From a phage: 64,000 nucleotides of DNA. Positions 1 to 64,000 of the stretch are shown here, one piece after another; the first letter of the stretch is position 1, and the number at the start of each line of letters is the position of its first letter. Under the pieces are notes generated by a model. The model searched no databases. It worked only from the letters and a program-made list of their open reading frames with translations, and was not told the origin of the DNA. A program made the position numbers and the translations under genes. The stretch lies in NCBI GenBank assembly GCA_036439915.1, contig GCA_036439915.1_3065.1. The stretch is one strand, 5' to 3'.

Positions 1-1
1 C

Positions 2-838
2 GATAACCCATGGAATGAAATGGGCTTCCGTATCGATAAACAAGTTATCGAAGCTAAATCTCGTCAGCTGAAAGCTGCTTACTCTATCGAATTAGCACAA
101 GACCTCCGCGCTGTTCACGGTATGGATGCTGATGCTGAACTGTCTGGTATTCTAGCTACCGAAATCATGCTGGAAATCAACCGCGAAGTTGTTGATTGGA
201 TTAACTACTCAGCTCAGGTTGGTAAATCTGGTATGACCCTGACTCCAGGTTCTAAAGCTGGTGTATTTGACTTCCAGGATCCGATTGATATTCGTGGTGC
301 TCGCTGGGCGGGTGAATCCTTTAAAGCTCTGTTGTTCCAGATTGACAAAGAAGCAGTTGAAATTGCTCGTCAGACCGGTCGTGGTGAAGGTAACTTCATT
401 ATCGCTTCCCGTAACGTAGTTAACGTTCTGGCTTCAGTTGATACCGGCATTTCTTATGCTGCACAGGGTCTGGCTACCGGCTTTAACACTGATACTACCA
501 AGTCAGTATTTGCTGGCGTTCTGGGTGGTAAATACCGTGTATATATCGACCAGTATGCTAAACAGGATTATTTCACTGTAGGTTATAAAGGTCCGAACGA
601 AATGGATGCTGGTATTTACTATGCTCCATATGTAGCTCTGACTCCGCTGCGTGGTTCCGATCCGAAGAACTTCCAACCAGTAATGGGATTCAAAACTCGT
701 TACGGTATCGGTATCAACCCATTTGCAGAATCCGCTGCTCAGGCTCCGGCTTCTCGCATCCAGAGCGGTATGCCTTCTATTCTGAATAGCCTTGGTAAAA
801 ACGCTTACTTCCGCCGTGTATATGTTAAAGGTATCTAA
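2..838 (+). CDS. 23: Major capsid protein gp23, C-terminal part (5' end outside window)
   Basis: Open frame from window edge to stop at 838; translation matches T4 gp23 C-terminus as recalled; hairpin terminator follows. Confidence 0.9.
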   Translation, partial: DNPWNEMGFRIDKQVIEAKSRQLKAAYSIELAQDLRAVHGMDADAELSGILATEIMLEINREVVDWINYSAQVGKSGMTLTPGSKAGVFDFQDPIDIRGARWAGESFKALLFQIDKEAVEIARQTGRGEGNFIIASRNVVNVLASVDTGISYAAQGLATGFNTDTTKSVFAGVLGGKYRVYIDQYAKQDYFTVGYKGPNEMDAGIYYAPYVALTPLRGSDPKNFQPVMGFKTRYGIGINPFAESAAQAPASRIQSGMPSILNSLGKNAYFRRVYVKGI

Positions 839-852
839 TCTTTGACGATTTA

Positions 853-882
853 AGGGACCTTCGGGTCCCTTTAGTTGTTTTT
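853..882 (+). terminator. Intrinsic terminator after gene 23
   Basis: Stem GGGACC / GGTCCC with TTCG loop (854-869) followed by T-rich run. Confidence 0.6.
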
Positions 883-886
883 ATGG

Positions 887-894
887 TATAAATA
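887..894 (+). promoter_or_regulatory. T4-type late promoter (TATAAATA) for gene 24
   Basis: Exact TATAAATA about 28 nt upstream of the gene 24 ATG. Confidence 0.55.
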
Positions 895-921
895 AATCAT
901 ATAAACCAAAAGGAAAGCGCA

Positions 922-2205
922 ATGGCTAAAATCAACGAACTTCTGCGCGAATCAACCACAACGAATAGCAACTCAATCGGTCGCCCAAATCTCGTTGCTT
1001 TGACTCGCGCTACCACTAAATTAATATATTCTGACATTGTAGCAACGCAAAGAACTAATCAACCTGTTGCTGCTTTTTATGGTATTAAATACCTTAATCC
1101 AGATAACGAATTTACATTTAAAACTAGTGCTACTTACGCTGGCGAAGCTGGGTATATAGACCGAGAACAAATCACAGAATTAACAGAAGAGTCTAAATTA
1201 ACTCTCAATAAAGGCGATTTATTCAAATATAATAATATCGTTTATAAAGTATTAGAAGATACACCATTTGCTACCATTGAAGAAAGCGATTTAGAATTAG
1301 CTCTTCAGATTGCAATTGTTCTTTTAAAGGTTCGTCTATTTTCTGACGCAGCGTCAACGAGCAAATTTGAAAGCTCTGATAGTGAAATTGCGGATGCTAG
1401 ATTCCAGATTAATAAATGGCAAACTGCAGTTAAATCTCGTAAACTTAAAACTGGCATCACAGTTGAATTAGCACAAGATTTAGAAGCAAATGGATTCGAT
1501 GCTCCTAATTTCCTGGAAGATTTGCTTGCAACTGAAATGGCGGATGAAATCAATAAAGATATTTTACAGTCTTTGATTACAGTATCAAAACGCTATAAAG
1601 TTACAGGAATTACTGATACTGGATTCATTGATTTGAGTTATGCATCTGCACCTGAAGCTGGTCGTTCATTATACCGAATGGTGTGTGAAATGGTTTCGCA
1701 TATCCAAAAAGAATCAACTTATACAGCAACGTTCTGTGTTGCTTCAGCTCGTGCTGCTGCGATTCTTGCTGCATCAGGTTGGTTAAAACATAAACCAGAA
1801 GATGACAAATATCTTTCACAAAATGCCTACGGGTTCTTAGCTAATGGTTTACCGCTTTATTGCGATACCAACAGTCCATTAGATTATGTAATCGTTGGTG
1901 TAGTAGAAAATATTGGTGAAAAAGAAATTGTTGGGTCAATTTTCTATGCTCCGTATACAGAAGGTCTTGACTTAGATGACCCTGAACATGTAGGTGCATT
2001 TAAAGTTGTAGTTGATCCAGAAAGCTTGCAACCATCTATCGGTTTATTAGTTAGATATGCTTTATCTGCAAATCCTTACACTGTAGCAAAAGATGAAAAA
2101 GAAGCAAGAATAATTGATGGTGGAGACATGGATAAAATGGCGGGTCGTTCAGATTTGTCTGTTTTATTAGGTGTTAAGCTACCAAAAATTATCGTTGATG
2201 AATAA
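922..2205 (+). CDS. 24: Capsid vertex protein gp24
   Basis: 427 aa, same length as T4 gp24; capsid-protein paralog directly downstream of gene 23. Confidence 0.9.
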   Translation: MAKINELLRESTTTNSNSIGRPNLVALTRATTKLIYSDIVATQRTNQPVAAFYGIKYLNPDNEFTFKTSATYAGEAGYIDREQITELTEESKLTLNKGDLFKYNNIVYKVLEDTPFATIEESDLELALQIAIVLLKVRLFSDAASTSKFESSDSEIADARFQINKWQTAVKSRKLKTGITVELAQDLEANGFDAPNFLEDLLATEMADEINKDILQSLITVSKRYKVTGITDTGFIDLSYASAPEAGRSLYRMVCEMVSHIQKESTYTATFCVASARAAAILAASGWLKHKPEDDKYLSQNAYGFLANGLPLYCDTNSPLDYVIVGVVENIGEKEIVGSIFYAPYTEGLDLDDPEHVGAFKVVVDPESLQPSIGLLVRYALSANPYTVAKDEKEARIIDGGDMDKMAGRSDLSVLLGVKLPKIIVDE

Positions 2206-2207
2206 AA

Positions 2208-2236
2208 CAAAGGGACCGAAAGGTCCCTTTTTATTT
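2208..2236. terminator. Bidirectional terminator between convergent gene 24 and rnlB
   Basis: Stem AGGGACC / GGTCCCT with GAAA loop, T-runs on both strands. Confidence 0.55.
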
Positions 2237-3239
2237 AACTCACTAATTCAATCCAAGCCGGACGAAGTACATCTTGTACCATTTTAACTAATTCCTTTTT
2301 AATCAAAGAAGGATTATCCGCTTGAGTTAAAGTAATACCTTCACGAGAAGTTTCTTCCAAAATATCTTGAACAGTTAGTCCCATCACCTTTCCAAAATCC
2401 TTTGGACCAATTTCGCCAATTTTAGAAATAACGTTATTTACTCGGTTCAGTGTAACGTAGCAAGCTAAAATTCCCAGCAATTTATTATCAGCTTCTGACA
2501 GCTCAACTTTAGCTTTAATAGGCTTATCAGACTTTTTCTTTTCACTAAATTTAGAGTTCTTGCATTTAATAGCTACACGATTGCCATTAGGCATCCAAGA
2601 AGGATAACAAGGTTTCAATACATATCCTTCAGCAGTAAATACTTCGCCTTTTGCTTCGGCATTCCAAACGCATTTATTTGCATCAACTAATCCAGCATGG
2701 TCTACTGTAAAATTATAATCCTGGACGACAGAATCTAAATCATTTGGCAATTTAATAAGTTCTTCAAATTTACCACGACCCAAAAGTGGAGCCATTTTAA
2801 ATTTGAATGTATTACAGAATGATTCCATCATATAATCATCGACATAAGTCACATCACCACTTTCTGTAGTAACAATAATGTCAAATACATAAAAATCTTT
2901 ATCACCATAATCGACATTCTTCTGAATGCCAGGTCCAGCGAATTCGCCAAAGACTTGATAAGATACAACTGCTGAAGTTTCCATAATATCTTGTACTGCT
3001 TTAATGGAATCAGCGTAATTCTTTAGAATAATTTCATACCCAAAGAAATCTTCAGCAGGAAGAATAGGACCAGTACGTTTAGCGCAAGTTACTTTATCGC
3101 GCTCAATAATCAATGAGAAATTTGTGCCGTGAATCTTTTCACGAGCTACCCATTCCCCACCAGTCAATCCCAAGCTATAAAGTTTTTCAATAAATTTAGA
3201 GTTGTAATGATTTTCAAGACTGCTATACTTTTTAAACAT
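2235..3239 (-). CDS. rnlB: RNA ligase 2
   Basis: 334 aa (T4 Rnl2 length); N-terminus [14 protein letters not shown]; nucleotidyltransferase lysine motif KIHGTN. Confidence 0.9.
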
Positions 3240-3248
3240 AATTAATCC

Positions 3249-3527
3249 TCAAAATGTAATTTCTAACCAATCACCATCACGCTGGTCACTATTGACTTTA
3301 AAGCTAAATCCTTCTTTTCTCAGCCAATCACCAATTTCTTCAGTAATCAATTTATCGCGAGCAGTGCAATAATAACTAAAATACGTTTTACCTTGTTCAG
3401 CTGCTTTATTAGCAAGTTCCGAAAAATCTTTAATAAAACACTCTAGCTTAAACTGTTTGCTTTTAAGTGCTTTTTCGCGTAATTGATTAGCAAAAGATTC
3501 ATTTTCATAAAGATCATACTGTTCCAT
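3249..3527 (-). CDS. Hypothetical protein (position of T4 24.2)
   Basis: 92-aa ORF, overlaps neighbour start/stop, same strand as flanking early genes. Confidence 0.55.
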   Translation of the reverse strand: MEQYDLYENESFANQLREKALKSKQFKLECFIKDFSELANKAAEQGKTYFSYYCTARDKLITEEIGDWLRKEGFSFKVNSDQRDGDWLEITF

Positions 3528-3729
3528 TTTTCACCTTCTTATTAATATGTCTTTTTCTATAGACAACTTTTTCTCGAGTCTCAAATTTATTCTTAGCAGT
3601 CATAGCTCGAGCCCATAATACAGCCACTTCTTTCGCCTGTAAGTTCAATTCACGAGCAATTTCAATGAATGACTTTCCAGACTCATGGAGTGTAAACACC
3701 ACAACCTCAGTTCTCATAATCAATCTCAT
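3514..3729 (-). CDS. Hypothetical small protein, possible helix-turn-helix (position of T4 24.3)
   Basis: 71-aa ORF; segment SGKSFIEIARELNLQAKEV resembles an HTH. Confidence 0.5.
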   Translation of the reverse strand: MRLIMRTEVVVFTLHESGKSFIEIARELNLQAKEVAVLWARAMTAKNKFETREKVVYRKRHINKKVKNGTV

Positions 3730-3782
3730 GTTATCGAGTTGGTGCCATTATATACATCGTTTTCTGATTGTGTTTTGTGTGC

Positions 3783-3814
3783 TTTCAAAATGAAGAAAGG
3801 GGCCGAAGCCCCTT
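3783..3814 (-). terminator. Terminator-like hairpin downstream of hoc
   Basis: Stem AAGGGGC / GCCCCTT with CGAA loop; U-rich tract follows on minus strand. Confidence 0.5.
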
Positions 3815-3818
3815 ATGA

Positions 3819-4949
3819 TTATGGATAGGTATAGATGATACCAGTTTCTAAAGCAGTTTTATGAATGATGTATCCATTACGTGATTCTTGAACATCAACT
3901 TCTGGATAGTCTTTCATCATCTTCTGAAGAGTGTAACGATGCAAGTAGTACTTACTATCTGGATCTTCAGTTTTCCAATCTTTACCTTCTTCAGTCATTT
4001 TTTGGATTTCATCCATAACCCACCAACCGCACCAGATGTAAGCTGAAGTACGATGTGGAAGAGGATGAACATAAGGCAATTCACCTTCTGGTTCCGGAGC
4101 AACTTTATCAGTTACCTGAACTTGACCAGTCGCTTTAACTGTTTTGCTATCATAATCAGTCGCTGTAACGACAGCAGTAACTTCAATAGTTTGACTTCCA
4201 ACAGATGAGGTATCGACAGTATATACGTTAGTTGACCCTTCTACAGGAGAAGAATCTTTCTTCCATGAGTAAGTAATTTGTGCTGCGTCAGGTGCGCCAG
4301 TAACATTAGCAGTAAATGTAGCCGAAGCATCTTGCTGAACATTAATAGAAGGAGGAGTCAATGTAACTTGTGGATTCATTGACTTCTTATTAACAGTCAG
4401 TGATACTTCATTAGAAGTAACTTCCTTTGCATCATAATCTGTCGCTGTTACTTGGGCTACGCATTTAATTCTTTTTACTCCACTTGTAGTTGGAGTATAG
4501 CTAAATGTAGAGTTAGTTTCTCCACCAACTTGAGAATCATCAACATACCATTGATACGTAGCAGACGCTCCAGCCGGTTGAGAAGCTAAAGCAGCAGTAA
4601 ATTCAACAGGAGTTCCAATCACTCCAGCAGCAGGACTATCAGGAGTTACAGCTAAGGTAGTTGTCTGTGTCTTATTTTGAACTGTGATAGTTGTTGTCGC
4701 TTCAGCCGTTTCCGGGCCTCCTTCAGAAAGTGTATTTGTTGCAACAACTTTAATTGTTTTTGTTCCAGCAGGTCCTTTTAATACATAATCAAAAGTTGCT
4801 GCTGATCCTTCTTGGGGAGCATTATCTACGCTCCAAGCATAGGTAATAGTTCCACCTCCAGTTTCACCACTGGGTGTAGCAGTAAACTGCTTGGTTTCAT
4901 CAATAACCCCTGTTGGTGTTTTAGGAGTTATATCAACTGTAAAAGCCAT
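3819..4949 (-). CDS. hoc: Hoc, outer capsid decoration protein with Ig-like domains
   Basis: 376 aa (T4 Hoc length); repeated Ig-like segments and C-terminal capsid-binding region match recalled T4 Hoc. Confidence 0.9.
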   Translation of the reverse strand: MAFTVDITPKTPTGVIDETKQFTATPSGETGGGTITYAWSVDNAPQEGSAATFDYVLKGPAGTKTIKVVATNTLSEGGPETAEATTTITVQNKTQTTTLAVTPDSPAAGVIGTPVEFTAALASQPAGASATYQWYVDDSQVGGETNSTFSYTPTTSGVKRIKCVAQVTATDYDAKEVTSNEVSLTVNKKSMNPQVTLTPPSINVQQDASATFTANVTGAPDAAQITYSWKKDSSPVEGSTNVYTVDTSSVGSQTIEVTAVVTATDYDSKTVKATGQVQVTDKVAPEPEGELPYVHPLPHRTSAYIWCGWWVMDEIQKMTEEGKDWKTEDPDSKYYLHRYTLQKMMKDYPEVDVQESRNGYIIHKTALETGIIYTYP

Positions 4950-4958
4950 AAGTTATCC

Positions 4959-5639
4959 TTATTTTAATGTTACGAAAGAAGAGTTGCGTGTTTCACGAAT
5001 TAGAACTGATCCGTCACGATTAATGTAGTAAATTAAGCTAAATAAAGTTTGGTGTGCCGACGCGTGTTCAAAACTAGTTGGGTGAGATTTCCAATCCGGA
5101 GTTTCAGCAATCCACTGGTAAATCCACCAAGGAACAGTGCAGAATCCTGGATTTTTTCCAATCAGCTGAAGATTCGGGCTAAAGTTTTCCGGAAGAGTAA
5201 ATACAGACGGCTTTTCAGATTCAATAATCTCAGCTACAGCCTGTTCGAATTTTTCTTCAACAAAAGGAGTGTCTTCAATCAAAACATCGGTATTTTCGTG
5301 AATTTTATCCGTTTCTACTACTTCAATTTTAATGTCAGATTTAACAGGAGAATCAATCAGAAGTGCTGCTTCTGGATTGACTTCTTCATCGTCATATTTT
5401 AATCCCTCTGCAGCATCAGCAGCATTGATTAAGTCTTTAATAGATAACCCATCAGTCTCTGGCATAGGTTCACTAGCGAGCTTCTGGAGGGCTTCTTCAA
5501 TATCAATAACGATATTATCAAAAGATTTATTCTTTTTGACCTTTATACCAAACTGTTCAGCATATTCAGCTAATTTAGCCTTAGCTTCTTTATTATCATC
5601 AAGAGCCTTCAGCTCTGCAATATAATCTTTATCTATCAT
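4959..5639 (-). CDS. inh: Inh, inhibitor of prohead protease
   Basis: 226 aa, immediately upstream of hoc as in T4. Confidence 0.75.
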   Translation of the reverse strand: MIDKDYIAELKALDDNKEAKAKLAEYAEQFGIKVKKNKSFDNIVIDIEEALQKLASEPMPETDGLSIKDLINAADAAEGLKYDDEEVNPEAALLIDSPVKSDIKIEVVETDKIHENTDVLIEDTPFVEEKFEQAVAEIIESEKPSVFTLPENFSPNLQLIGKNPGFCTVPWWIYQWIAETPDWKSHPTSFEHASAHQTLFSLIYYINRDGSVLIRETRNSSFVTLK

Positions 5640-5652
5640 AATATTTCCTCAG

Positions 5653-5660
5653 TATAAATA
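5653..5660 (+). promoter_or_regulatory. T4-type late promoter (TATAAATA) for uvsW
   Basis: Exact TATAAATA about 30 nt upstream of the uvsW ATG. Confidence 0.55.
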
Positions 5661-5689
5661 TAGATATATTTATTACATGGTATTTAGAC

Positions 5690-7201
5690 ATGACTGACAT
5701 TAAAGTACATTTTTATGATTTTAGTCACGTGAGAATTGATTGTGAAGAAAGTACATTTCATGAACTCCGTGATTTCTTTAGCTTTGAAGCTGATGGGTAT
5801 CGTTTTAATCCGAAGTACAAATATGGCCACTGGGATGGACGAATCCGTCTTTTAGATTATAATCGCCTTCTTCCGTTTGGCTTAGTCGGGCAAATTAAAA
5901 AGTTCTGTGATAACTTTGGCTATAAAGCCTGGATTGACCCGCAAATTAACGAAAAAGAAAAATTATCAAGAAAAGATTTTGATGAATGGCTTTCTAAATT
6001 AGAAATCTATTCAGGAAATAAAAGAATTGAACCGCATTGGTATCAAAAAGATGCAGTGTTCGAAGGATTAGTTAATCGTCGTAGAATTCTTAATCTTCCA
6101 ACATCCGCAGGTAAATCTTTAATTCAAGCTTTGCTTGCACGTTATTATTTGGAAAATTATGAAGGTAAAATTCTTATCATTGTTCCAACAACTGCTCTGA
6201 CAACTCAGATGGCTGATGACTTTGTTGACTATCGTTTATTCAGTCATGCAATGATAAAGAAAATCGGTGGTGGAGCATCAAAAGATGATAAATATAAAAA
6301 TGATGCACCGGTAATTGTTGGTACATGGCAAACTGTAGTAAAACAACCAAAAGAATGGTTCTCACAATTTGGAATGATGATGAACGATGAATGCCATCTT
6401 GCCACAGGAAAAAGTATTTCATCTATCATATCAGGTTTAAATAACTGTATGTTCAAATTTGGTCTATCGGGTTCATTACGTGATGGCAAAGCCAATATCA
6501 TGCAGTATGTTGGAATGTTTGGTGAAATATTTAAGCCAGTAACGACTTCTAAATTAATGGAAGATGGACAAGTAACTGAGCTAAAAATTAATAGTATTTT
6601 TCTTCGCTATCCCGATGAGTTCACTACTAAATTAAAGGGAAAAACTTACCAAGAAGAAATAAAAATTATTACTGGACTCAGTAAAAGAAATAAATGGATC
6701 GCTAAATTAGCTATTAAACTTGCGCAAAAAGATGAAAACGCTTTTGTCATGTTTAAACATGTATCACATGGTAAAGCTATTTTCGATTTAATTAAAAATG
6801 AATACGATAAAGTTTATTACGTATCAGGGGAAGTTGATACTGAAACACGCAACGTAATGAAAACCTTAGCTGAAAACGGTAAAGGAATAATTATAGTAGC
6901 TAGTTATGGTGTATTTTCTACTGGTATTTCAGTTAAAAATCTGCATCACGTTGTTTTAGCACACGGTGTTAAATCTAAAATTATTGTATTGCAAACAATA
7001 GGTCGTGTATTACGTAAGCATGGTTCTAAAACAATCGCAACGGTCTGGGACCTCATTGACGATTGCGGTGTTAAGCCAAAATCTGCTAATACGAAAAAGA
7101 AATATGTTCATTTGAACTATCTTTTAAAACACGGCATTGATCGTATTCAGCGCTACGCAGATGAAAAATTTAATTACGTAATGAAAACAGTTAATTTATA
7201 A
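5690..7201 (+). CDS. uvsW: UvsW DNA helicase (SF2)
   Basis: 503 aa; Walker A PTSAGKS and DECH box (MMMNDECHLATG) visible. Confidence 0.9.
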   Translation: MTDIKVHFYDFSHVRIDCEESTFHELRDFFSFEADGYRFNPKYKYGHWDGRIRLLDYNRLLPFGLVGQIKKFCDNFGYKAWIDPQINEKEKLSRKDFDEWLSKLEIYSGNKRIEPHWYQKDAVFEGLVNRRRILNLPTSAGKSLIQALLARYYLENYEGKILIIVPTTALTTQMADDFVDYRLFSHAMIKKIGGGASKDDKYKNDAPVIVGTWQTVVKQPKEWFSQFGMMMNDECHLATGKSISSIISGLNNCMFKFGLSGSLRDGKANIMQYVGMFGEIFKPVTTSKLMEDGQVTELKINSIFLRYPDEFTTKLKGKTYQEEIKIITGLSKRNKWIAKLAIKLAQKDENAFVMFKHVSHGKAIFDLIKNEYDKVYYVSGEVDTETRNVMKTLAENGKGIIIVASYGVFSTGISVKNLHHVVLAHGVKSKIIVLQTIGRVLRKHGSKTIATVWDLIDDCGVKPKSANTKKKYVHLNYLLKHGIDRIQRYADEKFNYVMKTVNL

Positions 7202-7214
7202 GGGCTTCGGCCCT

Positions 7215-7457
7215 TTGGAGAAAAAGATGTTACTAGAATTTAAACAATTTCTTTATGAAGCTTCTATTGATGAATTTATGGGTAAAATTGCCTCTTGTCA
7301 AACATTAGAAGGTCTAGAAGAACTTGAAGCTTATTATAAGAAAAGAGTTAAAGAAACTGAATTAAAAGATACTGATGACATCTCAGTCAGAGATGCTTTG
7401 GCAGGAAAAAGAGCTGAATTAGAAGATTCAGACGATGAAGTAGAAGAAAGCTTTTAA
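7215..7457 (+). CDS. uvsW.1: UvsW.1 small acidic protein
   Basis: 80-aa ORF directly after uvsW, preceded by hairpin and SD. Confidence 0.7.
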   Translation: MEKKMLLEFKQFLYEASIDEFMGKIASCQTLEGLEELEAYYKKRVKETELKDTDDISVRDALAGKRAELEDSDDEVEESF

Positions 7458-7489
7458 ATTAAAAAAGGCCCAACCAAAAAGGAAGGGCC
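7451..7489 (-). terminator. Putative terminator at end of minus-strand uvsY operon
   Basis: Stem GGCCC / GGGCC with long loop, U-run on minus strand. Confidence 0.35.
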
Positions 7490-7512
7490 AAAACTATAGA
7501 CTAAAGGTCACA

Positions 7513-7680
7513 CTATAGCAAAAGTTGTGTTTCATTTAATTGTTCTTCAGAACTTTCTGAAACTGGTAGTTCTTTAATGTAATTATAGCAAGGCCCAGGA
7601 TGTACAGGACCTTTGTCTGTTTCAACAACCAATGCAGAATCGATTGGAGTTTTACAGACAACACAAATCTTATCTGACAT
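7513..7680 (-). CDS. Small Cys-containing protein (about 55 aa), not in ORF track
   Basis: ATG at 7680 to TAG at 7513-7515; contains CVVC; minus-strand TATAAATA at 7706-7713 upstream. Confidence 0.4.
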   Translation of the reverse strand: MSDKICVVCKTPIDSALVVETDKGPVHPGPCYNYIKELPVSESSEEQLNETQLLL

Positions 7681-7708
7681 GATTGTCTCCTCTAAATTAT
7701 ATATCTAT

Positions 7709-7933
7709 TTATATAACTCTCATATGCATATCAATACCCATATCTTTAGAATAAAAATATTCATCAAGATATCCGGCAAATTTTCCTTTAATATAAAGTA
7801 CATCTTCACCGCATGGGTGGTCGGCCAGGATACGAATATCCTGACGCTTGAGATTATACTTTTTCATTAAGAATTGAATTTCCGTTTCGAATTCTTCTTC
7901 ATAATTAAAAGCATCATCAATGCTATATTTCAT
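7709..7933 (-). CDS. Hypothetical protein downstream of uvsY
   Basis: 74-aa ORF, start overlaps uvsY stop. Confidence 0.6.
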   Translation of the reverse strand: MKYSIDDAFNYEEEFETEIQFLMKKYNLKRQDIRILADHPCGEDVLYIKGKFAGYLDEYFYSKDMGIDMHMRVI

Positions 7934-8346
7934 TATTTTCCAGCCTCAAATGCTCGCATGTCTTGAATATGCTTAATAGCAAATCCGCGTGATTTAATAG
8001 CATCAAGAGCTCCGCTACAGAAATCCAATAAAATTCCCCAATATTGTAATGAAGTATCAACTTTTAAAACGTCCTTATCAGCTGATAGAACTGTCTTCAT
8101 TTCTGATTTTTCATAACGATCCATACTAAATTCATCACCATCTCCTCGTCCCGAGTAGTAGTCTAATTTAGCTTTAAGAGCAACTTTTTTCTGTGCTTCA
8201 ATTCTAAGCATTTCCTTTTTAATACTTGAATGCTTATTGAGCCATTTACTATATAACATCACATTATTAGCTGCTTCATACTGTAATTTAGTCGAATCTA
8301 TAAACACATCTTTCTTCAATTCTTCTTGAAGATCTTCTAATTTCAT
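7933..8346 (-). CDS. uvsY: UvsY recombination mediator
   Basis: 137 aa (T4 UvsY length); MotA-type middle promoter upstream. Confidence 0.9.
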   Translation of the reverse strand: MKLEDLQEELKKDVFIDSTKLQYEAANNVMLYSKWLNKHSSIKKEMLRIEAQKKVALKAKLDYYSGRGDGDEFSMDRYEKSEMKTVLSADKDVLKVDTSLQYWGILLDFCSGALDAIKSRGFAIKHIQDMRAFEAGK

Positions 8347-8386
8347 ATTGTTCTCTATTCAATTGTTATTGGATGGACTTAGATTC

Positions 8387-8415
8387 ATTATACCACGTTT
8401 ATACGTGAAGCATTA
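8387..8415 (-). promoter_or_regulatory. MotA-dependent middle promoter for uvsY
   Basis: Minus strand reads TAATGCTTCA (MotA box), 13 nt spacer, then TATAAT. Confidence 0.55.
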
Positions 8416-8811
8416 TACTCTATTACTAGAAGCCAGTTGCAGTTTTATCTGCTCAATATCATCAGGGTTATCAATGACCGAAAAGCGTATTTCTACTATC
8501 AGAGTATAATCATCATAAACCGGTATTACATTAACTGCTAATTTATCAATACGTGGCTCGTAGTTTCTTACTGCGCTTTCAATGTTACGCTCAACAGTAT
8601 CAGCAGTAAGAGGAGTCATATTCTCAAAAAGTTGATCAGATAAATCGCATCCAAATTCTGGGTCAAATGGCCTTGACCCTTTCCTGGTTGTAATAATTCC
8701 CAAAAGGCTATTTTTAATTGACCTTAATCCAAGAGATCTGGAAACGTCTTTGTCCCAATCCATTTTCATTTCTGGGTCAATGTCAGAATAAAGCTTATTA
8801 ATATTTGCCAT
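8413..8811 (-). CDS. 25: Baseplate wedge protein gp25
   Basis: 132 aa (T4 gp25 length), adjacent to gene 26. Confidence 0.9.
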   Translation of the reverse strand: MANINKLYSDIDPEMKMDWDKDVSRSLGLRSIKNSLLGIITTRKGSRPFDPEFGCDLSDQLFENMTPLTADTVERNIESAVRNYEPRIDKLAVNVIPVYDDYTLIVEIRFSVIDNPDDIEQIKLQLASSNRV

Positions 8812-9437
8812 TACAATAGCTCAAAGAATTCTTTGAGTCCTCTTATTACATGAGCGTGAGTTTTTCCACACTCTGGACACTTAATTGGAACAGCCAAATA
8901 AACAGTAGGCTTTAAAAGCATATCTTTTATAGCTACAATATCTGACTCTGTGATGATAGAATATAAATCTTCCAACTCTTTTTCATTTAAGTCTTCAATT
9001 GGAATGCTTTCCCCGTTAGCATGAATTGTTTCTATACATGATACTATCATGTGGGCTATATTTTTATCATCAAAAATTTTAGGGTAATGGAACTTAATTT
9101 TAATGTCACCCAGTGTATACCAGAGGTCTTCTGGTGCATCTATTTGCGTATGTAATAGATTTATATGGGTTGGTATTTCAGTTCCGCAGGTGCACTTCCA
9201 GGAGTTTTCGTGATTAACTTCCCCAAGAGAATGCGCCCATAAATGAATCAACAAGAGTTCTGATTCTTGGCGGTTCAAATCTTTTGCATTTGTACAGTCT
9301 TTAATTAGCTTTTTAACGATCTCTTCGACTGAACCATTCTTTTTAGCAGTAATAAGTTCTAGATATTCTTTAAGAGTAAATGCGCGACAGTTGATTATTT
9401 TAGAACCAACTCTCACGTCAAATTTGTATTCATACAT
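8811..9437 (-). CDS. 26: Baseplate hub protein gp26
   Basis: 208 aa (T4 gp26 length), divergent from gene 51. Confidence 0.85.
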
Positions 9438-9458
9438 ATTTAGCTCCTTTATTTATCA

Positions 9459-9470
9459 TATTTATAAATA
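9459..9470. promoter_or_regulatory. Overlapping divergent late promoters for genes 26 (minus) and 51 (plus)
   Basis: Plus TATAAATA at 9463-9470 and minus TATAAATA at 9459-9466. Confidence 0.55.
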
Positions 9471-9487
9471 GAATAAAAGGAGCATCT

Positions 9488-10237
9488 ATGGCAAACATTA
9501 TTCGTTGTAAATTACCAGATGGTGTTCATCGTTTTAAACCATTTACGGTAGAAGATTATCGAGATTTTTTGTTAGTTCGAAACGATATAGAACATCGGTC
9601 ACCACAAGAACAAAAAGAAATAATTGCTGATTTAATTGCCGATTATTTTGGAGACTATCCGAAGACTTGGCAACCATTTATATTTTTGCAGGTATTTGTA
9701 GGATCAATAGGTAAAACTAAAGTACCGGTCACATTTGTATGTCCAAAATGTAAAAAAGAAAAGACAGTTCCATTTGAAATATATCAAAAAGAATTAAAGG
9801 AACCTGTTTTCGATGTAGCTAATGTTAAAATTAAATTAAAGTTTCCTTCTGAGTTTTATGAAAATAAAGCAAAGATGATTACTGAAAATATTCATTCTGT
9901 TCAAGTAGATGAAACATGGTATGATTGGAAGGAAATTAGTGAATCAAGTCAAATAGAACTTGTTGATGCCATCGAGATAGAAACATTAGAAAAAATTCTC
10001 GATGCATTGAATCCTATTAATTTAACGCTACATATGTCCTGCTGTGATAAGTATGTAAAAAAATACACTGATATAGTAGATGTGTTTAAGCTATTAGTTA
10101 ACCCAGATGAAATATTTACTTTTTATCAAATTAATCACACACTCGTAAAAAGTAATTATAGCTTAAATTCAATAATGAAAATGATTCCTGCCGAGCGCGG
10201 ATTCGTATTAAAACTGATTGAGAAGGATAAACAATAA
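9488..10237 (+). CDS. 51: Baseplate hub assembly protein gp51
   Basis: 249 aa (T4 gp51 length), starts baseplate operon. Confidence 0.85.
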
Positions 10238-11412
10238 TGAGTATGTTGCAACGCCCTGGATATCCAAATCTCAGCGTTAAATTATTTGATAGCTACGACG
10301 CTTGGAGTAATAATAGATTTGTTGAATTAGCTGCTACTATTACCACATTAACTATGCGGGATTCTCTTTATGGCCGAAATGAAGGAATGCTGCAGTTTTA
10401 TGATTCTAAAAACATCCATACAAAAATGGATGGAAACGAAATAATTCAGATTTCTGTAGCTAATGCAAACGATATTAATAATGTTAAAACAAGAATTTAT
10501 GGATGTAAGCATTTTTCCGTGTCAGTAGATTCAAAGGGTGATAACATCATTGCTATTGAATTGGGAACTATTCATTCTATAGAAAATCTTAAATTTGGCA
10601 GACCGTTTTTCCCTGATGCAGGTGAATCTATAAAGGAAATGCTTGGTGTCATTTATCAAGACCGCACGCTATTAACTCCAGCGATAAATGCTATAAATGC
10701 TTATGTTCCTGATATTCCGTGGACTAGCACATTTGAAAACTATTTGTCATATGTCAGAGAAGTTGCTCTAGCTGTAGGAAGTGACAAATTTGTATTTGTA
10801 TGGCAAGACATCATGGGGGTTAACATGATGGACTATGATATGATGATAAATCAAGAACCATATCCAATGATTGTCGGTGAGCCATCTTTAATAGGTCAAT
10901 TCATCCAAGAATTAAAATATCCATTGGCATATGATTTCGTTTGGTTGACTAAATCGAATCCTCACAAACGTGACCCAATGAAAAACGCTACTATCTATGC
11001 TCATTCATTTTTAGATTCTTCATTGCCAATGATTACTACAGGAAAGGGCGAAAACTCTATTGTAGTGTCAAGGTCAGGTGCTTATTCTGAAATGACTTAT
11101 AGGAATGGATATGAAGAAGCTATTCGTCTTCAAACTATGGCGCAATACGATGGCTATGCTAAATGTTCTACTGTCGGTAATTTTAACTTGACTCCTGGCG
11201 TTAAAATTATTTTTAATGATAGTAAAAACCAATTTAAAACAGAATTTTACGTTGATGAAGTTATCCATGAATTATCAAATAATAATTCAGTAACTCATCT
11301 ATATATGTTCACTAATGCAACGAAACTGGAAACAATAGACCCAGTTAAGGTTAAAAATGAATTTAAATCTGATACTACCACTGAAGAAAGTAGTTCTTCC
11401 AATAAGCAATAA
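10237..11412 (+). CDS. 27: Baseplate hub protein gp27
   Basis: 391 aa (T4 gp27 length). Confidence 0.9.
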
Positions 11413-11890
11413 AGAAGTTTCTATTCCTAAAATGGGTCTTAAACATTATAACATTTTAAAAGATGTTAAAGGTCCTGATGAAAATTTAAAACTTCTTATT
11501 GATTCTATTTGTCCGAATTTATCACCGGCAGAAGTTGATTTCGTTTCTATTCATTTATTGGAATTTAATGGAAAGATTAAATCTCGTAAAGAAATAGATG
11601 GTTATACTTATGACATTAATGATGTTTATGTATGCCAAAGATTAGAATTTCAATACCAAGGAAATACATTTTATTTTAGACCTCCTGGAAAATTTGAACA
11701 ATTTTTAACGGTGAGCGATATGTTATCTAAATGCTTGCTTAAGGTCAACGATGAAGTTAAAGAAATTAATTTTCTTGAGATGCCAGCATTCGTTTTAAAA
11801 TGGGCAAATGATATTTTTACAACTTTAGCAATTCCTGGCCCTAATGGTCCAATAACTGGAATTGGCAATATTATTGGATTATTTGAATGA
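11357..11890 (+). CDS. 28: Baseplate hub distal protein gp28
   Basis: 177 aa (T4 gp28 length); start overlaps gp27 3' end. Confidence 0.8.
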
Positions 11891-13659
11891 AAAAGCCACA
11901 AGAAATGCAAACGATGCGTAGAAAAGTTATTTCAGATAATAAACCAACACAGGAAGCGGCTAAATCCGCTTCCAACACTTTATCTGGACTTAATGATATA
12001 TCTACGAAATTGGATGATGCTCAAGCTGCTTCTGAATTAATAGCTCAAACTGTCGAAGAAAAATCGAATGAAATAGTTGGAGCAATTGGTAACGTAGAAA
12101 GCGCAGTGAGTGATACTACTGCTGGTTCTGAGTTAATTGCTGAAACTGTCGAAATTGGCAACAATATTAATAAAGAAATCGGTGAATCACTCGGAAGCAA
12201 ATTAGATAAATTAACAAGTTTACTAGAGCAAAAAATCCAGACAGCTGGAATTCAACAAACAGGAACTAGTTTAGCTACGGTTGAAAGCGCTATTCCCGTT
12301 AAAGTCGTTGAGGATGATACTGCTGAATCTGTGGGTCCTTTATTACCAGCTCCTGAAGCAGTTAATAATGATCCTGACGCTGATTTTTTCCCTACCCCTC
12401 AGCCAGTTGAGCCAAAGCAAGAATCACCAGAAGAAAAACAGAAAAAAGAAGCATTTAACTTAAAATTATCTCAAGCTTTAGATAAATTAACAAAGACAGT
12501 TGATTTTGGATTTAAGAAATCCATTTCAATTACTGATAAAATATCAAGCATGCTATTTAAGTATACCGTCAGTGCTGCTATTGAAGCTGCTAAAATGACT
12601 GCAATGATATTGGCTGTTGTTGTTGGAATAGACCTGTTGATGGTTCATTTTAAATACTGGTCAGATAAATTTTCAAAAGCCTGGGATTTATTTAATACTG
12701 ACTTTACTAAATTCTCTAGCGAAACCGGAACATGGGGCCCTTTATTACAGAGCATCTTTAGTTCTATTGATAAAATTAAGAAGCTGTGGGAAGCTGGAGA
12801 TTGGGGCGGATTGACAGCAGCTATTGTAGAAGGGCTTGGAAAGGTTCTTTTTAATTTAGGAGAGCTTATTCAACTTGGAATGGCTAAATTATCTGCTGCA
12901 ATTCTTCGAGTCATTCCTGGCATGAAAGACACTGCTGACGAAGTAGAAGGAAGAGCACTAGAAAATTTCCAAAACACTACAAATGCTTCTCTTAGCAAAG
13001 AAGACCAAGAAAAAGTTGCAAATTATCAATATAAAAGAATGAATGGCGATCTTGGTCCAATAGCAAAAGGACTAGACAAAATTGCGAACTGGAAAACTCG
13101 CGCATCTAACTGGATTCGTGGTGTTGATAATAAAGAAGCACTAACGACTGATGAAGAGAGAGAAGAGGAAGAAGAAAAATTAAAGCAACTTTCTCCGGAG
13201 GAAGCTAAAATTGCTTTAATGAAAGCTAATGAAGCTCGTGCTGCTATGAATCGTTTTGATGAATACGCTAATTCGGCTGATATGAGTAAAGATTCAACAG
13301 TTAAATCAGTTGAAGCTGCCTATGAAGACCTTAAAAAACGGATGGATGACCCGGATTTAAATAATTCACCGGCAGTTAAAAAAGAGCTTGCTGCTAGATT
13401 TTCTAAAATTGATGCTACTTATCAAGAGCTCAAGAAAAATCAGCCTAATGCCAAACCTGAAACTTCTGCTAAATCGCCAGAAGCAAAACAAGTCCAGGTT
13501 ATTGAAAAGAACAAAGCACAACAAGCTCCTGTTCAACAAGCATCTCCTTCGATCAATAATACTAATAATGTTATTAAGAAAAATACTGTCGTTCATAATA
13601 TGACACCCGTAACGAGCACGACTGCTCCTGGTGTATTTGATGCGACTGGAGTTAATTAA
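11887..13659 (+). CDS. 29: Baseplate hub / tail length determinator gp29
   Basis: 590 aa (T4 gp29 length); ATGA overlap with gene 28. Confidence 0.9.
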   Translation: MKKPQEMQTMRRKVISDNKPTQEAAKSASNTLSGLNDISTKLDDAQAASELIAQTVEEKSNEIVGAIGNVESAVSDTTAGSELIAETVEIGNNINKEIGESLGSKLDKLTSLLEQKIQTAGIQQTGTSLATVESAIPVKVVEDDTAESVGPLLPAPEAVNNDPDADFFPTPQPVEPKQESPEEKQKKEAFNLKLSQALDKLTKTVDFGFKKSISITDKISSMLFKYTVSAAIEAAKMTAMILAVVVGIDLLMVHFKYWSDKFSKAWDLFNTDFTKFSSETGTWGPLLQSIFSSIDKIKKLWEAGDWGGLTAAIVEGLGKVLFNLGELIQLGMAKLSAAILRVIPGMKDTADEVEGRALENFQNTTNASLSKEDQEKVANYQYKRMNGDLGPIAKGLDKIANWKTRASNWIRGVDNKEALTTDEEREEEEEKLKQLSPEEAKIALMKANEARAAMNRFDEYANSADMSKDSTVKSVEAAYEDLKKRMDDPDLNNSPAVKKELAARFSKIDATYQELKKNQPNAKPETSAKSPEAKQVQVIEKNKAQQAPVQQASPSINNTNNVIKKNTVVHNMTPVTSTTAPGVFDATGVN

Positions 13660-13667
13660 GGAATAAT

Positions 13668-14762
13668 ATGGCAATTGTTAAAGAAATAACTGCTGATTTA
13701 ATTAAAAAGTCCGGTGAGAAAATTTCAGCCGGACAGAGCACTAAATCAGAAGTAGGAACTAAAACATACACTGCCCAGTTTCCAACTGGGCGTGCTAGTG
13801 GTAATGACACTACAGGGGACTTCCAGGTAACAGATCTATATAAGAATGGATTATTATTTACTGCATACAATATGTCATCTAGGGATTCTGGAAGTCTTAG
13901 ATCGATGAGATCTAACTACTCTTCTTCATCTTCGAGTATTTTACGTACAGCCAGAAACACTATCAGTAATACAGTATCAAAACTGTCAAATGGATTAATA
14001 TCAGATAATAATTCAGGAACAATAAGTAAAGCCCCTGTTGCAAATATTCTTTTACCAAGATCTAAATCTGATGTTGATACATCATCACATAGATTTAATG
14101 ATGTTCAAGAAAGTCTTATCAGCAGAGGCGGAGGTACTGCTACTGGTGTGCTAAGTAATATTGCTTCAACCGCAGTATTTGGGGCACTGGAAAGTATAAC
14201 ACAAGGTATAATGGCTGATAATAATGAACAGATTTATACTACAGCCAGAAGTATGTATGGTGGTGCTGAGAATAGAACTAAAGTGTTTACATGGGATTTG
14301 ACTCCACGTTCCACAGAAGATTTGATGGCTATTATTAATATCTATCAATATTTTAACTATTTTTCTTATGGTGAAACGGGTAAATCTCAATATGCTGCTG
14401 AAATAAAGGGGTATTTAGATGATTGGTATCGTTCTACGTTAATTGAACCTTTATCTCCGGAAGACGCAGCTAAAAATAAAACACTATTTGAGAAAATGAC
14501 ATCGAGTTTAACTAACGTTCTAGTAGTTTCAAACCCGACAATTTGGATGGTGAAAAACTTTGGTGCAACATCTAAGTTTGATGGAAAAACGGAAATATTT
14601 GGCCCATGCCAAATACAGAGCATCAGATTTGATAAAACACCTAATGGTAACTTTAACGGATTAGCTATTGCTCCAAACCTCCCTAGTACATTTACTCTTG
14701 AGATTACTATGAGAGAAATTATCACGTTAAACCGTGCTTCTTTATATGCGGGGACTTTTTAA
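13668..14762 (+). CDS. 48: Baseplate tail tube cap gp48
   Basis: 364 aa (T4 gp48 length). Confidence 0.9.
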   Translation: MAIVKEITADLIKKSGEKISAGQSTKSEVGTKTYTAQFPTGRASGNDTTGDFQVTDLYKNGLLFTAYNMSSRDSGSLRSMRSNYSSSSSSILRTARNTISNTVSKLSNGLISDNNSGTISKAPVANILLPRSKSDVDTSSHRFNDVQESLISRGGGTATGVLSNIASTAVFGALESITQGIMADNNEQIYTTARSMYGGAENRTKVFTWDLTPRSTEDLMAIINIYQYFNYFSYGETGKSQYAAEIKGYLDDWYRSTLIEPLSPEDAAKNKTLFEKMTSSLTNVLVVSNPTIWMVKNFGATSKFDGKTEIFGPCQIQSIRFDKTPNGNFNGLAIAPNLPSTFTLEITMREIITLNRASLYAGTF

Positions 14763-15727
14763 TGTATTCTTTAGAGGAATTTAATAATCAAGCAATAAAC
14801 GCAGATTTCCAACGTAATAATATGTTTAGCTGCGTTTTTGCGACAACTCCATCAACTAAAAGCTCTTCGTTGATAAGTTCAATTAGCAACTTTTCTTATA
14901 ATAACTTGGGTCTAAATTCAGATTGGTTAGGATTGACTCAAGGTGATATTAATCAGGGAATTACCACGCTAATTACTGCTGGCACACAAAAACTGATAAG
15001 AAAATCAGGGGTTAGTAAATATCTTATTGGTGCCATGAGTCAACGTACAGTTCAAAGTTTATTGGGCTCATTTACAGTTGGTACATATTTAATTGACTTC
15101 TTTAACATGGCATATAACTCATCTGGATTGATGATATATTCCGTAAAAATGCCAGAGAATAGATTATCCTATGAAACTGACTGGAACTATAATTCTCCTA
15201 ATATTCGTATAACTGGGAGAGAATTAGACCCTTTGGTTATTTCATTTAGAATGGATTCAGAAGCATGTAATTATCGTGCGATGCAAGACTGGGTTAACGC
15301 TGTTCAAGACCCAGTAACTGGATTACGCGCTTTGCCACAAGATGTCGAGGCAGACATTCAGGTTAATCTTCATGCTCGTAATGGATTACCTCATACTGCT
15401 GTGATGTTCACCGGATGCATTCCAGTGTCAGTGAGCGCTCCTGAGTTATCATATGATGGAGATAATCAAATAACTACATTTGATGTTACTTTTGCGTATA
15501 GAGTCATGCAGGCTGGAGCAGTTGATAGACAAGCTGCGCTTGAATGGCTTGAATCTGCTGCTATAAATGGCATTCAAAGCGTTCTCGGAAATAGTGGAGG
15601 TGTTACTGGACTATCTAATTCGCTTTCACGACTTAGTAGATTAGGAGGAACTGCTGGAAGCATTTCAAACATTAATACTATGACGGGAATTGTCAACTCG
15701 CAAAGTAAAATATTAGGAGCAATATAA
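14762..15727 (+). CDS. 54: Baseplate tail tube initiator gp54
   Basis: 321 aa; start overlaps gp48 stop. Confidence 0.9.
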   Translation: MYSLEEFNNQAINADFQRNNMFSCVFATTPSTKSSSLISSISNFSYNNLGLNSDWLGLTQGDINQGITTLITAGTQKLIRKSGVSKYLIGAMSQRTVQSLLGSFTVGTYLIDFFNMAYNSSGLMIYSVKMPENRLSYETDWNYNSPNIRITGRELDPLVISFRMDSEACNYRAMQDWVNAVQDPVTGLRALPQDVEADIQVNLHARNGLPHTAVMFTGCIPVSVSAPELSYDGDNQITTFDVTFAYRVMQAGAVDRQAALEWLESAAINGIQSVLGNSGGVTGLSNSLSRLSRLGGTAGSISNINTMTGIVNSQSKILGAI

Positions 15728-15730
15728 CAA

Positions 15731-15760
15731 TGGGGACCGAAAGGTCCCCATATTTTTATT
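15731..15760. terminator. Bidirectional terminator between gene 54 and the convergent alt-region ORF
   Basis: Stem TGGGGACC / GGTCCCCA with GAAA loop, T-runs both sides. Confidence 0.6.
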
Positions 15761-16046
15761 TACGGAACGAAATAAAAGCAGCAACTGAAGCAACTAAACT
15801 GTCTTCAATATAAACTTCAATTTTTACCGGAGCTTCTGACTCAAATTTGCCTGTTACTACACCTTGGAAAATGCTTTCAGTCTGTTCTGGCTTTGAAAAA
15901 TTTTCAGAAGGAAAAATTCCGAACTTTTTATCTGTTCCAAAAATTTTGATAAATTCATCGTAAACTGCTTCATTAAAAGCGTTATCAGCAGGAATAACGC
16001 CTTCAACTACGAGTTCTTGACCTAAAAAGCGCAAAGAAGATTTCAT
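15756..16046 (-). CDS. Hypothetical protein (position of T4 alt.-3)
   Basis: 96-aa ORF with SD GAGGA and its own early-type promoter. Confidence 0.6.
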   Translation of the reverse strand: MKSSLRFLGQELVVEGVIPADNAFNEAVYDEFIKIFGTDKKFGIFPSENFSKPEQTESIFQGVVTGKFESEAPVKIEVYIEDSLVASVAAFISFRK

Positions 16047-16052
16047 TTTGTG

Positions 16053-16108
16053 TTCCTCATGTTATGTCAGTAAGATTATTATAACACAACACGAGGGACT
16101 TGTAAACT
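16053..16108 (-). promoter_or_regulatory. Early-type promoter plus leader, copy 1 of a duplicated cassette
   Basis: Minus strand GTTTAC, 18-nt spacer, TATAAT, SD GAGGA; near-identical to 31846-31902. Confidence 0.5.
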
Positions 16109-18164
16109 ACATTTTGAACTTTTTAGACATTCCGTTGATATTAACCAAAGAAGCCAAGATTTGAGAAACTTCGTTTTCCTCTTCTTTTGATTCTTCTACA
16201 AGGAATTGATTAAATCCAGCCATTGGACGAACTTCACCAGTTTCCATTAGATGGTCGCCATCATATACCGATTCTTCTAATTGTTCAGAAGGAGGAACGA
16301 TTGTGCCTTCGATTAGATACTTGTTATAAGCAGTTTCTTTCATCATGTACGTACTCACTTTATTAATCTTCAGCAAAATTCCACGCGGTAGAATAACTTC
16401 AGCTTCTGATGGAAATCCTGATAAATGTCCTGGAACGATAACTTTGATTCGCTCAGCTCCTTTAATTACCATACCCACGCTAGTTTCAGCATCTTCATTG
16501 GCATACGCAGAATGACTACCCATATGCATTAAATCTTCAGCGTCAACAGAACCTTCTCCTTCACCAGAAAATACTGCACTGGAATCATCTAGGGCCATAT
16601 AGTTTTTACCATACTCACCGAAGATATTTGGTTTAAGCGATGTGGATACGAAGTTCTTGAAATAGAACATTTTATTTTCAATATTATGACGTAAAGTTTT
16701 AAAGGTAACTTCTTGGCCACGGTAAAGCGTAGTTCCTGGAGGAAGAACTGATCCTTTGGCAAAAGCAGAATCCATCGTCTCGATGTGTTTAATAGCTCGT
16801 TCCATATATTCTTCACGGGTAGAATCCGGTTTACCTAAAAGGAACGAGTTCATTTCAACATATGAATCTGCACAATAATCTTCAATTACATCAGACTCAG
16901 CCTGAGTTAATCCTTTTGGGGGTACTTCAGTACTTGCATATTCATACGCTTGAGAAGCAGACTCATTAATCAATTTATAAACGCCATTCATGACAAATTG
17001 AATAATAGCTACCTTTTCATCTGGCGTGGCTTTAGAACCTTTAACTAAATCATTGACAATTTTCTTAATAACATCAAAGCTATTAGAAATATTAATGTCA
17101 GCAAGATCACTTAAAATTTTATCAGTTTTATAATCAAAAAATTCTTTATTCTTTAAATATTCTTGAGAACCTTGATATGATATATCGCTCTGTAACTTGA
17201 TAGATGGATCACGTAAACGCGCATGAGCCAATGCAATATGATTTCGGAAGCTTTCTAATTCATAATCACTAGATTTAAAACGGGAAGCACTTCTCATACC
17301 ACCGATAGCTCCTTTGCTGAAGTTTGAACCAACCTGAATAACGCCGGAGTTCATTGGTCCTTCTGCTTTATATACCGGAACTTTAGATTCAAACTCTTGG
17401 TATTTCTTAGCAGCGAAGCTATCACCCTGAAGCGAAGCATCGACAGTAGAATATTGAGCTTGTGCTGCTAATCGACGACTAATTTTAGTTTTCTGAATAA
17501 CAGCTTGATCCGTGCGCTTATCATTTTCTAAAGCAATAGAAGCGGCAACAGCGACAGCTTTAGGAACAGCATTACCTGTTTTAACATCTACATAAACATC
17601 ACCAACCTTTGATTCAACTTTTGTGAATAACTCAGTTGAAATAGGAGGTACACCTGGAATGTCTTCTAAATTGGCATTTTTACGGTAAACCATAATATAT
17701 GCATATTTCTTATCATAGTCCCAGATTTCTTTTAAAAGAACATATCGACCTGCTCCTTTAGTACGTACTAAACGGTCAGCAATAACTTGAATTTGTCGAG
17801 CTGCGCCATTTGTTTTACTCTTTAGTACGCGGAATAAGCATGCGTCAATTTTGTACTGTTTCATTGTCTGAAGAGCAGTATCAAAAACCGCATTAATGGC
17901 ACCAATTGGATTTCCACCCAAGTTTTTAAGTTTAACTAATGATAGTTTCTCATTGACACCTATCATTACGATATGCATCATTTTATCGCCTGGCTTAACG
18001 TTTTTGTTTGTATCACCGCCAGAGGTGTATGTACAAAATCTAAATCCAGGAAGCACGCTTTCTTCACCTGCTTGAATAGCAAAAATTTGAGGTATTTTAT
18101 GCTTAGGATTTAAGTTAACAACCGGCGCCGAAGCGCCGTCAAATAATTCTGTAATAAGTTCCAT
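16107..18164 (-). CDS. Alt-like mono-ADP-ribosyltransferase, second tandem paralog
   Basis: 685 aa; starts MELITELFD; ART motifs YRGQ, FVSTSL, AEVILPRG; 3 nt after upstream alt copy. Confidence 0.8.
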   Translation of the reverse strand: MELITELFDGASAPVVNLNPKHKIPQIFAIQAGEESVLPGFRFCTYTSGGDTNKNVKPGDKMMHIVMIGVNEKLSLVKLKNLGGNPIGAINAVFDTALQTMKQYKIDACLFRVLKSKTNGAARQIQVIADRLVRTKGAGRYVLLKEIWDYDKKYAYIMVYRKNANLEDIPGVPPISTELFTKVESKVGDVYVDVKTGNAVPKAVAVAASIALENDKRTDQAVIQKTKISRRLAAQAQYSTVDASLQGDSFAAKKYQEFESKVPVYKAEGPMNSGVIQVGSNFSKGAIGGMRSASRFKSSDYELESFRNHIALAHARLRDPSIKLQSDISYQGSQEYLKNKEFFDYKTDKILSDLADINISNSFDVIKKIVNDLVKGSKATPDEKVAIIQFVMNGVYKLINESASQAYEYASTEVPPKGLTQAESDVIEDYCADSYVEMNSFLLGKPDSTREEYMERAIKHIETMDSAFAKGSVLPPGTTLYRGQEVTFKTLRHNIENKMFYFKNFVSTSLKPNIFGEYGKNYMALDDSSAVFSGEGEGSVDAEDLMHMGSHSAYANEDAETSVGMVIKGAERIKVIVPGHLSGFPSEAEVILPRGILLKINKVSTYMMKETAYNKYLIEGTIVPPSEQLEESVYDGDHLMETGEVRPMAGFNQFLVEESKEEENEVSQILASLVNINGMSKKFKM

Positions 18165-18167
18165 GAT

Positions 18168-20264
18168 TTATCCTTGAACGAACTTGTAAGGCATGTTTGT
18201 AATATCTATGCAAGACGCAATAATTCCGAGAGATGATTCTGCTTTCTGTTTAACATTTGATGAAACAAATGATGCAAAGTCAACTCTGTCTTCTATTTCA
18301 ATATCATCTGTCATTGCAACTACTTCACCAGTTTCCATTAGACGGTCACCGTCATAAATTACTGATTCGGTGAGTTCTTCCGTAGTCATAACTTCAGTTT
18401 GAATGAGTTTTGTATTATTAGATGTTGTTCCGTCATTATTAGAAGCATCAGTTATTTTATTAACTTTGACCATCAATCCGCGTGGTAGAATTACTTCAGC
18501 TTCTGTTGCTATTCCGAGACTTCCTGGATATACAACATTAACTTTATGAGCTCCATCAATTGCCCATCCTATTTGAACTTTAACGTATTCAGGATTTTCT
18601 TTATACGCTCTTATTTCGTTTGGATTAATAGTTATTCCTTCTTCATTTTTATCAACTGTTAATTCATTACGAGCTTCTGGTTCTAAAAGACCGATACCAG
18701 CATGTGTAATTCCAAAACGTCCAAAAATGATAGGAGTTAAAGAAGTAGATACAAAATTTCTGAAATAGAACACTTTATTTTTAACTAGCGCTTCGTATAT
18801 AGGAGCAGTCATACTTTGAGCACGATAAACTGTAATGCCTTCTGGTATACGGTCACCATTTTCAAAAGCTGAATCTAAATTATTTATCGCAGATTCAATT
18901 TCTTTTTCACTCATTACATCATATCGTTCTGGATTGTAACGACCCAAAAGAAGATTATTGATGTCAGTATATCCTGAACCACAATACTCTCTAATGCCGC
19001 GCTTTTGTGATGGAGTATATTTAGAACCATCACGGGCAATAGTAATATCAATCATTGGACCTGCACCAATTCCAGAAAAGCTATAAATCATTCGTTTGAG
19101 GAATTTAGTTTTTGCTGCGTTCCAGGAATTTTTAGTTATTTCTTCCCAGACTTCATCTGACTGCCCTTTACGGGTTTTATTATGTTTATCAAGCCAATTA
19201 TCTTTATATTCTTCAAAGAATTTATTAATAGCTGCTGCATACTTCTCTAAACATTTTATTGAAGTGGTTGGTTCATTTTTAATCGCATTGAGAATTACAT
19301 CTTTAATTTTTTCAGAAACTTCATTAACCTCACTTTTTGAAAAGAATTTATAGTCATAGTGAAGTTCATCTGCGGTTCCTTCGGCAATAATTTTTGCTGC
19401 CTTAGTTTTAGAAGCTAATGAATTAATTCCAAGCTTCATTTCTTCTGCTTCGGGAATTAAAGGAGCTGTAGCAGGTTTATTGAAATTAGCTGCGGTAGAT
19501 TCATATTTCTGGAATAATTCGCTTTCAAATCTAGAAGATTCTAATGACTGACTTTGCGCAATTGCTCTACGGGAAATTTTAACTTTAACGATTACAGCTT
19601 GGTCAGAACGTTTATCATTTTCTTGCGCAATAGATGCAGCAATTGCCTCATTTTTAGTTACTTGAGCTCCAGTATCTTTATTGATATAAACATCGCCGAC
19701 TTTCGATTCAACTTTAGTAAAGAGCTCGGTACTAATTTCCGGAACTCCTGGAATGTCTTCTAGTGATACATTTTTGCGATGTATAAGAATATATGCATAC
19801 TTTTTATCATAATCCCAGAGTTCCTTAAGAAGGACGTATCTTCCACCTGAACGACTACGGATAAGTCTATCAGCAATAACTTGAATTTGTCGAGCTTGAC
19901 CAGCAGTTTTAGACTTAAGAATACGGAGCATACAGGCATCAATTTTATACTGACGCATCGTCTGCATTGCAACAGTAAAAACTGAATTGATGTAATTAAT
20001 TGGGCTTGGACCGAGACCTTTTAATTTAGCAATTGAACCTTTAGCAGTTAATGTAAAAGGAACAATATGCATCATTTTATCGCCCATTTTTAAATCGCGA
20101 TTAGTATCACCTCCAGATGTATAGGTACATAAACGAAAGCCTGGTTGTTCAATTGCGTCATCAACGTGAACTGAAAAAATTTGTGGTATTTTCTTCTTTG
20201 GATTTAAGTTTGTAATCGGAAGAGTAGTATCTTCGTCAAATAATTCTGTAATAAGTTCCATCAT
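18168..20264 (-). CDS. alt: Alt ADP-ribosyltransferase (virion-packaged)
   Basis: 698 aa; starts MMELITELFD; ART motifs YRAQ, FVSTSL, AEVILPRG; late promoter upstream; adjacent to gene 30. Confidence 0.85.
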   Translation of the reverse strand: MMELITELFDEDTTLPITNLNPKKKIPQIFSVHVDDAIEQPGFRLCTYTSGGDTNRDLKMGDKMMHIVPFTLTAKGSIAKLKGLGPSPINYINSVFTVAMQTMRQYKIDACMLRILKSKTAGQARQIQVIADRLIRSRSGGRYVLLKELWDYDKKYAYILIHRKNVSLEDIPGVPEISTELFTKVESKVGDVYINKDTGAQVTKNEAIAASIAQENDKRSDQAVIVKVKISRRAIAQSQSLESSRFESELFQKYESTAANFNKPATAPLIPEAEEMKLGINSLASKTKAAKIIAEGTADELHYDYKFFSKSEVNEVSEKIKDVILNAIKNEPTTSIKCLEKYAAAINKFFEEYKDNWLDKHNKTRKGQSDEVWEEITKNSWNAAKTKFLKRMIYSFSGIGAGPMIDITIARDGSKYTPSQKRGIREYCGSGYTDINNLLLGRYNPERYDVMSEKEIESAINNLDSAFENGDRIPEGITVYRAQSMTAPIYEALVKNKVFYFRNFVSTSLTPIIFGRFGITHAGIGLLEPEARNELTVDKNEEGITINPNEIRAYKENPEYVKVQIGWAIDGAHKVNVVYPGSLGIATEAEVILPRGLMVKVNKITDASNNDGTTSNNTKLIQTEVMTTEELTESVIYDGDRLMETGEVVAMTDDIEIEDRVDFASFVSSNVKQKAESSLGIIASCIDITNMPYKFVQG

Positions 20265-20284
20265 ATCCTCTCTAGTGTTTATTC

Positions 20285-20292
20285 TATTTATA
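20285..20292 (-). promoter_or_regulatory. T4-type late promoter (TATAAATA) for alt
   Basis: Minus-strand TATAAATA about 20 nt upstream of alt ATG. Confidence 0.5.
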
Positions 20293-20313
20293 AAATTAAA
20301 GGCCCGAAGGCCT

Positions 20314-20502
20314 TTAATAATCTAGTGGTAAGAGAGTACGATATATTTCAAACTTTGGCCCTTTTTCATAGGCATCAAATGTTTCTGTAAATTTATTATA
20401 AGCATATGCATCTACAAATTCAAGAACGATTTGTGATACAGAAGTAGAAACATCTCCACCTTCTTTTTGAGCCACGACAATTGTTTCTAAGTAAGCTTTC
20501 AT
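20314..20502 (-). CDS. Hypothetical small protein between gene 30 and alt
   Basis: 62-aa ORF; start overlaps gene 30 stop. Confidence 0.5.
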   Translation of the reverse strand: MKAYLETIVVAQKEGGDVSTSVSQIVLEFVDAYAYNKFTETFDAYEKGPKFEIYRTLLPLDY

Positions 20503-21959
20503 AGACCAGTTACCTCATGAAAATCACCAAATACATCCTCGAATGTATTAGCTTTAGTTTTATCTTCACGTAAACGAATCGCAATCGGAAGAAATAATTT
20601 AACGTAATCAGTGCGGCCATCAGATTTTAACCAACCGTTGCATTCGCACTCTAGAATTTTTCCAATATAATAATTTTGTTTTTCCATAATGCGAGTACGG
20701 TCAAGTTCATGTGATTTTACGCCAGCTTTATCTTTTAAACCTGAACCGGCATTTACTTTAATTTTTCCACACTCTGATTCAAGAATAAATCCACCTGCTT
20801 TAGTAGGATCTTTACGGTGAGGATAAATTCCTACAATTTTTAAATCAACATCAATTACTTCTTTAAATTTATAGAGATTTTTTGAACGAGCATTTTCCCA
20901 CAATCCATCGGTATTTTTGAGAATAATACCTTCAAGACCTTGGTCAATATATTTTTTATAAATTACCTTAGCTTCATCTAGGTTATTTACTACCTGGTTT
21001 TCAATTAAAATTACTTTATCATATCCTGATGTCATTTGTTCTAGTTTAGAAAAACGTACATCATATTTTAAACGAAACGCCGGAAGACCGTATATTTCTA
21101 CCAACGGAACATAATCCCAGACCTGAAACTTCATGCATTTGGCTTCTTTTTCGGAAATGGTTCCTTTTAAGGATTTATTGGCGATTCCATTAGAAGCAGT
21201 ACGAGATTCCGCTACTTCGGCGAATTCTTTAGCTTTACTAATTTCAGGAGCATCAAAAAGAAAATCTAGGCCTTCTGGTTCCTTTTCAACTTGCTCATGG
21301 TATACCAATTCGCCATCAATTAACACACCTTCTGGATGAATCTGGCGGGCTTCAGCGGTCATTTTGATTAACTCTTCCTTAAGAAGATCTAATCCTAGGT
21401 ATTCATTGCCAGCTCGCGATAAAAGACGAACATCATCTAATTCATCACCTCGGACTTCAGCAAAACACCGAGCTCCATCTGCTTTTAACTGCGCAAAAGC
21501 TGGAAATTTGATATTCTTACTAATGCCTTTTTCATCATAAGAACTTGCAAGCATTTGAGGTTGTTCAGGAATTAAACCTGGCCAAACTTTGTTTGCAATA
21601 GATACTGATGCACCGCATTCAAGGTCTCGCATCATCACCCGACGCAAAACTTCAACATCATCTTTTTTACCGTCAGTAATATATCCAGTTAATTCCTCAA
21701 TTGCCGCATTTCCAGTCAATTTCCGAGTAGCTAATGTGAATTCAATGAAGTCAAGCATATCGGTAAGAGTCAACATTCCAAAACTCTGGGTAGCAATACC
21801 AGGTTTAGGCCATTTCTTGATATAATACTGTAACCCACGAGAATAAGTCAGACGATATACTCGTTTGAGCAATTCATTATCTTTATTCTTTTCAAGAATT
21901 GCTTGCTTTTGCTTAGTTGAACCAATAGATGCTATTTCATTCAGAATTTTAAGAATCAT
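20499..21959 (-). CDS. 30: ATP-dependent DNA ligase gp30
   Basis: 486 aa; adenylation motif KADGAR; N-terminus matches recalled T4 ligase. Confidence 0.9.
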   Translation of the reverse strand: MILKILNEIASIGSTKQKQAILEKNKDNELLKRVYRLTYSRGLQYYIKKWPKPGIATQSFGMLTLTDMLDFIEFTLATRKLTGNAAIEELTGYITDGKKDDVEVLRRVMMRDLECGASVSIANKVWPGLIPEQPQMLASSYDEKGISKNIKFPAFAQLKADGARCFAEVRGDELDDVRLLSRAGNEYLGLDLLKEELIKMTAEARQIHPEGVLIDGELVYHEQVEKEPEGLDFLFDAPEISKAKEFAEVAESRTASNGIANKSLKGTISEKEAKCMKFQVWDYVPLVEIYGLPAFRLKYDVRFSKLEQMTSGYDKVILIENQVVNNLDEAKVIYKKYIDQGLEGIILKNTDGLWENARSKNLYKFKEVIDVDLKIVGIYPHRKDPTKAGGFILESECGKIKVNAGSGLKDKAGVKSHELDRTRIMEKQNYYIGKILECECNGWLKSDGRTDYVKLFLPIAIRLREDKTKANTFEDVFGDFHEVTGL

Positions 21960-22225
21960 TGTTCATCCTTTAGAGTTTGGTTTACAGCTCTATTATAAAT
22001 CAATTCATCATTAAGCTCAGGCAAAGACTTATGATATGTAGTTCTAACTTTATTTCCTTGCATCCAGTGCTTGACGTAAATGAAACCTTGTTCTACACAT
22101 TTTTTAAAAATTCGTTCGTCTTTTTGAGCACGGAATTCTGGATTGCATCTAAAAAATTGATTTACGTGACCGTAATCACGTGTAGTATTACCTTCATTTT
22201 CATAAATAGTATGAACAACAAACAT
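21956..22225 (-). CDS. Hypothetical protein (position of T4 30.1)
   Basis: 89-aa ORF coupled to neighbours. Confidence 0.6.
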   Translation of the reverse strand: MFVVHTIYENEGNTTRDYGHVNQFFRCNPEFRAQKDERIFKKCVEQGFIYVKHWMQGNKVRTTYHKSLPELNDELIYNRAVNQTLKDEQ

Positions 22226-23061
22226 TAGAATGCTCCTTGAAAAATATTATCACCACTAGTAGGTCTATTATACAAATACTCTATGCCACCAGGTTTAATA
22301 TAGTTCCATGTCTGAAACGGATATGGATGATATGGATGATATAGATTATAAGGATTAAATCCAGGCGTTCTCCAGGTAGTGTTCCAAGGAAAAGAATCGT
22401 TTTTAACCATCTTCTCAATTACATCTTTTATAGCTTTTTCACTATCAAAATTTTCTTTATTTTCCTTCGGTGAAAAAAGCTTATTTTCTACATCATTCCA
22501 TGTATAAACTCGCTGAGCAGTTTTTGGAATATTGTCACGTTCTCCTCGAGCCATCCAATAAACCGGAACATTTAATATTTCACTCGCGTGGTCGCAGTGG
22601 TGAGCGAGATCGTCAATATAACAAATTACGTTATATTTCTCTTTTGCCTTTTTAAACAACTCTTCTTTTGAAGAATCATGACCACACATCATTACTTCTG
22701 AGAAGGCACCAGGAAAAAGAGCATTCAAATTAAATTGACGATTTAATAGAGCATCAATAGAATCACCCAATGCTGTAACAGCTACAAAATTATAATCTTC
22801 TTTTAATTTGTTAATTACACACAGGGCATCTTTATACGGAGACAAGTAACGAATAAAATCTGAACGATTGTATTTTTCAATTAACTTGACGCCAAGTTCT
22901 TCGTCACAATTAAAGAGTTTACCTGGAGAAATAAATTTCTCATCTTGGATCATTTTTAAAATATGTTCTAATGGAAGATTATATTTCTGAGCAAAATAAG
23001 GAAGGCCTGATTGCCAGCTTAAACATACTCCATCAATATCAGTCAAAATAGTTGGCTTCAT
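22225..23061 (-). CDS. HAD-like phosphatase/nucleotidase-like protein (position of T4 30.2)
   Basis: 278 aa; N-terminal LTDIDGV resembles HAD motif I. Confidence 0.5.
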   Translation of the reverse strand: MKPTILTDIDGVCLSWQSGLPYFAQKYNLPLEHILKMIQDEKFISPGKLFNCDEELGVKLIEKYNRSDFIRYLSPYKDALCVINKLKEDYNFVAVTALGDSIDALLNRQFNLNALFPGAFSEVMMCGHDSSKEELFKKAKEKYNVICYIDDLAHHCDHASEILNVPVYWMARGERDNIPKTAQRVYTWNDVENKLFSPKENKENFDSEKAIKDVIEKMVKNDSFPWNTTWRTPGFNPYNLYHPYHPYPFQTWNYIKPGGIEYLYNRPTSGDNIFQGAF

Positions 23062-23522
23062 AGAGAGTCTCTTAATAGGTTTAACACATCAATAAATTCA
23101 GCTTCGGTTAGTATTGTATCATCTTTTGTTAGACCACTAGCCATGCTGTGCTTCAAAACTTTTCCTTTCGAGGCTTGTAATGCATCACGAAAGCCCCTGT
23201 TTTGGATCGCTGCTTCAAAATATGCATTTGTGTATAATTCTTTCCATGCTGGAGAGTATCTTGAAAATGGAACTCCAAGCCAGAACAACGTGCCACGGTC
23301 CTGAGCTCTAGCATAAGACCTTCCAGCTTGTTGAGCGGCAAGCCCGGATAACCCAAATATACGTCTTTGCTGTTCAACATTTTTCACCTTACACCCTTGG
23401 AGGAATCCTTCGAGACCTCCAAATTGGATACCGTCCATAACAAAAGGCCATTGGGCGAAATTGCTTAATGCACATGATGGCCATCTAAAATTGCTTCTTA
23501 TCTCTAGCTCAGACATTTTCAA
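23058..23522 (-). CDS. NADAR/YbiA-like (DUF1768-like) protein (position of T4 30.3)
   Basis: 154 aa; LSNFAQWPFVMDGIQF...EGFLQGCK resembles YbiA FSNFAAWP...DG...EHYFQAQK. Confidence 0.55.
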   Translation of the reverse strand: MKMSELEIRSNFRWPSCALSNFAQWPFVMDGIQFGGLEGFLQGCKVKNVEQQRRIFGLSGLAAQQAGRSYARAQDRGTLFWLGVPFSRYSPAWKELYTNAYFEAAIQNRGFRDALQASKGKVLKHSMASGLTKDDTILTEAEFIDVLNLLRDSL

Positions 23523-23715
23523 TACTTATAATTTCAACATCAGCCCAATGACCATAGCAAGGAAGACGAAATTCAACTGGCCAGTTAGGGTCCTTTTCTA
23601 ATATAATAGACTTAACTTGTGGTTCTTCATGTTCATCGGTATACGGACCTTTATACGTTACTTTATATGTGACCTTAATGTACTGAATTCCAAAAATCTT
23701 ATTAATTATATTCAT
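23509..23715 (-). CDS. Hypothetical protein
   Basis: 68-aa ORF in tightly packed early-gene run. Confidence 0.5.
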   Translation of the reverse strand: MNIINKIFGIQYIKVTYKVTYKGPYTDEHEEPQVKSIILEKDPNWPVEFRLPCYGHWADVEIISIENV

Positions 23716-23909
23716 ACTAATTCCTTTAATCCGTAAATAGGAGACAATTCATCACCCATACGAAGGTCTTCATTTCCATCTACCCAGGAAACAATATAAG
23801 CCTCTTTTATTTGAACACCACTCCATTTAAATGGAGGTAGAACCTTAGAAATTAATCCAGGTATACCAACTCCCTTTAATTCAACAGTTTGACCTAAAAA
23901 GAATTTCAT
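23712..23909 (-). CDS. Hypothetical protein
   Basis: 65-aa ORF, overlapping start/stop. Confidence 0.5.
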   Translation of the reverse strand: MKFFLGQTVELKGVGIPGLISKVLPPFKWSGVQIKEAYIVSWVDGNEDLRMGDELSPIYGLKELV

Positions 23910-24196
23910 TAGAACCTCATCTGAAAACCATGCGATTTAACATTACCGCCGCCAATATCAGAAATATTAATTTCACGCGCAATTGAAGGGTCAATGTCAA
24001 TTTCACGATTAAGTTTAGCGATAGCTAAAGTATCACGCCCATTTACTGTACGGAATTCTAAAGGACAAACCACATCAACGTAATTTTTAATCGATTCACT
24101 GGTAGGCTGCAAATGAGCAGGAAGGTCTTTAGGTGCCTTTGAGAAAACCACTTCACAAAAATTTTTGCGGGTGTCAAAATAAGTAGTCATAAACAT
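23909..24196 (-). CDS. Hypothetical protein
   Basis: 95-aa ORF preceded by hairpin and SD. Confidence 0.55.
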   Translation of the reverse strand: MFMTTYFDTRKNFCEVVFSKAPKDLPAHLQPTSESIKNYVDVVCPLEFRTVNGRDTLAIAKLNREIDIDPSIAREINISDIGGGNVKSHGFQMRF

Positions 24197-24237
24197 AATA
24201 TTTTCCTCAGTAAGGGGCCGAAGCCCCTCATTTTATT

Positions 24238-24603
24238 TTAAATATCAAATTCGTTAAGAACTACATCAAAGATTGCTTCAAGATGCTCAGGTTTAGCTCT
24301 GTTACTCAGAATATGACGAATCCAAGTTTTAACCAAAAGCTTGCGATTATCACCATTCCAGCAAGGATGAGTCCCTAAATCGCGTTGACGAAAATCATCA
24401 TCTAAAGCGATTTTAAAATTTGAACCTTCCACTGTGATTGAAACCGTGATGCCATTTTCAAATCGCATATAAACGTAGTTAGGAGTCATATACTGTTCAA
24501 TTTCGCATACTGATCCATTTTGATGTTTCCAAAGGCAAATAGTATCAATAGAACCTGCAATACCATTAGAAACATATTTACGTTCAAAGTTGATGTAGTT
24601 CAT
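24238..24603 (-). CDS. Hypothetical protein
   Basis: 121-aa ORF. Confidence 0.55.
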   Translation of the reverse strand: MNYINFERKYVSNGIAGSIDTICLWKHQNGSVCEIEQYMTPNYVYMRFENGITVSITVEGSNFKIALDDDFRQRDLGTHPCWNGDNRKLLVKTWIRHILSNRAKPEHLEAIFDVVLNEFDI

Positions 24604-24623
24604 TTTTGTTCTCCGAGATGTTT

Positions 24624-24669
24624 AATTGCGGTACAGGTATATAATATCATATCCTGTACCAAAGTAAAC
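24624..24669 (-). promoter_or_regulatory. Early-type promoter with its -10 inside an 8-bp inverted repeat
   Basis: Minus GTTTAC, 17-nt spacer, TATTAT; inverted repeat GGTACAGG / CCTGTACC flanks the -10. Confidence 0.4.
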
Positions 24670-24671
24670 AA

Positions 24672-25004
24672 TTATTTTACTACTTTCCAGTGCTTCATGT
24701 CAAGTTTACCGACTTTTTTCATCTTCTCAATTAAGCGTTCGGCACGTTGGCGAGCTGTAACATAATACCATTCACCTAATTCATTTTGTTCAATTTTTCC
24801 AACGATTACTGTATTCAATTCATAAATCCAACCAGTAAAGAAATTATGAACTTGAATTGTAAAGGTGAAATCTGTTCCCATACCTTCTGTTGTTTCTACT
24901 TCAATAATATCACCTTCAACTGCTATTAAGAACCACATAGTTTCGTTATATTCACCATTGAAGCATTTAGCTTTAACTGCAGCGTTCAGATTAATCGTTT
25001 TCAT
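24672..25004 (-). CDS. Hypothetical protein
   Basis: 110-aa ORF with early-type promoter upstream. Confidence 0.55.
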   Translation of the reverse strand: MKTINLNAAVKAKCFNGEYNETMWFLIAVEGDIIEVETTEGMGTDFTFTIQVHNFFTGWIYELNTVIVGKIEQNELGEWYYVTARQRAERLIEKMKKVGKLDMKHWKVVK

Positions 25005-25031
25005 TTTATTCTCCTTTGTTTGTGTAAGATA

Positions 25032-25061
25032 ATACTATCACAAAGGAACCATACTGTAAAC
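25032..25061 (-). promoter_or_regulatory. Early-type promoter
   Basis: Minus GTTTAC, 18-nt spacer, TAGTAT. Confidence 0.4.
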
Positions 25062-25075
25062 AACTTTATGCAATC

Positions 25076-25110
25076 TTTGGAAAATAAAAAAGGACTCCCG
25101 AAGGAGTCCT
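25076..25110 (-). terminator. Intrinsic terminator
   Basis: Stem AGGACTCC / GGAGTCCT with CGAA loop; long U-run on minus strand. Confidence 0.6.
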
Positions 25111-25114
25111 CAAC

Positions 25115-25333
25115 TTATGCTTTCTGCTTACCAAAACGAGAAGCATCATCTCGAAGAACCGCACGTGCTCGGCGCATGATCTTCTCAACAGTTTGATTGA
25201 TACGAGAGTTCGACCCACGCTTGTAGCCAGCGCGTTTAGAATCACCAACTTTCTTTTCAACTGCTTTCTTTGCTTTAGCTTGTTTTGCCATTATAAATTC
25301 TCTTTTAAATGAAAATGCAGGACTTATTGGCAT
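25115..25333 (-). CDS. Small highly basic protein
   Basis: 72-aa ORF (possibly 58 aa from internal ATG); Lys/Arg-rich; terminator follows. Confidence 0.5.
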   Translation of the reverse strand: MPISPAFSFKREFIMAKQAKAKKAVEKKVGDSKRAGYKRGSNSRINQTVEKIMRRARAVLRDDASRFGKQKA

Positions 25334-25534
25334 TGCCTGCGCAAGCCCTCAAGGGGAACATAGGTTTTGGATATTTAACGACAGGATAACCATAAACCCG
25401 TCATCATTCACATTCAAGAGGTACACCATAAAACTGCCGGGGTCTTAAAACTATAATGATTCGCAAATCATTAATCAGACAGTTCGATGGCTCCTCGATT
25501 TTAGCTCACACTAAGGCAGTGAATCTCCAATAAA

Positions 25535-25783
25535 TTACTTCAGTGTTACCACAAAGTGACGAACTGCTTTTCGTGCAGCAGAAGCCAGAGGCTTAGCATA
25601 CTTAAGTTCATCTTTTTCCTGAAGCTCAGCAGCTAATGCAGTTTGAGCAGGATTCAGATGTTTGAAATAACGCAGGATTTCAAGAGCTTCGGCTTCAACA
25701 TCAATAGATGCGCCATAGTTTTCGTGACCATTATTCCATGCGTTTCGTTGCAGTTCAAGAGCGTGTTGTAATTGTTTAATCAT
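25535..25783 (-). CDS. rIII: rIII lysis-inhibition accessory protein
   Basis: 82 aa (T4 rIII length), upstream of gene 31 as in T4. Confidence 0.8.
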   Translation of the reverse strand: MIKQLQHALELQRNAWNNGHENYGASIDVEAEALEILRYFKHLNPAQTALAAELQEKDELKYAKPLASAARKAVRHFVVTLK

Positions 25784-25930
25784 TTAAAAATTCTCGTTAG
25801 AGATTAAAACTCGGTAGTCACGTTCTTCTGAATTTCATCTTCTTTCGACAGATCTCTCAGTTGTAGACTACCACATAGAATTGTTCGGTTAACTTATTAT
25901 TCCGACACCCAATTCATATTATTATTTATA

Positions 25931-26266
25931 TCACTTATAAAGACACGGAATAGCTTTATAGTGACAAGTAACGAATTTTTGTTTAATTTCTTTTGGCTGC
26001 TTAAGACCCAGAGCTACAAAAGGATGCGGAACATTTCGAATTTGACCAACTGGAAGAGAAGTCAAATCACCAACTTCGCAGAAACCTTCAGGAACATCAG
26101 GACCAACAGAGTGAACTACACACAGTTCAGGAACTTCACCTTGAACACGTTTACCGATAATAAGTCCTGATTCTGTAACTTCTTCATCACCGGCTTGTGC
26201 AGGTTCAGAAACTAAAATAACATATTCACCGACAGCACGAATTGGTAGCTGTTGTACTTCAGACAT
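25931..26266 (-). CDS. 31: Co-chaperonin gp31 (GroES analog)
   Basis: 111 aa (T4 gp31 length). Confidence 0.85.
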
Positions 26267-26322
26267 CGTTTTTCCTTTTTGTTAACAGATGAATTAATAA
26301 TAACAAATAATTCTTAAAGCAT

Positions 26323-26631
26323 TTATTTACCAATAAATTGAAGCAAATGCTCAACTTTCATACCATTAACAGAAATCAATTTGTCAATAGAAAAACCTCG
26401 CCACTCGCCAAGCTCAACATCAAATACTGGAATCATATCAGTAGATTCTTTCCGAGCAGATTCAGTCAATTTACCAGTTTGCATGGTTGGCATAAAGTCA
26501 GCATCACGAGTACCTTTCATAGTACGAATAGTACCATCAGACTTTTCAAAAACTACGTTTGAAACACCCATGGACAATTTAGTTTTCAAAATTTCACGAA
26601 TTGCTACTTTCTTTTCAGTTGTCAGTTTCAT
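26323..26631 (-). CDS. Hypothetical protein (position of T4 31.1)
   Basis: 102-aa ORF. Confidence 0.55.
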   Translation of the reverse strand: MKLTTEKKVAIREILKTKLSMGVSNVVFEKSDGTIRTMKGTRDADFMPTMQTGKLTESARKESTDMIPVFDVELGEWRGFSIDKLISVNGMKVEHLLQFIGK

Positions 26632-26868
26632 TTATTTACCTATTACAGTTTTAATATGAGTTGTTCCACGTTCTTTAAGGGTGGAAAGTAATTTTTGGCA
26701 TTTTTCTAAATCAGATTTCCAACTATATGGTCTATCAATACTAGTCCAATCAGTTTTATAATACTGTTTCCATTTAGAGAAAAAATATTTCTTATACTCT
26801 ACAGCAAACGAGATGTTCTCATTAGAATAAGAACTAATTGCTGTGAGCTGTACCAAACGAAATTTCAT
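26632..26868 (-). CDS. Hypothetical protein (position of T4 31.2)
   Basis: 78-aa ORF. Confidence 0.5.
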   Translation of the reverse strand: MKFRLVQLTAISSYSNENISFAVEYKKYFFSKWKQYYKTDWTSIDRPYSWKSDLEKCQKLLSTLKERGTTHIKTVIGK

Positions 26869-27449
26869 TATTCACCACAGAATTCGTTGATATTTTCCCA
26901 GTTTAACTTATTCAAGTTTTTCTTAGGAACATTAAACACTTCAATACCTGCATTTCGCAGAATATCATCCCAGCCAGGTTTATTTTTATCGTATGTTTCA
27001 CAATAAACCAACTTTTTAATTCCAGATTGAGCTATTGCTTTTGCACAATCTGGGCAAGGAGAAAGTGTTACATACATAGTAGCACCTTCAATAGAAGAAC
27101 CATTTCGTGCAGCAAACAAAATTGCGTTTAGTTCAGCATGAATTTCATTTTTAGACGACCATTCAGAGTGAGCGCTACGGTGTTCTTTCGCCAAGACAAA
27201 GCGATCAGTTGAACCAAATGATACGCATTCAGGCTTATGGCCTTGGATAATAGTATGTTTAGGTTTATTCAGCAACCAACCTTGCTCAGCGGCATAATCA
27301 CAACAGTTCACACCACCAGCAGGTGAACCATTATATCCGGTAGAAATAATACGTCCATTCTTTTCAATTACTGCTCCTACCTTCCAGGAGCAACATTTTG
27401 ATTCTTGTGATACTAAATATGCAATTTGAAGTACTGTACTCGCTTTCAT
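26868..27449 (-). CDS. cd: dCMP deaminase
   Basis: 193 aa; zinc-binding deaminase motifs HAELNAI and SPCPDCAKA. Confidence 0.9.
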   Translation of the reverse strand: MKASTVLQIAYLVSQESKCCSWKVGAVIEKNGRIISTGYNGSPAGGVNCCDYAAEQGWLLNKPKHTIIQGHKPECVSFGSTDRFVLAKEHRSAHSEWSSKNEIHAELNAILFAARNGSSIEGATMYVTLSPCPDCAKAIAQSGIKKLVYCETYDKNKPGWDDILRNAGIEVFNVPKKNLNKLNWENINEFCGE

Positions 27450-27784
27450 TTCATAATCACCAGATAAGCAGATTTAGCAGTTTCAACACGATAAATTTCA
27501 TGACGAAGTTTAGTTATACTTTTAATAACAGAACTAATTATATTCTGCCCATCTTTAAAGCGGTTTTTCTTATCAATAAAAATTGCACCAGTCATCTTTT
27601 TGTGAAGCTCAACTGGATACTTCGTCACAATAATAGCATCATACACAGAAGGATGAATACTATTCACCAGAGTATCATTCATTAAAGTTATTCTAATGAA
27701 CTTTGCTGTTTCAGAGTCAAGCGCTCTATGATCGCCAGTATCATTTTCAAGACAATTATCAATTATATCAGTTAAATTCATCAT
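27446..27784 (-). CDS. Hypothetical protein (cd.x region)
   Basis: 112-aa ORF, start overlaps next gene. Confidence 0.5.
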   Translation of the reverse strand: MMNLTDIIDNCLENDTGDHRALDSETAKFIRITLMNDTLVNSIHPSVYDAIIVTKYPVELHKKMTGAIFIDKKNRFKDGQNIISSVIKSITKLRHEIYRVETAKSAYLVIMK

Positions 27785-28017
27785 AGTACGCCATACACCC
27801 TTTGTGCTTCAACTAATCCATCAAAATCTAATTTAAGATGCGATATTTGATCGCCATCACCTGGATTCACAATTACTAATACTGAACGAGGAGTTTCGGT
27901 AATAACACGAACCGATGTTTCAGGAAATCGTTCAGAAATCCTATTTACTAATTCCTGCGCAAATAGTTTAACTTTTTCTTGGAATTCTTTAACAGTAATT
28001 GGTTTTTCACTTAGCAT
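27781..28017 (-). CDS. Hypothetical protein (cd.x region)
   Basis: 78-aa ORF. Confidence 0.5.
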   Translation of the reverse strand: MLSEKPITVKEFQEKVKLFAQELVNRISERFPETSVRVITETPRSVLVIVNPGDGDQISHLKLDFDGLVEAQRVYGVL

Positions 28018-28538
28018 GTTGATCCCAGCTCCTTACTTTCAACGTTTTTAACTAATTTGACAGAAACTAATTCAGCATCTTGGGTAATCATTACCGGACC
28101 TTCTTCATACTCTTCAAGATATTCTAGAGCTTTCTTTTTAGCTTCTTCCTTCGTATCAGTTTGAGCATAGATATAGAACATACAACCAGTAATACCTACT
28201 ACTTTCCACTTAATTTCTTTATCAGTTTTAATTTCAAATTTACTTACAGAATCATCTTTTTGAACTTCTTCGAAAAAAGAATATTCTAACATATAAGCAA
28301 TTGAAAATAACGGGCTAACTTTATAGGATTCACCCATTACATCAACAGCTTTATACCAGCAGTCATCAATTTCGCGTTTAATGCTAATAACATTTTTCGC
28401 AGGGTCAATTTTTACTTTAAATGAATTTTCCCCAATAAACTGGGCAATTCGTTTATTAGCCCCGCAAGTTTCATTAAAAATATCTTTATATCCAGCTTTA
28501 AAGCGATAAACCTTATCTTCTTCAAACCATTCGCTCAT
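28011..28538 (-). CDS. Hypothetical protein (cd.x region)
   Basis: 175-aa ORF with early-type promoter upstream. Confidence 0.55.
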   Translation of the reverse strand: MSEWFEEDKVYRFKAGYKDIFNETCGANKRIAQFIGENSFKVKIDPAKNVISIKREIDDCWYKAVDVMGESYKVSPLFSIAYMLEYSFFEEVQKDDSVSKFEIKTDKEIKWKVVGITGCMFYIYAQTDTKEEAKKKALEYLEEYEEGPVMITQDAELVSVKLVKNVESKELGSTC

Positions 28539-28573
28539 TTCAATTTCCTCATTTGTTTTGGTAGAGCTATAAT

Positions 28574-28603
28574 ATCACAACTCTACCGTAAAGTAAACTA
28601 TTA
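28574..28603 (-). promoter_or_regulatory. Early-type promoter
   Basis: Minus GTTTAC, 18-nt spacer, TATTAT. Confidence 0.4.
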
Positions 28604-28876
28604 AATTGCTTTGAATTCTGATGTCTGTGATTCAAAGCGAATGTCGCCTTTGATAACTAGCTCAGCATCAAGACCGAATACGACAATGATATGCGCTGAA
28701 CCTGGATACAACGTGATGGCAACAGAATCCACCTGGTCTGGAAGCAAAGTATTCAATACATGAGTCACTTGAGCATGGATTCGAAGCTCAGCTGCATTAT
28801 CAAGTTTTTCAAACATATTATTAGCGATAATTTGGCTAAACACTACTTCTACGATTTTAGAGTAAGTCGGAAACAT
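28601..28876 (-). CDS. Hypothetical protein (cd.x region)
   Basis: 91-aa ORF. Confidence 0.5.
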   Translation of the reverse strand: MFPTYSKIVEVVFSQIIANNMFEKLDNAAELRIHAQVTHVLNTLLPDQVDSVAITLYPGSAHIIVVFGLDAELVIKGDIRFESQTSEFKAI

Positions 28877-28878
28877 AT

Positions 28879-29071
28879 TTACCTCACATAATTTTCTTCA
28901 AGCCAATCAATAACATCCAAAGCGTTATCAAAAGTTGAACCATCTACTCTGTCTTCTGTTTCATAATCAAGAACATCTAAGCCTACTCTTCCATCAACAA
29001 TAGGCCATAAACAAAATAGATATTTCTTTTCTTTTTCAATTTTATCACAAAGATGATAAATCTTTTCTAGG

Positions 29072-29079
<8 letters not shown>
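28879..29079 (-). CDS. Hypothetical protein (cd.x region)
   Basis: 66-aa ORF. Confidence 0.5.
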
Positions 29080-30469
<1,390 letters not shown>

Positions 30470-30473
<4 letters not shown>

Positions 30474-30700
30474 TTATTTTTCTCAACCAATGATTGAATA
30501 TAATCATGCAGGTCTTTAGATGCTTTACCCCACTTATTTTGATATTCATTTTTGAGATTAGCGCGTGATTGAGCTAATAAAACATCATTAGTTGGAGGTA
30601 AAGATTCTAATCGTTGAATCTGTCGTCCATAAATCATTGCAGCCATCTCGGATTCATAAATTAATCCTTTTAGATGTTCAAATTGATACCATGAAATCAT
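30470..30700 (-). CDS. Hypothetical protein
   Basis: 76-aa ORF. Confidence 0.5.
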
Positions 30701-30996
30701 TTACATTTATCCTCTTTTAGCTCTTGGCGATAATAACATATCATAGTTTTCTGGTCATGTACATATCGTTTTACATCATTAAGCCAAATACGAAATTCCT
30801 GAGAATCTTCAAATGGCATACCTACCCAAGCTTTACCATCAATAACTTTAACTTGCCAAGATAGTTTAGCTTCGTCATATGACTTTATTTGCACAGGCCA
30901 ATTAGGATGAACTGTTTCTTTCTTTACTTCTAGAGGCTTTGTCGAACAACCAACTAGAAGACCAATAGATAATATTACTGCAGATAATTTAATCAT
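30697..30996 (-). CDS. Putative o-spanin (outer-membrane lipoprotein)
   Basis: 99 aa; signal peptide with lipobox LLVGC; directly downstream of i-spanin-like gene. Confidence 0.6.
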   Translation of the reverse strand: MIKLSAVILSIGLLVGCSTKPLEVKKETVHPNWPVQIKSYDEAKLSWQVKVIDGKAWVGMPFEDSQEFRIWLNDVKRYVHDQKTMICYYRQELKEDKCK

Positions 30997-31346
30997 TTAG
31001 AAAGGTCCTGGATGTCTTCTGCGAACTTGTTGAAGGAGTTGTTGATTTGTTTTTCAACCAATCCTGGCTTACGAGCCACCACATCCGCCTTCTTTGCATC
31101 TTTGCGCAGTTTTTCATTTTCACGCTCAATAGCAGCAATCGCCTCACGATTTTTATTATTCATCGCATCAATATAATTATACTGAATTCGCAAATTATTT
31201 AATGCTAAGGCGTTTTCATTGGCCGTTTTTGTAATTTCTACAACAGACGTTTCTAATCTTTCTACCTTATTTTTTAAAATAATAGATGTTCCGCCAAATG
31301 CTATTACAAGTAATAGCAATCCAGCTGTAAAATTACTTACATGCAT
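30993..31346 (-). CDS. Putative i-spanin (Rz-like)
   Basis: 117 aa; N-terminal TM helix then charged coiled-coil-like region. Confidence 0.55.
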   Translation of the reverse strand: MHVSNFTAGLLLLVIAFGGTSIILKNKVERLETSVVEITKTANENALALNNLRIQYNYIDAMNNKNREAIAAIERENEKLRKDAKKADVVARKPGLVEKQINNSFNKFAEDIQDLSK

Positions 31347-31840
31347 AAAGTTTTAATAACCTCTATAATATCGTCTTGAGAAAGACCGTTAATTAAAATA
31401 TGATGTTCAGCTGGAGATTTAGAAATTTTAAAGCATGCCTCAACATCTTCTGCCATATCCGATGCACTACGATTTGGATTACTAATTCCAAGACGATGTT
31501 TTCCCGTCAAAGGATTAACGATGATATAGCATTTGCAGCTATTGATATGAACATTAGGCTGAGTCTGATTAATGAATACTTCGCACTCATACTTAGCGAG
31601 TTGATTTTCTAAAAAGACTTTCATCTCCTCAACCGCATCAGGAAGCATATCACGGGCTTGCTCAAGACGACGATTTCGATATTCTTTAATGGTCGTTTTC
31701 CGTTTGACTTGCTTAGCTAAATCTTTCTTAAGATCGGTGATATATCCAACTCGACGATTTCCTTTAAATACAGAAATCCCATCCGTAGTATCACCGTATG
31801 CTTCAACAACCATTTCAGTAGTAATAAGCTGCAAATCCAT
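31337..31840 (-). CDS. alc: Alc, host transcription shutoff protein
   Basis: 167 aa from second ATG (T4 Alc length); upstream of pseT cluster as in T4. Confidence 0.75.
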   Translation of the reverse strand: MDLQLITTEMVVEAYGDTTDGISVFKGNRRVGYITDLKKDLAKQVKRKTTIKEYRNRRLEQARDMLPDAVEEMKVFLENQLAKYECEVFINQTQPNVHINSCKCYIIVNPLTGKHRLGISNPNRSASDMAEDVEACFKISKSPAEHHILINGLSQDDIIEVIKTLCM

Positions 31841-31845
31841 CATAA

Positions 31846-31902
31846 AGTCCTCATGTTATGTCAGTAAAACTACTATAACACAACACGAGGGACTTGTAAA
31901 CA
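31846..31902 (-). promoter_or_regulatory. Early-type promoter plus leader, copy 2 of duplicated cassette
   Basis: Minus GTTTAC, 18-nt spacer, TATAGT, SD GAGGA; near-identical to 16053-16108. Confidence 0.5.
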
Positions 31903-31904
31903 GC

Positions 31905-33492
<1,588 letters not shown>

Positions 33493-33519
33493 AATAAAAT
33501 GGGCCTTGCGGCCCACTCC

Positions 33520-34698
33520 TTAAAAGTATTTTTTAAAACTCATCATAACTTTATCATCAACATCATTATCAATCTGTGCAACAAGATAAGATGACAGTTC
33601 TACTTCTTGTGGCGCGGATTGAACATTATCAGAATTAAGGTATTCACGAATCCAAGGATATGGATGTTTAACCGGAGCATCGGTAATTGGGCATGGAAGA
33701 CCACACTGTTTCATACGAGATACAGTTAAATAATCAATAAAGCTCCACATGCTATTTGTATTTAATCCAGGAACATCGCCATCTTTAAATAAATGAACTG
33801 CCCAATCTTTTTCTTGGCGGTTAACTTCCATGAAAATATCAACTGCTTCTTGTTCACACTCTTGAGCAATTTTAACCCATTCATCACCATCAGTGCCAAG
33901 TTGAAGTTGACGAATAATATACTGGGTGCCTTTAAGGTGAAGCTGCTCATCACGTGCAATGAACTTCATAATCTTCGCATTACCTTCCATGATTTCCATA
34001 TTTTTATGGAAGTTGAAAGTACATGCAAAGGATACATAAAAACGAATAGCTTCCAGGGCATTGATAACATGAAGGCAGAGATAAAGCGACTTCATCAATG
34101 CATATTTACATTCTTCCACATGCATAAGACTATTTGAATATGCATCTAAATCATATTCATTTTCGGAAAAACATTTAAAAATTTCTTTTGCATTTTCCCA
34201 TTCGCGCGTCTTAACCAGAACATCATCATAATAACGACCAATAGATTCAGCACGTTTCATGATAGCTTTATCTAATACAATCTCATCAAATACCTTTGAC
34301 GGATCAGTATAAAGATTTCGCATAATATGAGTGTATGAACGACTGTGAATAGTTTCACTAAAAGTCCATGTAGCAACCCATGTATCAAGACTTGGGTCTG
34401 AAATTAACGACATAAGTACAGCAGACGGTGCACGACCCTGAATGCTATCTAGAAGTGATTGATACTTCAGGTTATTAGTAAAAATATCTTGCTGATATTG
34501 AGGAAGCTTGTTAAATTGCGCAGCATCCATCATTAAGTTTACTTCTTCAGGACGCCAGAAAAATGACAATTGCTTTTCGGTTAAATCTTCAAAAACTTTA
34601 TGACGTTGAATATCATAACGCGCAATACCAAGACCTGAACCGAAGAACATAGGTTCTTTTAAAACATCAACTGGATTTGTATTAAAAACTGTGCTCAT
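33520..34698 (-). CDS. nrdB: Ribonucleotide reductase beta subunit, uninterrupted
   Basis: 392-aa continuous ORF starting MSTVFNTNPVD; no intron. Confidence 0.9.
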   Translation of the reverse strand: MSTVFNTNPVDVLKEPMFFGSGLGIARYDIQRHKVFEDLTEKQLSFFWRPEEVNLMMDAAQFNKLPQYQQDIFTNNLKYQSLLDSIQGRAPSAVLMSLISDPSLDTWVATWTFSETIHSRSYTHIMRNLYTDPSKVFDEIVLDKAIMKRAESIGRYYDDVLVKTREWENAKEIFKCFSENEYDLDAYSNSLMHVEECKYALMKSLYLCLHVINALEAIRFYVSFACTFNFHKNMEIMEGNAKIMKFIARDEQLHLKGTQYIIRQLQLGTDGDEWVKIAQECEQEAVDIFMEVNRQEKDWAVHLFKDGDVPGLNTNSMWSFIDYLTVSRMKQCGLPCPITDAPVKHPYPWIREYLNSDNVQSAPQEVELSSYLVAQIDNDVDDKVMMSFKKYF

Positions 34699-34749
34699 AA
34701 ATTTTCCGCTTAGTTAATAGTTGGTGACTCGTCCGTGAGTCAAATTATA

Positions 34750-37014
34750 TCATAATTTACAGGATGAACAATCTTCAGCTTTTGGAGTTTCTATTTCATA
34801 ATCATCAGTACCAGAACCGTCACGGGTATTATGATAATAGAAATTTTTTCCGCCAAAATACCAAAAATACAAAAGGTCATCAATCATTATTGACATTGGA
34901 ACCTTTCCTTTTGGAAAAATCTGTGGGTCATAATATGTATTCGCCGAAGCTGATTGACAAACCCATTTCAGCATAATAGCTACCTGCGTAAGATAAGGTT
35001 TATTACCTTTCTTAGCTAATTTCCATGTATAATCATAAAGGTCTATGTTATGCTCAATATTGGGCACGACTTGATTAAAGGAGCCCTCTTTTGATTCTTT
35101 AACAGAGACTGGTCCACGTGGAGGCTCGATACCGTTTGTACTGTTAGAAACTTGGGAAGATGACTCACATGGCATAAGTGCTGATAATGTGCTATTACGG
35201 ATGCCAAAGAGCTTAAGGTCTTCCCGCAGCGACGACCAGTCACAAACGTATTTTGGAGCTGCGATTTGGTCAATCTTTTTATTGTACCAGTCGATAGGTA
35301 ATTCGCCTCGAGACCAACGAGTGTCTGAATAATATTCACAAGGTCCTTTTTCTTTGGCGAGTTTAATGGATGCTTTAATGAGTCCATACTGTAATCTCTC
35401 AAATAGTTCATGTGTTAAATCGTTAGCATCTTCATAAGAAGCAAAGTTACTTGCCAACCAAGCTGCATAGTTAGTAACACCTACACCGAGGTTACGACGC
35501 TTTTTAGCTTTTTCTGCTTCAGGAACTGGATATCCTTGGTAATCCAAAAGATTATCAAGAGCACGAACCTGGACTTCTGCCAATTCATTAATTTTATCTT
35601 GGTCTTGCCAGTCAAAATTATCCAGTACGAATGCAGAGAGAGTACACAATCCAATTTCAGCATCAGGACTATTCACATCATTTGTTGGAATAGCAATTTC
35701 ACAGCACAAGTTACTCTGACGAATAGGTGCCTTTTCACGAATAAACGGAGTATAGTTATTCGTATTATCAATGAACTGTACATAAATCCTTGCTGTTCCT
35801 GAGCGTTCAGTCATGAGCAATTCAAATAGTTCACGAGCTTTAATACGCTTTTTACGAATATTAGGGTCTTTTTCTGCGGCTTCATACAATTCACGGAAAC
35901 GGTCTTGGTCTTTAAAATAAGAATAATAAAGCTCTCCGCCCATTTCATGGGGACTGAACAAAGTAATGTAATCGTTCTTTCCGAATCGTTCCATCATCAA
36001 ATCATTCAGCTGAACACCATAATCCATATGACGAATGCGGTTTTCTTCTACGCCTTTGTTATTTTTCAAAACAAGAAGATTTTCAACTTCCAAATGCCAA
36101 ATAGGATAATAAGCAGTAGCAGCGCCGCCACGAATTCCACCCTGTGAGCATGATTTAACAGCAGTCTGAAAATGTTTCCAAAAAGGAATAACACCAGTAT
36201 GGCGTACTTCACCCATGCCAATCTTAGAACCTTCAGCACGAATCATACCAACGTTAATACCAATTCCAGCGCGTTTAGAGATATATTCAACAATTGAAGC
36301 GGAAGCCTTATTGATAGACTTTAATGAATCACCTGCCTCAATAACAACGCATGAACTAAACTGCCGGGTTGGAGTACGGCAACCAGCCATAATAGGAGTT
36401 GGCAATGAAATCTGTCGAGTAGATACTGCTTCATAAAAACGGATAACGTGTTTTAATCTATCAACAGGTTCATCTTGATGCAATGCCATTCCAATAGTCA
36501 TAAATGCAAACTGTGGAGTTTCATAAATTTGACCAGTGGTTTTATCTTTAACTAGATATTTTTCTTTTAATTGCATCGCCCCGGAATAAGTAAATTCCAT
36601 ATCCCGCTCGTGCTTAATTTTTGATTCTAAAAATGTAATTTCTTCTGCAGAATATTTTGACAACAATTCAGGGTCGTATTTACCTTCATTTACACAGTAA
36701 GAAATATGGTCAATAAATGAACGTGGTTCATACTGCCCATAAACATGCTTACGAAGAGCAAACATTAAACAGCGTGCAGCTACATATTGATAATCAGGTT
36801 CTTCAACCGAAATAGAATTCGCAGCGGCCTTAATGACAATAGTCTGAATATCATCAGTTGTCATTCCATCACGGAGATATGATTTAATATTTTCATATAA
36901 TTCATAAGGATCTACAGATGTTCCTTCAGCTGCCCAAGATAAAACTTTAATAATTTTTTGCGGGTCAAAGCTCTGAGAAACACCACTACTTTTGATAACA
37001 TTAATTAATTGCAT
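34750..37014 (-). CDS. nrdA: Ribonucleotide reductase alpha subunit
   Basis: 754 aa (T4 NrdA length); 51-bp gap to nrdB. Confidence 0.9.
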   Translation of the reverse strand: MQLINVIKSSGVSQSFDPQKIIKVLSWAAEGTSVDPYELYENIKSYLRDGMTTDDIQTIVIKAAANSISVEEPDYQYVAARCLMFALRKHVYGQYEPRSFIDHISYCVNEGKYDPELLSKYSAEEITFLESKIKHERDMEFTYSGAMQLKEKYLVKDKTTGQIYETPQFAFMTIGMALHQDEPVDRLKHVIRFYEAVSTRQISLPTPIMAGCRTPTRQFSSCVVIEAGDSLKSINKASASIVEYISKRAGIGINVGMIRAEGSKIGMGEVRHTGVIPFWKHFQTAVKSCSQGGIRGGAATAYYPIWHLEVENLLVLKNNKGVEENRIRHMDYGVQLNDLMMERFGKNDYITLFSPHEMGGELYYSYFKDQDRFRELYEAAEKDPNIRKKRIKARELFELLMTERSGTARIYVQFIDNTNNYTPFIREKAPIRQSNLCCEIAIPTNDVNSPDAEIGLCTLSAFVLDNFDWQDQDKINELAEVQVRALDNLLDYQGYPVPEAEKAKKRRNLGVGVTNYAAWLASNFASYEDANDLTHELFERLQYGLIKASIKLAKEKGPCEYYSDTRWSRGELPIDWYNKKIDQIAAPKYVCDWSSLREDLKLFGIRNSTLSALMPCESSSQVSNSTNGIEPPRGPVSVKESKEGSFNQVVPNIEHNIDLYDYTWKLAKKGNKPYLTQVAIMLKWVCQSASANTYYDPQIFPKGKVPMSIMIDDLLYFWYFGGKNFYYHNTRDGSGTDDYEIETPKAEDCSSCKL

Positions 37015-37331
37015 AAGTCCTCAACTTGAAAATCGTCTTTAAACAATCGGTTAACTATATGAGCTATTATATCACCATGACACGGCTTTGGTTTACATGT
37101 GCATCCTAGCCTCATTCCACGTAAAGGCTCTAAATGTGCTTTAGTTATTTCTCCGGATTTAATTCGACGTATAAAATCTTTTTTGAATAATTCAATGGCA
37201 GCCTCCCGGCTGCCAGCATCTTTACCGACGTAATTTCCCCAAAATGTACCACGGTGAATATTAACATCAAAGTCGGATTTATATTTATTCACTACCCGGC
37301 ATAGACTGCCCGCGCGGTTGTAGGTGTTCAT
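37005..37331 (-). CDS. Hypothetical Cys/His-motif protein (nrdA.1 position)
   Basis: 108 aa; motif [11 protein letters not shown]. Confidence 0.5.
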
Positions 37332-37560
37332 ATTGTTCTTCCGTTAAAACAGTAATATCGTAGTAACAGTCAGAAGAAGTTTTAACTGTGGAAATTTTAT
37401 TATCAAAATACTCACGAGTCATTTTATGAGTATAATATTTTTTGCCATAAATGATAATAGGCTGATTTGGTCCTGGAACTTCTAACTCACTTGGATTAGG
37501 AAGTGTAAAAAGAACTACACCAGAAGTATCTTTAAATCGTAAAATCATATATCCTCGCAA
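37285..37560 (-). CDS. Hypothetical protein (nrdA.2 position)
   Basis: 91-aa ORF between td and nrdA. Confidence 0.5.
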
Positions 37561-37568
37561 TAATAAAA

Positions 37569-38429
37569 TTACACCGCCATCTTTCCTTTAATAGGAGGAT
37601 GTGATTCATAGTTGTTAAGAACAAAATTATGAGGCTTTGCAAATTGACTCAACCAAAATACCTGCGATTCTGTGTCCCATTCATCAAATTCATCTGGAAA
37701 TTTTAATTGTAATTCGCATAAATCCATAGGTTCACGACATAAAATTTCTTTACATTGTTCTACGTGATTCATATAGATATGAGTATTACCACCAGAAAAT
37801 ATCAAATCTCCCGGAATAAGATTACACATTTTAGCTACAATATGAACTAACGTAGCATATGATGCAATATTAAATGGAAGACCGAGGAAAACATCTACCG
37901 AACGTTGATACCACTGAAGGTCAAGGTATCCATTACGCACATTAAACTGATAGAACATGTGACAAGGCGGTAATGCCATTTGCTTGAGTTCAGCTGGATT
38001 CCATGCTGAAACAACTTGACGTCTATCATTTGGCAGTTTTTTAATACGATCAATAACTTCTACAATTTGGTCTACACCGCCAAAATCACGCCACTGTTTT
38101 CCATAAATTGGACCAAGTTCACCGCTATGGTATCCTAAATCTTTTGCTTGATTTTCGTAATTTTCATCCCAGACTGTTTTGCCTTGAATTAATGAATCAT
38201 GTTGAATTAATCGCAAATCATTTACATTTGTGCTTCCTGATAAAAACCATATTAGCTCAGCAATGCATGCATTCCAGGCGAGCTTTTTAGTTGTTACTGC
38301 AGGAAAACCTTTAGTTAAATCCCAACGCAATTTAGTACCGAACAGAGCAATTGTTCCTGTGCCTGTTCGGTCATCAGTTTCATAACCATTTTCAAAAATG
38401 TCTTTAATTAAATCTTGGTATTGTTTCAT
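37569..38429 (-). CDS. td: Thymidylate synthase, uninterrupted
   Basis: 286-aa continuous ORF; no intron or intron endonuclease ORF. Confidence 0.9.
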
Positions 38430-38474
38430 TTAGTACCTTATATAAATTATAATACATTTTATGAAGCTAAATAA

Positions 38475-38822
38475 TCAATACGGTTTAGCATCAAATTTTC
38501 TCTCAATTTCAGGCGTGAAATATAATTCTTTACCGCGTTTGGAAAAGCGACCAATAATATGATAATTATTCTCATCAAACGTGATATTACCAATATCCAT
38601 AGCTTTCAACCAAATATCGATATTTCTATCCAGCTTTATGTCAAAATTCCAATACGGAGAACTATTACCGAAAATACTACAAGCGGATTCAGTGAAACAA
38701 CTGCTATAAATCTTGTCTTTAGGAACTACTAATTGATAGACACCTTTAATAAACTGAGGACCCTGCCACTTTGGCTGTTTCTCATCTTTTTCTAATAGAA
38801 TAGGGTAATAATTAAAATTCAT
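38475..38822 (-). CDS. Hypothetical protein inserted between frd and td
   Basis: 115-aa ORF in the 412-bp frd-td spacer; ATG 19 nt after frd stop. Confidence 0.55.
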   Translation of the reverse strand: MNFNYYPILLEKDEKQPKWQGPQFIKGVYQLVVPKDKIYSSCFTESACSIFGNSSPYWNFDIKLDRNIDIWLKAMDIGNITFDENNYHIIGRFSKRGKELYFTPEIERKFDAKPY

Positions 38823-38841
38823 ATTTCCGCCGCGCGTTATT

Positions 38842-39668
<827 letters not shown>

Positions 39669-39679
39669 ATTATCTCCTA

Positions 39680-40012
39680 TTAAAAAGGATCAGGAACATA
39701 TCCGCTAGCTTTAATCATTTTAATTAACGTTAACATTCCTTTGTTAACTGCTCGTGAGATTTCATCAAAAACTTCATCACTAAAAAGTTCTAACACGCCC
39801 TTCTGAACTTTTAATTTACAGCCAACAATTTCTTCATCGCCTATAGTAAATTCATTACCACCAATTCCACCGAAAAACTTAATTACACCAGTTAACTGTC
39901 TTCCACGAGAATATGGGTCGTGTGATAAAGTAATATGAGTCACCCCGGGTACAGTTTTAAATTGACAGCGAATGTTTACTTGAGCAATTCCAGTTACATG
40001 AATGTCAGACAT
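39680..40012 (-). CDS. Hypothetical protein (frd.2 position)
   Basis: 110-aa ORF. Confidence 0.55.
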   Translation of the reverse strand: MSDIHVTGIAQVNIRCQFKTVPGVTHITLSHDPYSRGRQLTGVIKFFGGIGGNEFTIGDEEIVGCKLKVQKGVLELFSDEVFDEISRAVNKGMLTLIKMIKASGYVPDPF

Positions 40013-40022
40013 AATATTTTCC

Positions 40023-40265
40023 TCAAACAGACTTTTTCACAATTTTCCAGTCAGCTTTAAACTGATCAACGTCAGAGTGATAAATCCAAAATCCTGCACT
40101 TTCTCCATCTTCATAAAGCGGACATCCATCACATTCATCTTCCCATCCCATGCCACGTAAAAGATGTTCAGCTTTTTCAACAAGTTCAGAATCTTTACCG
40201 ATAATATTAAAATACCATTTACCTCTAACTTCTGAATCTTTGATGCTCTGACGTTGTAATCTCAT
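40023..40265 (-). CDS. Hypothetical protein (frd.3 position)
   Basis: 80-aa ORF. Confidence 0.5.
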   Translation of the reverse strand: MRLQRQSIKDSEVRGKWYFNIIGKDSELVEKAEHLLRGMGWEDECDGCPLYEDGESAGFWIYHSDVDQFKADWKIVKKSV

Positions 40266-40364
40266 TTTATTCTCCTTAGCAAGCTTTAATCAAAAGATAT
40301 AAACAAACTAACATAACTGCTGCCATAATATAAGGTGCGAACATTTTCTTTTCTCCATTAGTTT

Positions 40365-40394
40365 TGATAGGGTAATAGTATCACACTACTACCC
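40365..40394 (-). promoter_or_regulatory. Early-type promoter (cassette family)
   Basis: Minus GTTTAC, 18-nt spacer, TACTAT. Confidence 0.4.
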
Positions 40395-40403
40395 TGCTGT
40401 AAA

Positions 40404-40781
40404 CTACTTTTTGAAAGTTTTTCGCAAAAGTTCAATGATTCGATCTACATTGTTTTCGTCAACGATGCAGTGAATTTTTGTTACGCCAGAAATCGTGTCT
40501 TCGCCTTCATCTTCAGAAATCGGTTCTTTATACTCGCGAAAGCAATAAAATTCGTCTTCGCAAATTTCTGAAAGTCTATCACAAAAGTAAAAATGTTTTC
40601 CATTGGCGCATTCAATATGTTTTACTGCTTTAAATCCATTATTAAAGAAAACTTCTTTAACTTCAAACCATCCACCATTTTCTTTGATAATTTTAACTAT
40701 CGATCCATTAGAACGTGGGCTATGACTAATAAATGCGTCAATGAGACTTGGAATAAGTTCATACTTTTTACCGATATACAT
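40404..40781 (-). CDS. Hypothetical protein, extra ORF between frd region and gene 32
   Basis: 125-aa ORF preceded by hairpin and SD. Confidence 0.5.
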   Translation of the reverse strand: MYIGKKYELIPSLIDAFISHSPRSNGSIVKIIKENGGWFEVKEVFFNNGFKAVKHIECANGKHFYFCDRLSEICEDEFYCFREYKEPISEDEGEDTISGVTKIHCIVDENNVDRIIELLRKTFKK

Positions 40782-40826
40782 TTTCTTTTCCTCATTTTTA
40801 AGGGGCTATCAATAACCCCTTGATAA

Positions 40827-41054
40827 TTATCGTTCAATCAGTCCCATGTAAAACTCTGCGTCTTCGGCATCCATACCATCACAGTATTCATTAGCCATAA
40901 AGCGTTCAAGAACTTCTAAAGGACCTTCAACAACAATTTGAATACTCCAAAATTTAGAATCTTGCACACTTGTGATGCTAAGTTCAGGATAACGATTACG
41001 AATAATTTCTTCGATGTATTCAAAATCAACGATGTCAATATCAACTTTAGCCAT
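40827..41054 (-). CDS. Hypothetical protein, extra ORF between frd region and gene 32
   Basis: 75 aa from internal ATG (SD AGAGGAAA); track N-terminus reads through the promoter cassette. Confidence 0.5.
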
Positions 41055-41087
41055 ATTATTTTCCTCTTTAATCATCAACAGTATTGC

Positions 41088-41117
41088 CGATAGTTGTATA
41101 GTACCATGGAACGACAA
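41088..41117 (-). promoter_or_regulatory. Early-type promoter (PeSL-like cassette)
   Basis: Minus GTTTAC, 18-nt spacer, TACTAT, A/T-rich upstream; directly 3' of gene 32 terminator. Confidence 0.5.
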
Positions 41118-41144
41118 GGATGTAAACAGTTTTGTGAAAAAATT

Positions 41145-41176
41145 TTTGAAATAAAAATGGGGACCTCTAGGGTCCC
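41145..41176 (-). terminator. Intrinsic terminator after gene 32
   Basis: Stem GGGGACC / GGTCCCC, 5-nt loop, U-run on minus strand. Confidence 0.6.
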
Positions 41177-41199
41177 CGATTAATTAGTAATATAATCTA

Positions 41200-42108
41200 T
41201 TAAAGATCATTCAAAAGATCATCCAGATCCGTGTCATCAGCACTAGATGAACTGTTAGAGCTTGAACTCATAAAATCATCTTCAGTTTTTGTGTTAAAAT
41301 CATCAACATTGAATGCATCCAAATCATCAGCAACTTTATCGGCTTTCTTAGCAGCTGTTGCCGCAGCACCACCCATAATAGCAGTTCCCATAACTTGACT
41401 AAATTTAGTATTCAGTTCTTCAAATGATTTGAACTTATCTTTAGAAGTCATTTCAGAAAGATCAACCATTTGCTCAAACAGTTCTTTCTGGAAAGATTCA
41501 TTATCAATGTTTGGAATTGCAGACTGATTCAAGAATTTAGATTCGTCGTAATTACTGAAACCAGAAACCTGTTTGACTTTCAGTACAAAGTTAGCACCTT
41601 CCCACGGACAAGTTACATCAACCGGAGTTTCACCCATTTCAACATCAACTGCAATCATTGCATTGATTTTATCCCAGATTTTCTTACCGAAACGGTATTT
41701 AAATACTTTACCTTCATTTTCTGGAGCAGCTGGGTCTTTTACTACAAGAATGTTAGCCCAGTAAGAAGTTTTACGTTTAACAAGACCGTACTCTTTATTG
41801 TCAGTGTTGTATAAATCATTTTTACTGATGTACTGACATACTGGACAAGAATCGTAATCACCGTGGGTAGATGAACAGTTTTCAATATACCATTTACCAT
41901 TTTTCTTGAAACCGTGATTTACAAGAATTGCGAATGGTGCTTGTTCATCATTTTTAGACGGAAGAAAACGAATTACTGCTTGACCGTTACCCGCATTGTC
42001 GAGTTTCAGTTTCCACTCGCCTTTATCTTCAGAAGAAAAACCACCTTTATTTCCAGCCAGTTTAGCCATTTGTGCAGCGAGTTCAGCAGTAGATTTACGT
42101 TTAAACAT
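41200..42108 (-). CDS. 32: Single-stranded DNA-binding protein gp32
   Basis: 302 aa; starts [17 protein letters not shown]; zinc-site Cys/His; acidic Ser/Asp-rich C-terminus. Confidence 0.95.
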
Positions 42109-42191
42109 TTTTATTTCCTTTTTAATTTAATTAACAGTTGGTGCTATGACGATGTATGACCTCATAGCTGGTCAGTGAGATAATTATAATT

Positions 42192-42199
42192 TATTTATA
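42192..42199 (-). promoter_or_regulatory. Possible late promoter (TATAAATA) upstream of gene 32
   Basis: Minus-strand TATAAATA about 85 nt upstream of gene 32 ATG. Confidence 0.35.
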
Positions 42200-42207
42200 A
42201 TAAGCAA

Positions 42208-42861
42208 TTAATACTTACAAGATTTCACAGTTTCAATAAAAACTTTTTTAGCTTCCTGTGAATCGATATTTAAAATTTTTCTATAAGCTTTTAACTTTAT
42301 AGAATAATTATTCCAGACTAAATTATCAGTCTGTTCATCGTGTTTATCAATTATATTTAAAAATGAATCAAGCAAGATAAACGTCTCAAACGAAATTATG
42401 TTCGATTGCAGAAGTTTAAAAATATAACTTGACTGAACCTTTGGATTATATTCAAAGATTTCTTTAAAAGCAGAAACTTCAACTTTTTTACTAAAATAAT
42501 AAATGTTGCGAATATCTTCTTCAAACTTAAATTTAATTTGCTTTAAGCGTCCGATATATTCACGATAAAACACAAGTGCATCAGCGTCAGAGATGTCACC
42601 AATCCAAGCATCCTGGTTAGCAACAAGATTGCTTATAAAGATTAAAGCAAGTTCCTTTAATTTATATTTTTCTGATAACTTCTGGAAAAAATACTTATCC
42701 CTTCGCTTTTGATAAGCGGCATCAGACACCCGCATGCACCAATTATACTTAATAACATCATACTTTCCATTCATATGTTGTTTTATCATTAAGTATAATT
42801 TATAAACTGATTTACCATCAATATATCTTTCACCACCAGCAGGCATGCGGAGTTTAATCAT
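42208..42861 (-). CDS. 59: Helicase loader gp59
   Basis: 217 aa (T4 gp59 length); directly upstream of gene 32, nothing in between. Confidence 0.85.
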   Translation of the reverse strand: MIKLRMPAGGERYIDGKSVYKLYLMIKQHMNGKYDVIKYNWCMRVSDAAYQKRRDKYFFQKLSEKYKLKELALIFISNLVANQDAWIGDISDADALVFYREYIGRLKQIKFKFEEDIRNIYYFSKKVEVSAFKEIFEYNPKVQSSYIFKLLQSNIISFETFILLDSFLNIIDKHDEQTDNLVWNNYSIKLKAYRKILNIDSQEAKKVFIETVKSCKY

Positions 42862-43196
42862 AGTAGAAAATCTAATGTATTAGTTTTTTCACAACGAACA
42901 ACAGAAGGACGTAAAAGATTTTCGTCAATAGCTTCTGACTGAATTTTTTCAATTATACCCGAAGGAATAAATTTAGCAAATTGAGTTTCAGGAATAGAAT
43001 TTTCTTCTAAGAATGCTGTTGTAGCTTCAAGATAACTCATTCCAAACTCTTCTACCATTTTTTCAATAATAAATCCATTTTCTTGACGGTCAAGAAGCTT
43101 TGCAATTTCATCCTTTTCTTTCTTAATTGAAAGTTCTTTTTCTGAAAGACCGGTCTCATCGACCGGACGAATATCATTTAGAGAAAACTGTGTCAT
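42858..43196 (-). CDS. 33: Late transcription co-activator gp33
   Basis: 112 aa from MTQFSLNDIRPVD (recalled T4 gp33 start). Confidence 0.8.
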   Translation of the reverse strand: MTQFSLNDIRPVDETGLSEKELSIKKEKDEIAKLLDRQENGFIIEKMVEEFGMSYLEATTAFLEENSIPETQFAKFIPSGIIEKIQSEAIDENLLRPSVVRCEKTNTLDFLL

Positions 43197-43443
43197 AAAG
43201 TTCAACTACCTCTTCGGTTTCAGCTTCAAACACATCACGGTTATCTTTATGATACAAAGCTAATAGACGATTAAACATCTTACCATCAACGCCAAGTTCA
43301 TCTTTGGCACGAATTCGAATATCTTTAATCAATTCATTATAACCGGAAATTTTCAGTTTATGATCAGATGCTTCTTTAATAAATTTAGCCAAGTCTTCGC
43401 CATGGATAGCTTCATCAAATTCAACCATTTCTTTTTTAGCCAT
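43174..43443 (-). CDS. dsbA: DsbA dsDNA-binding protein
   Basis: 89 aa (T4 DsbA length) between rnh and gene 33. Confidence 0.75.
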   Translation of the reverse strand: MAKKEMVEFDEAIHGEDLAKFIKEASDHKLKISGYNELIKDIRIRAKDELGVDGKMFNRLLALYHKDNRDVFEAETEEVVELYDTVFSK

Positions 43444-43451
43444 TATTCACC

Positions 43452-44369
43452 TCAAAATTCATTAATGCTATTAGTTAATTTAGAAAGACCCGCTTTTACA
43501 AAATATGAATAAATTTTGCCACGCGGTGGTAATTTATATGAATTATAGTAATTCACAATGTTTGAAGCAATATTATCAGGAATATAATCAAAATCAATTA
43601 GAACTAAATTTTCTTTATAACGATTATATTCAGATTCTGTGAGAAGCACCTTAGCTTGCTCACGGTCATTAGCAATAGCTTCAACGATTGAAGTTTTCAT
43701 TGAAGGAGTTCGTTCACCTTCAACTTTGGTAAACCAAAAGTCAGATCGTACTTTAACTGAAGCAACGTTATCCTTTTTGTCGCCTTTAAGGATTTTAGTC
43801 ATACAGTCAATTTCAGCAGAACCGCTTTTAATTTTAACCCATTTCTTATGCATCGGTGACCATTGCTTAACATTTGGGTATTTGTGAAGCTGTGTAAAGT
43901 CACCATCCGACGAAATGATTAAAATTTTATGTCCTTCTAAAGAGAACTTTTTAACAAGAACAGCAATGTGGTCATCTGCTTCATACTTATCAATATCCAT
44001 AACAATGTATGGCATATAAGCTTTCAATTCATCTATAACTTTATGACTGGATTCAAAATAACCTTCCCAGTCCCAAGTAGATTCTTCTCGTGCTTTTCCG
44101 CGGTTTTTCTTATAATAATACGCGAAATCACGACGCCAGTATCCAGATTTCGCGTTATCAATACACAGTACAATTTTAGTGTATCCAAGCGTTTTTGCTT
44201 TTTTAACATTAAACTTAATTGAGTTCAATATCAAATGACGAACCATTGATAAATTAATTTTTTCTTTATCTGGGAAGTTTACCAAAGCAGTTGAAAGCGC
44301 AATTTGACTAAAGTCAATTAAGCAGATTCCTTCTTTGTAATCTTCATCCAGCATCATTTCTAAATCCAT
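43452..44369 (-). CDS. rnh: RNase H (5'-3' exonuclease / flap endonuclease)
   Basis: 305 aa from second in-frame ATG; position as in T4. Confidence 0.85.
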   Translation of the reverse strand: MDLEMMLDEDYKEGICLIDFSQIALSTALVNFPDKEKINLSMVRHLILNSIKFNVKKAKTLGYTKIVLCIDNAKSGYWRRDFAYYYKKNRGKAREESTWDWEGYFESSHKVIDELKAYMPYIVMDIDKYEADDHIAVLVKKFSLEGHKILIISSDGDFTQLHKYPNVKQWSPMHKKWVKIKSGSAEIDCMTKILKGDKKDNVASVKVRSDFWFTKVEGERTPSMKTSIVEAIANDREQAKVLLTESEYNRYKENLVLIDFDYIPDNIASNIVNYYNSYKLPPRGKIYSYFVKAGLSKLTNSINEF

Positions 44370-44431
44370 ATGAACCTCGTTCAATTAGTGAGATTTCTAT
44401 TATATACCATCCGAATCTTAAAGTAAACAAG

Positions 44432-44439
44432 TATAAATA
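44432..44439 (+). promoter_or_regulatory. T4-type late promoter (TATAAATA) for gene 34
   Basis: Exact TATAAATA about 35 nt upstream of gene 34 ATG. Confidence 0.55.
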
Positions 44440-44473
44440 CTTATTATTGAAAACACAATAGGAGCCCGGGAGA

Positions 44474-47400
44474 ATGGCCGAGATTAAAAGAAAGTTCAGA
44501 GCAGAAGATGGTCTGGACGCAGGTGGTGATAAAATAATCAACGTAGCTTTAGCTGATCGTGCCGTAGGAACTGACGGTGTTAACGTTGATTACTTAATTC
44601 AAGAAAACACAGTTCAACAATATGATCCAACTCGTGGATATTTAAAAGATTTTGTAATCATTTATGATAACCGCTTTTGGGCTGCTATAAATGATATTCC
44701 AAAACCAGCAGGAGCTTTTAATAGCGTACGATGGAGAGCGTTACGCACTGATGCAAACTGGACAACTGTTTCGTCAGGACCTTATCAATTAAAATCAGGC
44801 GAATCGATTTCAGTTAACACCGCAGCGGGTAATGACATTACATTTACTTTGCCATCTTCTCCAATTGATGGTGATACTATCGTTCTCCAAGATATTGGAG
44901 GAAAACCTGGAGTTAACCAGGTTTTAATTACAGCTCCGGTACAAAGCATTGTAAACTTTAGAGGTCAACAAGTACGCTCAGTACTAATGACTCATCCAAA
45001 ATCACAGATAGTTTTAATTTTTAGTAATCGTCTGTGGCAAATGTATGTTGCTGATTATAGCAGAGAAGCTGTAGTTGTAACACCGGCGAGTCTTTATCAG
45101 GCGCAATCAAACGATTTTATCGTGCGTAGATTTACTTCTGCTTCAGCAATTAATATTAAACTTCCTAGATTTGCTAATCATGGGGATATTATTAATTTTG
45201 TTGATTTAGATAAATTAAATCCGTTATATCATACTATCGTTACTACATACGATGAAACGACTTCAGTACAAGAAGTTGGAACTCATTCCATTGAAGGCCG
45301 TACATCTATTGATGGTTTCTTGATGTTTGATGATAATGAGAAATTGTGGAGATTGTTTGACGGGGATAGTAAAGCACGTTTACGCATTATAACGACTAAT
45401 TCTAATATTCGTCCAAATGAAGAAGTCATGGTATTTGGCGCGAATAATGGAACAACCCAAACAATTGAACTTCAGCTTCCAACTGATATTTCTATCGGTG
45501 ATACTGTTAAGATTTCCATGAATTATATGAGAAAAGGACAAACAGTTAAAATCAAAGCTGCCGGTGAAGATAAAATTGCTTCTTCAGTTCAATTGCTGCA
45601 ATTTCCAAAACGTTCAGAATACCCACCTGAAACTAAATGGGTGACTGTTCAAGAATTAGTTTTTAATGGCGAAACCAATTATGTTCCAGTTTTACAGCTT
45701 GCTTATATCGAAGATTCCGATGGAAAATATTGGGTTGTACAGCAAAACGTTCCAACTGTAGAAAGAGTAGACTCTTTAAATAATTCTACTAGAGCAAGAT
45801 TAGGCGTAATTGCTTTAGCTACACAGGCTCAAGCTAATGCTGATCTAGAAAATTCTCCACAAAAAGAACTGGCAATTACTCCAGAAACGTTAGCTAATCG
45901 TACTGCTACAGAAACTCGTAGAGGTATTGCAAGAATAGCAACAACTGCGCAAGTAAACCAGGATACCACATTCTCTTTTGCAGATGACCTTATCATCACT
46001 CCTAAAAAGTTGAATGAAAGAACTGCTACAGAAACTCGTAGGGGTGTCGCTGAAATTGCTACGCAGCAAGAAACAAACACAGGAACAGATGATACAACCA
46101 TCATTACTCCTAAAAAGCTTCAAGCTCGTCAAGGTTCTGAATCATTATCTGGTATTGTAACTTTTGTATCTACTGCAGGTGCTACTCCGGCTTCTAGCCG
46201 TGAATTAAATGGTACAAATGTTTATAATAAAAACACTAATAACTTAGTTGTTTCGCCAAAAGCTTTGGACCAGTATAAAGCTACGCCTACTCAACAGGGT
46301 GCAGTAATTTTAGCAGTTGAAAGTGAAGTAATTGCTGGACAAAGTCAGGAAGGATGGGCAAATGCTGTTGTAACGCCAGAAACGTTACATAAAAAGACAT
46401 CAACTGATGGAAGAATTGGTTTAATTGAAATTGCTACGCAAAGTGAAGTTAATACAGGAACTGATTATACTCGTGCAGTCACTCCTAAAACTTTAAATGA
46501 CCGTAGAGCAACTGAAAGTTTAAGTGGTATAGCTGAAATTGCTACACAAGTTGAATTCGACGCAGGCGTCGACGATACTCGTATCTCTACACCATTAAAA
46601 ATTAAAACTAGATTTAATAGTACTGATCGTACTTCTGTTGTTGCTCTATCTGGATTAGTTGAATCAGGAACTCTCTGGGACCATTATACCCTTAATATTC
46701 TTGAAGCAAATGAGACACAACGTGGTACACTTCGTGTGGCTACACAAGTTGAAGCTGCTGCTGGAAAATTAGATAATGTTTTAATAACTCCTAAAAAGCT
46801 TTTAGGTACTAAATCTACTGAAGCACAAGAAGGTGTTATTAAAGTTGCAACACAAACCGAAACTGTTGCTGGAACATCGGCAAATACTGCTGTATCTCCA
46901 AAAAATTTAAAATGGATTGTGCAGAGTGAACCTACTTGGGCAGCTACTACTGCAGTAAGAGGCTTTGTTAAAACTTCATCTGGTTCAATTACATTCGTTG
47001 GTAATGATACAGCCGGTTCTACTCAGGACTTAGAGCTATACGAGAAAAATAGCTATGCAGTATCACCATACGAATTAAACCGTGTATTAGCAAATTATTT
47101 GCCATTAAAAGCAAAAGCTGCAGATAGTAATTTATTGGATGGTCTAGATTCATCTCAGTTCATTCGTAGGGATATTGCGCAGACGGTTAATGGTTCACTA
47201 ACCTTAACTCAACAAACGAATCTGAGTGCCCCTCTTGTATCATCTAGTACTGCTACGTTCGGTGGATCAGTTTCAGCAAATAGTACATTAACTATTTCTA
47301 ATACTGGAACAGCAACTCGATTGATTTTTGAGAAAGGACCTCAAACTGGAACAAACCCAGCCCAAACGATGACTGTTAGAGTGTGGGGAAATCAATTTAG

Positions 47401-48343
47401 TGGGGAATTAGATACAACACGTTCTACCGTATTTGAAGTTAGTGATGAAACATCTAGTCATTTTTATTCTCAGCGCAATAAAGCCGGAAATATAACATTT
47501 AATATCAACGGTACAGTAACACCGATAAATGTTAATGCTTCAGGAACATTGAATGCAAATGGCGTAGCAACATTTGGTAATTCAGTCACTGCAACTGGTG
47601 AAATTATTTCTCGAAGCGCAAATGCTTTCCGTGCTATTAACGGAAATTACGGTTTCATTGTTCGCAATGATGGATCAGTAACGAATTTTATGCTTACTGC
47701 ATCGGGTGATCAGACTGGTGGATTTAATGGATTACGCCCATTAGCTATTAATAATGCATCTGGCCAAGTAACGATTGGTGAAAGCTTAATCATTGCCAAA
47801 GGTGCTACTATAAATTCAGGTGGTTTGACTGTTAACTCGAGAATTCGTTCTCAAGGTACTAAAACATCTGACTTATATACACGTGCGCCAACATCTGATA
47901 CTGTAGGATTCTGGTCAATTGATATTAACGATTCAGCTACTTATAACCAGTTCCCAGGTTATTTTAAAATGGTTGAAAAAACTAATGAAGTGACTGGTCT
48001 TCCATATTTAGAACGTGGCGAAGAAGTTAAATCTCCTGGTACACTGACTCAGTTTGGTAACACACTTGATTCGCTTTACCAAGATTGGATTACTTATCCA
48101 ACAACGCCAGAGGCGCGTACCACTCGCTGGACACGTACATGGCAGAAAACCAAAAATTCTTGGTCAAGTTTTGTTCAGGTATTTGATGGAGGTAACCCTC
48201 CTCAACCGTCTGATATCGGTGCTTTACCATCTGATAATGCTACAATGGGTAATCTTACTATTCGTGATTTCTTACGAATTGGTAATGTTCGCATTATTCC
48301 TGACCCAGTGAATAAAACTGTTAAATTTGAATGGGTTGAATAA
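44474..48343 (+). CDS. 34: Long tail fibre proximal subunit gp34
   Basis: 1289 aa (T4 gp34 length). Confidence 0.9.
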   Translation: MAEIKRKFRAEDGLDAGGDKIINVALADRAVGTDGVNVDYLIQENTVQQYDPTRGYLKDFVIIYDNRFWAAINDIPKPAGAFNSVRWRALRTDANWTTVSSGPYQLKSGESISVNTAAGNDITFTLPSSPIDGDTIVLQDIGGKPGVNQVLITAPVQSIVNFRGQQVRSVLMTHPKSQIVLIFSNRLWQMYVADYSREAVVVTPASLYQAQSNDFIVRRFTSASAINIKLPRFANHGDIINFVDLDKLNPLYHTIVTTYDETTSVQEVGTHSIEGRTSIDGFLMFDDNEKLWRLFDGDSKARLRIITTNSNIRPNEEVMVFGANNGTTQTIELQLPTDISIGDTVKISMNYMRKGQTVKIKAAGEDKIASSVQLLQFPKRSEYPPETKWVTVQELVFNGETNYVPVLQLAYIEDSDGKYWVVQQNVPTVERVDSLNNSTRARLGVIALATQAQANADLENSPQKELAITPETLANRTATETRRGIARIATTAQVNQDTTFSFADDLIITPKKLNERTATETRRGVAEIATQQETNTGTDDTTIITPKKLQARQGSESLSGIVTFVSTAGATPASSRELNGTNVYNKNTNNLVVSPKALDQYKATPTQQGAVILAVESEVIAGQSQEGWANAVVTPETLHKKTSTDGRIGLIEIATQSEVNTGTDYTRAVTPKTLNDRRATESLSGIAEIATQVEFDAGVDDTRISTPLKIKTRFNSTDRTSVVALSGLVESGTLWDHYTLNILEANETQRGTLRVATQVEAAAGKLDNVLITPKKLLGTKSTEAQEGVIKVATQTETVAGTSANTAVSPKNLKWIVQSEPTWAATTAVRGFVKTSSGSITFVGNDTAGSTQDLELYEKNSYAVSPYELNRVLANYLPLKAKAADSNLLDGLDSSQFIRRDIAQTVNGSLTLTQQTNLSAPLVSSSTATFGGSVSANSTLTISNTGTATRLIFEKGPQTGTNPAQTMTVRVWGNQFSGELDTTRSTVFEVSDETSSHFYSQRNKAGNITFNINGTVTPINVNASGTLNANGVATFGNSVTATGEIISRSANAFRAINGNYGFIVRNDGSVTNFMLTASGDQTGGFNGLRPLAINNASGQVTIGESLIIAKGATINSGGLTVNSRIRSQGTKTSDLYTRAPTSDTVGFWSIDINDSATYNQFPGYFKMVEKTNEVTGLPYLERGEEVKSPGTLTQFGNTLDSLYQDWITYPTTPEARTTRWTRTWQKTKNSWSSFVQVFDGGNPPQPSDIGALPSDNATMGNLTIRDFLRIGNVRIIPDPVNKTVKFEWVE
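45839..46934 (+). repeat. Tandem ~35-aa coding repeats in the gp34 shaft
   Basis: About 8 units of pattern ITPKKL...ATE..G.A.IATQ.E.N.GTDDT. Confidence 0.6.
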
Positions 48344-48351
48344 GAGGTATT

Positions 48352-49467
48352 ATGGAAAAATTTATGGCAGAGTTTGGACAAGGATATGTCCAAACGCCAT
48401 TTTTATCGGAAAGCAATTCAGTAAGATATAAAATAAGCATAGCGGGTTCTTGCCCGCTTTCTACAGCAGGACCATACGTTAAATTTCAAGATAATCCTGT
48501 AGGAAGTCAAACATTTAGTGCAGGTCTTCATTTAAGAGTTTTTGACCCTTCTACAGGAGCATTGGTTGATAGTAAGTCATATGTTTTTTCTACTTCAAAT
48601 GATACAACATCTGCTGCTTTTGTTAGTTTCATGAATTCTTTTTCAAGCAATAGACTTGTTGCTATATTAACTAGCGGAAAGGTTAATTTTCCTCCTGAAG
48701 TAGTATCTTGGTTAAGAACGGCAGGAACATCTGCTTTTCCATCTGATTCTTTATTGTCAAGATTTGACGTATCATATGCTGCCTTTTACACTTCTTCTAA
48801 AAGAGCTATCGCACTAGAGCATGTTAAACTGAGTAACAGAAAAAGCACAGATGACTATCAAACTATATTAGATGTAGTATTTGATAGTTTAGAAGATGTT
48901 GGAGCGACAGGATTTCCTAAAAGAACATATGAAAGCGTTGAGCAATTTATGTCAGCTGTTGGTGGAACTAATAACGAAATTGCATGTCTACCTACAGCAT
49001 CTGCAATAAGTAAACTTTCTGACTATAATTTAATTCCTGGAGATGTTCTTTATCTTAAAGCACAACTATATGCTGATGCTGATTTATTAGCGTTGGGAAC
49101 TACTAATATTTCAATTCGTTTTTATAATGCGTCGAATGGATATATTTCCTCGACACAAGCTGAGTTTACCGGACAAGCTGGGTCTTGGGAATTAAAAGAA
49201 GATTATGTAGTTGTTCCAGAAAATGCAGTTGGATTTACGATATACGCACAGAGAACTGCACAAGCGGGTCAAGGCGGTATGAGAAATTTAAGCTTTTCTG
49301 AAGTGTCAAGAAATGGTGGCATTTCAAAACCTGCTGAGTTTGGCGTCAATGGTATTCGAGTTAATTATATCTGTGAATCTGCTTCACCTCCGGATATAAT
49401 GGTACTTCCTACGCAAGCATCGTCTAAAACTGGTAAAGTGTTTGGACAGGAATTTAGAGAAGTTTAA
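48352..49467 (+). CDS. 35: Tail fibre hinge protein gp35
   Basis: 371 aa, directly after gene 34. Confidence 0.85.
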   Translation: MEKFMAEFGQGYVQTPFLSESNSVRYKISIAGSCPLSTAGPYVKFQDNPVGSQTFSAGLHLRVFDPSTGALVDSKSYVFSTSNDTTSAAFVSFMNSFSSNRLVAILTSGKVNFPPEVVSWLRTAGTSAFPSDSLLSRFDVSYAAFYTSSKRAIALEHVKLSNRKSTDDYQTILDVVFDSLEDVGATGFPKRTYESVEQFMSAVGGTNNEIACLPTASAISKLSDYNLIPGDVLYLKAQLYADADLLALGTTNISIRFYNASNGYISSTQAEFTGQAGSWELKEDYVVVPENAVGFTIYAQRTAQAGQGGMRNLSFSEVSRNGGISKPAEFGVNGIRVNYICESASPPDIMVLPTQASSKTGKVFGQEFREV

Positions 49468-49472
49468 ATTGA

Positions 49473-49499
49473 GGGAGCCTTCGGGTTCCCTTTTTCTTT
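49473..49499 (+). terminator. Terminator-like hairpin after gene 35
   Basis: Stem GGGAGCC / GGTTCCC with TTCG loop and T-run; overlaps late promoter for gene 36. Confidence 0.5.
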
Positions 49500-49506
49500 A
49501 TAAATA
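49499..49506 (+). promoter_or_regulatory. T4-type late promoter (TATAAATA) for gene 36
   Basis: Exact TATAAATA about 24 nt upstream of gene 36 ATG. Confidence 0.55.
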
Positions 49507-49529
49507 CTATTAAAATAAAGGGGCATACA

Positions 49530-50186
49530 ATGGCTGATTTAAAAGTAGGTTCAACAACTGGAGGCTCTGTCATTTGGCATCAAGGAAATTTTCCATTGAA
49601 TCCAGCCGGTGACGATGTACTCTATAAATCATTTAAAATATATTCAGAATATAATAAACCACAAGCTGCTGATAACGATTTCGTTTCTAAAGCTAATGGT
49701 GGTACATATTTAAATAAAGTAATTTTTAATAAAGGAATGACTGTTCCTGGTGCTGGGTCAGGTGACAACGGTATTTTTGCCGGTCCTGGTGATAATGCTA
49801 CATATGATACTACAAATATGGATATTGTTTCATGGTATGGTATCGGCTTTAAATCATCACAAGGGGCAGCAGGTAGAACTGTAGTAATTAACACACGAAA
49901 CGGAGATATTAGCTCAAAGGGTGTAATTGAAGCATCACAAATACGCGCAACTTCGTTATCACCAGTAAATAATTATGACCTTACGAGAAAAGATTATGTT
50001 GATGGAGCAATAAATATTGTTACAACAAATGCAAACTCTAGAGTATTACGCTCTGGAGACACTATGACAGGAAATTTAACTGCGCCAAACCTTTTTTCAC
50101 AGAATCCTGCATCTCAACCCTCGCATGTTCCGCGATTTGACCAAATCGTAATTAAGGATTCTGTTCAAGATTTCGGCTATTATTAA
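49530..50186 (+). CDS. 36: Tail fibre distal connector gp36
   Basis: 218 aa, position as in T4. Confidence 0.85.
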   Translation: MADLKVGSTTGGSVIWHQGNFPLNPAGDDVLYKSFKIYSEYNKPQAADNDFVSKANGGTYLNKVIFNKGMTVPGAGSGDNGIFAGPGDNATYDTTNMDIVSWYGIGFKSSQGAAGRTVVINTRNGDISSKGVIEASQIRATSLSPVNNYDLTRKDYVDGAINIVTTNANSRVLRSGDTMTGNLTAPNLFSQNPASQPSHVPRFDQIVIKDSVQDFGYY

Positions 50187-50194
50187 GAGGACTT

Positions 50195-53100
50195 ATGGCT
50201 ACTTTAAAACAAATACAATTTAAAAGAAGCAAAACGGCAGGTCAACGTCCAGCTGCTTCAGTATTAGCCGAAGGTGAATTGGCTATAAACTTAAAAGATC
50301 GTGTACTTTTTACTAAAGATGATCAAGGAAATATTATTGACTTAGGTTTTGCTAAAGGCGGTAGTATTGATGGGAATGTTATTCATAAAGGCAATTATAA
50401 CCAAACTGGCGATTATACTTTAAACGGTACATTCGCCCAGACTGGTAATTTTAATTTAACCGGTATTGCTCGAGTAACTCGTGATATTATTGCTGCTGGG
50501 CAGATTATGACTGAAGGCGGAGAACTTATTACAAAAAGTTCAGGAACGGCACACGTTCGTTTTCATGATTCCGCCGACCGTGAACGCGGTATTATTTTTT
50601 CTCCTGCTAATGACGGTTTAACTACACAAGTAGTTAACATCAGAGTTCAAGATTACAAAGCTGGTTCAGAAAGCACTTTCGCTTTTAATGGAAATGGTTT
50701 GTTTTCTTCACCAGAAGTTTTTGGGTGGAAATCTGTATCAACTCCGGTAATTTATACCAATAAAGTTATCACCAATAAAAAAGTTAAAGATGATTATGAC
50801 ATCTATTCGATGGCAGACAATGTTCCATTGTCTGAAAGCACTACTGCTATTAATCATCTTCGTGTTATGCGTAATGCAGTTGGTTCTGGTATTTTCCATG
50901 AAGTTAAAGATAATGATGGAATAACATGGTATAGTGGAGATGGATTAGACGCTTATCTTTGGTCATTTACTTGGAGCGGCGGAATTAAATCAAGTCACTC
51001 AATTTCCATCGGTTTAACACCCGGACCTAAGGATTACTCAATATTAGGACCGTCTAGTATCGCTTTAGGAGATAATGATACTGGATTTAAATGGCATCAA
51101 GACGGATATTATTTCAGTGTTAACAATGGCACAAAAACGTTTTTATTTAGTCCCAGCGAAACAACTAGCCTAAGAAAATTTGTAGCTGGATATTCTACTA
51201 ACGGAACCGATTTAACTACTCCTCCAACTGAAAATTATGCTCTTGCTACTGTAGTGACATACCATGATAATAACGCGTTTGGGGATGGTCAGACTCTTTT
51301 AGGATATTATCAAGGCGGTAACTATCATCATTATTTCCGCGGCAAGGGCACTACAAACATTAATACTCACGGCGGTTTGTTAGTTACTCCAGGCAATATT
51401 GACGTTATTGGTGGTTCTGTTAATATCGATGGTAGAAATAATGCTTCTACAGCGATGTTTAAAGGTAACACAACAGGTAGTAGTTCTGTGGATAACATGA
51501 CAATTTCTGTGTGGGGTAATACATTTACTAATCCTAGCGAAGGTAATCGCAAAAATGTCATGGAAATTTCCGATGCAACTAGCTGGATGAGCTATATTCA
51601 AAGACTTACTACTGGTGAAGTAGAAATGAACGTTAACGGTTCATTTGAATCATCTGGTGTTACTGCTGGAAATAGAGGAGTTCACACAACAGGCGAAATT
51701 TCATCTGGAGCAGTGAATGCTCTTCGCATTTGGAATGCAGATTATGGAGCCATTTTTAGACGTTCAGAAGGTAGTCTTCATATTATTCCAACTGCTTATG
51801 GTGAAGGCAAAAATGGTGATATTGGTCCACTTCGTCCATTTAGCATAGCTTTAGATACTGGTAAGGTTGTTATTCCAGATTTAGAATCAAGTTATAACAC
51901 GTTTGCTGCAAATGGCTACATTAAATTTGCTGGTCATGGGGCTGGTGCCGGCGGTTATGATATTCAGTATTCACAAGCTGCTCCTATTTTCCAAGAAATC
52001 GATGATGCTGCTGTAAGCAAATATTATCCTATTGTTAAACAGAAGTTTTTAAACGGTAAAGCTGTCTGGTCTTTAGGTACTGAAATTAATTCAGGTACAT
52101 TTGTTTTACATCATCTAAAAGAAGATGGTTCACAAGGCCATACATCAAGATTTAATGCTGATGGTACAGTTAATTTCCCCGATAATGTTCAAGTCGGCGG
52201 CGGTGAAGCTACTATTGCTCGTAATGGTAATATCTTCTCTGATATTTGGAAAACATTTACTTCTGCCGGAGAAACCACAAATATTCGCGATGCAATAGCT
52301 ACTCGTGTTTCTAAAGAAGGCGACACGATGACTGGTAAATTGACTTTATCAGCAGGCAATGATGCTCTCGTTTTAACTGCGGGCGAAGGTGCTTCATCAC
52401 ATATCCGTAGTGATGTAGGTGGTACAAATAACTGGTATATAGGCAAAGGTGGCGGCGACAGCGGTCTAGGTTTTTACAGTTACATTACACAGGGTGGTGT
52501 ATACATAACAAATAACGGCGAAATATCGCTTTCTCCTCAAGGTCAAGGAACATTTAATTTTAATAGAGATCGCATTCATATAAATGGCACACAATGGACT
52601 GCACACCAAGCTGGTGATTGGGGAAACCAATGGCGACAAGAAGCGCCGATATTTGTAGATTTTGGCAATGTCGGTAATGATAGTTATTACCCGATTATCA
52701 AAGGAAAATCTGGTATTACTAATGAAGGATACATATCGGGTGTTGATTTTGGTATGCGACGCACTACTAACCAATGGGCTCAGGCTATTATCCGTGTTGG
52801 TAACCAGGAAAATGGTTCTGACCCACAAGCTATCTATGAATTTCACCACAATGGAGTTCTGTATGCTCCTAATATGGTTCAAGCTGGAGCAAGATTATCA
52901 GCTGGCGGTGGTGACCCTGTATGGACCGGCCCGTGTCTTGTTATTGGTGATAATGATACTGGATTAGTTCATGGTGGTGACGGCCGAATCAATATGGTTG
53001 CAAATGGTGTGCATATTGCTTCGTGGTCTTCATCTTATCAGTCTCATCCTGGCCTTTGGGATTCAAACGGTGCTTTTTGGACAGAAGTTGGAAGAGCTAT

Positions 53101-53506
53101 CGTTTCTCATGGGCATCTCGTTCAGGCAAATGATAGTTATTCAACGTTTGTCCGTGATGTTTATGTCCGTTCTGATATTCGTGTTAAAAAGGACCTAGTT
53201 AAATTTGAAAATGCTTCTGAGAAGCTTTCAAAAATTAATGGTTACACTTATATGCAGAAGCGAGGCCTAGATGAAGAAGGTAATCAGAAATGGGAACCAA
53301 ACGCTGGGTTAATTGCTCAAGAAGTTCAAGCTATTTTACCTGAATTGGTTGAAGGCGATCAGGATAGTGAAGCTTTACTTCGTTTGAACTATAACGGTGT
53401 AATTGGTTTAAATACAGCTGCAATCAATGAGCATACTGCAGAAATTGCAGAACTTAAGTCAGAGATTGAAGAGCTTAAAAAATTAGTTAAATCATTGTTA
53501 AAATAA
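50195..53506 (+). CDS. 37: Long tail fibre distal subunit gp37 with C-terminal intramolecular-chaperone-like domain
   Basis: 1103 aa; C-terminal ~110 aa has coiled-coil tail [21 protein letters not shown] typical of auto-cleaved chaperone domains. Confidence 0.85.
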
Positions 53507-53537
53507 AATGAGGGGCTTCGGCCCCTTGGAGGTTTAT

Positions 53538-54311
53538 ATGGCAGTTGAAGGACCGTGGGTAGGATGGTCTGCGAGGGTACAAACTGGAGACCCTTGGATG
53601 GGTGGTGCCGCACAGAGATTGAGAATGGGAATTCCGTTTTGGATGAGTAATATGATAGGTCGATCTGTTGAAGTAATTCACACGCTTGGAGCAGACCATA
53701 ACTTCAATGGTCAATGGTTCCGAGATAGATGTTTTGAGGCAGGTAGTACACCTATAGTGTTTAATATCACTGGAGATTTAGTATCATATTCTAAAGATGT
53801 TCCTTTATTCTTCATGTACGGAGATACACCGAATGAATATGTTCAGTTGAATATACACGGCGTAACGATGTATGGACGTGGCGGGAATGGCGGTAGCAAT
53901 AGTCCCGGATCGGCTGGGGGTCATTGTATTCAAAATGATATTGGTGGAAGACTAAGAATTAATAATGGCGGAGCTATTGCAGGCGGCGGTGGCGGCGGCG
54001 GCGGCGGTAACTACGGTAGACTATCATTTGGTGGTGGTGGTGGTCGCCCATTCGGTGCTGGCGGGTCTTCCTCTCATATGGGTGCTGGTGCAACCGCTGG
54101 CACCATTTCCGCTCCGGGTGCAGGATCTGTCGGTAAGGGGTCTCTTTGGGTATATACAGGCGGGAATGGCGGTGAAGTTGGCTCAGCAGGAGGTAGATGT
54201 AATATTCATGGGAACGGTACAGAATATAACGGTGGTGCTGCTGGTTATGCCGTCATAGGGTCTACACCGACATGGCAAAACGTTGGAGCAATATATGGTC
54301 CAAGAGTATAA
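53538..54311 (+). CDS. 38: T2-type tail fibre tip adhesin gp38
   Basis: 257 aa from MAVEGPW (SD GGAGG); Gly-rich motifs alternating with variable segments. Confidence 0.85.
53982..54045 (+). repeat. GGC/GGT triplet runs encoding poly-Gly in gp38
   Basis: ggcggcggtggcggcggcggcggcggt and ggtggtggtggtggt. Confidence 0.7.
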
Positions 54312-54341
54312 TTTGAATAAATATCCTTAAAAGGAGGGTCT

Positions 54342-54998
54342 ATGGCAGCACCTAGAATATCATTTTCGCCCTCTGATATTCTGTTGGGTGTTCTAGATCG
54401 CTTGTTCAAAGATAACGCTACCGGGAAGGTTCTTGCTTCCCGAGTAGCTGTCGTAATTCTTTTGTTTATAATGGCGATTGTTTGGTATAGGGGAGATAGT
54501 TTCTTTGAGTACTATAAGCAATCAAAGTATGAAACATACAGTGAAATTATTGAAAAGGAAAGAAATGCACGCTTTGAATCTGTCGCCCTGGAACAACTCC
54601 AGATAGTTCACATATCATCTGAGGCAGACTTTAGTGCGGTGTATTCTTTCCGCCCTAAAAACTTAAACTATTTTGTTGATATTATAGCATATGAAGGAAA
54701 ATTACCTTCAACAATAAGCGAAAAATCACTTGGAGGATATCCTGTTGATAAAACTATGGATGAATATACAGTTCATTTAAATGGACGTCATTATTATTCC
54801 AACTCAAAATTTGCTTTTTTACCAACTAAAAAGCCTACTCCCGAAATAAATTACATGTACAGTTGTCCATATTTCAATTTGGATAATATCTATGCTGGAA
54901 CAATAACCATGTACTGGTATAGAAATGATCATATAAGTAATGACCGCCTTGAATCAATATGTTCTCAGGCGGCCAGAATATTAGGAAGGGCTAAATAA
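54342..54998 (+). CDS. t: Holin T
   Basis: 218 aa (T4 holin length); N-terminal TM segment VAVVILLFIMAIVWY; large periplasmic domain. Confidence 0.9.
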   Translation: MAAPRISFSPSDILLGVLDRLFKDNATGKVLASRVAVVILLFIMAIVWYRGDSFFEYYKQSKYETYSEIIEKERNARFESVALEQLQIVHISSEADFSAVYSFRPKNLNYFVDIIAYEGKLPSTISEKSLGGYPVDKTMDEYTVHLNGRHYYSNSKFAFLPTKKPTPEINYMYSCPYFNLDNIYAGTITMYWYRNDHISNDRLESICSQAARILGRAK

Positions 54999-55271
54999 TT
55001 ATTTGTTTGTATACATCTCTAGATATCGATATACACCCTCAAAACCCTCGTTGAATTCGTCGATGAGGGTTTTCTTATCTTCTTGGGTTAATTCAGAAAC
55101 AATTTTACGGAATGAATTCTGATTTAACTTTCTACCTTCATGCGTTACTCCAATCTCATTCAGAAATGCAATAAAATTAGCACGATTCTCAACAATATCT
55201 TCTCTGGAAAATTTAATCAAAATAGATGCAACAGTAATAATTTCACGAACTGTATCAATGTTTTTATTCAT
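54999..55271 (-). CDS. asiA: AsiA anti-sigma-70 factor
   Basis: 90 aa; starts MNKNIDTVREIITVASILIKF as recalled for T4 AsiA. Confidence 0.9.
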   Translation of the reverse strand: MNKNIDTVREIITVASILIKFSREDIVENRANFIAFLNEIGVTHEGRKLNQNSFRKIVSELTQEDKKTLIDEFNEGFEGVYRYLEMYTNK

Positions 55272-55283
55272 TAACTATACCAC

Positions 55284-55436
55284 TCAATTAGTTGACTTTA
55301 TTATAATATCATCAGACACTCGATTTGTAAACTGGTCTGTGTTATTTTCTTCAAAAATTTTTTCTACGAATTCCTTGAACGACTCGCGTTCCTGAGCTAC
55401 ATTATGCTCGATTACCTTTTCAAGATTATGACTCAT
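55284..55436 (-). CDS. Small acidic protein (50 aa), not in ORF track
   Basis: ATG at 55436 overlaps arn stop (ATGA); TGA at 55284-55286. Confidence 0.4.
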   Translation of the reverse strand: MSHNLEKVIEHNVAQERESFKEFVEKIFEENNTDQFTNRVSDDIIIKSTN

Positions 55437-55711
55437 TCGAAATAATCTTCAATTTCGTAATCATGGACGTAAAACATTATAGTTTTTAATACATCATCAA
55501 TACTTTTTCCTGGAGCTGGAATTACATAAAAATATCCCGCCTTTGAGTTATCTTTATAAGTTCCAACCAAGAAATCATTATTCTCGAGATGTAGTTCTTC
55601 AACTAATTCATTAACAATTGAGTGGTATAAATTTGGTAGAAACTTATACAGCTTTTCTAGAATATCAATTTTGATTGTGTATTGAACCACAGACTGAGAA
55701 TCAATAATCAT
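55433..55711 (-). CDS. arn: Arn, anti-restriction (McrBC inhibitor) protein
   Basis: 92 aa (T4 Arn length), between asiA and motA as in T4. Confidence 0.75.
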   Translation of the reverse strand: MIIDSQSVVQYTIKIDILEKLYKFLPNLYHSIVNELVEELHLENNDFLVGTYKDNSKAGYFYVIPAPGKSIDDVLKTIMFYVHDYEIEDYFE

Positions 55712-55794
55712 AGACCTTCCCCTTATGTTTCTGTTTGCGATTAGATTCTTTAAACGCTTTCTTCTTATCCTTATGAACAGAAGCTTTATTAAAA

Positions 55795-56013
55795 TTATGT
55801 TTTGCGACTAAATTGTTCATAATGCTGAATTACCTCTCTTAAACATTTGCATGTGAATGAGAACTTTTTAGCTACACCACATTCAAATATATGTTCTCTT
55901 AAATCACGTGTATCAGTATATCCCATCTCAACAATAAAATGCCTTATTAGATTTTTATCTTTATCATTGAGAGAATTAAAATAATCAGATTTTGAATTAA
56001 TTTCCCTGGCCAA
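55795..56013 (-). CDS. Hypothetical protein (arn.x region)
   Basis: 72-aa ORF. Confidence 0.5.
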   Translation of the reverse strand: MAREINSKSDYFNSLNDKDKNLIRHFIVEMGYTDTRDLREHIFECGVAKKFSFTCKCLREVIQHYEQFSRKT

Positions 56014-56293
56014 ATTGAATCACCTTCAGTTGACGTTTTAATTCTTTTATCATTTCTTCGTTCATCGCAATATAAAGATCGCGTAAAGCAGGTTTTAGCA
56101 TTCCATTTACCGGAGAACTAAATGGGCATACATAATCTTTTCCTACAAGCTTTTTGGTAAATTCCATATCACAAAATTTAAATGCTGGCTCATTCGCATA
56201 AATTCCCCAATTAGTTGACATCATTTTATTGGCATATTCCAGTGCCTGAATTTGATTCATAATTCCATCGATTTGAAACTTTTTAATATTCAT
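55997..56293 (-). CDS. Hypothetical protein (arn.x region)
   Basis: 98-aa ORF. Confidence 0.5.
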   Translation of the reverse strand: MNIKKFQIDGIMNQIQALEYANKMMSTNWGIYANEPAFKFCDMEFTKKLVGKDYVCPFSSPVNGMLKPALRDLYIAMNEEMIKELKRQLKVIQFGQGN

Positions 56294-56754
56294 TAGTAAA
56301 GGTCCTCAGAGTAAAGTTCTTTTTCACTACCACCCCGTTCAATACGTACTTGTCCAGCGTAAGTTGCAATAATCATTGCTTCTTCACGTGTCCAATAATT
56401 ACTATATTGGTCAATAAACCCTTGGTCATCATCACAAACTTGTTGAGTAACTAATTGAGGTTTAACTACATCTAAAACTTCGGCCATATCTTTAGAATAA
56501 TGACGAGCACCTGGAATAATAAGAGTTCGTCCATCTTTTAATTTAAAACGGTTGGCCGCGCAGACAATTCGTCGTTGATACTTTTGGTTTTCATCCCAAT
56601 ATGCAGTCTGCCAACATATTTCAGGAACTTCTTTTAGAATATCTTCTTCTGTGCATTTATAACCATGCGCTTTAAATTTTTCAGCAAGACTTTCTGGAGT
56701 TTCACGAGATAAAGGAACATTCAGCATTTTTAAACGATTGATAAATGGGTTCAT
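56293..56754 (-). CDS. Hypothetical protein (arn.x region)
   Basis: 153-aa ORF. Confidence 0.55.
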
Positions 56755-57080
56755 TTAAACCATCCTTTAATACGTTGCCACAAAGTTTTCTGTTGAGCTT
56801 TGTTAACACCGATTGAGCGAATAACTGGTTGAGATTCCTGGAATTCTTTATAATCGGCAAGGTAAATTTCGTAAGCTGCATCTGTAAAGGAACTTATCGC
56901 TGCCATGAAATTATTGCGAATACCTACTGGAGCATCTTTACTTTCACGAATAATCATGTATTTACCAGTCTTAATCTTTACAATAGTTCCAAGATAAGCT
57001 CCATGGTACCAAATATCCCAACCCTCTTGAGTAGGTTCTGCACAACGACGAAGTTCATTGATAATTTCTAACTTGTTCAT
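56751..57080 (-). CDS. Hypothetical protein (arn.x region)
   Basis: 109-aa ORF downstream of motA. Confidence 0.55.
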
Positions 57081-57090
57081 TATTTATTCC

Positions 57091-57726
57091 TCACAGTTCA
57101 GATGCTACAGTGATTACTGCTTCAATGTTTTCTTCCGAGCGTTTAATGTCAAGATACACATTACCGTTTTTAGCGATTTTACATGACATTCCGATATCAG
57201 TAAATTTCTGAATATGATGTTCCATCATTTTGTATCCAAAAATTCGCATATTTCCATTGTTGTTAATTTCAAAATTACGAATTCCGTGAGTGCGTTTTTC
57301 TAAAATAGCGAGATAGTTACTACGATAAGTTTCGACCTTTTTAAGAACAAATCCATTTTCATCTAAAAGTTTTAACATGAGGTCTTTATCTTCTTCCATA
57401 TCAGAAGTAATCTCACGAGCTTTACGAGTTGCTCGTTTTTTCAGTAGTTCCGGAGCATTTTCCTGTGCGTATAAAGTTGCTGCATTTGAAATAATATCCT
57501 GAGCTTCACCAGTAATGATTAATCCATCACCTGATTTCTCCACCAGGCCTTTTTTAATCAACACCCCAATATTACTATTAACTACTGCGTTACCTAAATC
57601 TGGATGCACCTCACGAACTTCTGCAGCTGTAATGAAATCTTTCTTAGCAATAGTAATTAAAATCGCAGCAGTTTTTTCATTCAAAACATCGTTAGAAGCT
57701 TTGATGATGTAAGTTACTTTAGACAT
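57091..57726 (-). CDS. motA: MotA middle-transcription activator
   Basis: 211 aa; starts MSKVTYIIKASNDVLNEKTA; early-type promoter upstream. Confidence 0.9.
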   Translation of the reverse strand: MSKVTYIIKASNDVLNEKTAAILITIAKKDFITAAEVREVHPDLGNAVVNSNIGVLIKKGLVEKSGDGLIITGEAQDIISNAATLYAQENAPELLKKRATRKAREITSDMEEDKDLMLKLLDENGFVLKKVETYRSNYLAILEKRTHGIRNFEINNNGNMRIFGYKMMEHHIQKFTDIGMSCKIAKNGNVYLDIKRSEENIEAVITVASEL

Positions 57727-57767
57727 TTTCTAATCTCCGTAATTCTGTATCAGTAGTTGATAGTTGT

Positions 57768-57797
57768 ATAGTACCACAGTATGCTTTGGTTGTAAAC
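57768..57797 (-). promoter_or_regulatory. Early-type promoter for motA (PeSL-like cassette)
   Basis: Minus GTTTAC, 18-nt spacer, TACTAT, A/T-rich upstream; sequence near-identical to 41088-41117 cassette. Confidence 0.55.
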
Positions 57798-57814
57798 CGT
57801 TTTGTGAAAAAAAT

Positions 57815-57849
57815 TTTTGAAATAAAAAAGGGAGAGCCTCGGCTCTCCC
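57815..57849 (-). terminator. Intrinsic terminator after gene 52 operon
   Basis: Stem GGGAGAGC / GCTCTCCC with CTCG loop; U-run on minus strand. Confidence 0.6.
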
Positions 57850-57855
57850 TAAAAA

Positions 57856-58005
57856 TTACTGCATGACTGTGATAACTGTCATGATAACACGTTGAATGCC
57901 GAACGCAAGAAGACCTCCTGCTACGGCTGGAACAACACCTAAACCCGCCAGTAAAATGCTACCGGATACTAATGCAGCGCTTGTAATACCTATGAATGGA
58001 CTCAT
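57856..58005 (-). CDS. Small hydrophobic membrane peptide (49 aa), not in ORF track
   Basis: ATG at 58005 overlaps gene 52 stop; almost entirely hydrophobic. Confidence 0.45.
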   Translation of the reverse strand: MSPFIGITSAALVSGSILLAGLGVVPAVAGGLLAFGIQRVIMTVITVMQ

Positions 58006-59330
58006 TTGATTTCCTCTAAATCTTTAGTGTATTCGGTAACTACATTAGTAGTTTTCCAATATTCGTTTTCTTCTTTCTTAGCTTTAGCTTCTTCAGCAAG
58101 TTTCTTTGCTTCGTCGGAAGTCATATGAAAAATATTCATTCCAACTAGTTTATCAACATAAGAAGAATACATATCGATTTTCGAAAGTTCTTCGGTCAGT
58201 TCTTTGCGAGTTTTACCTTGCACAACGATTTCACCTGAAATTACTTTCTTAATGAAATGTGCCTTGGCAAAGGCTAAACGAAAAGCTGACTCAGTTTCTT
58301 TGATTTTGTTATCAATTCGTTTTTGGACATAAGTTTTACGAACTTCAACAAAGTCTTTAATTAAATCGACTACGTTATCGTAAACTTGTAGTTTTCCTTT
58401 CTCATTAATAACCGTAATATTCTGAGAACGGCGCTCAATTAACCCAAAGTCTTTCATAATTTTTGCATGGCGTTCTTCTTCATTATCGCTCAAAGAATAT
58501 TCTTTACGGAATTTAACTTTAAAGCCAAAACCATGCTCACCACAAGCATCATCCCATGTAATGAAGCCTTTATCTTCAAGTGGGTCTAAGATTTTACTCA
58601 CATAAGTTTCACGATCATACTTATACGGAATCTCAGTGATATGCATTTGAGTTCGTGAAGTAAACTTATATGTTCCACGAATTTCATATTGCCCATCAAT
58701 CTCAACGACTTCACCACGAAATTCTGGGAATTCTACCTTCGGTTTAGTTACTTTCTTTCCTTGAAGAGCTTGTAATACAGCTTTCTTAACAGAAGAAACA
58801 CTATGAGGAAGAATGTAAGTTGCATAACCAGTTGCAATACCGGAAACACCATTAAGAAGAACAGTAGGAATAATAGGCAAATAGAAAGCAGGCGGAATGT
58901 GTTCTTTATCTTGATGTACCGGAGCATATTCAGTATCTTTATATACGTTATAGAAATTTTTACTTACACGAGCAAAAATATAACGACTTGCTGCTGCTTT
59001 TTGGACGGTACGAGAACCAAAGTTTCCTTGACCATCTAACAGAGGAAAATTATTATTCCAAGTGTTAGCCATCAAAGCACCTGCGTCTTGCGCAGAGTTT
59101 TCACCATGATGATATCCAAGGTCCGCTACACCACCTGCAATAGAAGCGAGTTTGTGAAACTTATCTTTATTTCCTCGTGCCAAATCAAGAGCTCGAGCAA
59201 TAACAAATCGTTGAACTGGCTTAAATCCGTCAATCATATTTGGAATGGCACGATTTTCAACCGTGTACATAGCATAAGCCAATGCTTCATTATCAATGAT
59301 ACTTTTTAAATCGCGATTATTCAGTTGCAT
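58002..59330 (-). CDS. 52: DNA topoisomerase II medium subunit gp52
   Basis: 442 aa (T4 gp52 length); GyrA-like N-terminal region. Confidence 0.9.
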   Translation of the reverse strand: MQLNNRDLKSIIDNEALAYAMYTVENRAIPNMIDGFKPVQRFVIARALDLARGNKDKFHKLASIAGGVADLGYHHGENSAQDAGALMANTWNNNFPLLDGQGNFGSRTVQKAAASRYIFARVSKNFYNVYKDTEYAPVHQDKEHIPPAFYLPIIPTVLLNGVSGIATGYATYILPHSVSSVKKAVLQALQGKKVTKPKVEFPEFRGEVVEIDGQYEIRGTYKFTSRTQMHITEIPYKYDRETYVSKILDPLEDKGFITWDDACGEHGFGFKVKFRKEYSLSDNEEERHAKIMKDFGLIERRSQNITVINEKGKLQVYDNVVDLIKDFVEVRKTYVQKRIDNKIKETESAFRLAFAKAHFIKKVISGEIVVQGKTRKELTEELSKIDMYSSYVDKLVGMNIFHMTSDEAKKLAEEAKAKKEENEYWKTTNVVTEYTKDLEEIK

Positions 59331-59334
59331 AAAT

Positions 59335-59481
59335 TTACCATACTAGTGAATGTAGTGCCATAATAACATCAGAAATGAAAAGCACGACTTGAATTAATCC
59401 GAACATTACTCCATAATATAGTGCTACTAATAAAGTAGCAAGGGTTAATGAATAGCCCAAGATTTTCTTAATCATTTTCAT
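59335..59481 (-). CDS. Small membrane peptide (48 aa), not in ORF track (52.1-like position)
   Basis: ATG at 59481, TAA at 59335-59337; hydrophobic. Confidence 0.45.
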   Translation of the reverse strand: MKMIKKILGYSLTLATLLVALYYGVMFGLIQVVLFISDVIMALHSLVW

Positions 59482-59620
59482 TTAATAGCCAAAACAATGA
59501 TAAAATTGCTAATACGCCTTGAGCTGTTGCTTGTAAAAATACTGAAGTTTCTCCAGTTATTACTGTTCCGGCGAATAAAAAGGACCAGCAGAAAAAGGCT
59601 ATACCATAAACAAATTTCAT
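59468..59620 (-). CDS. Small membrane peptide (50 aa), not in ORF track (ac-like position)
   Basis: ATG at 59620, TAA at 59468-59470; hydrophobic; between stp and gene 52. Confidence 0.45.
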   Translation of the reverse strand: MKFVYGIAFFCWSFLFAGTVITGETSVFLQATAQGVLAILSLFWLLNEND

Positions 59621-59627
59621 ATTTTCC

Positions 59628-59708
59628 TCACTGGCGTCCGAAGACGCCTTTAGTTTTAAAATTATTACGATAGAACTGCATCACATGTTCGTTATGGAAA
59701 TTACTCAT
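59628..59708 (-). CDS. stp: Stp peptide (26 aa)
   Basis: Translation [26 protein letters not shown] matches recalled T4 Stp at all but one position. Confidence 0.8.
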
Positions 59709-60166
59709 TAATATGCCTGCAAAACGAATTTAAAGTTATCAGCCAACATACGGTTCATTTCTTCAAGTGTTTGATACTCAGAATGATGATTACGAGTAAA
59801 CGCTAAAGCTAACTGTCCTTTTCCAAATCCCGTCGTCAGAGGTTTCATCTTAGAAGCAGGCAGATAAAACACTGTGTATGGAACATTGTTATTTGCAATA
59901 GTACGTGCAAGCTGAGACCGACGTTGACGAATATGACTTAGAACTGCACTGAATCCTTGCTTAGAACGCTGATTACCTACATAAAATCGTGCTGACACAC
60001 ATGGATTACTAAATGGACGACCATCTAATTTACTCACTAAAAAGTAAAATCCAGGTTTAGATAAAAAGTCTTTATGTGGAACTCCCAAAAACCATTCACC
60101 GTTCTTGATTGTACCAATAACAGTAGCGCCCGCATTATTCAGATCAGTAACAGTCATGTATTTCAT
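59708..60166 (-). CDS. ndd: Ndd nucleoid disruption protein
   Basis: 152 aa (T4 Ndd 151 aa), directly upstream of stp as in T4. Confidence 0.7.
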
Positions 60167-60225
60167 ATTAATTTCCTCTAATTATTTTCTACTCCAAGGC
60201 CGCATGAATACGCGCGGCCATTAAA

Positions 60226-60441
60226 TTAATCGTCGCAGTCGACGCTCAATTCCCAAAACTCTTCTACAGTATAAGTTTCAGTATCATTTTCAATACAGAA
60301 ACGTTCATTACTGTTATTTGCTAAAGTAGCGTTAACTGTCATTTTCTCGCTGGCGCTCTTAAGAGGTGAAATACGAATTAACTGATCACCGTTATCTAAA
60401 CAGAAAATTTCACCAACTTTTACATCTTTAAAGATTTTCAT
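60226..60441 (-). CDS. Hypothetical protein (ndd.x region)
   Basis: 71-aa ORF. Confidence 0.5.
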   Translation of the reverse strand: MKIFKDVKVGEIFCLDNGDQLIRISPLKSASEKMTVNATLANNSNERFCIENDTETYTVEEFWELSVDCDD

Positions 60442-60556
60442 AATTCACCTCAAGGAGTATAAAATCCGAATGCAGTTGTTGACCATCCCATCCAATATGG
60501 GAAATTTGCACCAATGTAAAACATAAGAATATAAAACCAACCGCTCAGTAAATTCA

Positions 60557-60775
60557 TCATTTTACACCATTCCAAATTGTTTCAACTACGGATTTTAAAC
60601 CATTTTGATGAATATCCATTCCGACTACCGCCATCAAATAGATTCCAACTACAACTGAACCTAAGGCAAAAATCAGCATGAAAATGAATAAAGCCGGAAA
60701 AATATTATCGAAAAACCATTCAATAAATGTAAAAGCACTGCGTTTACGCTTCATATTTTCCTCACATAAATCCAA
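60557..60775 (-). CDS. Small membrane protein (ndd.x region)
   Basis: 72-aa ORF (start may be internal MKRKRS); hydrophobic core. Confidence 0.45.
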   Translation of the reverse strand: MDLCEENMKRKRSAFTFIEWFFDNIFPALFIFMLIFALGSVVVGIYLMAVVGMDIHQNGLKSVVETIWNGVK

Positions 60776-60875
60776 AGTAAACGTTTAATACATCAATCAT
60801 TAAAACGATTGGGAATATACTCAAAACTATTAGTATTATAACTACATTCCATATAGCTTTAACAATCTTTTTCAT
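60762..60875 (-). CDS. Small membrane peptide (37 aa)
   Basis: Internal ATG with SD GGAGG just after promoter cassette; track N-terminus reads through promoter. Confidence 0.45.
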   Translation of the reverse strand: MKKIVKAIWNVVIILIVLSIFPIVLMIDVLNVYFGFM

Positions 60876-60903
60876 TTTCTGTTCCTCCGTAGTTGATAGG
60901 GTA

Positions 60904-60933
60904 ATAGTACCACGGAAGAACAGTCTTGTAAAC
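60904..60933 (-). promoter_or_regulatory. Early-type promoter (cassette family)
   Basis: Minus GTTTAC, 18-nt spacer, TACTAT; leader CAACTACGGAGG shared with 61391-61415. Confidence 0.45.
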
Positions 60934-61117
60934 AACTTTTTAAAAATATTCGTAATAAATGTGAATACCAACTACTACCGCTGAAACCTGTGCAACCCAC
61001 CACGCGCAAGCAATAAGTACAGAATTCATAATTTTCATAATAACCTCATTACAAAAGTAAATGTTAAACAAATTACTGGAATACTAATTAACCAAACAAA
61101 ACACCACCACAGTGAAC

Positions 61118-61381
61118 TCATAGCTCAATCTCAGCGATTTTCATTTCATTACTATTAATAGCCGCTTTAAGACTATCTGAAAGAATTACATTCCAATGGT
61201 CATTCATATGACCACTAACTAAGCGTGTAATTTCTTCGGGAGTTGAAAAATAAGGCGTATCAGACTCCCAATGCGATAATCCTAAGCGAGTATAAATCAT
61301 ACCTTCATCATCGCTAGAATATTCAACTGACACAAACTCATCAGTTATTTTATGTTTAGCGTAATGAAATTTAAATTTCAT
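61118..61381 (-). CDS. Hypothetical protein (ndd.x / denB-proximal)
   Basis: 87 aa from internal ATG with SD GGAGGAG. Confidence 0.5.
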   Translation of the reverse strand: MKFKFHYAKHKITDEFVSVEYSSDDEGMIYTRLGLSHWESDTPYFSTPEEITRLVSGHMNDHWNVILSDSLKAAINSNEMKIAEIEL

Positions 61382-61409
61382 TTTCCGCTCCTCCGTAGTT
61401 GATAGTTGT

Positions 61410-61439
61410 ATAGTACCACGGTCCTTGTGGTATGTAAAC
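61410..61439 (-). promoter_or_regulatory. Early-type promoter (cassette family)
   Basis: Minus GTTTAC, 18-nt spacer, TACTAT, A/T-rich upstream. Confidence 0.45.
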
Positions 61440-61455
61440 CGTTTTGTGAAAATTT

Positions 61456-62013
61456 TTAAATGGAAAGATACCATCCGTTGTAGTTGCTTTTTCTTACAAC
61501 CTTACGAAGGTCTTCTCTGTCACCGATGAACTTCGGAGTGTACTGGATGACACCTGGGTGAATTTCTTTAGTGTTGAATATAATTATACAGTCAGCGACT
61601 TGATGATTTAGAATGGGCCCTAAATTTATTCCAGAACCATATGGATACTCTCCGCTGCATCCCGTTGTTACCGAAATCCAACGCGAGTCAGTTTGATGTG
61701 TCTTAACTTCTACACGAAGCCCGCAGTATCTTGGATGCGCCAATACATCCCATGCGTATGTATACGGGTCATTAACGTCCTCTTGGCCTTTGTTAACATA
61801 CCCGCTTAGCCAATCTGCCACAAAAAACTCTGCGTACACCGCGATACGGCATCTTTCGATAACTTCTGCTTTATCCTGGTTCGGGTTTTGTTTTAAAGAG
61901 TATCTTGCTGTATCAGCAATTTTGACCTTCATTTCACTAGTCAAGTCACTGTTCGATAGGGTAAATGTCGGAATCTGAAATAGTCTCTGTAAACCCGGAT
62001 TCGTTTTCTGCAT
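61456..62013 (-). CDS. denB: Endonuclease IV
   Basis: 185 aa (T4 DenB length), between ndd region and rIIB. Confidence 0.65.
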   Translation of the reverse strand: MQKTNPGLQRLFQIPTFTLSNSDLTSEMKVKIADTARYSLKQNPNQDKAEVIERCRIAVYAEFFVADWLSGYVNKGQEDVNDPYTYAWDVLAHPRYCGLRVEVKTHQTDSRWISVTTGCSGEYPYGSGINLGPILNHQVADCIIIFNTKEIHPGVIQYTPKFIGDREDLRKVVRKSNYNGWYLSI

Positions 62014-62275
62014 TTAGACTTTCCTTTTTACCGCTGAGATAAGCGTTATATACTTTAAGAGTGCCGTAATAAATTCGGTCATTTTCATCTAAAGACTCAC
62101 GGTCAAGTTCATCGAGTTCCTTTTTATCCATGACTATAACATCATTGCAATAAAGAAACCCAAGTTTTTTGTGTCCAAACTCAAATTTATTACAGTACAC
62201 AATATTAGCGTGATGATTACCATGTAGAGAAATTTCTTTTATGTCGGAATCACCGATATTCATACAATAAATCAT
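61946..62275 (-). CDS. Hypothetical protein overlapping denB 5' end
   Basis: 109-aa ORF with SD AAGGTGA; 68-nt overlap with denB. Confidence 0.45.
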   Translation of the reverse strand: MIYCMNIGDSDIKEISLHGNHHANIVYCNKFEFGHKKLGFLYCNDVIVMDKKELDELDRESLDENDRIYYGTLKVYNAYLSGKKESLNAENESGFTETISDSDIYPIEQ

Positions 62276-62292
62276 AATTCACCTTAAAACAA

Positions 62293-62310
62293 AAGGGCCG
62301 AAGCCCTTAT
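62293..62310. repeat. Hairpin AAGGGC-CGAA-GCCCTT, copy 1 of direct repeat
   Basis: 18-bp identity to 62521-62538; flanks the 64-aa ORF. Confidence 0.8.
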
Positions 62311-62311
62311 T

Positions 62312-62506
62312 TTATTTGAATTGTGCAATTCTTTTCTCTAGACACTCAGCATAAGATTTCATTGAGATGAACTGTGAAAGCAGCAGTTCTTGCTCAACTG
62401 CACTAACCGTTAGAAACTTTGCGCTTTCTAAAAATTTGCTCAGTGCATTAATTTTGAGCATTAATTGGTCGTATTCTTCTTTTACTCGTGCTTGATAACC
62501 TAACAT
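62312..62506 (-). CDS. Hypothetical small protein between rIIB and denB
   Basis: 64-aa ORF with SD AAGGAAAA, flanked by identical hairpins. Confidence 0.5.
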   Translation of the reverse strand: MLGYQARVKEEYDQLMLKINALSKFLESAKFLTVSAVEQELLLSQFISMKSYAECLEKRIAQFK

Positions 62507-62520
62507 AATTTTCCTTAGTT

Positions 62521-62540
62521 AAGGGCCGAAGCCCTTATTT
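62521..62540. repeat. Hairpin AAGGGC-CGAA-GCCCTT, copy 2 of direct repeat (overlaps rIIB stop)
   Basis: 18-bp identity to 62293-62310. Confidence 0.8.
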
Positions 62541-63473
62541 AAATTGTTCAGTAACGTCTTCAATTACTTCGTATTGGCAGGTACGCATTTTAGCGTCGTT
62601 GTAATCAATCGGAATTGATACTACATCACGAGGATGAACTTTAACTTTTACAACTCGGCTGGTTGAACCACCGAAGTGACGAATATAAGATTTAGAACAC
62701 ACATGCAGACCACGAGAACAAGTTTGTGTATCATCGTCATTCACACGAGTACGCGGCATTTTAACTACTTTACCAGGACTGTTATCAAAGGTATTTGAGT
62801 GACAGTCAAAGTAATTGCTACGAACTACTTTCCAAGCATAGAAGTAACCATCTTCTGTAATTTCAATATCGTTTGCTACCAAGAAATCAAAAAGTCGAGA
62901 TACCGCTTTCTGGCTTGGGTTTTCCAGCAGATTTTCCAAGAACGGAAAATAAAATTCAAAGTTTTCGCCTTTTTCCATCGAATCAAGAATACGATCAACC
63001 AAACCAGACCGCAATTCAATATTTTGATAGAATAAGCTTCCACCTTCAATTCGAACTTCGCCGGAAATATATTTTTCAACAGCGCGACGAACATTAATTT
63101 TTTGTGCCGCTTCTTCCAGCTTATCCGCTACAAGCAGATTGAGAATTTCCTGGAAGTTTGAATGAGTATTAGGCGTTGCATTATAAGTTACACCATCAAC
63201 AGTAATCGAAATGAATTTTTTAGATGCATTCCAAATAATGTCAGATTTAGCAACTGGAGCAATAACTGCATCGCTATTAACTTTAACTGTAATATCACCG
63301 CTAATAGTAATTTTAGAGTGTTTAGCTTCTTCAGCATTTTTCAAAACACGACGGATTGTATCAACCGATACACCTTGCCAATCAGCCAATTCTTGCTGAG
63401 TATAATTACCGCTTGAATACAGTTTAACAATTTCAGCTTGTTCATTTTTGGTCAGGCATTTAATATTGTACAT
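62535..63473 (-). CDS. rIIB: rIIB
   Basis: 312 aa (T4 rIIB length), downstream of rIIA. Confidence 0.85.
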   Translation of the reverse strand: MYNIKCLTKNEQAEIVKLYSSGNYTQQELADWQGVSVDTIRRVLKNAEEAKHSKITISGDITVKVNSDAVIAPVAKSDIIWNASKKFISITVDGVTYNATPNTHSNFQEILNLLVADKLEEAAQKINVRRAVEKYISGEVRIEGGSLFYQNIELRSGLVDRILDSMEKGENFEFYFPFLENLLENPSQKAVSRLFDFLVANDIEITEDGYFYAWKVVRSNYFDCHSNTFDNSPGKVVKMPRTRVNDDDTQTCSRGLHVCSKSYIRHFGGSTSRVVKVKVHPRDVVSIPIDYNDAKMRTCQYEVIEDVTEQFK

Positions 63474-63484
63474 AATTTTCCTTA

Positions 63485-64000
63485 TTAGGCCGCAAGGGCC
63501 TTCATAGTTTTAGCGATTTGGGAGACTTCATCATCGCTTAAAGAGCTGCGATAACCGATGAAGTCGGAAACAATACGGAATTTCTTGGTAAACTCAGCAA
63601 CCATTTTATCACTGTTTTTTGAAGCATTATTTGATAATACATCAAAAAGATTAGTTACTGTCCAGATGTCATGACCGATGGTATCTTTTCCACCATTAAA
63701 ATATACACCGCGCAATGAACTAACTATATTAGCGAGTCGTGTATATTCTTCAGAAACTTCATCTGTACTGAAGTACTTCATCATAAAATCTAATTCAGGA
63801 TGCTTGATAATTTTATCAATATATCGTTGAGCTGAACTTGAATAACCTACATACTTATCATAATCTACATCATCAAAAGCATCTACATATAAATCACGCA
63901 AAGCTTCAAAAATACATTGGCACTGACCGAGTTCTTTTACCTTTTTCTGTAAAAGCGGACGAATAACATAAAATTCATTAATGCCAATAAGATTAGCCAT
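63485..64000 (-). CDS. rIIA: rIIA, C-terminal part (5' end outside window)
   Basis: Open frame to window edge; adjacent to rIIB with short hairpin-containing junction. Confidence 0.8.

Follow-up and report, generated by a model that had tools for sequence, protein, structure and literature searches.

A two-gene alt locus in a T-even phage, with an intact full-length Alt paralogue that survives in T4 only as alt.-1 and alt.-2

In T4, Alt is an NAD+-arginine ADP-ribosyltransferase (ART) packaged at about 40 copies per head, with Arg265 of the RNA polymerase alpha subunit as its target. ModA and ModB are small early proteins that are not packaged and whose genes lie elsewhere in the genome. All three are assigned to one R-S-E Alt/VIP2 clade among the phage ARTs (PMC5512222, PMC9503650). 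The prohead protease gp21 cleaves T4 Alt at ITE-6 and LTE-619, the latter site having been mapped by mass spectrometry, to give a product of 68.2 kDa (PMC5694885), a value that agrees with the mass calculated here for residues 7-619 (68.2 kDa). Tandem Alt genes have been described in phage 44RR (ORF187c; Nolan et al. [quoted passage not shown] Both genes carry the RefSeq name 'Alt-like RNA polymerase ADP-ribosyltransferase', and the 2006 annotation of RB32 reads 'alt.-2: apparent insertion; similar to alt'. T4 itself has one alt gene of 682 aa and, in the place of the second copy, the small genes alt.-1 (NP_049810) and alt.-2 (NP_049809), an arrangement that the first-pass annotation had given correctly. 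In the T4 record these two small ORFs are put down to an ancient duplication of the initial part of alt.

The window analysed here is a stretch of phage DNA of 64,000 nucleotides. Its minus strand carries two Alt-type ORFs of 698 and 685 aa, hereafter copy 1 and copy 2, which begin with MMELITELFD and MELITELFD, respectively, and are separated by 3 nt (18165-18167). ORF coordinates and family matches thus bear out the initial proposal of two full-length genes in tandem, and tblastn across the whole window found no further Alt-family gene. The locus reads gene 30/alt.1, late promoter, copy 1, copy 2, alt.-3/gene 54, on the strand opposite to the baseplate genes. Its features are the following:

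15756..16046, minus strand: alt.-3 (96 aa, DUF5498; PF17602, 1.4e-64), downstream neighbour, at the same position in T4
16078..16106, minus strand: early-type sigma-70 promoter TTTACA-17-TATAAT, in the gap that separates the copy 2 stop codon from alt.-3 (matching the consensus at 11 of 12 positions, extended TG)
16107..18164, minus strand: copy 2, intact full-length alt paralogue of 685 aa, gene-54-proximal
16107..16289, minus strand: C-terminal tail of copy 2 (LEE-631 / YDGDHLMETGE), with a putative gp21 site, aligned with LTE-619 of T4 Alt, and a putative 54-aa propeptide
16290..16934, minus strand: ART catalytic domain of copy 2, aa 411-625 (R, S-T-S and E-x-E; fold match)
16935..17450, minus strand: central all-helical region of copy 2, aa 239-410 (helical in the model), the most divergent part
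17451..18164, minus strand: N-terminal domain of copy 2, aa 1-238, with the ITE-6 gp21 cleavage motif, common to both copies
16118..17816, minus strand: 1699-bp segment of copy 2 deleted in T4, from DNA alignment with T4 (junction at the imperfect repeat CTAAA(G/A)AGT)
18168..20264, minus strand: copy 1, alt orthologue with the T2-type cassette allele, gene-30-proximal
20285..20292, minus strand: T4-type late promoter TATAAATA, upstream of copy 1
20298..20315, minus strand: hairpin AAAGGCC-TTCG-GGCCTTT directly 3' of the alt.1 stop codon, from reading of the sequence
20314..20502, minus strand: alt.1 (62 aa, Phage_blade; PF24647, 1e-29), upstream neighbour, at the same position in T4

The arrangement is that of an ordinary Tequatrovirus (T-even phage) alt locus, with alt followed by an intact full-length paralogue. 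Copy 1 is the positional orthologue of T4 Alt (gpAlt, NP_049811): it has alt.1 on one side and faces gene 54 on the other, and it has its late promoter and its ITE-6 and LTE processing motifs in common with the T4 gene. The two proteins are 70% identical overall; they are nearly identical over aa 1-245 and at the C-terminus and diverge in between, where the T2-type cassette of copy 1 is 64% identical to T4 Alt in the ART domain and about 32% identical in the central region. Copy 2 matches T4 Alt in its entire architecture and retains the R / S-T-S / E-x-E residues, but its overall identity to T4 Alt is only 42%. The same figure separates the two copies of the window (42% identity, E = 6e-159 by BLASTP), and pairwise comparison by domain recovers the shared N-terminal region and divergent middle noted at first reading, with 68% identity over aa 1-238, 22% in the central region (239-410), 34% in the ART domain (411-625) and 40% in the C-terminal tail. 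Recent gene conversion as the source of the high N-terminal value was rejected, as dS between the copies is saturated (about 1.5) there too. An old conversion, or co-evolution of the N-terminal domain with the phage's own prohead core, is possible, since the N-terminal domains group by genus.

Both proteins match PHROG 802 from end to end (2.5e-272 for copy 1, 4.5e-255 for copy 2) and Pfam PF03496, ADPrib_exo_Tox (1e-37 and 3e-20), while NCBIfam has no model for either; precomputed annotations place PF26846 (Tevenvirinae_ADPRT) and PF03496 on proteins 98% identical to copy 2 and on a hybrid gene described below. The active site had been called intact in both copies, and each motif was located: YRAQ (18816-18827), STS (18741-18749) and EAEVILPRG, which contains ExE (18477-18503), in copy 1; YRGQ with R482 (16719-16721), S-T-S (16638-16646) and EAE, E587-x-E589 (16398-16406), in copy 2. 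Alignment confirmed that neither copy lacks the R-S-E residues, and R482, S507, S509, E587 and E589 (copy 2 numbering) are invariant or nearly so in family alignments of 17 and 57 sequences; in the larger one R482, S507, E587 and E589 never vary. The fold of the copy 2 ART domain is of the C3/VIP2 type, matching Vis, C3, CDTa and Certhrax. A sequence search of PDB chains with copy 2 alone gave no match; a profile of the 57-sequence family reaches the C3, Certhrax, VIP2 and iota toxins, for which the single sequence is insufficient. Compared with the C3-like, VIP2, iota/CDTa and Vis R-S-E toxins, the Alt proteins carry, besides gp21-processed propeptides, a phage-specific N-terminal and helical extension of about 410 aa and a long insert (about 78 aa) that separates S-T-S from E-x-E. 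Unlike these toxins, they lack a secretion or translocation partner, phage injection being their route of delivery.

The N-terminal domain was also considered as a GNAT acyl-CoA N-acyltransferase. In copy 2 the loop that follows strand 108-114 has the sequence K-T-N-G-A-A, in copy 1 K-T-A-G-Q-A, and the family keeps only G120 (consensus KKMKGQ); acetyl-CoA motif A (Q/R-x-x-G-x-G/A), expected after strand beta-4, is absent, and for this reason the assignment to GNAT was not adopted.

The fate of copy 2 in T4 can be followed in DNA alignments. T4 retains the first 348 nt of the gene at 94.5% identity, and the last 11 nt and the downstream flank are collinear. Its alt.-1 corresponds to copy 2 aa 1-54 followed by a frameshift, caused by a single A missing from a run of A near position 18005 of the window, and its alt.-2 to aa 62-117 followed by an out-of-frame tail. 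The T4 record note thus understates the case, and alt.-1/alt.-2 would more accurately be called what remains of a full-length paralogue. The laboratory strain is exceptional among T-even phages because most of its second copy has been deleted. Of about 522 phage records with this gp54, 402 contain the segment missing from T4, with 94-98% identity. The T4-type deletion junction was found in 91 records (T4 and 90 others). The second copy occupies the same position, with the same 3-nt spacing, in T2, T6, RB32, AR1, PP01, SHFML-11/6phi13 and some 400 further Tequatrovirus records. The window shows no material difference from annotated loci of the T2/T6/RB32 type and is at most 98% identical to the nearest records. 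The first-pass annotation therefore stands in its identification of two intact tandem ART genes with R-S-ExE residues and one promoter, but not in the unusualness that it implied: the two-gene locus is the standard annotated state of reference T-even genomes, a finding that the annotation itself had named as its refutation, in RefSeq as in the majority of sequenced T-even phages, and the window is one more example. As a genomic observation it has little weight. Of more consequence is that the model phage for ADP-ribosylation, T4, is itself a naturally occurring deletion mutant lacking a second, strongly conserved Alt paralogue that looks fully competent for packaging and catalysis.

As for expression, TATAAATA is the sole exact match to a late promoter between 15.7 and 20.6 kb, as the initial reading had it, and no one-mismatch variant occurs within about 430 nt upstream of copy 2; this promoter probably drives both alt genes. 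The spacing of a GAGG Shine-Dalgarno sequence fits the second ATG of copy 1 better (20261; the T4 start), which is probably the true start, giving 697 rather than 698 aa. Copy 2 has its own AAGGA ribosome-binding site, and the copy 1 stop codon lies only 3 nt before it. The hairpin downstream of alt.1 is followed by AATTTT, running into the late promoter, and looks like a terminator for upstream early transcripts; a consensus terminator scan made no call at this hairpin.

Taken together, we favour, with a probability of about 0.7, the reading that copy 2 is co-transcribed late, packaged, injected, and ADP-ribosylates a set of host targets different from that of copy 1. One late message would carry both genes, with copy 2 translated from its own ribosome-binding site after the copy 1 stop. 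Each product would be a precursor of about 76-78 kDa, composed of the conserved N-terminal region with its ITE-6 propeptide site, a variable helical middle, an arginine-specific ART domain of the C3/VIP2 type and, behind an L-x-E motif, a C-terminal propeptide. If they behave like T4 Alt, the two precursors would enter the prohead core and be trimmed by gp21 at both ends, mature copy 2 being predicted to span aa 7-631 (69.1 kDa). The two proteins would then be injected along with the DNA and modify arginines of host proteins by mono-ADP-ribosylation, their divergent cassettes providing two target repertoires. Co-transcription, packaging of both proteins and different specificity are reasonable inferences, strengthened by the conserved gp21 motifs and by purifying selection on copy 2 (see below). 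Conservation of the active site is what suggests NAD-dependent ADP-ribosylation of host proteins by copy 2, and the proposal of different targets derives from the divergence of the central and ART regions. In the open-access literature, mentions of copy 2 were found at the annotation level only, with no virion proteomics, enzymology or mutant phenotype. Through this gene, a further set of host proteins may be modified in T2 or T6 infection within the first few seconds.

Packaging is the step on which the nearest alternative differs, and here the comparison is one of sequence motifs. At aligned positions, gp21-type motifs occur as ITE-6 and LTE-632 (18360-18374) in copy 1 and as ITE-6 and LEE-631 in copy 2, and E6 and E631 are invariant or nearly so across the Alt family. 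Copy 2 has seven L-x-E motifs, and the motif is so short that its presence is by itself no proof of cleavage. Copy 2 might instead be an active ART made late, packaged marginally or not at all, and acting in the producing cell; its packaging is deduced from sequence, and its position as second cistron could lower expression. This is nevertheless unlikely: the N-terminal region is 68% identical and ITE-6 identical between the copies, the L-x-E / YDGD..ETGE block is kept at the T4 Alt cleavage position, and such terminal features would only make sense for a protein processed in the prohead.

Comparison with Dhakavirus (IME341/JS10) places copy 2 in a wider context. Here too a pair of Alt genes with a spacing of 3 nt fills the interval from alt.1 to alt.-3, whereas RB69 and PEi20 have a single alt. 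The gene-54-proximal gene of Dhakavirus groups with copy 2 (46% identity in the central region, 56% in the ART domain), yet N-terminal domains group by genus and not by copy, and the T2-type ART domain is 95% identical to its Dhakavirus counterpart when the N-terminal domains share only 46%. Within Tequatrovirus, copy 1 exists as two alleles that are dN 0.21 apart. Single hybrid alt genes without the copy 1 cassette were found on three unverified short-read contigs (L007-L009; proteins P0004, P0006 and P0007). Collapse during de Bruijn assembly is unlikely to have produced them, given three different crossover sites with local identity of 2-11 nt; the longest identical stretches between the window copies, about 30 nt, lie away from these sites.

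A broader proposal, which we hold tentatively and would put somewhat short of even odds, is that the T-even alt locus is a small effector-cassette system in which copy 2 is a second injected ART with its own host targets, perhaps defence proteins. A lineage-specific, weakly GNAT-like N-terminal module and gp21-cleavable propeptides would load the attached cargo into the capsid, and at least three interchangeable central+ART cassette types (T4-type alt, T2-type alt and copy 2) would circulate, being swapped between genera, lost (T4) or fused by homeologous recombination (the three hybrid contigs). If so, copy 2 would have been missed in fifty years of T4 work because the laboratory strain had deleted it.

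A further alternative, that copy 2 is injected mainly for counter-defence (against host toxins or immune proteins), or acts on a non-protein substrate or by RNAylation like ModB, and not in RNA polymerase reprogramming, draws on the behaviour of the cassettes. The central+ART cassettes behave as fast-diverging, exchangeable modules typical of conflict genes, as in the distance between copy 1 alleles and the contrasting ART and N-terminal identities to Dhakavirus; presence/absence polymorphism runs in both directions; and MazF is ADP-ribosylated by T4 Alt. However, E-x-E suggests protein arginine as the acceptor, as in Alt, and this alternative, which we consider improbable, would refine the favoured explanation of a second injected ART with different targets rather than exclude it.

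The weakest alternative, that copy 2 is a redundant duplicate decaying to a pseudogene as in T4 and contributing nothing, can invoke the frameshifted, internally deleted remnant in T4 and the 90 other records, all viable, but is effectively refuted by selection analysis, as the 685-aa ORF is intact in six phages (the window, PP01, T2, T6, RB32 and AR1) differing at up to 26% of synonymous sites (dS up to 0.26) with dN/dS of 0.03-0.065, the gene is present in hundreds of records with every catalytic and processing motif retained, and the genus Dhakavirus, too, has a cassette of the copy 2 type. Strong purifying selection acts on copy 2, which is a working gene. Phages without the full copy 2 are viable and the natural hybrids without the copy 1 cassette apparently so; neither cassette is therefore essential, and the paralogues could be partly redundant.

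The region is the T4 alt locus, in which gp29, gp48 and gp54 are encoded by neighbouring plus-strand genes and the minus strand carries, in order, alt.-3 (DUF5498), copy 2, copy 1, alt.1 (Phage_blade) and the DNA ligase gene 30. Its main features are:

18168-20264, minus strand: copy 1, the gene-30-proximal ORF (698 aa, MMELITELFD...)
16107-18164, minus strand: copy 2, the gene-54-proximal ORF (685 aa, MELITELFD...)
20285-20292, minus strand: late promoter TATAAATA, the sole exact match to the late-promoter consensus within 15.7-20.6 kb

The first-pass annotation had described two head-to-tail minus-strand ORFs of 698 and 685 aa, and its identification of two tandem Alt-type ADP-ribosyltransferase (ART) genes is correct: the ORF listing returned both, separated by a 3-nt gap, and the ART motifs were found in each at the places claimed, with their codon coordinates verified. 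The two proteins share 42% identity overall (E = 6e-159), and the proposed common N-terminal region and divergent middle were recovered as 68% identity over aa 1-238 versus 22% over the central aa 239-410, with 34% in the ART domain (aa 411-625) and 40% in the C-terminal tail. Both match Pfam PF03496 (ADPrib_exo_Tox) and, over their full length, PHROG 802 (Alt-like RNA polymerase ADP-ribosyltransferase). The length of copy 1 is probably 697 aa, since the spacing of the GAGG Shine-Dalgarno sequence fits the second ATG, which is the T4 Alt start. Copy 2 has its own ribosome-binding site (AAGGA, 6 nt 5' of the ATG) within the end of copy 1. The exact-consensus scan agreed with a sole late promoter ahead of the gene-30-proximal copy, and no one-mismatch variant occurred in the ca. 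430 nt upstream of copy 2. A hairpin, AAAGGCCTTCGGGCCTTT, begins inside the alt.1 stop codon, and its AATTTT tail overlaps TATAAATA by that promoter's first base; together they form a compact terminator/late-promoter junction (20285-20315), which the consensus terminator scan did not call.

The implication that a two-copy state is unusual did not hold. The 4.9-kb two-gene region was found in 364 phage records (90-98% identity, at least 80% coverage), and the segment missing from T4 in 402 of the 522 records carrying this gp54 (94-98% identity). T2, T6, RB32, AR1 and PP01 each possess the 685-aa gene and alt with the same 3-nt gap, and both carry the name "Alt-like RNA polymerase ADP-ribosyltransferase" in RefSeq, so that two copies, both annotated, are the norm among reference T-even genomes. 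The RB32 record (2006) already reads "alt.-2: apparent insertion...; similar to alt", and Nolan et al. 2006 listed alt.-1/alt.-2 as duplicated paralogues of alt and noted a full-length alt duplicate in phage 44RR (PMC1524935). According to a 2026 paper, 6phi13 and SHFML-11 have a pair of Alt-like paralogues with 43% identity (PMC13600099). The two-gene alt locus is thus a normal component of T-even genomes that has been annotated before, with T4 as the exception; the T4-type deletion junction occurs in 91 records, including T4 stocks, RB55, RB59, HY03 and SG1. GenBank labels for the second gene are inconsistent ("hypothetical protein", "alt.-2" or, in GEP001, "DNA ligase"), and several public records call alt.1 a "siderophore-interacting protein".

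T4 Alt shares 70% identity with copy 1, with hardly any difference in aa 1-245 and the last ca. 100 residues but a diverged middle, and 42% with copy 2, an identity pattern that marks copy 1 as the alt orthologue. The T4 record describes the small ORFs alt.-1 and alt.-2, located at the copy 2 position, as "an old duplication of the first part of gene alt". DNA alignment with T4 instead shows these ORFs to be the wreck of copy 2 (remnant at 5066-5451 of L001, the T4 locus). The first 348 nt of copy 2 are 94.5% identical to T4, which lacks one A in an A-run near window position 18005, resulting in a frameshift, and then a segment of 1699 bp corresponding to window 16118-17816, the deletion falling at the imperfect repeat CTAAA(G/A)AGT (9 nt); the last 11 nt of copy 2 and the downstream flank are collinear in T4. 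At the protein level, alt.-1 corresponds to copy 2 aa 1-54 and alt.-2 to aa 62-117. The T4 ORFs make better sense as a full-length paralogue that suffered an internal deletion than as a second copy of the 5' end of alt.

By every available sequence test, copy 2 qualifies as a working gene. Its ORF is intact in the window, PP01, T2, T6, RB32 and AR1, among which dN/dS ranges from 0.03 to 0.065 with dS up to 0.26. An exhaustive representative search of 1.84 billion proteins recovered only 115 family clusters at 50% identity, indicating a family confined to T4-like phages. In a 57-sequence alignment, Y430, D465, R482, S507, E587, E589, P593, R594 and G595 (copy 2 numbering) were strictly invariant, residues that correspond to the Arg / S-T-S / E-x-E signature and the LPRG turn. 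The family profile matches the C3, Certhrax, VIP2 and iota toxins by sequence, and no solved Alt protein structure surfaced in structure and profile searches of the family. No experimental data on copy 2 were found in the open-access literature; this second paralogue, missing from the model phage T4, seems so far to have escaped experimental characterisation, which is where the residual value of the locus lies.

Copy 1 occurs in Tequatrovirus as two cassette alleles, each conserved within its type and ca. 68% identical to the other in nucleotides (dN 0.21). The window, T2, T6, RB32 and PP01 carry the T2-type (ca. 355 records in all), and T4 and AR1 the T4-type. The sequences concerned are:

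18400-19560: central+ART cassette of copy 1
L007 5001-7055, L008 5001-7061 and L009 5001-7061: hybrid alt genes on Logan contigs from SRR24155011, DRR277896 and SRR19633722

The copy 1 allele and the copy 2 state assort independently: copy 2 is intact beside a T4-type alt in AR1 and pSs-1, and SG1 pairs a T2-type alt with the T4-type deletion. Dhakavirus IME341 likewise has two tandem Alt genes, whereas RB69 and PEi20 have a single alt each. Neighbour-joining trees place Tequatrovirus copy 2 with the Dhakavirus second copy in the central and ART regions and cluster the N-terminal domains by genus. The T2-type ART domain shares 95% protein identity with IME341 copy 1 (comparison locus L011, 4278-6362) but the N-terminal domains only 46%, which points to cassette exchange between genera. 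Because these regions group differently, it is apparently the central+ART cassette that is exchanged as a unit, attached to an N-terminal module specific to each lineage. In three proteins from metagenomes (P0004, P0006 and P0007), a copy 1 N-terminus is joined to a copy 2 body, and one contig of 65 kb has no alt gene other than the hybrid between alt.1 and alt.-3. Assembly collapse could be suspected, but the three crossovers are clean and differently placed (nt ca. 550, 325 and 663), with 11, 2 and 8 nt of junction identity, which argues for real homeologous recombination; the hybrids are probably natural recombinants from which the copy 1 cassette has been lost.

Each T4 head contains ca. 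40 copies of Alt, a core-associated protein that is injected along with the DNA (PMC9026906). Mass spectrometry mapped two cuts by the prohead protease gp21, one at ITE-6 that removes 6 residues from the N-terminus and one at LTE-619 that removes 63 from the C-terminus, for a remaining mass of 68.2 kDa (PMC5694885); our computed mass for aa 7-619 (68.2 kDa) confirms this mapping. Copy 1 carries the motifs ITE-6 and LTE-632, and copy 2 putative counterparts at positions aligned to T4 (ITE-6 and LEE-631, the latter followed by a conserved YDGDHLMETGE block); across the family, E6 and E631 vary little or not at all. As a single late promoter precedes the pair, the most economical scheme has four steps: the genes would be transcribed late as one bicistronic message, and both proteins would be loaded into the prohead, cut back at the N- and C-termini (predicted mass of mature copy 2, 69.1 kDa) and injected, to act as arginine mono-ARTs. 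The target sets would differ, given that the central and ART regions do. We infer all steps after transcription by homology.

Immediately past the copy 2 stop lies a separate, strong early-type promoter for alt.-3 (15756-16046), TTTACA-17-TATAAT with a TG (16078-16106). C-terminal extensions of Alt.-3 in T4 lead to escape from the CmdTAC defence system (PMC11618068); the Alt.-3 of the window has a normal length of 96 aa. Between the convergent gene 54 and alt.-3, a perfect hairpin with a 9-bp stem, ATGGGGACC-GAAA-GGTCCCCAT (15730-15751), scores as a terminator on both strands, and its counterpart is present in T4 with 2 nt different.

Follow-up and report, generated by a model that had tools for sequence, protein, structure and literature searches.

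Introduction

The closest described counterparts of the element analyzed here are the promoter-early stem-loops (PeSLs), in which a stem-loop lies between or over the −35 and −10 elements and an SD and start codon stand at its 3′ end (Arbiol et al. 2010, PMC2839356; Comeau et al. 2014, PMC4122927). In the text of these two papers, the PeSLs of the PST/T4 pair are stated as TTTACW-N17-TAYWAT, the stem-loops are read by their authors as terminators or attenuators and not as translational gates, and neither alc nor alt.-3 is mentioned. Promoter and stem-loop elements that recur at the internal-protein (IP) loci of the T-even phages have likewise been described (Repoila et al. 1994, via PMC2839356). 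A different group comprises the T4 genes e, soc, 49, and I-TevI, whose SD-sequestering hairpins contain an internal promoter (PMC3014915, section 29); alc and alt.-3 are absent from the SD-sequestering cases of that review. The early promoters of T4 have the consensus GTTTAC at −36 to −31 and a TG-extended −10 (PMC1524935; PMC2988021).

Here, we analyzed a 64-kb stretch of phage DNA (the window) in which one promoter-leader cassette stands both upstream of alt.-3 (copy A) and upstream of alc (copy B). The pair is real, but it is already present in T4 and is of a described class, the PeSLs. The likeness extends to (i) an early σ70 promoter with a stable predicted stem-loop overlapping the −35/−10 region, (ii) a 3′ end formed by the SD and start codon of the downstream ORF, (iii) an intergenic position right after the stop codon of the upstream gene, and (iv) repetition in the genome, with patches of homology tied to exchange between loci. 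Unlike the PeSLs of those descriptions, the stem is long (15 to 18 predicted bp, rich in G·U pairs and free of GGGG/CCCC), its 3′ arm is the leader and SD, no U-tract or terminator-like feature follows it, the two copies flank 13 to 16 kb with essential genes rather than a single ORFan, and one copy serves alc, a gene conserved throughout the family. With the IP loci, the cassette shares repeats based on T4 early promoters, AT-rich stem-loops beside variable genes, and a proposed role in shuffling; it differs in lying at another locus and in being a pair fixed in position in ~500 Tequatrovirus genomes, which does not mark a variable gene set.

The cassette fits the PeSL class and also mirrors the gates of e, soc, 49, and I-TevI. 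At those four genes, a long RNA buries the SD/AUG and an internal promoter gives a short, translatable RNA that lacks the 5′ arm, the result being a gate in time; the same is predicted here. Those four genes use late promoters and are translated late only, whereas here the promoter is early and translation is predicted to be early only. Compared with the T4 early promoters (Liebig and Ruger 1989; Miller et al. 2003, via PMC2988021 and PMC1524935), both copies share GTTTAC, the TG −10, a putative A-rich upstream region, and the position in front of an early gene, and they do not differ as promoters; the added layer is complementarity between spacer and leader. What the locus adds is thus a promoter inside a hairpin and, on the modeled folds, probably translation only from the cassette's own early transcript.

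Results

A 54-bp promoter-leader cassette occurs twice

The initial annotation of the window had claimed about 50 of 55 bp in common between 16053-16108 and 31846-31902, in direct orientation and 15.8 kb apart. A repeat search of the window returned a 54-nt direct repeat with 51 of 54 positions identical (94%), both copies on the minus strand and 15,794 bp apart (Table 1). MAFFT gave the same aligned block, confirming the pair at an identity not below that hand count. The first base of the repeat is the G of GTTTAC, and the last is the A that follows GAGG. Its edges are sharp, since identity in the flanks is at background level (16/40 upstream and 10/40 downstream). With up to three mismatches allowed, each half of the element (28 nt on the 5′ side, 20 nt on the 3′ side) was present exactly twice in the 64-kb window, an outcome found in 0 of 100 dinucleotide shuffles.

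Table 1. Positions of the two cassette copies, their parts, and neighboring features in the window
Feature	Position (nt)	Strand	Remarks
Late-promoter motif TATAAATA	20285-20292	minus	~20 nt 5′ of alt (18168-20264)
First alt gene of tandem pair	18168-20264	minus	
Second alt paralog	16107-18164	minus	Full-length ADP-ribosyltransferase; upstream of copy A; read-through source
TAG stop of second alt paralog	16107-16109	minus	Overlaps the G of copy A GTTTAC
Copy A, 54-bp cassette (−35 through SD)	16054-16107	minus	5′ of alt.-3
Copy A −35, TTTACA	16101-16106	minus	GTTTAC at 16102-16107
Copy A 5′ arm, CCCTCGTGTTGTGTT	16083-16097	minus	Promoter spacer and first −10 base; upstream of predicted start
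Copy A −10, TATAAT	16078-16083	minus	TG-preceded (extended −10); 11/12 σ70 consensus; spacer 17
Copy A predicted transcription start	16071	minus	A, 7th nt past −10; from promoter geometry
Copy A 3′ arm, GACATAACATGAGG	16055-16068	minus	Includes SD GAGG
Copy A SD, GAGG	16055-16058	minus	
alt.-3 ORF	15756-16046	minus	96 aa; Pfam DUF5498
Bidirectional terminator-like hairpin	15730-15751	both	Gene 54/alt.-3 interval; transcription unit end; same terminator scan as for the copies
rnlA (RNA ligase 1)	31905-33065	minus	Upstream of copy B; read-through source
Copy B, 54-bp cassette	31848-31901	minus	5′ of alc
Copy B −35, TTTACA	31895-31900	minus	GTTTAC at 31896-31901
Copy B 5′ arm	31877-31891	minus	
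Copy B −10, TATAGT	31872-31877	minus	TG-preceded; 10/12 σ70 consensus; spacer 17
Copy B predicted transcription start	31865	minus	From promoter geometry
Copy B 3′ arm	31849-31862	minus	Includes SD GAGG
Copy B SD, GAGG	31849-31852	minus	
alc ORF	31337-31843	minus	Pfam ALC; T4-annotated start is the second ATG, 31840
Early promoters with hairpin burying SD (GTTTAC position)	16107 and 31901 (the two copies), 60933, 25061 (upstream of gp30.8)	minus	
Early promoters with hairpin around −10 only (GTTTAC position)	40404, 28598, 24669	minus	

A promoter scan bore out the anatomy read by the initial annotation (GTTTAC, an 18-nt spacer, and TATAAT or TATAGT). Its gene labels are also correct, copy A standing 5′ of T4 alt.-3 (DUF5498) and copy B 5′ of alc, as is its placing of the cassette ends a few nucleotides before the ATGs (16046 and 31843). 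The spacer measures 18 nt when counted from GTTTAC and 17 nt from the σ70 hexamer TTTACA, so that both copies combine GTTTAC/TTTACA, a 17-nt spacer, a TAnnnT −10, and the TGn of an extended −10, as T4-type early promoters do. The leader is ~25 nt long in each cassette. T4-type early promoters have an A-rich, UP-like element at about −40 to −44; read by eye, the sequence 5′ of the −35 is AAAAAGTTCAAAATGTA in copy A and CAGAAGGATACTAAGCT in copy B, the latter with an A-run farther up. Some GenBank records already carry a "promoter" feature at these sites. A RegB cleavage site was considered at the SD and dropped, since the SD is GAGG and not GGAG (RegB specificity from PMC3014915).

Similarity of this kind could arise from the promoter and ribosome-binding-site consensus of early genes, with no specific common origin of the two copies. 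T4 early promoters do share an extended consensus, and the other T4-type early promoters of the window, which are unrelated, match the alc element at 58% ± 3% (maximum 64%) over 58 nt. The alt.-3 copy, in contrast, matches it at 88% over the same 58 nt (91% in T4), which marks the pair as a true duplicate and not a case of consensus similarity. The non-consensus spacer and leader are also identical in the pair, and the shuffles do not reproduce the match. We therefore rejected similarity by chance or consensus, the probability of which we consider negligible; the pair is very probably a duplicated early promoter-leader cassette.

Both regions match ~500 Tequatrovirus (T4-like) genomes at 95 to 99% identity, the window is collinear with T4 119,992-138,434, and the window is a Tequatrovirus genome. 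Phage T4 has the same pair, with 53 of 54 positions identical. Among 500 Tequatrovirus records, the 54-mer was found at 999 places, that is, twice per genome, each at least 94% identical, and a search of the deposited phage records gave no DNA-level match outside this genus. Scanning IMG/VR with the 5′ arm returned six loci on five contigs.

The cassette is an inverted repeat predicted to bury the SD in read-through RNA

The 54-bp element is also an imperfect inverted repeat, a property that the initial annotation overlooked. In read-through RNA, the 5′ arm CCCUCGUGUUGUGUU (spacer and first −10 base) is complementary to the 3′ arm GACAUAACAUGAGG (leader and SD); the remainder of the −10 lies near the top of the stem, and the predicted transcription starts fall between the arms. 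The predicted fold energy is −21.4 kcal/mol for copy A (z = −4.4) and −27.3 kcal/mol for copy B (z = −5.8), and 0 of 200 shuffles folded as well as either copy. Transcription from the predicted start would leave the own transcript of the cassette with the 3′ arm only, and this 3′ part folded alone is predicted to be essentially unstructured. The predicted probability that the SD is unpaired is 0.001 to 0.006 in a 240-nt read-through RNA versus 0.15 to 0.52 in the own transcript. As in the SD-sequestering type, the SD is predicted to be paired in the long RNA and the promoter lies inside the hairpin, given the start site that we infer from promoter geometry.

There are at least two ways in which such a hairpin could act. 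Besides masking the SD, it could work on transcription or RNA stability as a terminator, an attenuator, or a hairpin that protects the 3′ ends of the rnlA and alt messages, with the promoter restarting transcription. In favor of this, both cassettes begin right where the upstream ORF ends, and PeSL stem-loops placed between a promoter and lacZ lowered expression to an extent similar to that of the rrnB T1 terminator (PMC2839356). The same drop in lacZ expression would, however, also result from masking of the SD. An intrinsic (Rho-independent) terminator was rejected for both copies: the tails after the hairpins, AACACAAAAUG and ACUUUAUGAUG, have no U-run, and neither copy gave a hairpin-plus-T-run hit in the terminator scan, which did find the true terminator in the gene 54/alt.-3 interval (Table 1). 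In addition, no family of Rfam 15 was matched at gathering score anywhere in the window; the sole sub-threshold match was a chance miRNA match (19.9 bits; gathering score, 140).

Of about 11 early promoters in the window with an identifiable SD, surveyed by the minus-strand coordinate of GTTTAC, four including the two copies have a predicted hairpin burying the SD, and three have one around the −10 only (Table 1). In several other early promoters of the window, the hairpin thus takes in the −10 alone and does not touch the SD, which argues that masking the SD is not the sole role of this class of hairpin promoter and counts in favor of an action on transcription or stability.

Read-through transcription and timing

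Only RNA that enters from the gene upstream contains both arms; this gene is late alt for copy A and middle-mode rnlA for copy B. Late transcripts from the TATAAATA motif would cross both alt genes into copy A. This late motif is absent from the inside of either element, and the scan found no terminator-like site ahead of the cassettes. The T4 middle promoters listed 5′ of rnlA and alc are PnrdB and PI-TevIII, and none is listed at alc or alt.-3.

In time-course omics of T4, alc and alt.-3 are both classed as early RNA and early protein (PMC9697503 supplements), alt is late, and rnlA is early as RNA and late as protein (PMC9697503); the intensity of Alt.-3 protein rises early and then reaches a plateau. 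These facts on timing and read-through are compatible with an early-only gate and do not prove it. They also bear on the proposal, made when the pair was first noted, that alt.-3 and alc are co-regulated: the two genes do share early RNA and early protein, but only in the general sense in which dozens of other early genes do so too (PMC9697503 supplements).

The predicted alc hairpin is retained in most sampled genera with changing arms

We took the rnlA-alc junctions from 12 further T4-like genera, giving 13 with Tequatrovirus. In 11 of the 13, a predicted alc hairpin buries the SD with a 5′ arm that starts after GTTTACA, and the arms themselves differ (for example, 5′/3′ arms UCUCCGUUUAGUU/AACUAAACGGAGA, UCCUCGUCAG/CUGAUGAGGA, and ACCUCUCAUUUU/AAAAUGAGAGGU in other genera). 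The SD-containing hairpin is predicted at alc in Tequatrovirus, Jiaodavirus, Karamvirus, Gelderlandvirus, Dhakavirus, Moonvirus, Bragavirus, Winklervirus, Roskildevirus, and Marfavirus. That of Marfavirus is the weakest (−13.4 kcal/mol) and buries the SD in part (0.29 unpaired in a 240-nt read-through RNA). In Tegunavirus and Kanagawavirus the alc hairpin lies around the −10 and spares the SD, and the Mosigvirus alc promoter has no hairpin.

The pairing of the arms was examined with a duplex test in which the arms were set by position alone (16 nt past GTTTAC against 30 nt before the ATG). Arms from the same genus formed duplexes with a mean of −17.45 kcal/mol versus −8.79 ± 3.64 kcal/mol for arms combined across genera (permutation p ≤ 1e-5), and in 9 of the 13 genera the own partner ranked first. 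A covariance model seeded on four genera found the elements of the other genera as well as both window copies (E = 0.01 and 0.12); it also matched several other hairpin promoters and some reverse-strand sites. In the covariance alignment, 90.1% of cells pair (versus 62.5% in shuffles and 42 to 49% with slid partners) and changes on both sides occur at 13 of 13 pairs; because this alignment was fitted to the structure and takes in hairpin promoters that are not orthologous, its pair counts are biased towards structure. RNAalifold returned no structure on a plain MAFFT alignment of the 13 alc upstream regions, a null result that we ascribe to arms that are out of register among genera. On these sequence comparisons, the predicted alc hairpin is conserved by covariation across the subfamily.

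This pattern bears on an action of the hairpin on transcription or stability, because the sequence past the 3′ arm in the other genera is A-rich and not U-rich and because the 3′ arm sits on the SD in those 11 genera and not elsewhere in the intergenic space. Taking these points together with the scan, the lacZ result, and the hairpins around the −10 only, we regard a role as terminator, attenuator, or protective hairpin as unlikely.

It also bears on the reading in which the inverted repeat works as DNA, bound by a regulator of the phage or the host or extruded as a cruciform, and so modulates or shuts off the early promoter, with the RNA hairpin incidental. The arms are symmetric around the −10 and start site, such repeats are present in many T4-type early promoters, and these promoters are shut off in T4 after ~3 min by a mechanism stated to be unknown (PMC2988021), all of which would suit an action at the DNA level. 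Against it, arm sequences vary from genus to genus and from promoter to promoter within one genome with complementarity alone kept, which is expected of a folded single strand and not of a protein operator, and G·U pairs are tolerated (G16·U49 and G21·U44), which fits RNA rather than a DNA duplex or cruciform. We consider this reading very improbable.

The alt.-3 cassette and exchange between the two loci

Orthologues of alt.-3 lie 3′ of alt in six other genera, each with an early promoter. These six promoters are of a different kind, with a conserved spacer and a small CACAAGGATGTG-type hairpin, and none of them shows an SD-burying hairpin in local predicted folds; in a long read-through context, the Mosigvirus alt.-3 SD is predicted to be buried (0.006 unpaired). 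Compared with these six genera, the alc-type cassette at alt.-3 is confined to Tequatrovirus. The most economical reading suggests that the alt.-3 cassette is an ectopic replacement, or conversion, from alc, a direction that we infer from this distribution. From the alt.-3 promoters without the hairpin in other genera, and from Mosigvirus, Tegunavirus, and Kanagawavirus as exceptions at alc, it follows that an SD gate is not obligatory.

Mosigvirus presents the reverse case: its alc promoter has an alt.-3-type spacer and matches the alt.-3 promoter of the same genus at 78% identity (60 ± 7% for the others). The two Jiaodavirus promoters have their halves from −10 to ATG in common (76% versus 60 ± 4%). 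Concerted evolution in every genus was rejected, as Karamvirus, Gelderlandvirus, and Dhakavirus show no special likeness between their alc and alt.-3 promoters.

Within Tequatrovirus, a two-SNP haplotype, TATAATAAT, is found as an exact match at the alt.-3 locus in 31 records and at the alc locus in five; phage PP01 has it at both sites. GBLB0003 has A16 and C27 in common between its two copies. The presence of TATAATAAT at both loci, together with the differently homogenized promoters of sister genera, argues for occasional ectopic conversion and suggests that it continued between the two copies at later times. The alt genes beside copy A also vary in number, from remnants in T4 to two here and three in Dhakavirus KIT01. 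Two copies per genome, a variable number of alt genes, haplotypes common to both loci, and promoter replacement are the marks of repetition and exchange by which PeSLs are recognized.

Eight Tequatrovirus genomes carry scattered single changes in the element, mostly near the top of the hairpin. About five stem changes are compatible with pairing (G16A, C15T, C11T, G40A, and the double change C15T+G50A) and include a C-G to U·G to U-A series, and four are disruptive (G16T, T19A, G18A, and G40T). Covariation of the stem within the genus was set aside as support, as this variation is too small and mixed.

The interval between the copies is retained

The interval between the copies contains genes 30, 31, cd, pseT, and rIII. 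Genes 30 and 31 are essential in T4, and headful packaging of T4 leaves only a few kb of terminal redundancy. A genome without the interval should therefore not survive, and one with these 15.8 kb in duplicate should be beyond the headful margin, so that both reciprocal products should be inviable. Among the 500 genomes, none has lost the interval or gained extra copies of the element.

In the initial annotation, the repeat was taken as a substrate for recombination, and one may ask whether this is its main role, as a PeSL-type linker for shuffling that generates deletions, duplications, and mini-circles. Its 54 bp are near the minimal homology for T4, in which recombination can use ~50 bp (Singer 1982, via PMC2839356). 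The two-SNP haplotypes common to both loci, the variable alt copy number next to copy A, and the promoters homogenized in opposite directions in Tequatrovirus and Mosigvirus all speak for exchange. However, 500 of 500 genomes retain both copies and the interval, which holds other conserved genes besides the essential 30 and 31; the described PeSL mini-circles concern nearby PeSLs around single small ORFs and not 13 to 16 kb of core genes; and the co-varying alc hairpin in genera that lack a second copy would be left unexplained. The recombination idea of the initial proposal stands in part, as the haplotypes common to both loci point to occasional conversion; the deletions and duplications are unseen in 500 records and 999 copies, and such events may arise but be lost. 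Recombination as the main role of the repeat is in our view improbable.

Discussion

The reading that we prefer is a gate on translation. The cassette would combine a strong σ70 early promoter (UP-like A-rich flank, GTTTAC/TTTACA, and TG −10) with a leader and GAGG, arranged such that promoter spacer and −10 (the 5′ arm) are complementary to leader and SD (the 3′ arm). Transcripts from its own promoter would start between the arms and have the 3′ arm only, leaving the SD free, so that alt.-3 and alc would be translated early. RNA that enters from upstream with both arms, namely late alt mRNA at copy A and early/middle nrd-denA-rnlA mRNA at copy B, would form the 15- to 18-bp hairpin and bury the SD. 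Translation of alt.-3 and alc would thereby be limited to the period in which the early promoter fires. The hairpin promoter would be ancestral at alc, and the alc cassette would have overwritten the native alt.-3 promoter before the radiation of Tequatrovirus; purifying selection would have maintained both copies from then on, and conversion would have recurred occasionally. We give this explanation as a whole, from the early cassette and SD gate to alc ancestry, alt.-3 conversion, and purifying selection, a probability of roughly 0.55. For the SD-gating function of the predicted hairpin taken by itself, which depends on modeled folds, we put the chances at about even.

A wider proposal, which we make tentatively and with rather less confidence, is that T4-type early promoters are often built as hairpins with the ribosome-binding site as 3′ arm. 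Such a unit would be an early-only gate, conserved at alc and transplantable between genes (from alc to alt.-3 in Tequatrovirus and in the reverse direction in Mosigvirus), and could help to stop the synthesis of early proteins such as Alc. If this is true, then after the early promoters have been shut off, middle and late read-through RNA would cover the early genes without their being translated.

The basic picture of T4 gene expression is unchanged by the cassette. The C-terminal extension of alt.-3 lets T4 escape the CmdTAC defence (PMC11618068), and a strong, self-contained early cassette at this gene is useful to know of for engineering. The pair is in addition a clean natural case of a promoter-leader-RBS unit copied between genes 13 to 16 kb apart in a lytic phage and retained for the lifetime of a genus. 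If the gate works, it would add a post-transcriptional layer to the shut-off of early protein synthesis in T4, the transcriptional mechanism of which has been described as unknown (PMC2988021), and the role of PeSLs would be recast in part as translational insulation from upstream transcription, besides or instead of termination.

A compensatory change in the stem and further hairpin promoters

Among the cassette copies upstream of alt.-3, the stem pair formed by cassette positions 15 and 50 changes in a stepwise, compensatory manner: the consensus C15-G50 is U15.G50 in T6 (L028) and U15-A50 in phage vB_ECOLIGBLB0003 (L026). A50 in the latter also turns the SD core GAGG into AAGG.

Other early promoters in the window also lie in hairpins (see table). 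The one whose hairpin hides a GGAG SD has a predicted stability of -22.7 kcal/mol (z = -5.1) and was also found by the covariance model seeded on hairpin promoters at alc; the small ORF downstream of it (MKKIVKAIWNVV...) looks like a membrane protein. The promoter serving the gp30.8 homologue has the same architecture as the two cassette copies. At three early promoters the inverted repeat (z = -3.3 to -4.1) encloses only the -10 and the start site and leaves the SD free; the hairpin class therefore comprises at least two sub-types.

Coordinates of the features discussed
Feature	Coordinates	Strand
Early promoter, hairpin hiding GGAG SD (GTTTACAAGACTGTTCTTCCGTGG...CTACGGAGGAACAG)	60879-60933	minus
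Early promoter of gp30.8 homologue, spacer pairing with SD region (GGTTCCTTTGTG / CAAACAAAGGAG)	25012-25061	minus
gp30.8 homologue	24672-25004	
Early promoters with -10-only repeats (n = 3; position of G in GTTTAC)	40404, 28598, 24669	minus
Tandem full-length alt paralogs (ADP-ribosyltransferase)	16107-18164, 18168-20264	minus
Perfect 9-bp GC-rich hairpin, T-runs on both strands, between convergent genes 54 and alt.-3	15730-15751	
Three copies of hairpin (A)AGGGCCGAAGCCCT(T), each with a T/A-rich tail after it	24200-24238, 62293-62318, 62508-62546	
Diverged in-frame repeats, ~40-68 nt each, several times (ATTACTCC.AAAA..TT...ACTGCTACAGAAACTCGTAG.GGT)	45875-46825	plus
Mosigvirus SHSML-52-1 (L016) promoter regions	20013-20074, 34352-34412	

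Other repeated elements

The GC-rich hairpin between genes 54 and alt.-3 looks like a bidirectional terminator, and a related sequence is present at 2212-2237. The three (A)AGGGCCGAAGCCCT(T) copies resemble repeated terminator-type stem-loops. The in-frame repeats on the plus strand suggest a large structural gene, tail-fibre-like, in which a peptide motif recurs.

Variation at the alc and alt.-3 loci

The alc promoter of Mosigvirus has lost the SD hairpin and carries an alt.-3-type spacer in its place. Its leader (CAACACGAGG) is still fully complementary to the Tequatrovirus 5' arm, with a duplex energy of -19.8 kcal/mol. It is as if promoters had been exchanged in the direction opposite to the one proposed for Tequatrovirus.

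The two alt paralogs of the window share 42% protein identity. Two paralogs are also found in T6, PP01, KIT03 and P8 and three copies in Dhakavirus KIT01, while the second alt place in T4 holds only the remnants alt.-1 and alt.-2. The product of alt is a packaged effector, and its varying copy number directly adjoins the cassette copy upstream of alt.-3.

Follow-up and report, generated by a model that had tools for sequence, protein, structure and literature searches.

The locus lies in a stretch of phage DNA of 64,000 nucleotides (contig GCA_036439915.1_3065.1; hereafter the window) which, read from its sequence, is DNA of a Tequatrovirus, i.e. a T4-like phage. The region shares about 97% DNA identity with many Tequatrovirus genomes, and its genes follow the order known from T4: alt, alt.1, 30, 30.1, 30.2, 30.3, 30.4 and, further on, 31 and cd. 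The minus-strand open reading frame at 23058..23522 contains the string LSNFAQWPFVMDGIQFGGLEGFLQGCK, which the original prediction, made from the letters of the sequence, had read as a NADAR-like signature. The frame and the string are both there. Counted from its TTG, the frame has the 154 aa originally given; an ATG at 23516, two codons inside, is the likelier start and yields a product of 152 aa. This ATG is favoured because the T4 orthologue (152 aa) is annotated from it, because the published catalytic residues then land on E36 and K43, and because it overlaps the stop codon of the upstream gene 30.4 (ATGTCTGA). The features of the locus are collected in Table 1.

Table 1. Positions of adfN, its key residues and neighbouring genes in the window.
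Feature	Position	Strand	Basis
Alt-like ADP-ribosyltransferase gene, full-length, 685 aa	16107..18164	-	42% identical to tandem partner
Alt-like ADP-ribosyltransferase gene, full-length, 698 aa	18168..20264	-	PF03496 confirmed
Gene 30.2, predicted HAD-fold, like 5'(3')-deoxyribonucleotidases; context only	22225..23061	-	96% identical to T4 gp30.2; homologue residues; Foldseek
adfN (T4 gene 30.3), 152-aa NADAR-fold protein, very probably a DNA ADP-ribosylglycohydrolase	23058..23516 incl. stop codon	-	Homology to T4 gp30.3
Residues 138-152, intact C-terminal helix (absent from the defective RB69 allele)	23061..23105	-	Model helix 138-151, high confidence; ungapped alignment to T4
His123 codon, phage-clade replacement of the last-strand Glu/Asp of other NADARs	23148..23150	-	Invariant in 58 homologues; PMC11125620
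Lys43 codon, catalytic / ADP-ribose-contacting (K43A weakens T4 AdfN)	23388..23390	-	At least 90% conserved; PMC11825919
Glu36 codon, catalytic (E36A weakens T4 AdfN)	23409..23411	-	Invariant in 58 homologues; mutagenesis PMC11825919

In the Pfam scan the protein matches all of the PF08010 (Phage_30_3) model, from position 1 to 138 of 138, with 234.1 bits and E=5e-70, the curated cut-off being 36 bits; a match of this kind is far beyond chance. Its alignment with T4 gp30.3 is ungapped and identical at 150/152 residues, the substitutions being K107R and I125M, and Shigella phage ESh17 encodes a protein identical to the window product. The genes of the window and T4 differ at 24 nucleotides. Since 22 of these differences are synonymous, gene 30.3 is under purifying selection. 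An out-of-frame ORF inside adfN (23153..23380, minus strand) corresponds to the annotated T4 gene 30.3' (75 aa). Its product differs from the T4 version at 14/75 residues (81% identity), against 99% identity in the adfN frame that it overlaps. Such divergence is that of a non-coding frame, and 30.3' is probably no real gene.

PF08010 was the sole Pfam match of the window protein, which by itself did not match the NADAR family PF08719 at E<=0.1 in the Pfam scan. No NCBIfam match was obtained for the products of 30.3 and 30.2, and the single-sequence PDB search with the window 30.3 protein gave an insignificant best match (E=0.57). To obtain a profile of the gp30.3 family, 58 homologues with identities down to 35% were combined. 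In the PDB this profile significantly matched E. coli YbiA alone (2b3w, E=0.0023); the alignment spans the quoted motif, and E36 and K43 are aligned with the E and K of YbiA SEHYFQAQKF. PF08719 is reached individually by 21/58 members of the family, with a best E of 1.5e-7. As the family-level and structural tests are positive, the missing direct match to PF08719 is no evidence against NADAR membership: gp30.3 belongs to the NADAR superfamily, and the family guessed from the motif was the right one. The PF08719 search proposed together with that guess had a divided outcome, with no direct match for the window protein and a match at the level of the family. The lack of a profile hit had been named as grounds for refutation, a rule that, applied to a plain Pfam scan, would have wrongly discarded the assignment, given that membership is shown despite the absent match.

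The conserved catalytic residues, whose absence had been named as another reason to discard the assignment, are present as E36, K43 and an H123 of the phage type. No variation occurs at E36 or H123 among the 58 homologues, K43 is conserved in at least 90% of them, and the Glu and Lys belong to an E-x(6)-K motif found in the window protein. The AF2 model of the 30.3 protein has a pLDDT of 93.9. It places H123 (in ...KVLKHS...) just past the last strand, residues 120-122. The last-strand position is occupied by Glu in NADARs of the YbiA type, by Asp in the BC4488/DarG1 type and by His in the phage clade (PMC11125620). The gene identity, fold, catalytic residues, intact C-terminus and purifying selection are all established by the present analysis. 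The PHROG family containing gp30.3, phrog_652, has a profile length of 296, about twice that of the protein, which matches its C-terminal half (positions 126-272). Some gp30.3 homologues are about 200 aa long, such as P0027/P0028 (201 aa). It follows from the profile length and these homologues that N-terminally extended or fused forms exist.

The gene is already known: work of 2024-2025 characterised its product as AdfN, which belongs to the phage clade within the NADAR superfamily. Mapping by Johannesman et al. (Nat Commun 2025; PMC11825919) traced the resistance of T2 and T4 to DarTG1 back to gene 30.3, which they renamed adfN (anti-DarT factor NADAR). Deletion of adfN left both phages unable to plaque on E. 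coli with DarTG1, and RB69 was restored on such cells by ectopic adfN (PMC11825919). Purified AdfN stripped DarT1-modified DNA of ADP-ribose, whereas the E36A mutant did not; T4 AdfN was likewise impaired by K43A and by a C-terminal truncation mimicking the RB69 allele, which is frameshifted and ends 15 residues early (PMC11825919). No interaction of AdfN with DarT1 was detected, and the thymidine modifier DarTG2 was not countered (PMC11825919). Cihlova et al. (Toxins 2024; PMC11125620) found independently that the T4 phage NADAR hydrolyses guanosine-ADPr in vitro and has no activity on thymidine-ADPr. The methods of that paper give the T4 construct as residues 1-208 (PMC11125620); T4 gp30.3 has 152 aa.

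The window copy agrees with T4 gp30.3, the AdfN of these studies (PMC11825919, PMC11125620), in gene, genomic position and length, and has E36, K43, H123 and the C-terminal helix in common with it; it differs by K107R, I125M and the 22 synonymous changes. Because residues 138-152 form an intact terminal helix in the window copy, an active allele is to be expected here. K107R and I125M set it apart from the allele studied experimentally, and so we infer its activity; the enzymatic function and the counter-defence phenotype would carry over from the T4 allele, 99% identical, on which the published experiments were done. The ORF is Tequatrovirus gene 30.3, i.e. adfN, and very probably encodes a small stand-alone NADAR-fold enzyme that counters DarTG1 by hydrolysing guanine-ADP-ribose in DNA. 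When a host carrying DarTG1 is infected, the DarT1 toxin would ADP-ribosylate guanine bases of the phage DNA and block its replication. AdfN would hydrolyse the guanine-ADP-ribose bond, as the host NADAR antitoxin DarG1 does, and replication would go on with the restored DNA. AdfN would neither bind the toxin nor act on thymidine-ADP-ribose, the DarT2 product. By analogy with T4, this particular phage would owe DarTG1 resistance to adfN. Two roles had originally been proposed for the protein. The counter-defence role agrees with the reversal of DarT1 guanine ADP-ribosylation by the 99%-identical T4 protein (PMC11825919, PMC11125620); for the other, modulation of the phage's own ADP-ribosylation, no evidence was found.

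AdfN acts like the NADAR antitoxin of DarTG1, DarG1 (the G. lovleyi NADAR, PDB 8bat, is an example), but stands alone, DarT genes being absent from its surroundings. A DarT1-toxin operon partner was not found next to 30.3, the neighbours of which are 30.4 and the HAD-like 30.2, and neither the 30.3 nor the 30.2 product matched any PADLOC model. Unlike DarG1, AdfN has no N-terminal extension (152 aa versus a chain of 219 residues), carries His instead of Asp in the last strand (PMC11125620) and fails to replace DarG1 in uninfected cells (PMC11825919). Hence adfN is an orphan antitoxin-like gene and not a component of a DarTG1 system. The other anti-DarT factor, AdfA (T-even gp61.2), shares with AdfN the target DarTG1 and the phage group (PMC11825919). 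It is an unrelated protein that binds DarT1, is non-enzymatic and is secondary to AdfN in T4 (PMC11825919).

Rescue from DarT toxicity by expression of the protein, suggested earlier as a check, has been published for T4 AdfN with a negative outcome: both groups found that the phage protein did not rescue uninfected E. coli from DarT1 (PMC11825919, PMC11125620). T5 and Bas25 were helped just slightly by AdfN, and this slight effect together with the failure in uninfected cells suggests a further T-even factor (PMC11825919). AdfN is therefore fully working in T-even infection only, and the mechanism has a phage-specific component besides AdfN.

One candidate for this component is the product of the adjacent gene 30.2. 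The 278-aa ORF 22225..23061 with LTDIDGV, to which a HAD-type motif had been ascribed, is present; its ATG shares bases with the stop codon of 30.3 (ATGA). The HAD call was borne out by the residues, the family matches and the modelled structure. The four catalytic motifs DxDx(T/V), T/S, K and DD are recognised in gp30.2: all of 45 homologues share D8, D10, K132, D150 and D151, and T96 is conserved in at least 90% of them. PF00702 or PF06941 (NT5C) is weakly matched by 6-7/45 family members; the window gp30.2 itself has no direct Pfam or NCBIfam match. Searches of the PDB gave insignificant best matches both with the single gp30.2 sequence (E=1.4) and with the family profile, for which the best match was a 5'(3')-deoxyribonucleotidase (E=0.14). 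Residues 1-190 form the core of the model, with a pLDDT of more than 90, and Foldseek found 109 PDB matches for it at E<=0.001; the top 50 were all of HAD type, the best one being the cdN 2jao at 3e-8. From the conserved residues and the model, gp30.2 is assigned to the proteins with a Rossmann-like, capped HAD fold, closest to 5'(3')-deoxyribonucleotidases. Its residues from about 200 to 278 (22225..22460, minus strand) make up a tail, modelled with low confidence, in which proline and aromatics abound (…NPYNLYHPYHPYPFQTWNY…), which varies greatly in length among homologues; many forms of about 200 aa have no tail. The literature search for a gp30.2 function returned nothing relevant.

That gp30.2 is the T-even-specific factor needed by T4 AdfN for full activity outside the test tube could be proposed, though as a long shot; it might process the released ADP-ribose or nucleotide product, or stabilise or localise AdfN. 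The confinement of full AdfN activity to T-even infection (PMC11825919) fits this proposal, as does the ATGA overlap of the adfN stop with the 30.2 start. The genes are also adjacent in Tequatrovirus, in Acinetobacter phages and in phages SP18 and RB32, and they are almost equally distributed (30.2 in 1440 and 30.3 in 1511 phage records, with the same host breakdown). However, such similar distributions are expected anyway because both are widespread Straboviridae genes, so that co-occurrence is confounded by shared ancestry, and start/stop overlaps are the rule across the gene block. Moreover, the two genes lie about 57 kb apart in Aeromonas phage PS49, no 30.2 stands beside 30.3 in MIZ5, Mineola, P10VF or RSP15, and equally eligible T-even genes number well over a hundred.

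Six distant 30.3 loci were compared, namely those of Acj61, MIZ5, Mineola, RSP15, P10VF and AS-szw. Among the six, 30.2 adjoins 30.3 in Acinetobacter phage Acj61 only. The 30.3 homologue of MIZ5 abuts the ligase gene directly, and that of Rhizobium phage vB_RleM_P10VF is situated beside a helicase. The P10VF homologue (L004:5004-5465), which aligns with 99% of the query at 38% identity, bears the label 'putative homing endonuclease', probably a misannotation. The unrelated Klebsiella phage Mineola (L003:565-5835) and Ralstonia phage RSP15 (L005:571-9762) have the homologue within a tRNA cluster, a variable region that also contains homing endonucleases. In Aeromonas phage AS-szw (L006:5001-9509) it immediately precedes the genes of a putative PRPP synthetase and of a nicotinamide phosphoribosyltransferase. 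The latter two constitute an NAD-salvage module and, with 30.3, may form a cluster of NAD/ADP-ribose counter-measures. Given these varied neighbours and the routine start/stop overlaps, the position of 30.3 beside 30.2 and near alt is a matter of T4-type gene order. Conserved operon coupling of 30.2 with 30.3 was considered and rejected, as the neighbours differ in the six distant loci and some genomes have the two genes widely separated.

Scanned for promoters and terminators, 20200..26400 showed no excess over shuffled sequence (25 promoters versus 23.0±3.9; 5 terminators versus 3.6±1.8). The best sigma-70-like match of the scanned region, TTGACA-18-TAAAAT (11/12), is at 24674..24703 on the minus strand, just upstream of gene 30.7. 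On the same strand, a strong hairpin followed by a T-run occurs at 25090..25111, just downstream of a 72-aa ORF (25115..25333). With counts not above those of shuffled sequence, the match and the hairpin are only candidate boundaries of a transcription unit running from 30.7 to 30.1.

The pair of alt genes postulated nearby is real, consisting of two full-length Alt-like genes that are 42% identical. T4 differs in having one alt, accompanied by alt.-1 and alt.-2, short remnants that its annotation ascribes to an old partial duplication, whereas this phage has a second full-length paralogue. That the second copy is kept intact and strongly diverged suggests a different target range. The distance to adfN is greater than the 1.2 kb first given: 2794 bp separate the start of alt (20264) from the stop of 30.3 (23058), with alt.1, the DNA ligase gene, 30.1 and 30.2 in between. 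The proximity had been used as a functional argument, and that argument falls, since neither the linkage to alt nor the adjacency to 30.2 persists in distant relatives.

It is very improbable that the main job of the protein is to erase ADP-ribosylation by the phage's own transferases (the Alt paralogues, ModA/ModB), tuning host takeover rather than countering defence. This would accord with two full-length Alt-like transferase genes 2.8 kb off in the same orientation and with alt near 30.3 in Acinetobacter phage Acj61 as well; however, alt and 30.3 are neighbours only where T4-type gene order persists. T4 Alt modifies arginine on proteins. The activity demonstrated for T4 AdfN and other NADARs is directed at guanine in DNA and does not extend to thymidine-ADPr (PMC11125620, PMC11825919), and DarTG1 fully explains the adfN deletion phenotype (PMC11825919). 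A functional link between AdfN and Alt was consequently rejected: the neighbours differ in the six distant loci, and nothing favours action on Alt targets.

Still less credence can be given to a housekeeping N-glycosidase of the YbiA type, which would act on riboflavin-pathway intermediates or on small NAD/ADP-ribose-derived metabolites and not on DNA. E. coli YbiA (PDB 2b3w; PF08719 NADAR/DUF1768) has been linked to N-glycosidase action on riboflavin intermediates and to housekeeping roles (PMC11825919, PMC11125620), and AdfN is about 21% identical to it. However, YbiA carries Glu in the last strand where the phage clade has His, and the published phylogeny sets the phage clade nearest the DarT1-associated NADARs (PMC11825919). 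Besides, the T4 protein was directly shown to de-ADP-ribosylate DNA, with a phage phenotype (PMC11825919). As for an inactive or decaying copy, functionless in this phage as in RB69, the frameshift of the RB69 allele and the truncated or fused PF08010 fragments common in databases (e.g. P0007, P0013, P0016, P0017) would allow for it, but a frame open through all 152 codons, the presence of all catalytic residues and of the terminal helix, and 22/24 synonymous substitutions versus T4 make it a negligible prospect.

DNA ADP-ribose removal directed against DarTG1 is therefore retained as the very probable function of the window gene. The remote NADAR signature can be read from the raw sequence, whereas a plain Pfam scan files the protein under an uninformative family name. 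Most Tequatrovirus and other phage GenBank records label the gene 'hypothetical protein', and their annotation can be upgraded to adfN. As published in 2024-2025, adfN is a clear case of a phage orphan antitoxin-like enzyme that undoes the DNA modification made by a defence system.

Follow-up and report, generated by a model that had tools for sequence, protein, structure and literature searches.

That T-even phages differ in which of the T4 introns and seg and mob genes they carry has been recognised since the late 1980s, and T2 is the classical recipient in T4 × T2 homing crosses. When T2 is crossed with T4, T2 inherits I-TevI, mobE and the nrdB intron (I-TevIII) at ~2× the input ratio (PMC2790892, Table 2). 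T4 itself is the exception among its relatives, most of which have few insertions (PMC2988022). Here we compare the td-nrdA-nrdB-32-59 region of a 64,000-nucleotide stretch of phage DNA (the window) with the corresponding regions of T4 (NC_000866), T2 (AP018813) and other close relatives. Judging from its sequence, the window very probably (a probability of roughly 0.8) derives from a T2/RB51/wV7-type Tequatrovirus in which the T4 selfish elements were never fixed at td-nrdA-nrdB-32-59, at 23/24 or at inh/uvsW, and which has kept the known targets and would be expected to act as a recipient of T4 elements.

Arrangement of the td, nrd and gene 32 region

The genes, spacers and empty insertion points are as follows (window coordinates).

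839–921, no strand: spacer between genes 23 and 24, the empty segD slot; window 849–910 corresponds to T4 106521–107311 (blastn)
5640–5689, no strand: inh-uvsW spacer, the empty segE slot; window 5676–5696 corresponds to T4 112044–112680 (blastn)
33520–34698, minus strand: nrdB, uninterrupted, 392 aa; ORF list, Pfam Ribonuc_red_sm 3e-36, aligned to spliced T4 and T2 nrdB
34022–34025, minus strand: empty nrdB intron insertion site (in T4, a 598-nt intron with I-TevIII); blastn breakpoints at T4 138457/139058, no RF00028 signal
34699–34749, minus strand: nrdA-nrdB spacer, 51 bp, without nrdB.1, mobE or hef; ORF list, blastn, T2 spacer also 51 bp
34750–37014, minus strand: nrdA, uninterrupted, 754 aa; ORF list, Pfam ATP-cone, Ribonuc_red_lgN and Ribonuc_red_lgC
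37569–38429, minus strand: td, uninterrupted, 286 aa; ORF list, Pfam Thymidylat_synt 1.9e-94 over the full model, collinear with spliced T4 td
41200–42108, minus strand: gene 32; ORF list
42109–42207, minus strand: gene 59-gene 32 spacer, 99 bp, without segG, with a gene 32 operator-like sequence and a TATAAATA late-promoter motif; ORF list, blastn, T2 and RB51 spacers also 99 bp
42208–42861, minus strand: gene 59; ORF list

When compared with T4 by blastn, the window has the same gene order and ~95% identity over most of its length, and it is collinear with T4 except for clean deletions at five places. These are the td intron with I-TevI (window 37880|37881 corresponds to T4 143546/144564; 1017 bp missing), the nrdB intron with its defunct I-TevIII, nrdB.1 and mobE (window 34698–34754, T4 139719–140420), segG (window 42171–42207, T4 147918–148542), and segD and segE. 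Conversely, T4 lacks several small ORFs found in the window. An earlier note, made from the letters alone, had described td and nrdB as single uninterrupted ORFs, nrdA and nrdB as 51 bp apart without mobE, and genes 32 and 59 as 99 bp apart without segG; the ORF list and blastn bear this out, with td collinear and nrdB in line with the spliced T4 exons. The empty segD and segE slots are an addition to what that note had listed. In short, neither td nor nrdB is split, and the spacers between the genes are short native ones.

Base for base, the layout is that of RB51, wV7 and JY01 and also of T2, the last being collinear with window positions 29236–39678 in one 10.4-kb HSP (94.7% identity). T2 shares with the window an uninterrupted nrdB of 1179 nt, an uninterrupted td of 861 nt, the 51-bp and 99-bp spacers, a 115-aa ORF between frd and td, the empty segD and segE slots, and the same MobE-target allele bar one nucleotide. 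By gene lengths, both spacers and collinearity, the window has the T2-type element-free td-nrd-32 arrangement, and the length of its NrdB (392 aa) is of the T2 type, whereas T4 has 388 aa once its gene is spliced. For gene 32, identity is 95.0% to T2 and 93.9% to T4, and the 5′ part of nrdB is 96–99% identical to T2 and only 77–84% to T4. The differences from T2 include an extra 110-aa DUF7247 ORF after frd, a patch of nrdB and the 3′ patch of td. The td allele is 87.5% identical to both T4 and T2, the low value against T2 being due to the divergent 3′ patch, and at nrdB aa ~171–200 T4, T2 and the window phage hold three unrelated alleles. Both nrdB and td, essential genes targeted by homing endonucleases, contain localized hypervariable patches.

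Searches for nuclease domains and group I introns

The earlier note had also claimed that no GIY-YIG or HNH ORF other than denA is present in the window, naming a profile search of the ORFs as what could contradict it. That search, run with Pfam on every ORF (100 of 100 gene-like ORFs), was negative, and tblastn agrees. The sole GIY-YIG match among these ORFs is as follows.

33082–33516, minus strand: denA (endonuclease II); Pfam GIY-YIG (PF01541), E 5.4e-6, above the gathering score; 99.3% identical to T4 DenA over 144 aa; phrog_1111, 2e-65

The gene is a denA orthologue, and its product is EndoII, not a homing endonuclease. HNH, NUMOD, LAGLIDADG and Hint domains were not detected by Pfam in the 100 gene-like ORFs. 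When all 15 T4 homing endonucleases were searched against the six-frame translated window by tblastn, only denA was matched, with nothing else below E 0.02; the nine GIY-YIG enzymes gave no match better than E 0.02, and the best E-value for the HNH-type enzymes (MobA–E, I-TevIII) was 0.32. The SegF match (E 0.02, 25% identity) was rejected as chance, since it lies in frame inside a 698-aa Alt paralogue with a Pfam ADP-ribosyltransferase domain.

For the group I intron family RF00028, Rfam gave no match in 33000–40300 and none in the whole window at E ≤ 0.1. As a positive control, both T4 introns were detected at permissive thresholds (40.3 and 35.7 bits). The Rfam gathering thresholds miss these genuine introns too, and the null result obtained for the window at that setting was therefore set aside in favour of E-value thresholds. 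Sub-threshold matches to L20_leader, Yar_1, Atu_C8 and CrcZ, far below their gathering scores, were regarded as chance. Given the uninterrupted td and nrdB and the lack of any RF00028 or tblastn match, the T4 group I introns and I-TevI/I-TevIII are absent, as had been proposed. The window holds no homing-endonuclease domain and no group I intron, and this absence of the T4 introns and homing endonucleases is real and not due to chance.

Some small ORF with no T4 counterpart might still encode a homing endonuclease of a non-canonical kind; candidates are a 175-aa ORF at 28011–28538 and the 115-aa one located between frd and td. There is a precedent in Hef of phage U5, reportedly a homing endonuclease without a known motif; moreover, these small ORFs are polymorphic for presence, with sharp borders, a 12-nt direct repeat flanks the 115-aa ORF, and the candidates all fall in function-unknown PHROG families. 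However, Pfam shows no nuclease domain in them, the four T4-absent ORFs searched have no PDB relative by sequence, a length of 81–118 aa would leave little room for a site-specific endonuclease plus its DNA-binding module, and many T4-type accessory ORFs that are not nucleases share the same pattern. We consider such a hidden enzyme extremely improbable. A broader idea is almost equally far-fetched, namely that an arms race with endonucleases yet to be discovered left its footprints in the patches at nrdB aa ~171–200 and td aa ~231–268, or that a small repeat-flanked T4-absent ORF such as the 115-aa one is a Hef-like, motif-less mobile nuclease.

Element-free and invaded relatives

The element-free state is the common one among T4 relatives. 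In the phage collection, most records are uninterrupted or empty at each of the four loci: 716 of 1078 at the td junction, 1134 of 1291 at the nrdB junction, 637 of 1000 at nrdA-nrdB and 514 of 668 at 32-59. Since T4 is the exception and not the norm (PMC2988022), the framing of the earlier note, which measured the window against T4, is T4-centric.

The Tequatrovirus genomes JY01, wV7, RB51 and AugustSocin are 97–98% identical to the window over 33000–39500 in one alignment piece, with the same gene set, and differ from it in this region by point differences only; in RB51 the gene lengths and spacers are identical to those of the window. Two other close relatives, ECML-134 and vB_Eco_F25 (backbone ~96–97% identical), have the window-type td allele including the divergent 3′ patch, but their td is interrupted by an I-TevI-bearing intron that is 97.5% identical to that of T4. 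Short T4-like co-conversion tracts lie by the insertion site: in ECML-134 the T4-like stretch of td runs exactly from −22 to +6, and the td of vB_Eco_F25 was converted on the exon-I side only. In REP2/REP3 (backbone 97.4% identical), nrdB and td are uninterrupted as in the window, but nrdA is split into two ORFs by a 236-aa annotated homing endonuclease.

Because the presence of these elements varies among genomes that are >96% identical, gains and losses both occur in the group, and an ancestor of the window phage may have had the T4 elements and lost them precisely, e.g. by recombination with intron-less alleles. This secondary loss appears unlikely, given that tblastn and Rfam reveal no element remnants, that the flanks are T2-like and not T4-like, and that the spacer lengths are identical to those of T2 and RB51. 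A single genome cannot separate loss from a history without invasion, and the present content is the same either way.

Predicted targets and expected behaviour in mixed infection with T4

The earlier note had expected this genome to be a recipient for homing in mixed infection with T4, and had asked for an alignment of the exon junctions. Two predicted target regions were delimited.

34568–34585, minus strand: predicted MobE target region (nrdB nt 114–131), a T2-type allele with one substitution (G129A), then the conserved FFWRPEE-coding block; three-way alignment
37870–37907, minus strand: predicted I-TevI homing site, with the empty insertion site between 37881 and 37880; alignments, requirements from PMC2988022

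For I-TevI, we looked for 5′-CNNNG-3′ 23–27 nt upstream of the insertion site and for a 20-bp primary binding region centred on that site. At the td junction the insertion site is empty and the CAACG cleavage motif at −27 to −23 (td nt 523–527) is unchanged, in agreement with 5′-CNNNG-3′. Across −27 to +18 there are seven substitutions relative to T4, the same number as in T2, and in the 20-bp core, compared by sequence, the window differs from T4 at four positions (16/20 nt identical) and T2, whose site is cleaved in vivo, at five (15/20). I-TevI tolerates site changes in general but needs CXXXG (PMC2988022). For MobE, the site is defined as the T2-type nrdB nt 114–131 followed by the FFWRPEE-coding block (PMC2790892); the window is identical to T2 at 17 of 18 nt and throughout this block, and the one nucleotide of the polymorphic block that differs, nt 129, is 3–7 nt away from the mapped nicks. 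Thus, both the I-TevI and the MobE target sites look usable.

These substitutions could also be read as resistance. In that case the phage would not be a recipient, because changes to its td homing site, MobE target and SegG target would shield it from endonucleases of the T4 type. The seven td changes include one, −19 A>G, that is private to the window and found in neither T4 nor T2; the change in the MobE block is likewise private, and td is unusually divergent. On the other hand, the critical CAACG motif is intact, T2 is an efficient recipient despite carrying an equal number of changes, most of them at the same wobble positions, I-TevI is generally tolerant of site changes (PMC2988022), and the intron sits in the same td allele family in ECML-134 and vB_Eco_F25. 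Resistance of this kind is therefore rather improbable.

The reading of the window phage as a probable recipient of T4 elements is well supported, if indirectly. We infer it from the collinearity with T2 at the same sizes and spacers, the intact CAACG, the T2-like MobE target, and the intron carried by ECML-134 and vB_Eco_F25 in the same td allele. With the known target sequences retained, a co-infecting T4 would be predicted to act on the window DNA. Its I-TevI would cut td 23/25 nt upstream of the insertion site, its MobE would nick the DNA near nrdB nt 122–126, and its SegG would cut within gene 32. With the T4 copy as the source, repair would then import the td intron, mobE with the defunct nrdB intron, and segG, plus flanking T4 markers, the whole process being the same as homing and marker exclusion in T4 × T2 crosses. 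As the I-TevIII of T4 is itself defunct, the only route open to the nrdB intron would be trans-homing driven by MobE.

The finding holds but is an ordinary one; it carries little weight alone, for T-even phages were already known to vary in their T4 introns and seg/mob genes. Its practical value is modest: for annotators, it means that the split td and nrdB of T4 are not to be expected in this genome. The genome and its near-identical relatives, some with the td intron and others without it, form a natural matched set for homing and for the lengths of co-conversion tracts.

Empty element slots in a T2-type arrangement

Comparison by megablast with the phage collection showed that Tequatrovirus genomes including JY01, AugustSocin, wV7 and RB51 match the full length of 33000-39500 at 97-98% identity, and T4 105673-168903 (gene 23 to rIIB) was collinear with the whole 64-kb window in blastn, mostly at ~95% identity. 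In the alignment with T4, each T4 mobile element corresponds to a clean gap in the window.

Genes (from the ORF list) and absent T4 elements (from blastn against T4)
33520-34698, minus strand, nrdB, 392 aa
34750-37014, minus strand, nrdA, 754 aa
37569-38429, minus strand, td, 286 aa
41200-42108, minus strand, gene 32
42208-42861, minus strand, gene 59
between 37880 and 37881, td intron, absent
34022-34025, nrdB intron, absent
34698-34754, nrdB.1 and mobE, absent
42171-42207, segG, absent
849-910, segD, absent
5676-5696, segE, absent

Both T4 introns were among these gaps, in agreement with the earlier note, which had described td and nrdB as free of them; the absence of segD and segE goes beyond it. 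Pfam confirmed thymidylate synthase, at full length, and the two subunits of ribonucleotide reductase. The ORF coordinates give 51 bp for the nrdA-nrdB spacer and 99 bp for the 32-59 spacer, exactly the lengths that had been claimed.

Phage T2 (AP018813) has an nrdB of 1179 nt, a td of 861 nt, the same 51-bp and 99-bp spacers and a 348-nt ORF between frd and td, and its genes 23/24 and inh/uvsW adjoin. Window 29236-39678 aligned with T2 as a single 10.4-kb HSP, and the layout is shared by RB51, whose annotation comes from the T4 community. In a sliding identity profile, the nrdB 5' part and spacer (34450-34749) reached 96-99% identity with T2 but only 77-84% with T4; it is this segment that co-travels with mobE in crosses. 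The window arrangement is that of T2, a state already known and common.

Several local differences were also observed. Within nrdB, a hypervariable patch (34087-34184; nt ~515-612, aa ~171-200) encodes 25-29 aa that are mutually unrelated in T4, T2 and the window and accounts for the difference in NrdB length (392 vs 388 aa), while outside it the three proteins are nearly identical. A td 3' patch (37600-37749, aa ~231-268) has 59% identity to T4 and to T2, which agree mutually, against 89-97% for the rest of td; the relatives ECML-134 and vB_Eco_F25 (F25) have the window-type patch. Two Alt-type ADP-ribosyltransferase genes lie in tandem, both full-length (16107-18164, 685 aa; 18168-20264, 698 aa), as in T2, whereas the upstream copy in T4 has decayed to alt.-1/alt.-2. 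The distal tail fibre region (50195-54311) is of T2 type and does not align to T4; its gp37 bears a Peptidase_S74 chaperone domain at the C terminus, and after it comes a Gp38 adhesin of 267 aa (PF05268). Between frd and td, where stop and start codons overlap in T4, lies a 115-aa ORF (38475-38822, phrog_1928) flanked by a 12-nt direct repeat (38421-38432 and 38837-38848, 11 of 12 positions shared) whose sequence is that of the T4 frd-stop/td-start junction; for RB51, the record remarks 'flanked by 9 bp repeat'.

Searches for introns and homing endonucleases

At gathering cut-offs, Rfam reported no intron in the window, and the same setting also misses the genuine T4 introns. These score 35.7 (nrdB) and 40.3 bits (td) against a cut-off of 50 bits for the group I intron model RF00028, so a default scan cannot declare a T-even genome intron-free. 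The scan was therefore redone with E-value thresholds, under which RF00028 recovered both T4 introns as positive controls (td, 40.3 bits, 11596-11826; nrdB, 35.7 bits, 6509-6749; T4 extract coordinates) and gave no match in the T4-equivalent stretch or in the whole 64-kb window.

All 100 gene-like, non-overlapping ORFs of at least 35 aa were scanned against Pfam: 10 T4-absent or neighbouring ORFs singly, 74 ORFs below 260 aa as linker-joined strings, and 26 larger ones by reference. The endonuclease II gene denA (33082-33516) was the only GIY-YIG match, and no HNH, NUMOD, LAGLIDADG or Hint family was found in these 100 ORFs. The claim that denA is the sole ORF of GIY-YIG/HNH type was thus borne out by the very profile search of small ORFs that had been named beforehand as its refuting test, which found no other GIY-YIG or HNH domain in the 100 ORFs. 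When all 15 T4 homing endonucleases together with DenA, Nrd.1 and gp49 were used as tblastn queries against the window, denA alone was found (99.3% identity). The next best match, to SegF (E 0.02), falls within the reading frame of an Alt-type ADP-ribosyltransferase and was treated as chance. Since the window shows 64 kb of the genome, the phage may have homing endonucleases elsewhere.

Six small ORFs are wholly or partly absent from T4: 28011-28538 (175 aa), 30171-30473 (100 aa), 39423-39668 (81 aa), 39680-40012 (110 aa, DUF7247), 61118-61474 (118 aa) and 61946-62275 (109 aa, DUF7418); Pfam detected no nuclease domain in them. At the T4 denB.1 position, a 64-aa ORF (62312-62506) matched PF21825 (crAss001_48-related protein, E 2.9e-17). 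The T4-absent ORFs fall in PHROGs families of uncharacterised function. A homing endonuclease without a recognisable motif, for which Hef is a precedent (PMC2988022), would escape domain searches; that one is encoded among the T4-absent ORFs we consider very improbable, as they gave no Pfam nuclease family and the four of them compared with the PDB gave no relative there.

Frequency of the uninterrupted state

In the phage collection, 197 records have the T4 td intron, 118 have the nrdB intron and 142 have segG at >=80% coverage; the T4-type nrdB.1-mobE block occurred in 20 records, and 143 gave partial mobE matches. For comparison, ~520-580 records have this region at >=80% identity. The empty junctions were each probed with a short query running across them, with the following counts.

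Uninterrupted junctions among matched records of the phage collection
td: 716/1078
nrdB: 1134/1291
nrdA-nrdB: 637/1000
32-59: 514/668

As most records are uninterrupted at these junctions, absence of the elements is the norm among those surveyed. A precise secondary loss of the elements, indistinguishable from never having been invaded, seems unlikely to us and would leave the description of present content unchanged. In REP2 and REP3 (97.4% identity to the window here), nrdA is broken into two ORFs by an annotated 236-aa homing endonuclease (REP3 extract 2930-3640), which is another invasion at the same nrd hotspot.

Target sites and probable natural homing

The I-TevI site spans 38 bp, of which the enzyme binds 20 bp with the insertion site in their middle; many substitutions are tolerated, and 5'-CXXXG-3' is required at the cut, 23/25 nt upstream (PMC2988022). 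In the window, the CAACG motif (td nt 523-527) is intact, and the site differs from that of T4 at -22, -19, -6, -4, +3, +6 and +18, counted from the intron insertion site. None of the seven changes alters an amino acid, as Td matches the T4 protein exactly across the stretch. The T2 site differs from T4 at -22, -7, -6, -4, +3, +6 and +18. MobE nicks T2 nrdB at nt 122-126, inside a polymorphic block (nt 114-131) followed by FFWRPEE-coding sequence (PMC2790892); at this block the window has the T2 allele with one change (nt 129), and the FFWRPEE block is identical.

The td allele of ECML-134 and F25, which are ~96-97% identical to the window in this region, is of the window type down to its peculiar 3' patch, and it is split by an I-TevI intron with 97.5% identity to that of T4. 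At sites where window and T4 differ, ECML-134 is T4-like throughout from -22 to +6 and window-like at nt 501-513 and +18; F25 is T4- or T2-like on the exon-I side only and window/T2-like from +3 on. I-TevI homing yields tracts that start at the cut and are skewed to the exon-I side (PMC2988022). The tracts in both phages match this pattern, comparative evidence that the td allele family of the window has probably received the intron in nature.

It could be argued that changes in the td and nrdB targets protect the phage, given that the -19 change in td and the nt-129 change in nrdB are private to the window, and that its td reaches only 87.5% identity with T4 and with T2 alike. The comparison with T2 and the two relatives that bear the intron both count against such resistance, which we regard as improbable. 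Together with the retained target sites, they support the expectation that this phage, in mixed infection with T4, would be a recipient of T4 elements.

Follow-up and report, generated by a model that had tools for sequence, protein, structure and literature searches.

Locus and features

The window analysed here is a stretch of 64,000 nt from a Tequatrovirus (T4-like phage) that is 95-98% identical to Sf23, AUBRB02 and BECP11. The focal interval, 40375-41127, carries frd.3 and frd.2, is collinear with T4 and is bounded on either side by a copy of the same short element. Exactly 12 copies of this element, GTTTAC-N17/18-TAnnnT, are present in the window, all of them on the minus strand, where the early genes are also encoded, and each is followed 20-50 nt downstream by an SD sequence and an ATG (12/12). 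The genes that they are predicted to drive include motA, asiA, alc, rnh, frd.3, frd.1, 30.7, 30.8, alt.-3 and ndd.4. The predicted promoters and the terminators linked to them are listed below; in the text, copies are named by the upper coordinate of the core.

16052-16107, minus strand: early promoter of the alt.-3 homologue (core 16078-16107); T4 orthologue at 123093
24629-24669, minus strand: early promoter of the gene 30.7 homologue (core 24641-24669, spacer 1 nt shorter); T4 orthologue at 129918
25032-25061, minus strand: early promoter of the gene 30.8 homologue; T4 orthologue at 130310
25091-25110, minus strand: intrinsic terminator after 30.9, AGGACTCC ttcg GGAGTCCT then T6; -15.4 kcal/mol; 30 nt upstream of the -35 of the 25061 promoter
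28560-28598, minus strand: early promoter (core 28569-28598), orthologue of T4 Pe133295; predicted to drive a 175-aa ORF (28538-28014) absent from T4
31845-31901, minus strand: alc early promoter (core 31872-31901) in a long hairpin (-24.4 kcal/mol, z -6.6); T4 orthologue at 136336
40375-40404, minus strand: early promoter sharing its -35 G with the frd.2 stop codon; predicted to drive a 22-aa ORF (40344-40279) and frd.1; T4 orthologue at 146143
41098-41127, minus strand: early promoter, core GTTTACA-N-TGGTACTAT, downstream of gene 32; predicted to drive frd.3 (ATG 41054), whose product has a Frd3 Pfam match; T4 orthologue at 146875
41159-41177, minus strand: gene 32 intrinsic terminator, GGGGACC ctaga GGTCCCC and T-run; -14.6 kcal/mol; 32 nt upstream of the -35
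44399-44428, minus strand: rnh early promoter in the divergent rnh/gene 34 intergenic region; T4 orthologue at 150763
55303-55332, minus strand: asiA early promoter, inside the asiA.1 coding sequence; T4 orthologue at 161211
57768-57797, minus strand: motA early promoter (ATG 57726; MotA Pfam matches), UP element 57800-57818; T4 orthologue at 163673
57829-57850, minus strand: intrinsic terminator after motA.1, AGGGAGAGC cgag GCTCTCCCT then T6; -17.6 kcal/mol, z -3.9; 32 nt upstream of the -35
60904-60933, minus strand: early promoter upstream of the ndd.4 homologue; T4 orthologue at 166807
61410-61439, minus strand: early promoter downstream of denB; predicted to drive an 87-aa ORF (61381-61121) absent from T4; T4 orthologue at 167086, where it drives ndd.6 instead

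Composition of the repeat family

The pattern GTTTAC-N16-19-TANNNT has 13 matches in the window, against 3.2 ± 1.5 in shuffled sequence; because none of 100 shuffles reached 13, chance matches are rejected. The minus strand carries 12 of the 13. When a PWM built from the 12 copies themselves was scanned on both strands, these sites scored 22-41 bits, the weakest being the rnh promoter (44399-44428, 22 bits), while the next best site reached 15.8 and the top plus-strand site 5.3. An independent repeat search also recovered the family (D1, seven copies, 58 nt; D2, three copies, 75 nt). The preliminary description had reported near-identical minus-strand elements of 50-90 bp. The family and its strand are borne out, and the near-identity was overstated, ungapped identity to the reference copy being 60-77%. 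Four of its seven coordinate pairs are exact; the remaining cores lie at 40375-40404, 41098-41127 and 28569-28598, not at 40365-40394, 41088-41117 and 28574-28603. Five copies had been missed (16078-16107, 24641-24669, 31872-31901, 44399-44428 and 55303-55332), among them both members of the sole truly near-identical pair, 16107/31901, which is 94% identical over 54 nt (repeat D10).

What the copies have in common is limited to the blocks contacted by RNA polymerase and to some of the leader. Anchored pairwise identity is 0.37 in the upstream 40 nt and 0.38 in the leader. In the 10-nt variable spacer it is 0.31, that is, random, against 0.94 in the -35 heptamer and 0.64 in the extended -10, which points to constraint rather than copying. 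The longest exact matches between copies are 28, 25, 21, 18, 17 and 17 nt, with a median of 8. All 12 copies place the -35 sequence GTTTAC(A/T) about 17 nt upstream of a TAnnnT -10, and 11 of them have TGn before the -10. The A/T-rich upstream block TTTTCACAAAAC/AAATTTTT, described earlier as frequent, is limited to three copies (41127, 57797 and 61439), and the supposedly conserved leader CAACTACGGAGG to two (60933 and 61439), the leader of the former being 80% identical to that of the latter up to the ATG. UP elements were scored against what we take to be the consensus of Estrem et al. (1998). With at most one mismatch to this assumed consensus, near-consensus UP elements lie at 41130-41147 and 57800-57818, both in terminator-linked copies, and the pattern has 8 matches in the window against 2.4 expected. 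The remaining copies are A/T-rich upstream, with a looser UP match than these two.

Probable identity as early promoters

A GTTTAC promoter lies at the orthologous position in T4 for 12/12 copies, the sequences differing by a few bases. For one of these T4 orthologues the predicted +1 (G of GTTTAC minus 36) coincides with Pe133295, an early promoter named in the T4 record. The T4 GenBank/RefSeq records hold no promoter features besides this one note, so that orthology to a named Pe is directly demonstrable for Pe133295 only; a literature search found no genome-wide T4 TSS map. Compared with the anatomy of T4 early promoters (Hinton 2010; Nolan 2006), the copies agree in GTTTAC at -36 to -31, the TGn and TAnnnT of the -10, an A-rich UP region, an extra consensus around +1 and a site upstream of early genes. 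Nothing essential differs; two promoters of this phage are placed before ORFs absent from T4 (28538-28014 and 61381-61121), and the spacer allele is another one at the gene 32-side promoter. The elements are thus very probably (probability about 0.9) early promoters that depend on sigma-70 and were inherited by this T4-like phage at the genome positions of T4 Pe; the preliminary description had likewise taken them for early promoters. Their activity in this phage is predicted from sequence and T4 orthology. T4-type early promoters and the promoter early stem-loop (PeSL) cassette have already been published for T4 and its relatives; the finding is real and not new.

Judging from the sequence and the T4 literature, host RNA polymerase would touch each element at four places. 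The alpha-CTDs would bind the A/T-rich UP element (-60 to -38), GTTTAC(A/T) would be read by region 4 of sigma, the TGn extension by its region 3 and TAnnnT by its region 2. Transcription would start about 7 nt downstream of the -10, the mRNA reaching the SD and ATG 20-50 nt further, and the spacer between the contact blocks would be free to vary. The copies would look alike because common selection acts on the contact blocks and on a portion of the initially transcribed sequence (..CTATCAAC..).

Associated stem-loops

A stem-loop is paired with 8 of the 12 promoters, as a terminator upstream (three copies) or as a hairpin across the -10 (five copies); these eight are therefore composites of promoter and stem-loop of the PeSL type (Arbiol 2010; Comeau 2014). 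The case for PeSL-like cassettes is hence stronger than in the preliminary description, which had paired terminators with some copies and had not noted the straddling hairpins. Copies 61439, 60933, 55332 and 44428 lack a stem-loop and are plain promoters.

The gene 32 and motA-side terminators reported earlier are real, and all three upstream terminators have canonical T-runs. The promoter-paired terminator at 25091-25110 had been missing from the earlier account. Of the 10 minus-strand terminators, three are found at 30-32 nt from a -35; the chance expectation is about 0.15. In these copies the stem-loop would serve as a canonical intrinsic terminator, closing the preceding transcription unit 30-32 nt ahead of the -35, and its T-run would merge into the UP element. 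The 41098-41127 core contains no internal hairpin (z -0.8). The order of terminator and GTTTACA after gene 32 is kept in 23/25 Tevenvirinae loci; an IMG/VR gp32 search, which returned only four close relatives, was used for this deep conservation of the gene 32 terminator and promoter.

The five straddling hairpins have z scores from -3.4 to -6.6. Besides the alc hairpin (31845-31895), whose 3' arm covers the alc SD (GAGGA), they comprise an SD-covering hairpin of the same kind at the alt.-3 promoter (16052-16099; -21.4 kcal/mol, z -4.8), GGTACAGG...CCTGTACC at the 24669 promoter (24629-24661; -16.1 kcal/mol, z -5.0), and those across the -10 of the 28598 promoter (28560-28587; -16.3 kcal/mol, z -5.1) and the 40404 promoter (40369-40395; -15.2 kcal/mol, z -3.4), the last with compensatory arm variants in relatives. 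In all five copies the upstream ORF ends right at the -35, and the hairpin is formed by pairing of the promoter spacer with the leader. Inverted repeats of at least 6 bp occur in 4/12 copies against 0.64 expected (p=0.002), and in other genera in 7/21 against 2.6 expected (p=0.003); spacer-leader hairpins are found at 5/12 copies here and, in other Tevenvirinae genera, at roughly every third early promoter. The arms are not the same from one lineage to the next, and their pairing register shifts too, three registers occurring in alignment A1; the compensatory changes that go with this were judged by inspection only. Having no U-tail, the straddling hairpins are not canonical terminators. An Rfam scan of the whole window at the gathering threshold gave no matches, so no curated RNA family accounts for them.

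A straddling hairpin would be possible only in RNA that reads through from upstream, not in RNA started at its own promoter. We tentatively suggest that these hairpins are a selected device, by which an early promoter doubles as an RNA-level insulator; we hold this for possible rather than probable. Folding of the read-through RNA might protect its 3' end or cause attenuation, and at alc and alt.-3 it might mask the SD. The 5' arm is missing from RNA started at the promoter, and under the insulator reading every downstream gene would owe practically all of its expression to its own promoter. These inverted repeats might, in addition, trigger local recombination and gene conversion between copies. 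In T4, the genes e, soc and I-TevI are under translational control by a hairpin that contains a promoter. The SD of alc and alt.-3 likewise pairs with sequence upstream of the start site, so that only transcripts of the internal promoter would have a free SD. In the T4 cases late promoters lie within hairpins of early read-through RNA, whereas here the internal promoter is itself early. In the read-through RNA of alc and alt.-3 the hairpin would bury the SD.

Structural variation among relatives

A total of 14 structural differences from T4 were counted, six of which are homing-endonuclease genes (HEGs) or introns and one a tail-fibre adhesin swap. Only three of the remaining seven adjoin a promoter (16126, 28017-28535 and 61151-61391). 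The earlier claim that the copies bracket exactly the regions departing from T4 is not supported as worded, the focal interval being itself collinear. Indel statistics were taken from nine Tequatrovirus records, annotated or unannotated, since the IMG/VR loci were unsuited to this purpose. Among these nine relatives, 7/12 promoter junctions are structurally variable against 10/63 other junctions (p=0.004), or 6/12 by a conservative count (p=0.016). The CJY920 deletion 23557-24988 was left out of the promoter-adjacent count because its end lies 14 nt inside gene 30.8. The correlation of cassettes with indels that had been put forward for checking is thus statistically real across the nine relatives, and it is partial, not exact. 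It is also confounded in two ways: the non-coding gaps that hold promoters are longer than others, and an ORF newly inserted behind a promoter has a better chance of expression and retention.

Probable exchange between copies and alternative readings

Two readings that would take the elements for something other than early promoters are rejected. MotA/AsiA-dependent middle promoters share the sigma-70 -10, often with TGn. Their MotA box, (a/t)(a/t)TGCTT(t/c)A centred at -30, replaces the -35, whereas the -35 here is GTTTAC and not a MotA box (TGCTTtA at -30); the MotA-box core TGCTT is absent from all 12 spacers, and 0/12 predicted T4 starts match the 19 middle-promoter starts mapped at 100-169 kb. 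This lack of a MotA box and of any coincidence with mapped middle starts makes the reading extremely improbable. Only slightly less improbable is an origin from a small mobile element spreading through the genome, either MITE-like or a cassette with a dedicated recombinase to move it. Such an origin would agree with a dispersed family that a repeat search recovers and with the 94% identity of the D10 pair, and a helper protein was speculated on by Arbiol (2010). However, the copies occupy the same positions in T4, Sf23, ZN18, PEC04, G28, ES26 and CJY920, all 12 share strand and position relative to the ATG, their spacers are unrelated, and they have no terminal inverted repeats or target-site duplications; the reading was rejected on these grounds.

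A closer competitor accepts the elements as promoters and nothing more. Their similarity would then come entirely from shared selection for RNA-polymerase binding, the indel link from tolerant gaps and the need of inserted genes for a promoter, and the promoter sequence would have no role in recombination. Random spacers and the vertical inheritance of all copies as T4 promoter orthologues fit this, as does the presence of a promoter on one side only at most insertions, 28017-28535 and 61151-61391 included; roughly one in two non-HEG indel sites is at a junction that has no promoter. Against it stand three observations. The post-gene 32 promoter has unrelated 13-nt spacers in T4, the window and PEC04. 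The PEC04 allele, which occurs in about 36 phage records, agrees at 12/13 positions with the denB-side promoter spacer at a distance of 20 kb, and at the gene 32 site of PEC04 and HY01 this borrowed spacer lies within about 62 nt of shared sequence. Leader types are swapped among the motA, ndd.6 and ndd.4 sites. The motA site of ES26 and ZN18 has the order promoter-ORF-promoter, the extra ORF lying between two promoter/leader copies with a 23-nt direct repeat in both leaders. The spacer and leader swaps between distant copies suggest that ectopic exchange occurs, and a role as promoters only appears rather unlikely.

For early promoters that also take part in exchange, comparative data suggest that the identical blocks of 17-28 nt may be occasional substrates for homologous recombination of the phage. 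These blocks are shorter than the ~50 bp that efficient recombination in T4 is said to require (Arbiol 2010, citing Singer 1982). Following the published PeSL model, recombination would lead to gene conversion between distant copies and to gain or loss of ORFs beside promoters.

Relation to described cassettes

PeSL cassettes have been described for RB49/phi1, with stem-loop positions that include straddling of the -10 (Arbiol 2010), and for T4/PST, with the consensus TTTACW-N17-TAYWAT, and KVP40/nt-1 (Comeau 2014). The present elements likewise combine an AT-rich block, early promoter, stem-loop, SD and ATG within about 100 bp, have the stem-loop upstream or across the -10, and are enriched beside ORF-scale indels; the ndd.4-ndd.6 region is itself an example in Comeau 2014 (Fig. 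6A). Tandem copies that flank variable ORFs are a further shared trait. The tandem pairs of the window are 25061/24669, 61439/60933 and 41127/40404, which lie 392 bp, 506 bp and 723 bp apart; a variable ORF between two cassette copies is found at the motA site of ES26/ZN18, not at 28017-28535 or 61151-61391. The differences concern the stem-loop, which only 8/12 copies have here. The PST figure legend (Comeau 2014) puts T-even stem-loops just upstream of the promoter, whereas five hairpins here straddle the -10 as in RB49/phi1. Lambdoid morons resemble these cassettes in that extra ORFs come and go as self-contained transcription units between conserved genes, but the regulatory sequences that flank morons are neither conserved repeats nor thought to mediate exchange (Arbiol 2010).

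Biological meaning

The outcome is a description of the early transcription units of this phage, 12 predicted promoters and three promoter-linked terminators, which carries little weight beyond annotation. The gene 32-side promoter, which occurs with different spacers matching other promoters in the same genome, may offer specialists a cheap handle on the concerted evolution of dispersed regulatory repeats, and a second such handle may lie in the many T-even early promoters that sit in compensated hairpins. Both details extend known work and open no new question. For the T4-type phages, an independent genome and nine relatives confirm the published idea that these cassettes are preferred sites of gene gain, loss and exchange.

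Genome setting

The window belongs to a Tequatrovirus (T4-like) genome and is collinear with T4 coordinates ~105.7 to 168.9 kb. Its 38-44 kb segment is 97.3% identical to Shigella phage Sf23, and the 55-64 kb segment is 97.6-97.9% identical to AUBRB02, BECP11 and Sf23. The minus-strand genes near the two focal promoter copies are td, frd, frd.1, frd.2, frd.3, 32, 59, 33, dsbA and rnh; Frd3, Frd2, DUF5417 (frd.1) and MotA were confirmed with Pfam. Positions 16127-19455 hold ~1.7 kb more than T4, where the fragments alt.-1 and alt.-2 stand, and contain internal repeats spaced ~2.1 kb (repeat families D4, D5, D9 and D17); together these point to a complete second alt-like ADP-ribosyltransferase gene that stands in tandem with alt.

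Promoter family

The pattern GTTTAC-N16-19-TANNNT was matched 13 times in the window, compared with 3.2 +/- 1.5 in dinucleotide shuffles, of which 0/100 reached 13. All but one of the matches (12/13) lie on the minus strand, and each of these 12 copies is followed 20-50 nt downstream by a Shine-Dalgarno sequence (SD) and ATG. A PWM made from the 12 scores them at 22-41 bits; the next best site scores 15.8 and the best plus-strand site 5.3 bits, and no further copies were found by the PWM scan of the window. A prior-free repeat search recovered the family as D1 (7 copies, 58 nt, 60-76%), D2 (3 copies, 75 nt, 64-77%) and D10 (2 copies, 54 nt, 94%). Copies are named here after the -35 end of the core.

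Promoter copies and linked terminators
41098-41127, minus, focal copy 41127, promoter of frd.3
40375-40404, minus, focal copy 40404, promoter of a 22-codon ORF and frd.1
28569-28598, minus, copy 28598
57797, minus, promoter of motA
60933, minus, promoter upstream of the ndd.4 homologue
61439, minus, denB-side promoter
31901, minus, promoter of alc
16107, minus, promoter of alt.-3
24669, 25061, 44428 and 55332, minus, further copies
41159-41177, 57829-57850 and 25091-25110, minus, promoter-linked terminators from the hairpin scan

The preliminary description had placed four copies exactly, the two focal copies 10 nt and 28569-28598 5 nt away from the true cores, and had missed five (16107, 24669, 31901, 44428 and 55332). 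It had also called the elements near-identical over 50-90 bp. Comparison of copies anchored at -35 and -10 gave mean pairwise identities of 0.94 for the -35 heptamer, 0.64 for the 13-nt extended -10, 0.31 for the 10-nt variable spacer (random for such composition), 0.37 for the 40 nt upstream and 0.38 for the 30-nt leader, so that this wording is wrong for the family overall. Closer likeness occurs within sub-families: 41127, 57797 and 61439 have tttcaaaaattttttcacaaaac and TGGTACTATacaactatc in common, 60933 and 61439 the leader as far as the ATG (80%), 40404 and 60933 TACTATtaccctatcaa, and 16107 and 31901 are 94% identical across 54 nt. Exact matches shared by two copies have a median length of 8 nt; the longest are 28, 25, 21, 18, 17 and 17 nt.

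The copies have the anatomy of T4 early promoters, which have been characterised for decades (Hinton 2010; Nolan et al. 2006) and are described as UP/-35/TGn/-10 promoters with extra consensus regions (Hinton 2010), with GTTTAC at -36 to -31 and an A-rich block at -40 to -44 (Nolan et al. 2006). TGn precedes the -10 in 11/12 copies, and T4 carries a syntenic counterpart of each copy (167086, 166807, 163673, 161211, 150763, 146875, 146143, 136336, 133331, 130310, 129918 and 123093). The T4 record names an "early promoter Pe133295 between cd.2 and cd.3", which equals 133331 minus 36 exactly, the predicted +1. The upstream block of two terminator-linked copies has at most one mismatch to the UP-element consensus of E. 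coli. MotA-dependent middle promoters were rejected as an identity for the family: no mapped start of such a promoter falls on a predicted start site, and the spacers lack MotA boxes. An Rfam scan of the window returned no matches. The pattern match GTTTACAATACTTTG.ACTGGAGCTACAAT, antisense inside gene 34, is kept in several relatives (T4 151291; PEC04, locus L086, 27483; CJY920, L089, 25691; BCH953P2, L090, 10430) and has no match in the window.

Stem-loops

Ten terminator-like hairpins were found on the minus strand of the window. For three of these, a -35 follows 30-32 nt downstream of the hairpin, where chance would give ~0.15 cases; the preliminary description had paired two of the three with promoters. 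The order gene 32 stop, intrinsic terminator, GTTTACA promoter, leader, SD and ATG is kept in 23/25 Tevenvirinae loci from several genera, in agreement with the reported conservation of the terminator downstream of gene 32 (Nolan 2006), and the gene that follows this block varies.

Strong hairpins, in which the -35/-10 spacer pairs with the first leader nucleotides, are predicted at 28598, 24669, 40404, 16107 and 31901 (-15.2 to -24.4 kcal/mol, z -3.4 to -6.6); folding gave none at 41127, 57797, 61439 and 60933. Perfect inverted repeats of at least 6 bp in this geometry occur in 4/12 copies (0.64 expected, p=0.002) and in 7/21 promoters of other Tevenvirinae genera (2.6 expected, p=0.003), where the arms reach 13 bp, and folding energies are bimodal across 66 distinct early promoters. 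The arms vary by lineage, as does the register in which they pair. Examples of compensatory change come from the frd.1 promoter (GGGTAGTA/TATTACCC, GGGTTAT/ATAACCC and GGCTAT/ATAGCC), and changes in the alc hairpin of CJY920 preserve structure. At all five hairpin promoters the stop of the preceding ORF is at most ~10 nt from the -35, leaving no space for a separate terminator. A position across the -10 is among those given for the PeSL (promoter-early stem-loop) hairpin by Arbiol et al. 2010. With three upstream terminators and five spacer-leader hairpins, 8/12 copies are promoter and stem-loop composites and four are plain promoters.

The alt.-3 (16052-16107) and alc (31845-31901) promoters with their leaders, which are the 94% identical pair, stand 15.8 kb apart on the minus strand. 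Their long hairpins (-21 and -24 kcal/mol, respectively) vary in relatives only in the loop or in ways that preserve pairing. Since the 3' arm covers the SD in both, the predicted folds suggest that the SD would be free only in transcripts begun at the internal early promoter.

Other hairpins were also observed. GC-rich tetraloop hairpins (GGGCC-GAAG-GCCC / GGGACC-GAAA-GGTCCC) stand between convergent or tandem genes at 62293-62308, 62521-62546, 24213-24228, 2209-2230 and 15730-15751, and look like bidirectional terminators because several have T-runs after them on both strands. A small stem-loop without T-run, AAGGGG-ttattgatag-CCCCTT, lies at 40800-40826 (minus, between frd.3 and frd.2), just before the frd.2 SD. 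Several other Tevenvirinae genera (comparison loci L008-L011, L020, L022, L025 and L026) have a long palindrome, absent from the window, that lies ~30-110 nt past the stop codon of gene 32 and separates the terminator of this gene from the early promoter downstream (e.g. gtaacgtaaaagttac...gtaacttttacgttac and ggcacatatatgttacat...atgtaacatatatgtgcc).

Gene-content differences

The window and T4 differ structurally at 14 places. Six are homing-endonuclease genes or introns found in T4 only, namely segD, segE, the I-TevIII intron, nrdB.1 with mobE, the td intron with I-TevI, and segG, which are lacking at window positions 849/910, 5676/5696, 34022, 34698/34754, 37880 and 42171/42207; the subsets differ among relatives, where extra ones include an HNH gene between nrdB and nrdA and an insertion in nrdA. 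One is the gene 37/38 adhesin swap. Only three of the other seven adjoin a promoter.

Promoter-adjoining differences from T4
16126, upstream edge of 16107
28017-28535, ORF inserted in the 28598 leader
61151-61391, ORF inserted in the 61439 leader

Besides T4, the relatives Sf23, ZN18, PEC04, G28, ES26, CJY920, BCH953P2 and three IMG/VR contigs were compared. Among these, the leader is deleted or the entire promoter replaced at 40404, the terminator and UP element are deleted at 41127 (ZN18), an extra ORF is inserted at 57797 and at 61439 (the latter in G28), and 31901 is tandemly duplicated in G28; ~10 more variable sites lie at promoter-free junctions. For most insertions a promoter stands on one side only. 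The G28 duplication (locus L087, 12422-12773) repeats 352 bp in tandem, from the rnlA 3' end through the alc promoter to nt 141 of alc, so that the promoter is present twice in identical form and one copy of alc is truncated. The 22-codon hydrophobic ORF directly behind the 40404 promoter (40279-40344, minus, MFAPYIMAAVMLVCLYLLIKAC) has no annotation in T4 or Sf23; PEC04, G28, CJY920 and BCH953P2 each show a precise deletion of it.

Over ~75 minus-strand gene junctions, counted on the Sf23 annotation, 7/12 promoter junctions are variable vs 10/63 others (Fisher p=0.004), or 6/12 on a conservative count (p=0.016). The association of promoters with indels is real but partial. Gap length is a confounder, as is selection for new insertions to be expressed. 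The proposal that the cassettes bracket exactly the regions departing from T4 holds as an enrichment but was overstated, with three of seven differences adjoining a promoter and the frd.3-frd.2 interval between the focal copies collinear with T4.

Probable exchange between copies

At the promoter after gene 32 the flanks are constant and the 13-nt spacers are unrelated between phages.

Spacers of the gene 32-side promoter
TCCTTGTC(G/C)TTCC, window, Sf23 and G28
AGCATAAAGCTTT, T4
TTCCTGTTCTTCC, ZN18, close to the 60933 spacer
TACCACAAGGACT, PEC04, equal at 12/13 positions to the spacer of the denB-side 61439, 20 kb away

The PEC04-type allele recurs at >=95% identity over 121 nt in ~36 phage records, which rules out an assembly artefact. 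Phages also differ in the leader at the 61439 site, which belongs either to the "caactacggagga" type (cf. 60933) or to the "caactactgatacgga" type (cf. motA). In ES26 an intact terminator, promoter and leader precede a 228-bp ORF, and another promoter stands between this ORF and motA; ctatcaaataaatgaactgaaac is common to both leaders. The arrangement in ZN18 is the same, but all that is left of the first copy is a -10 half-site, joined to the stem of the terminator, matching the "degraded PeSL" of Comeau 2014. The spacer and leader variants and the ES26 and ZN18 arrangements fit occasional homologous exchange via 17-28-nt shared blocks.

Relation to published cassettes

From RB49/phi1, Arbiol 2010 described the promoter/stem-loop composite and proposed a role for it in modular shuffling. 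Comeau 2014 then reported the PeSL explicitly in the T-even pair T4/PST and gave its consensus as TTTACW-N17-TAYWAT; the ndd.4/ndd.5 region, an example in that paper, is also in the window. Because both early promoters and PeSL cassettes are published, including for T4/PST, the finding is already known, a known feature correctly recognised in one more T4-like genome. What the window adds to published work is modest, namely hairpins straddling the -10 of T-even promoters and a gene 32 site that is polymorphic in its spacer.
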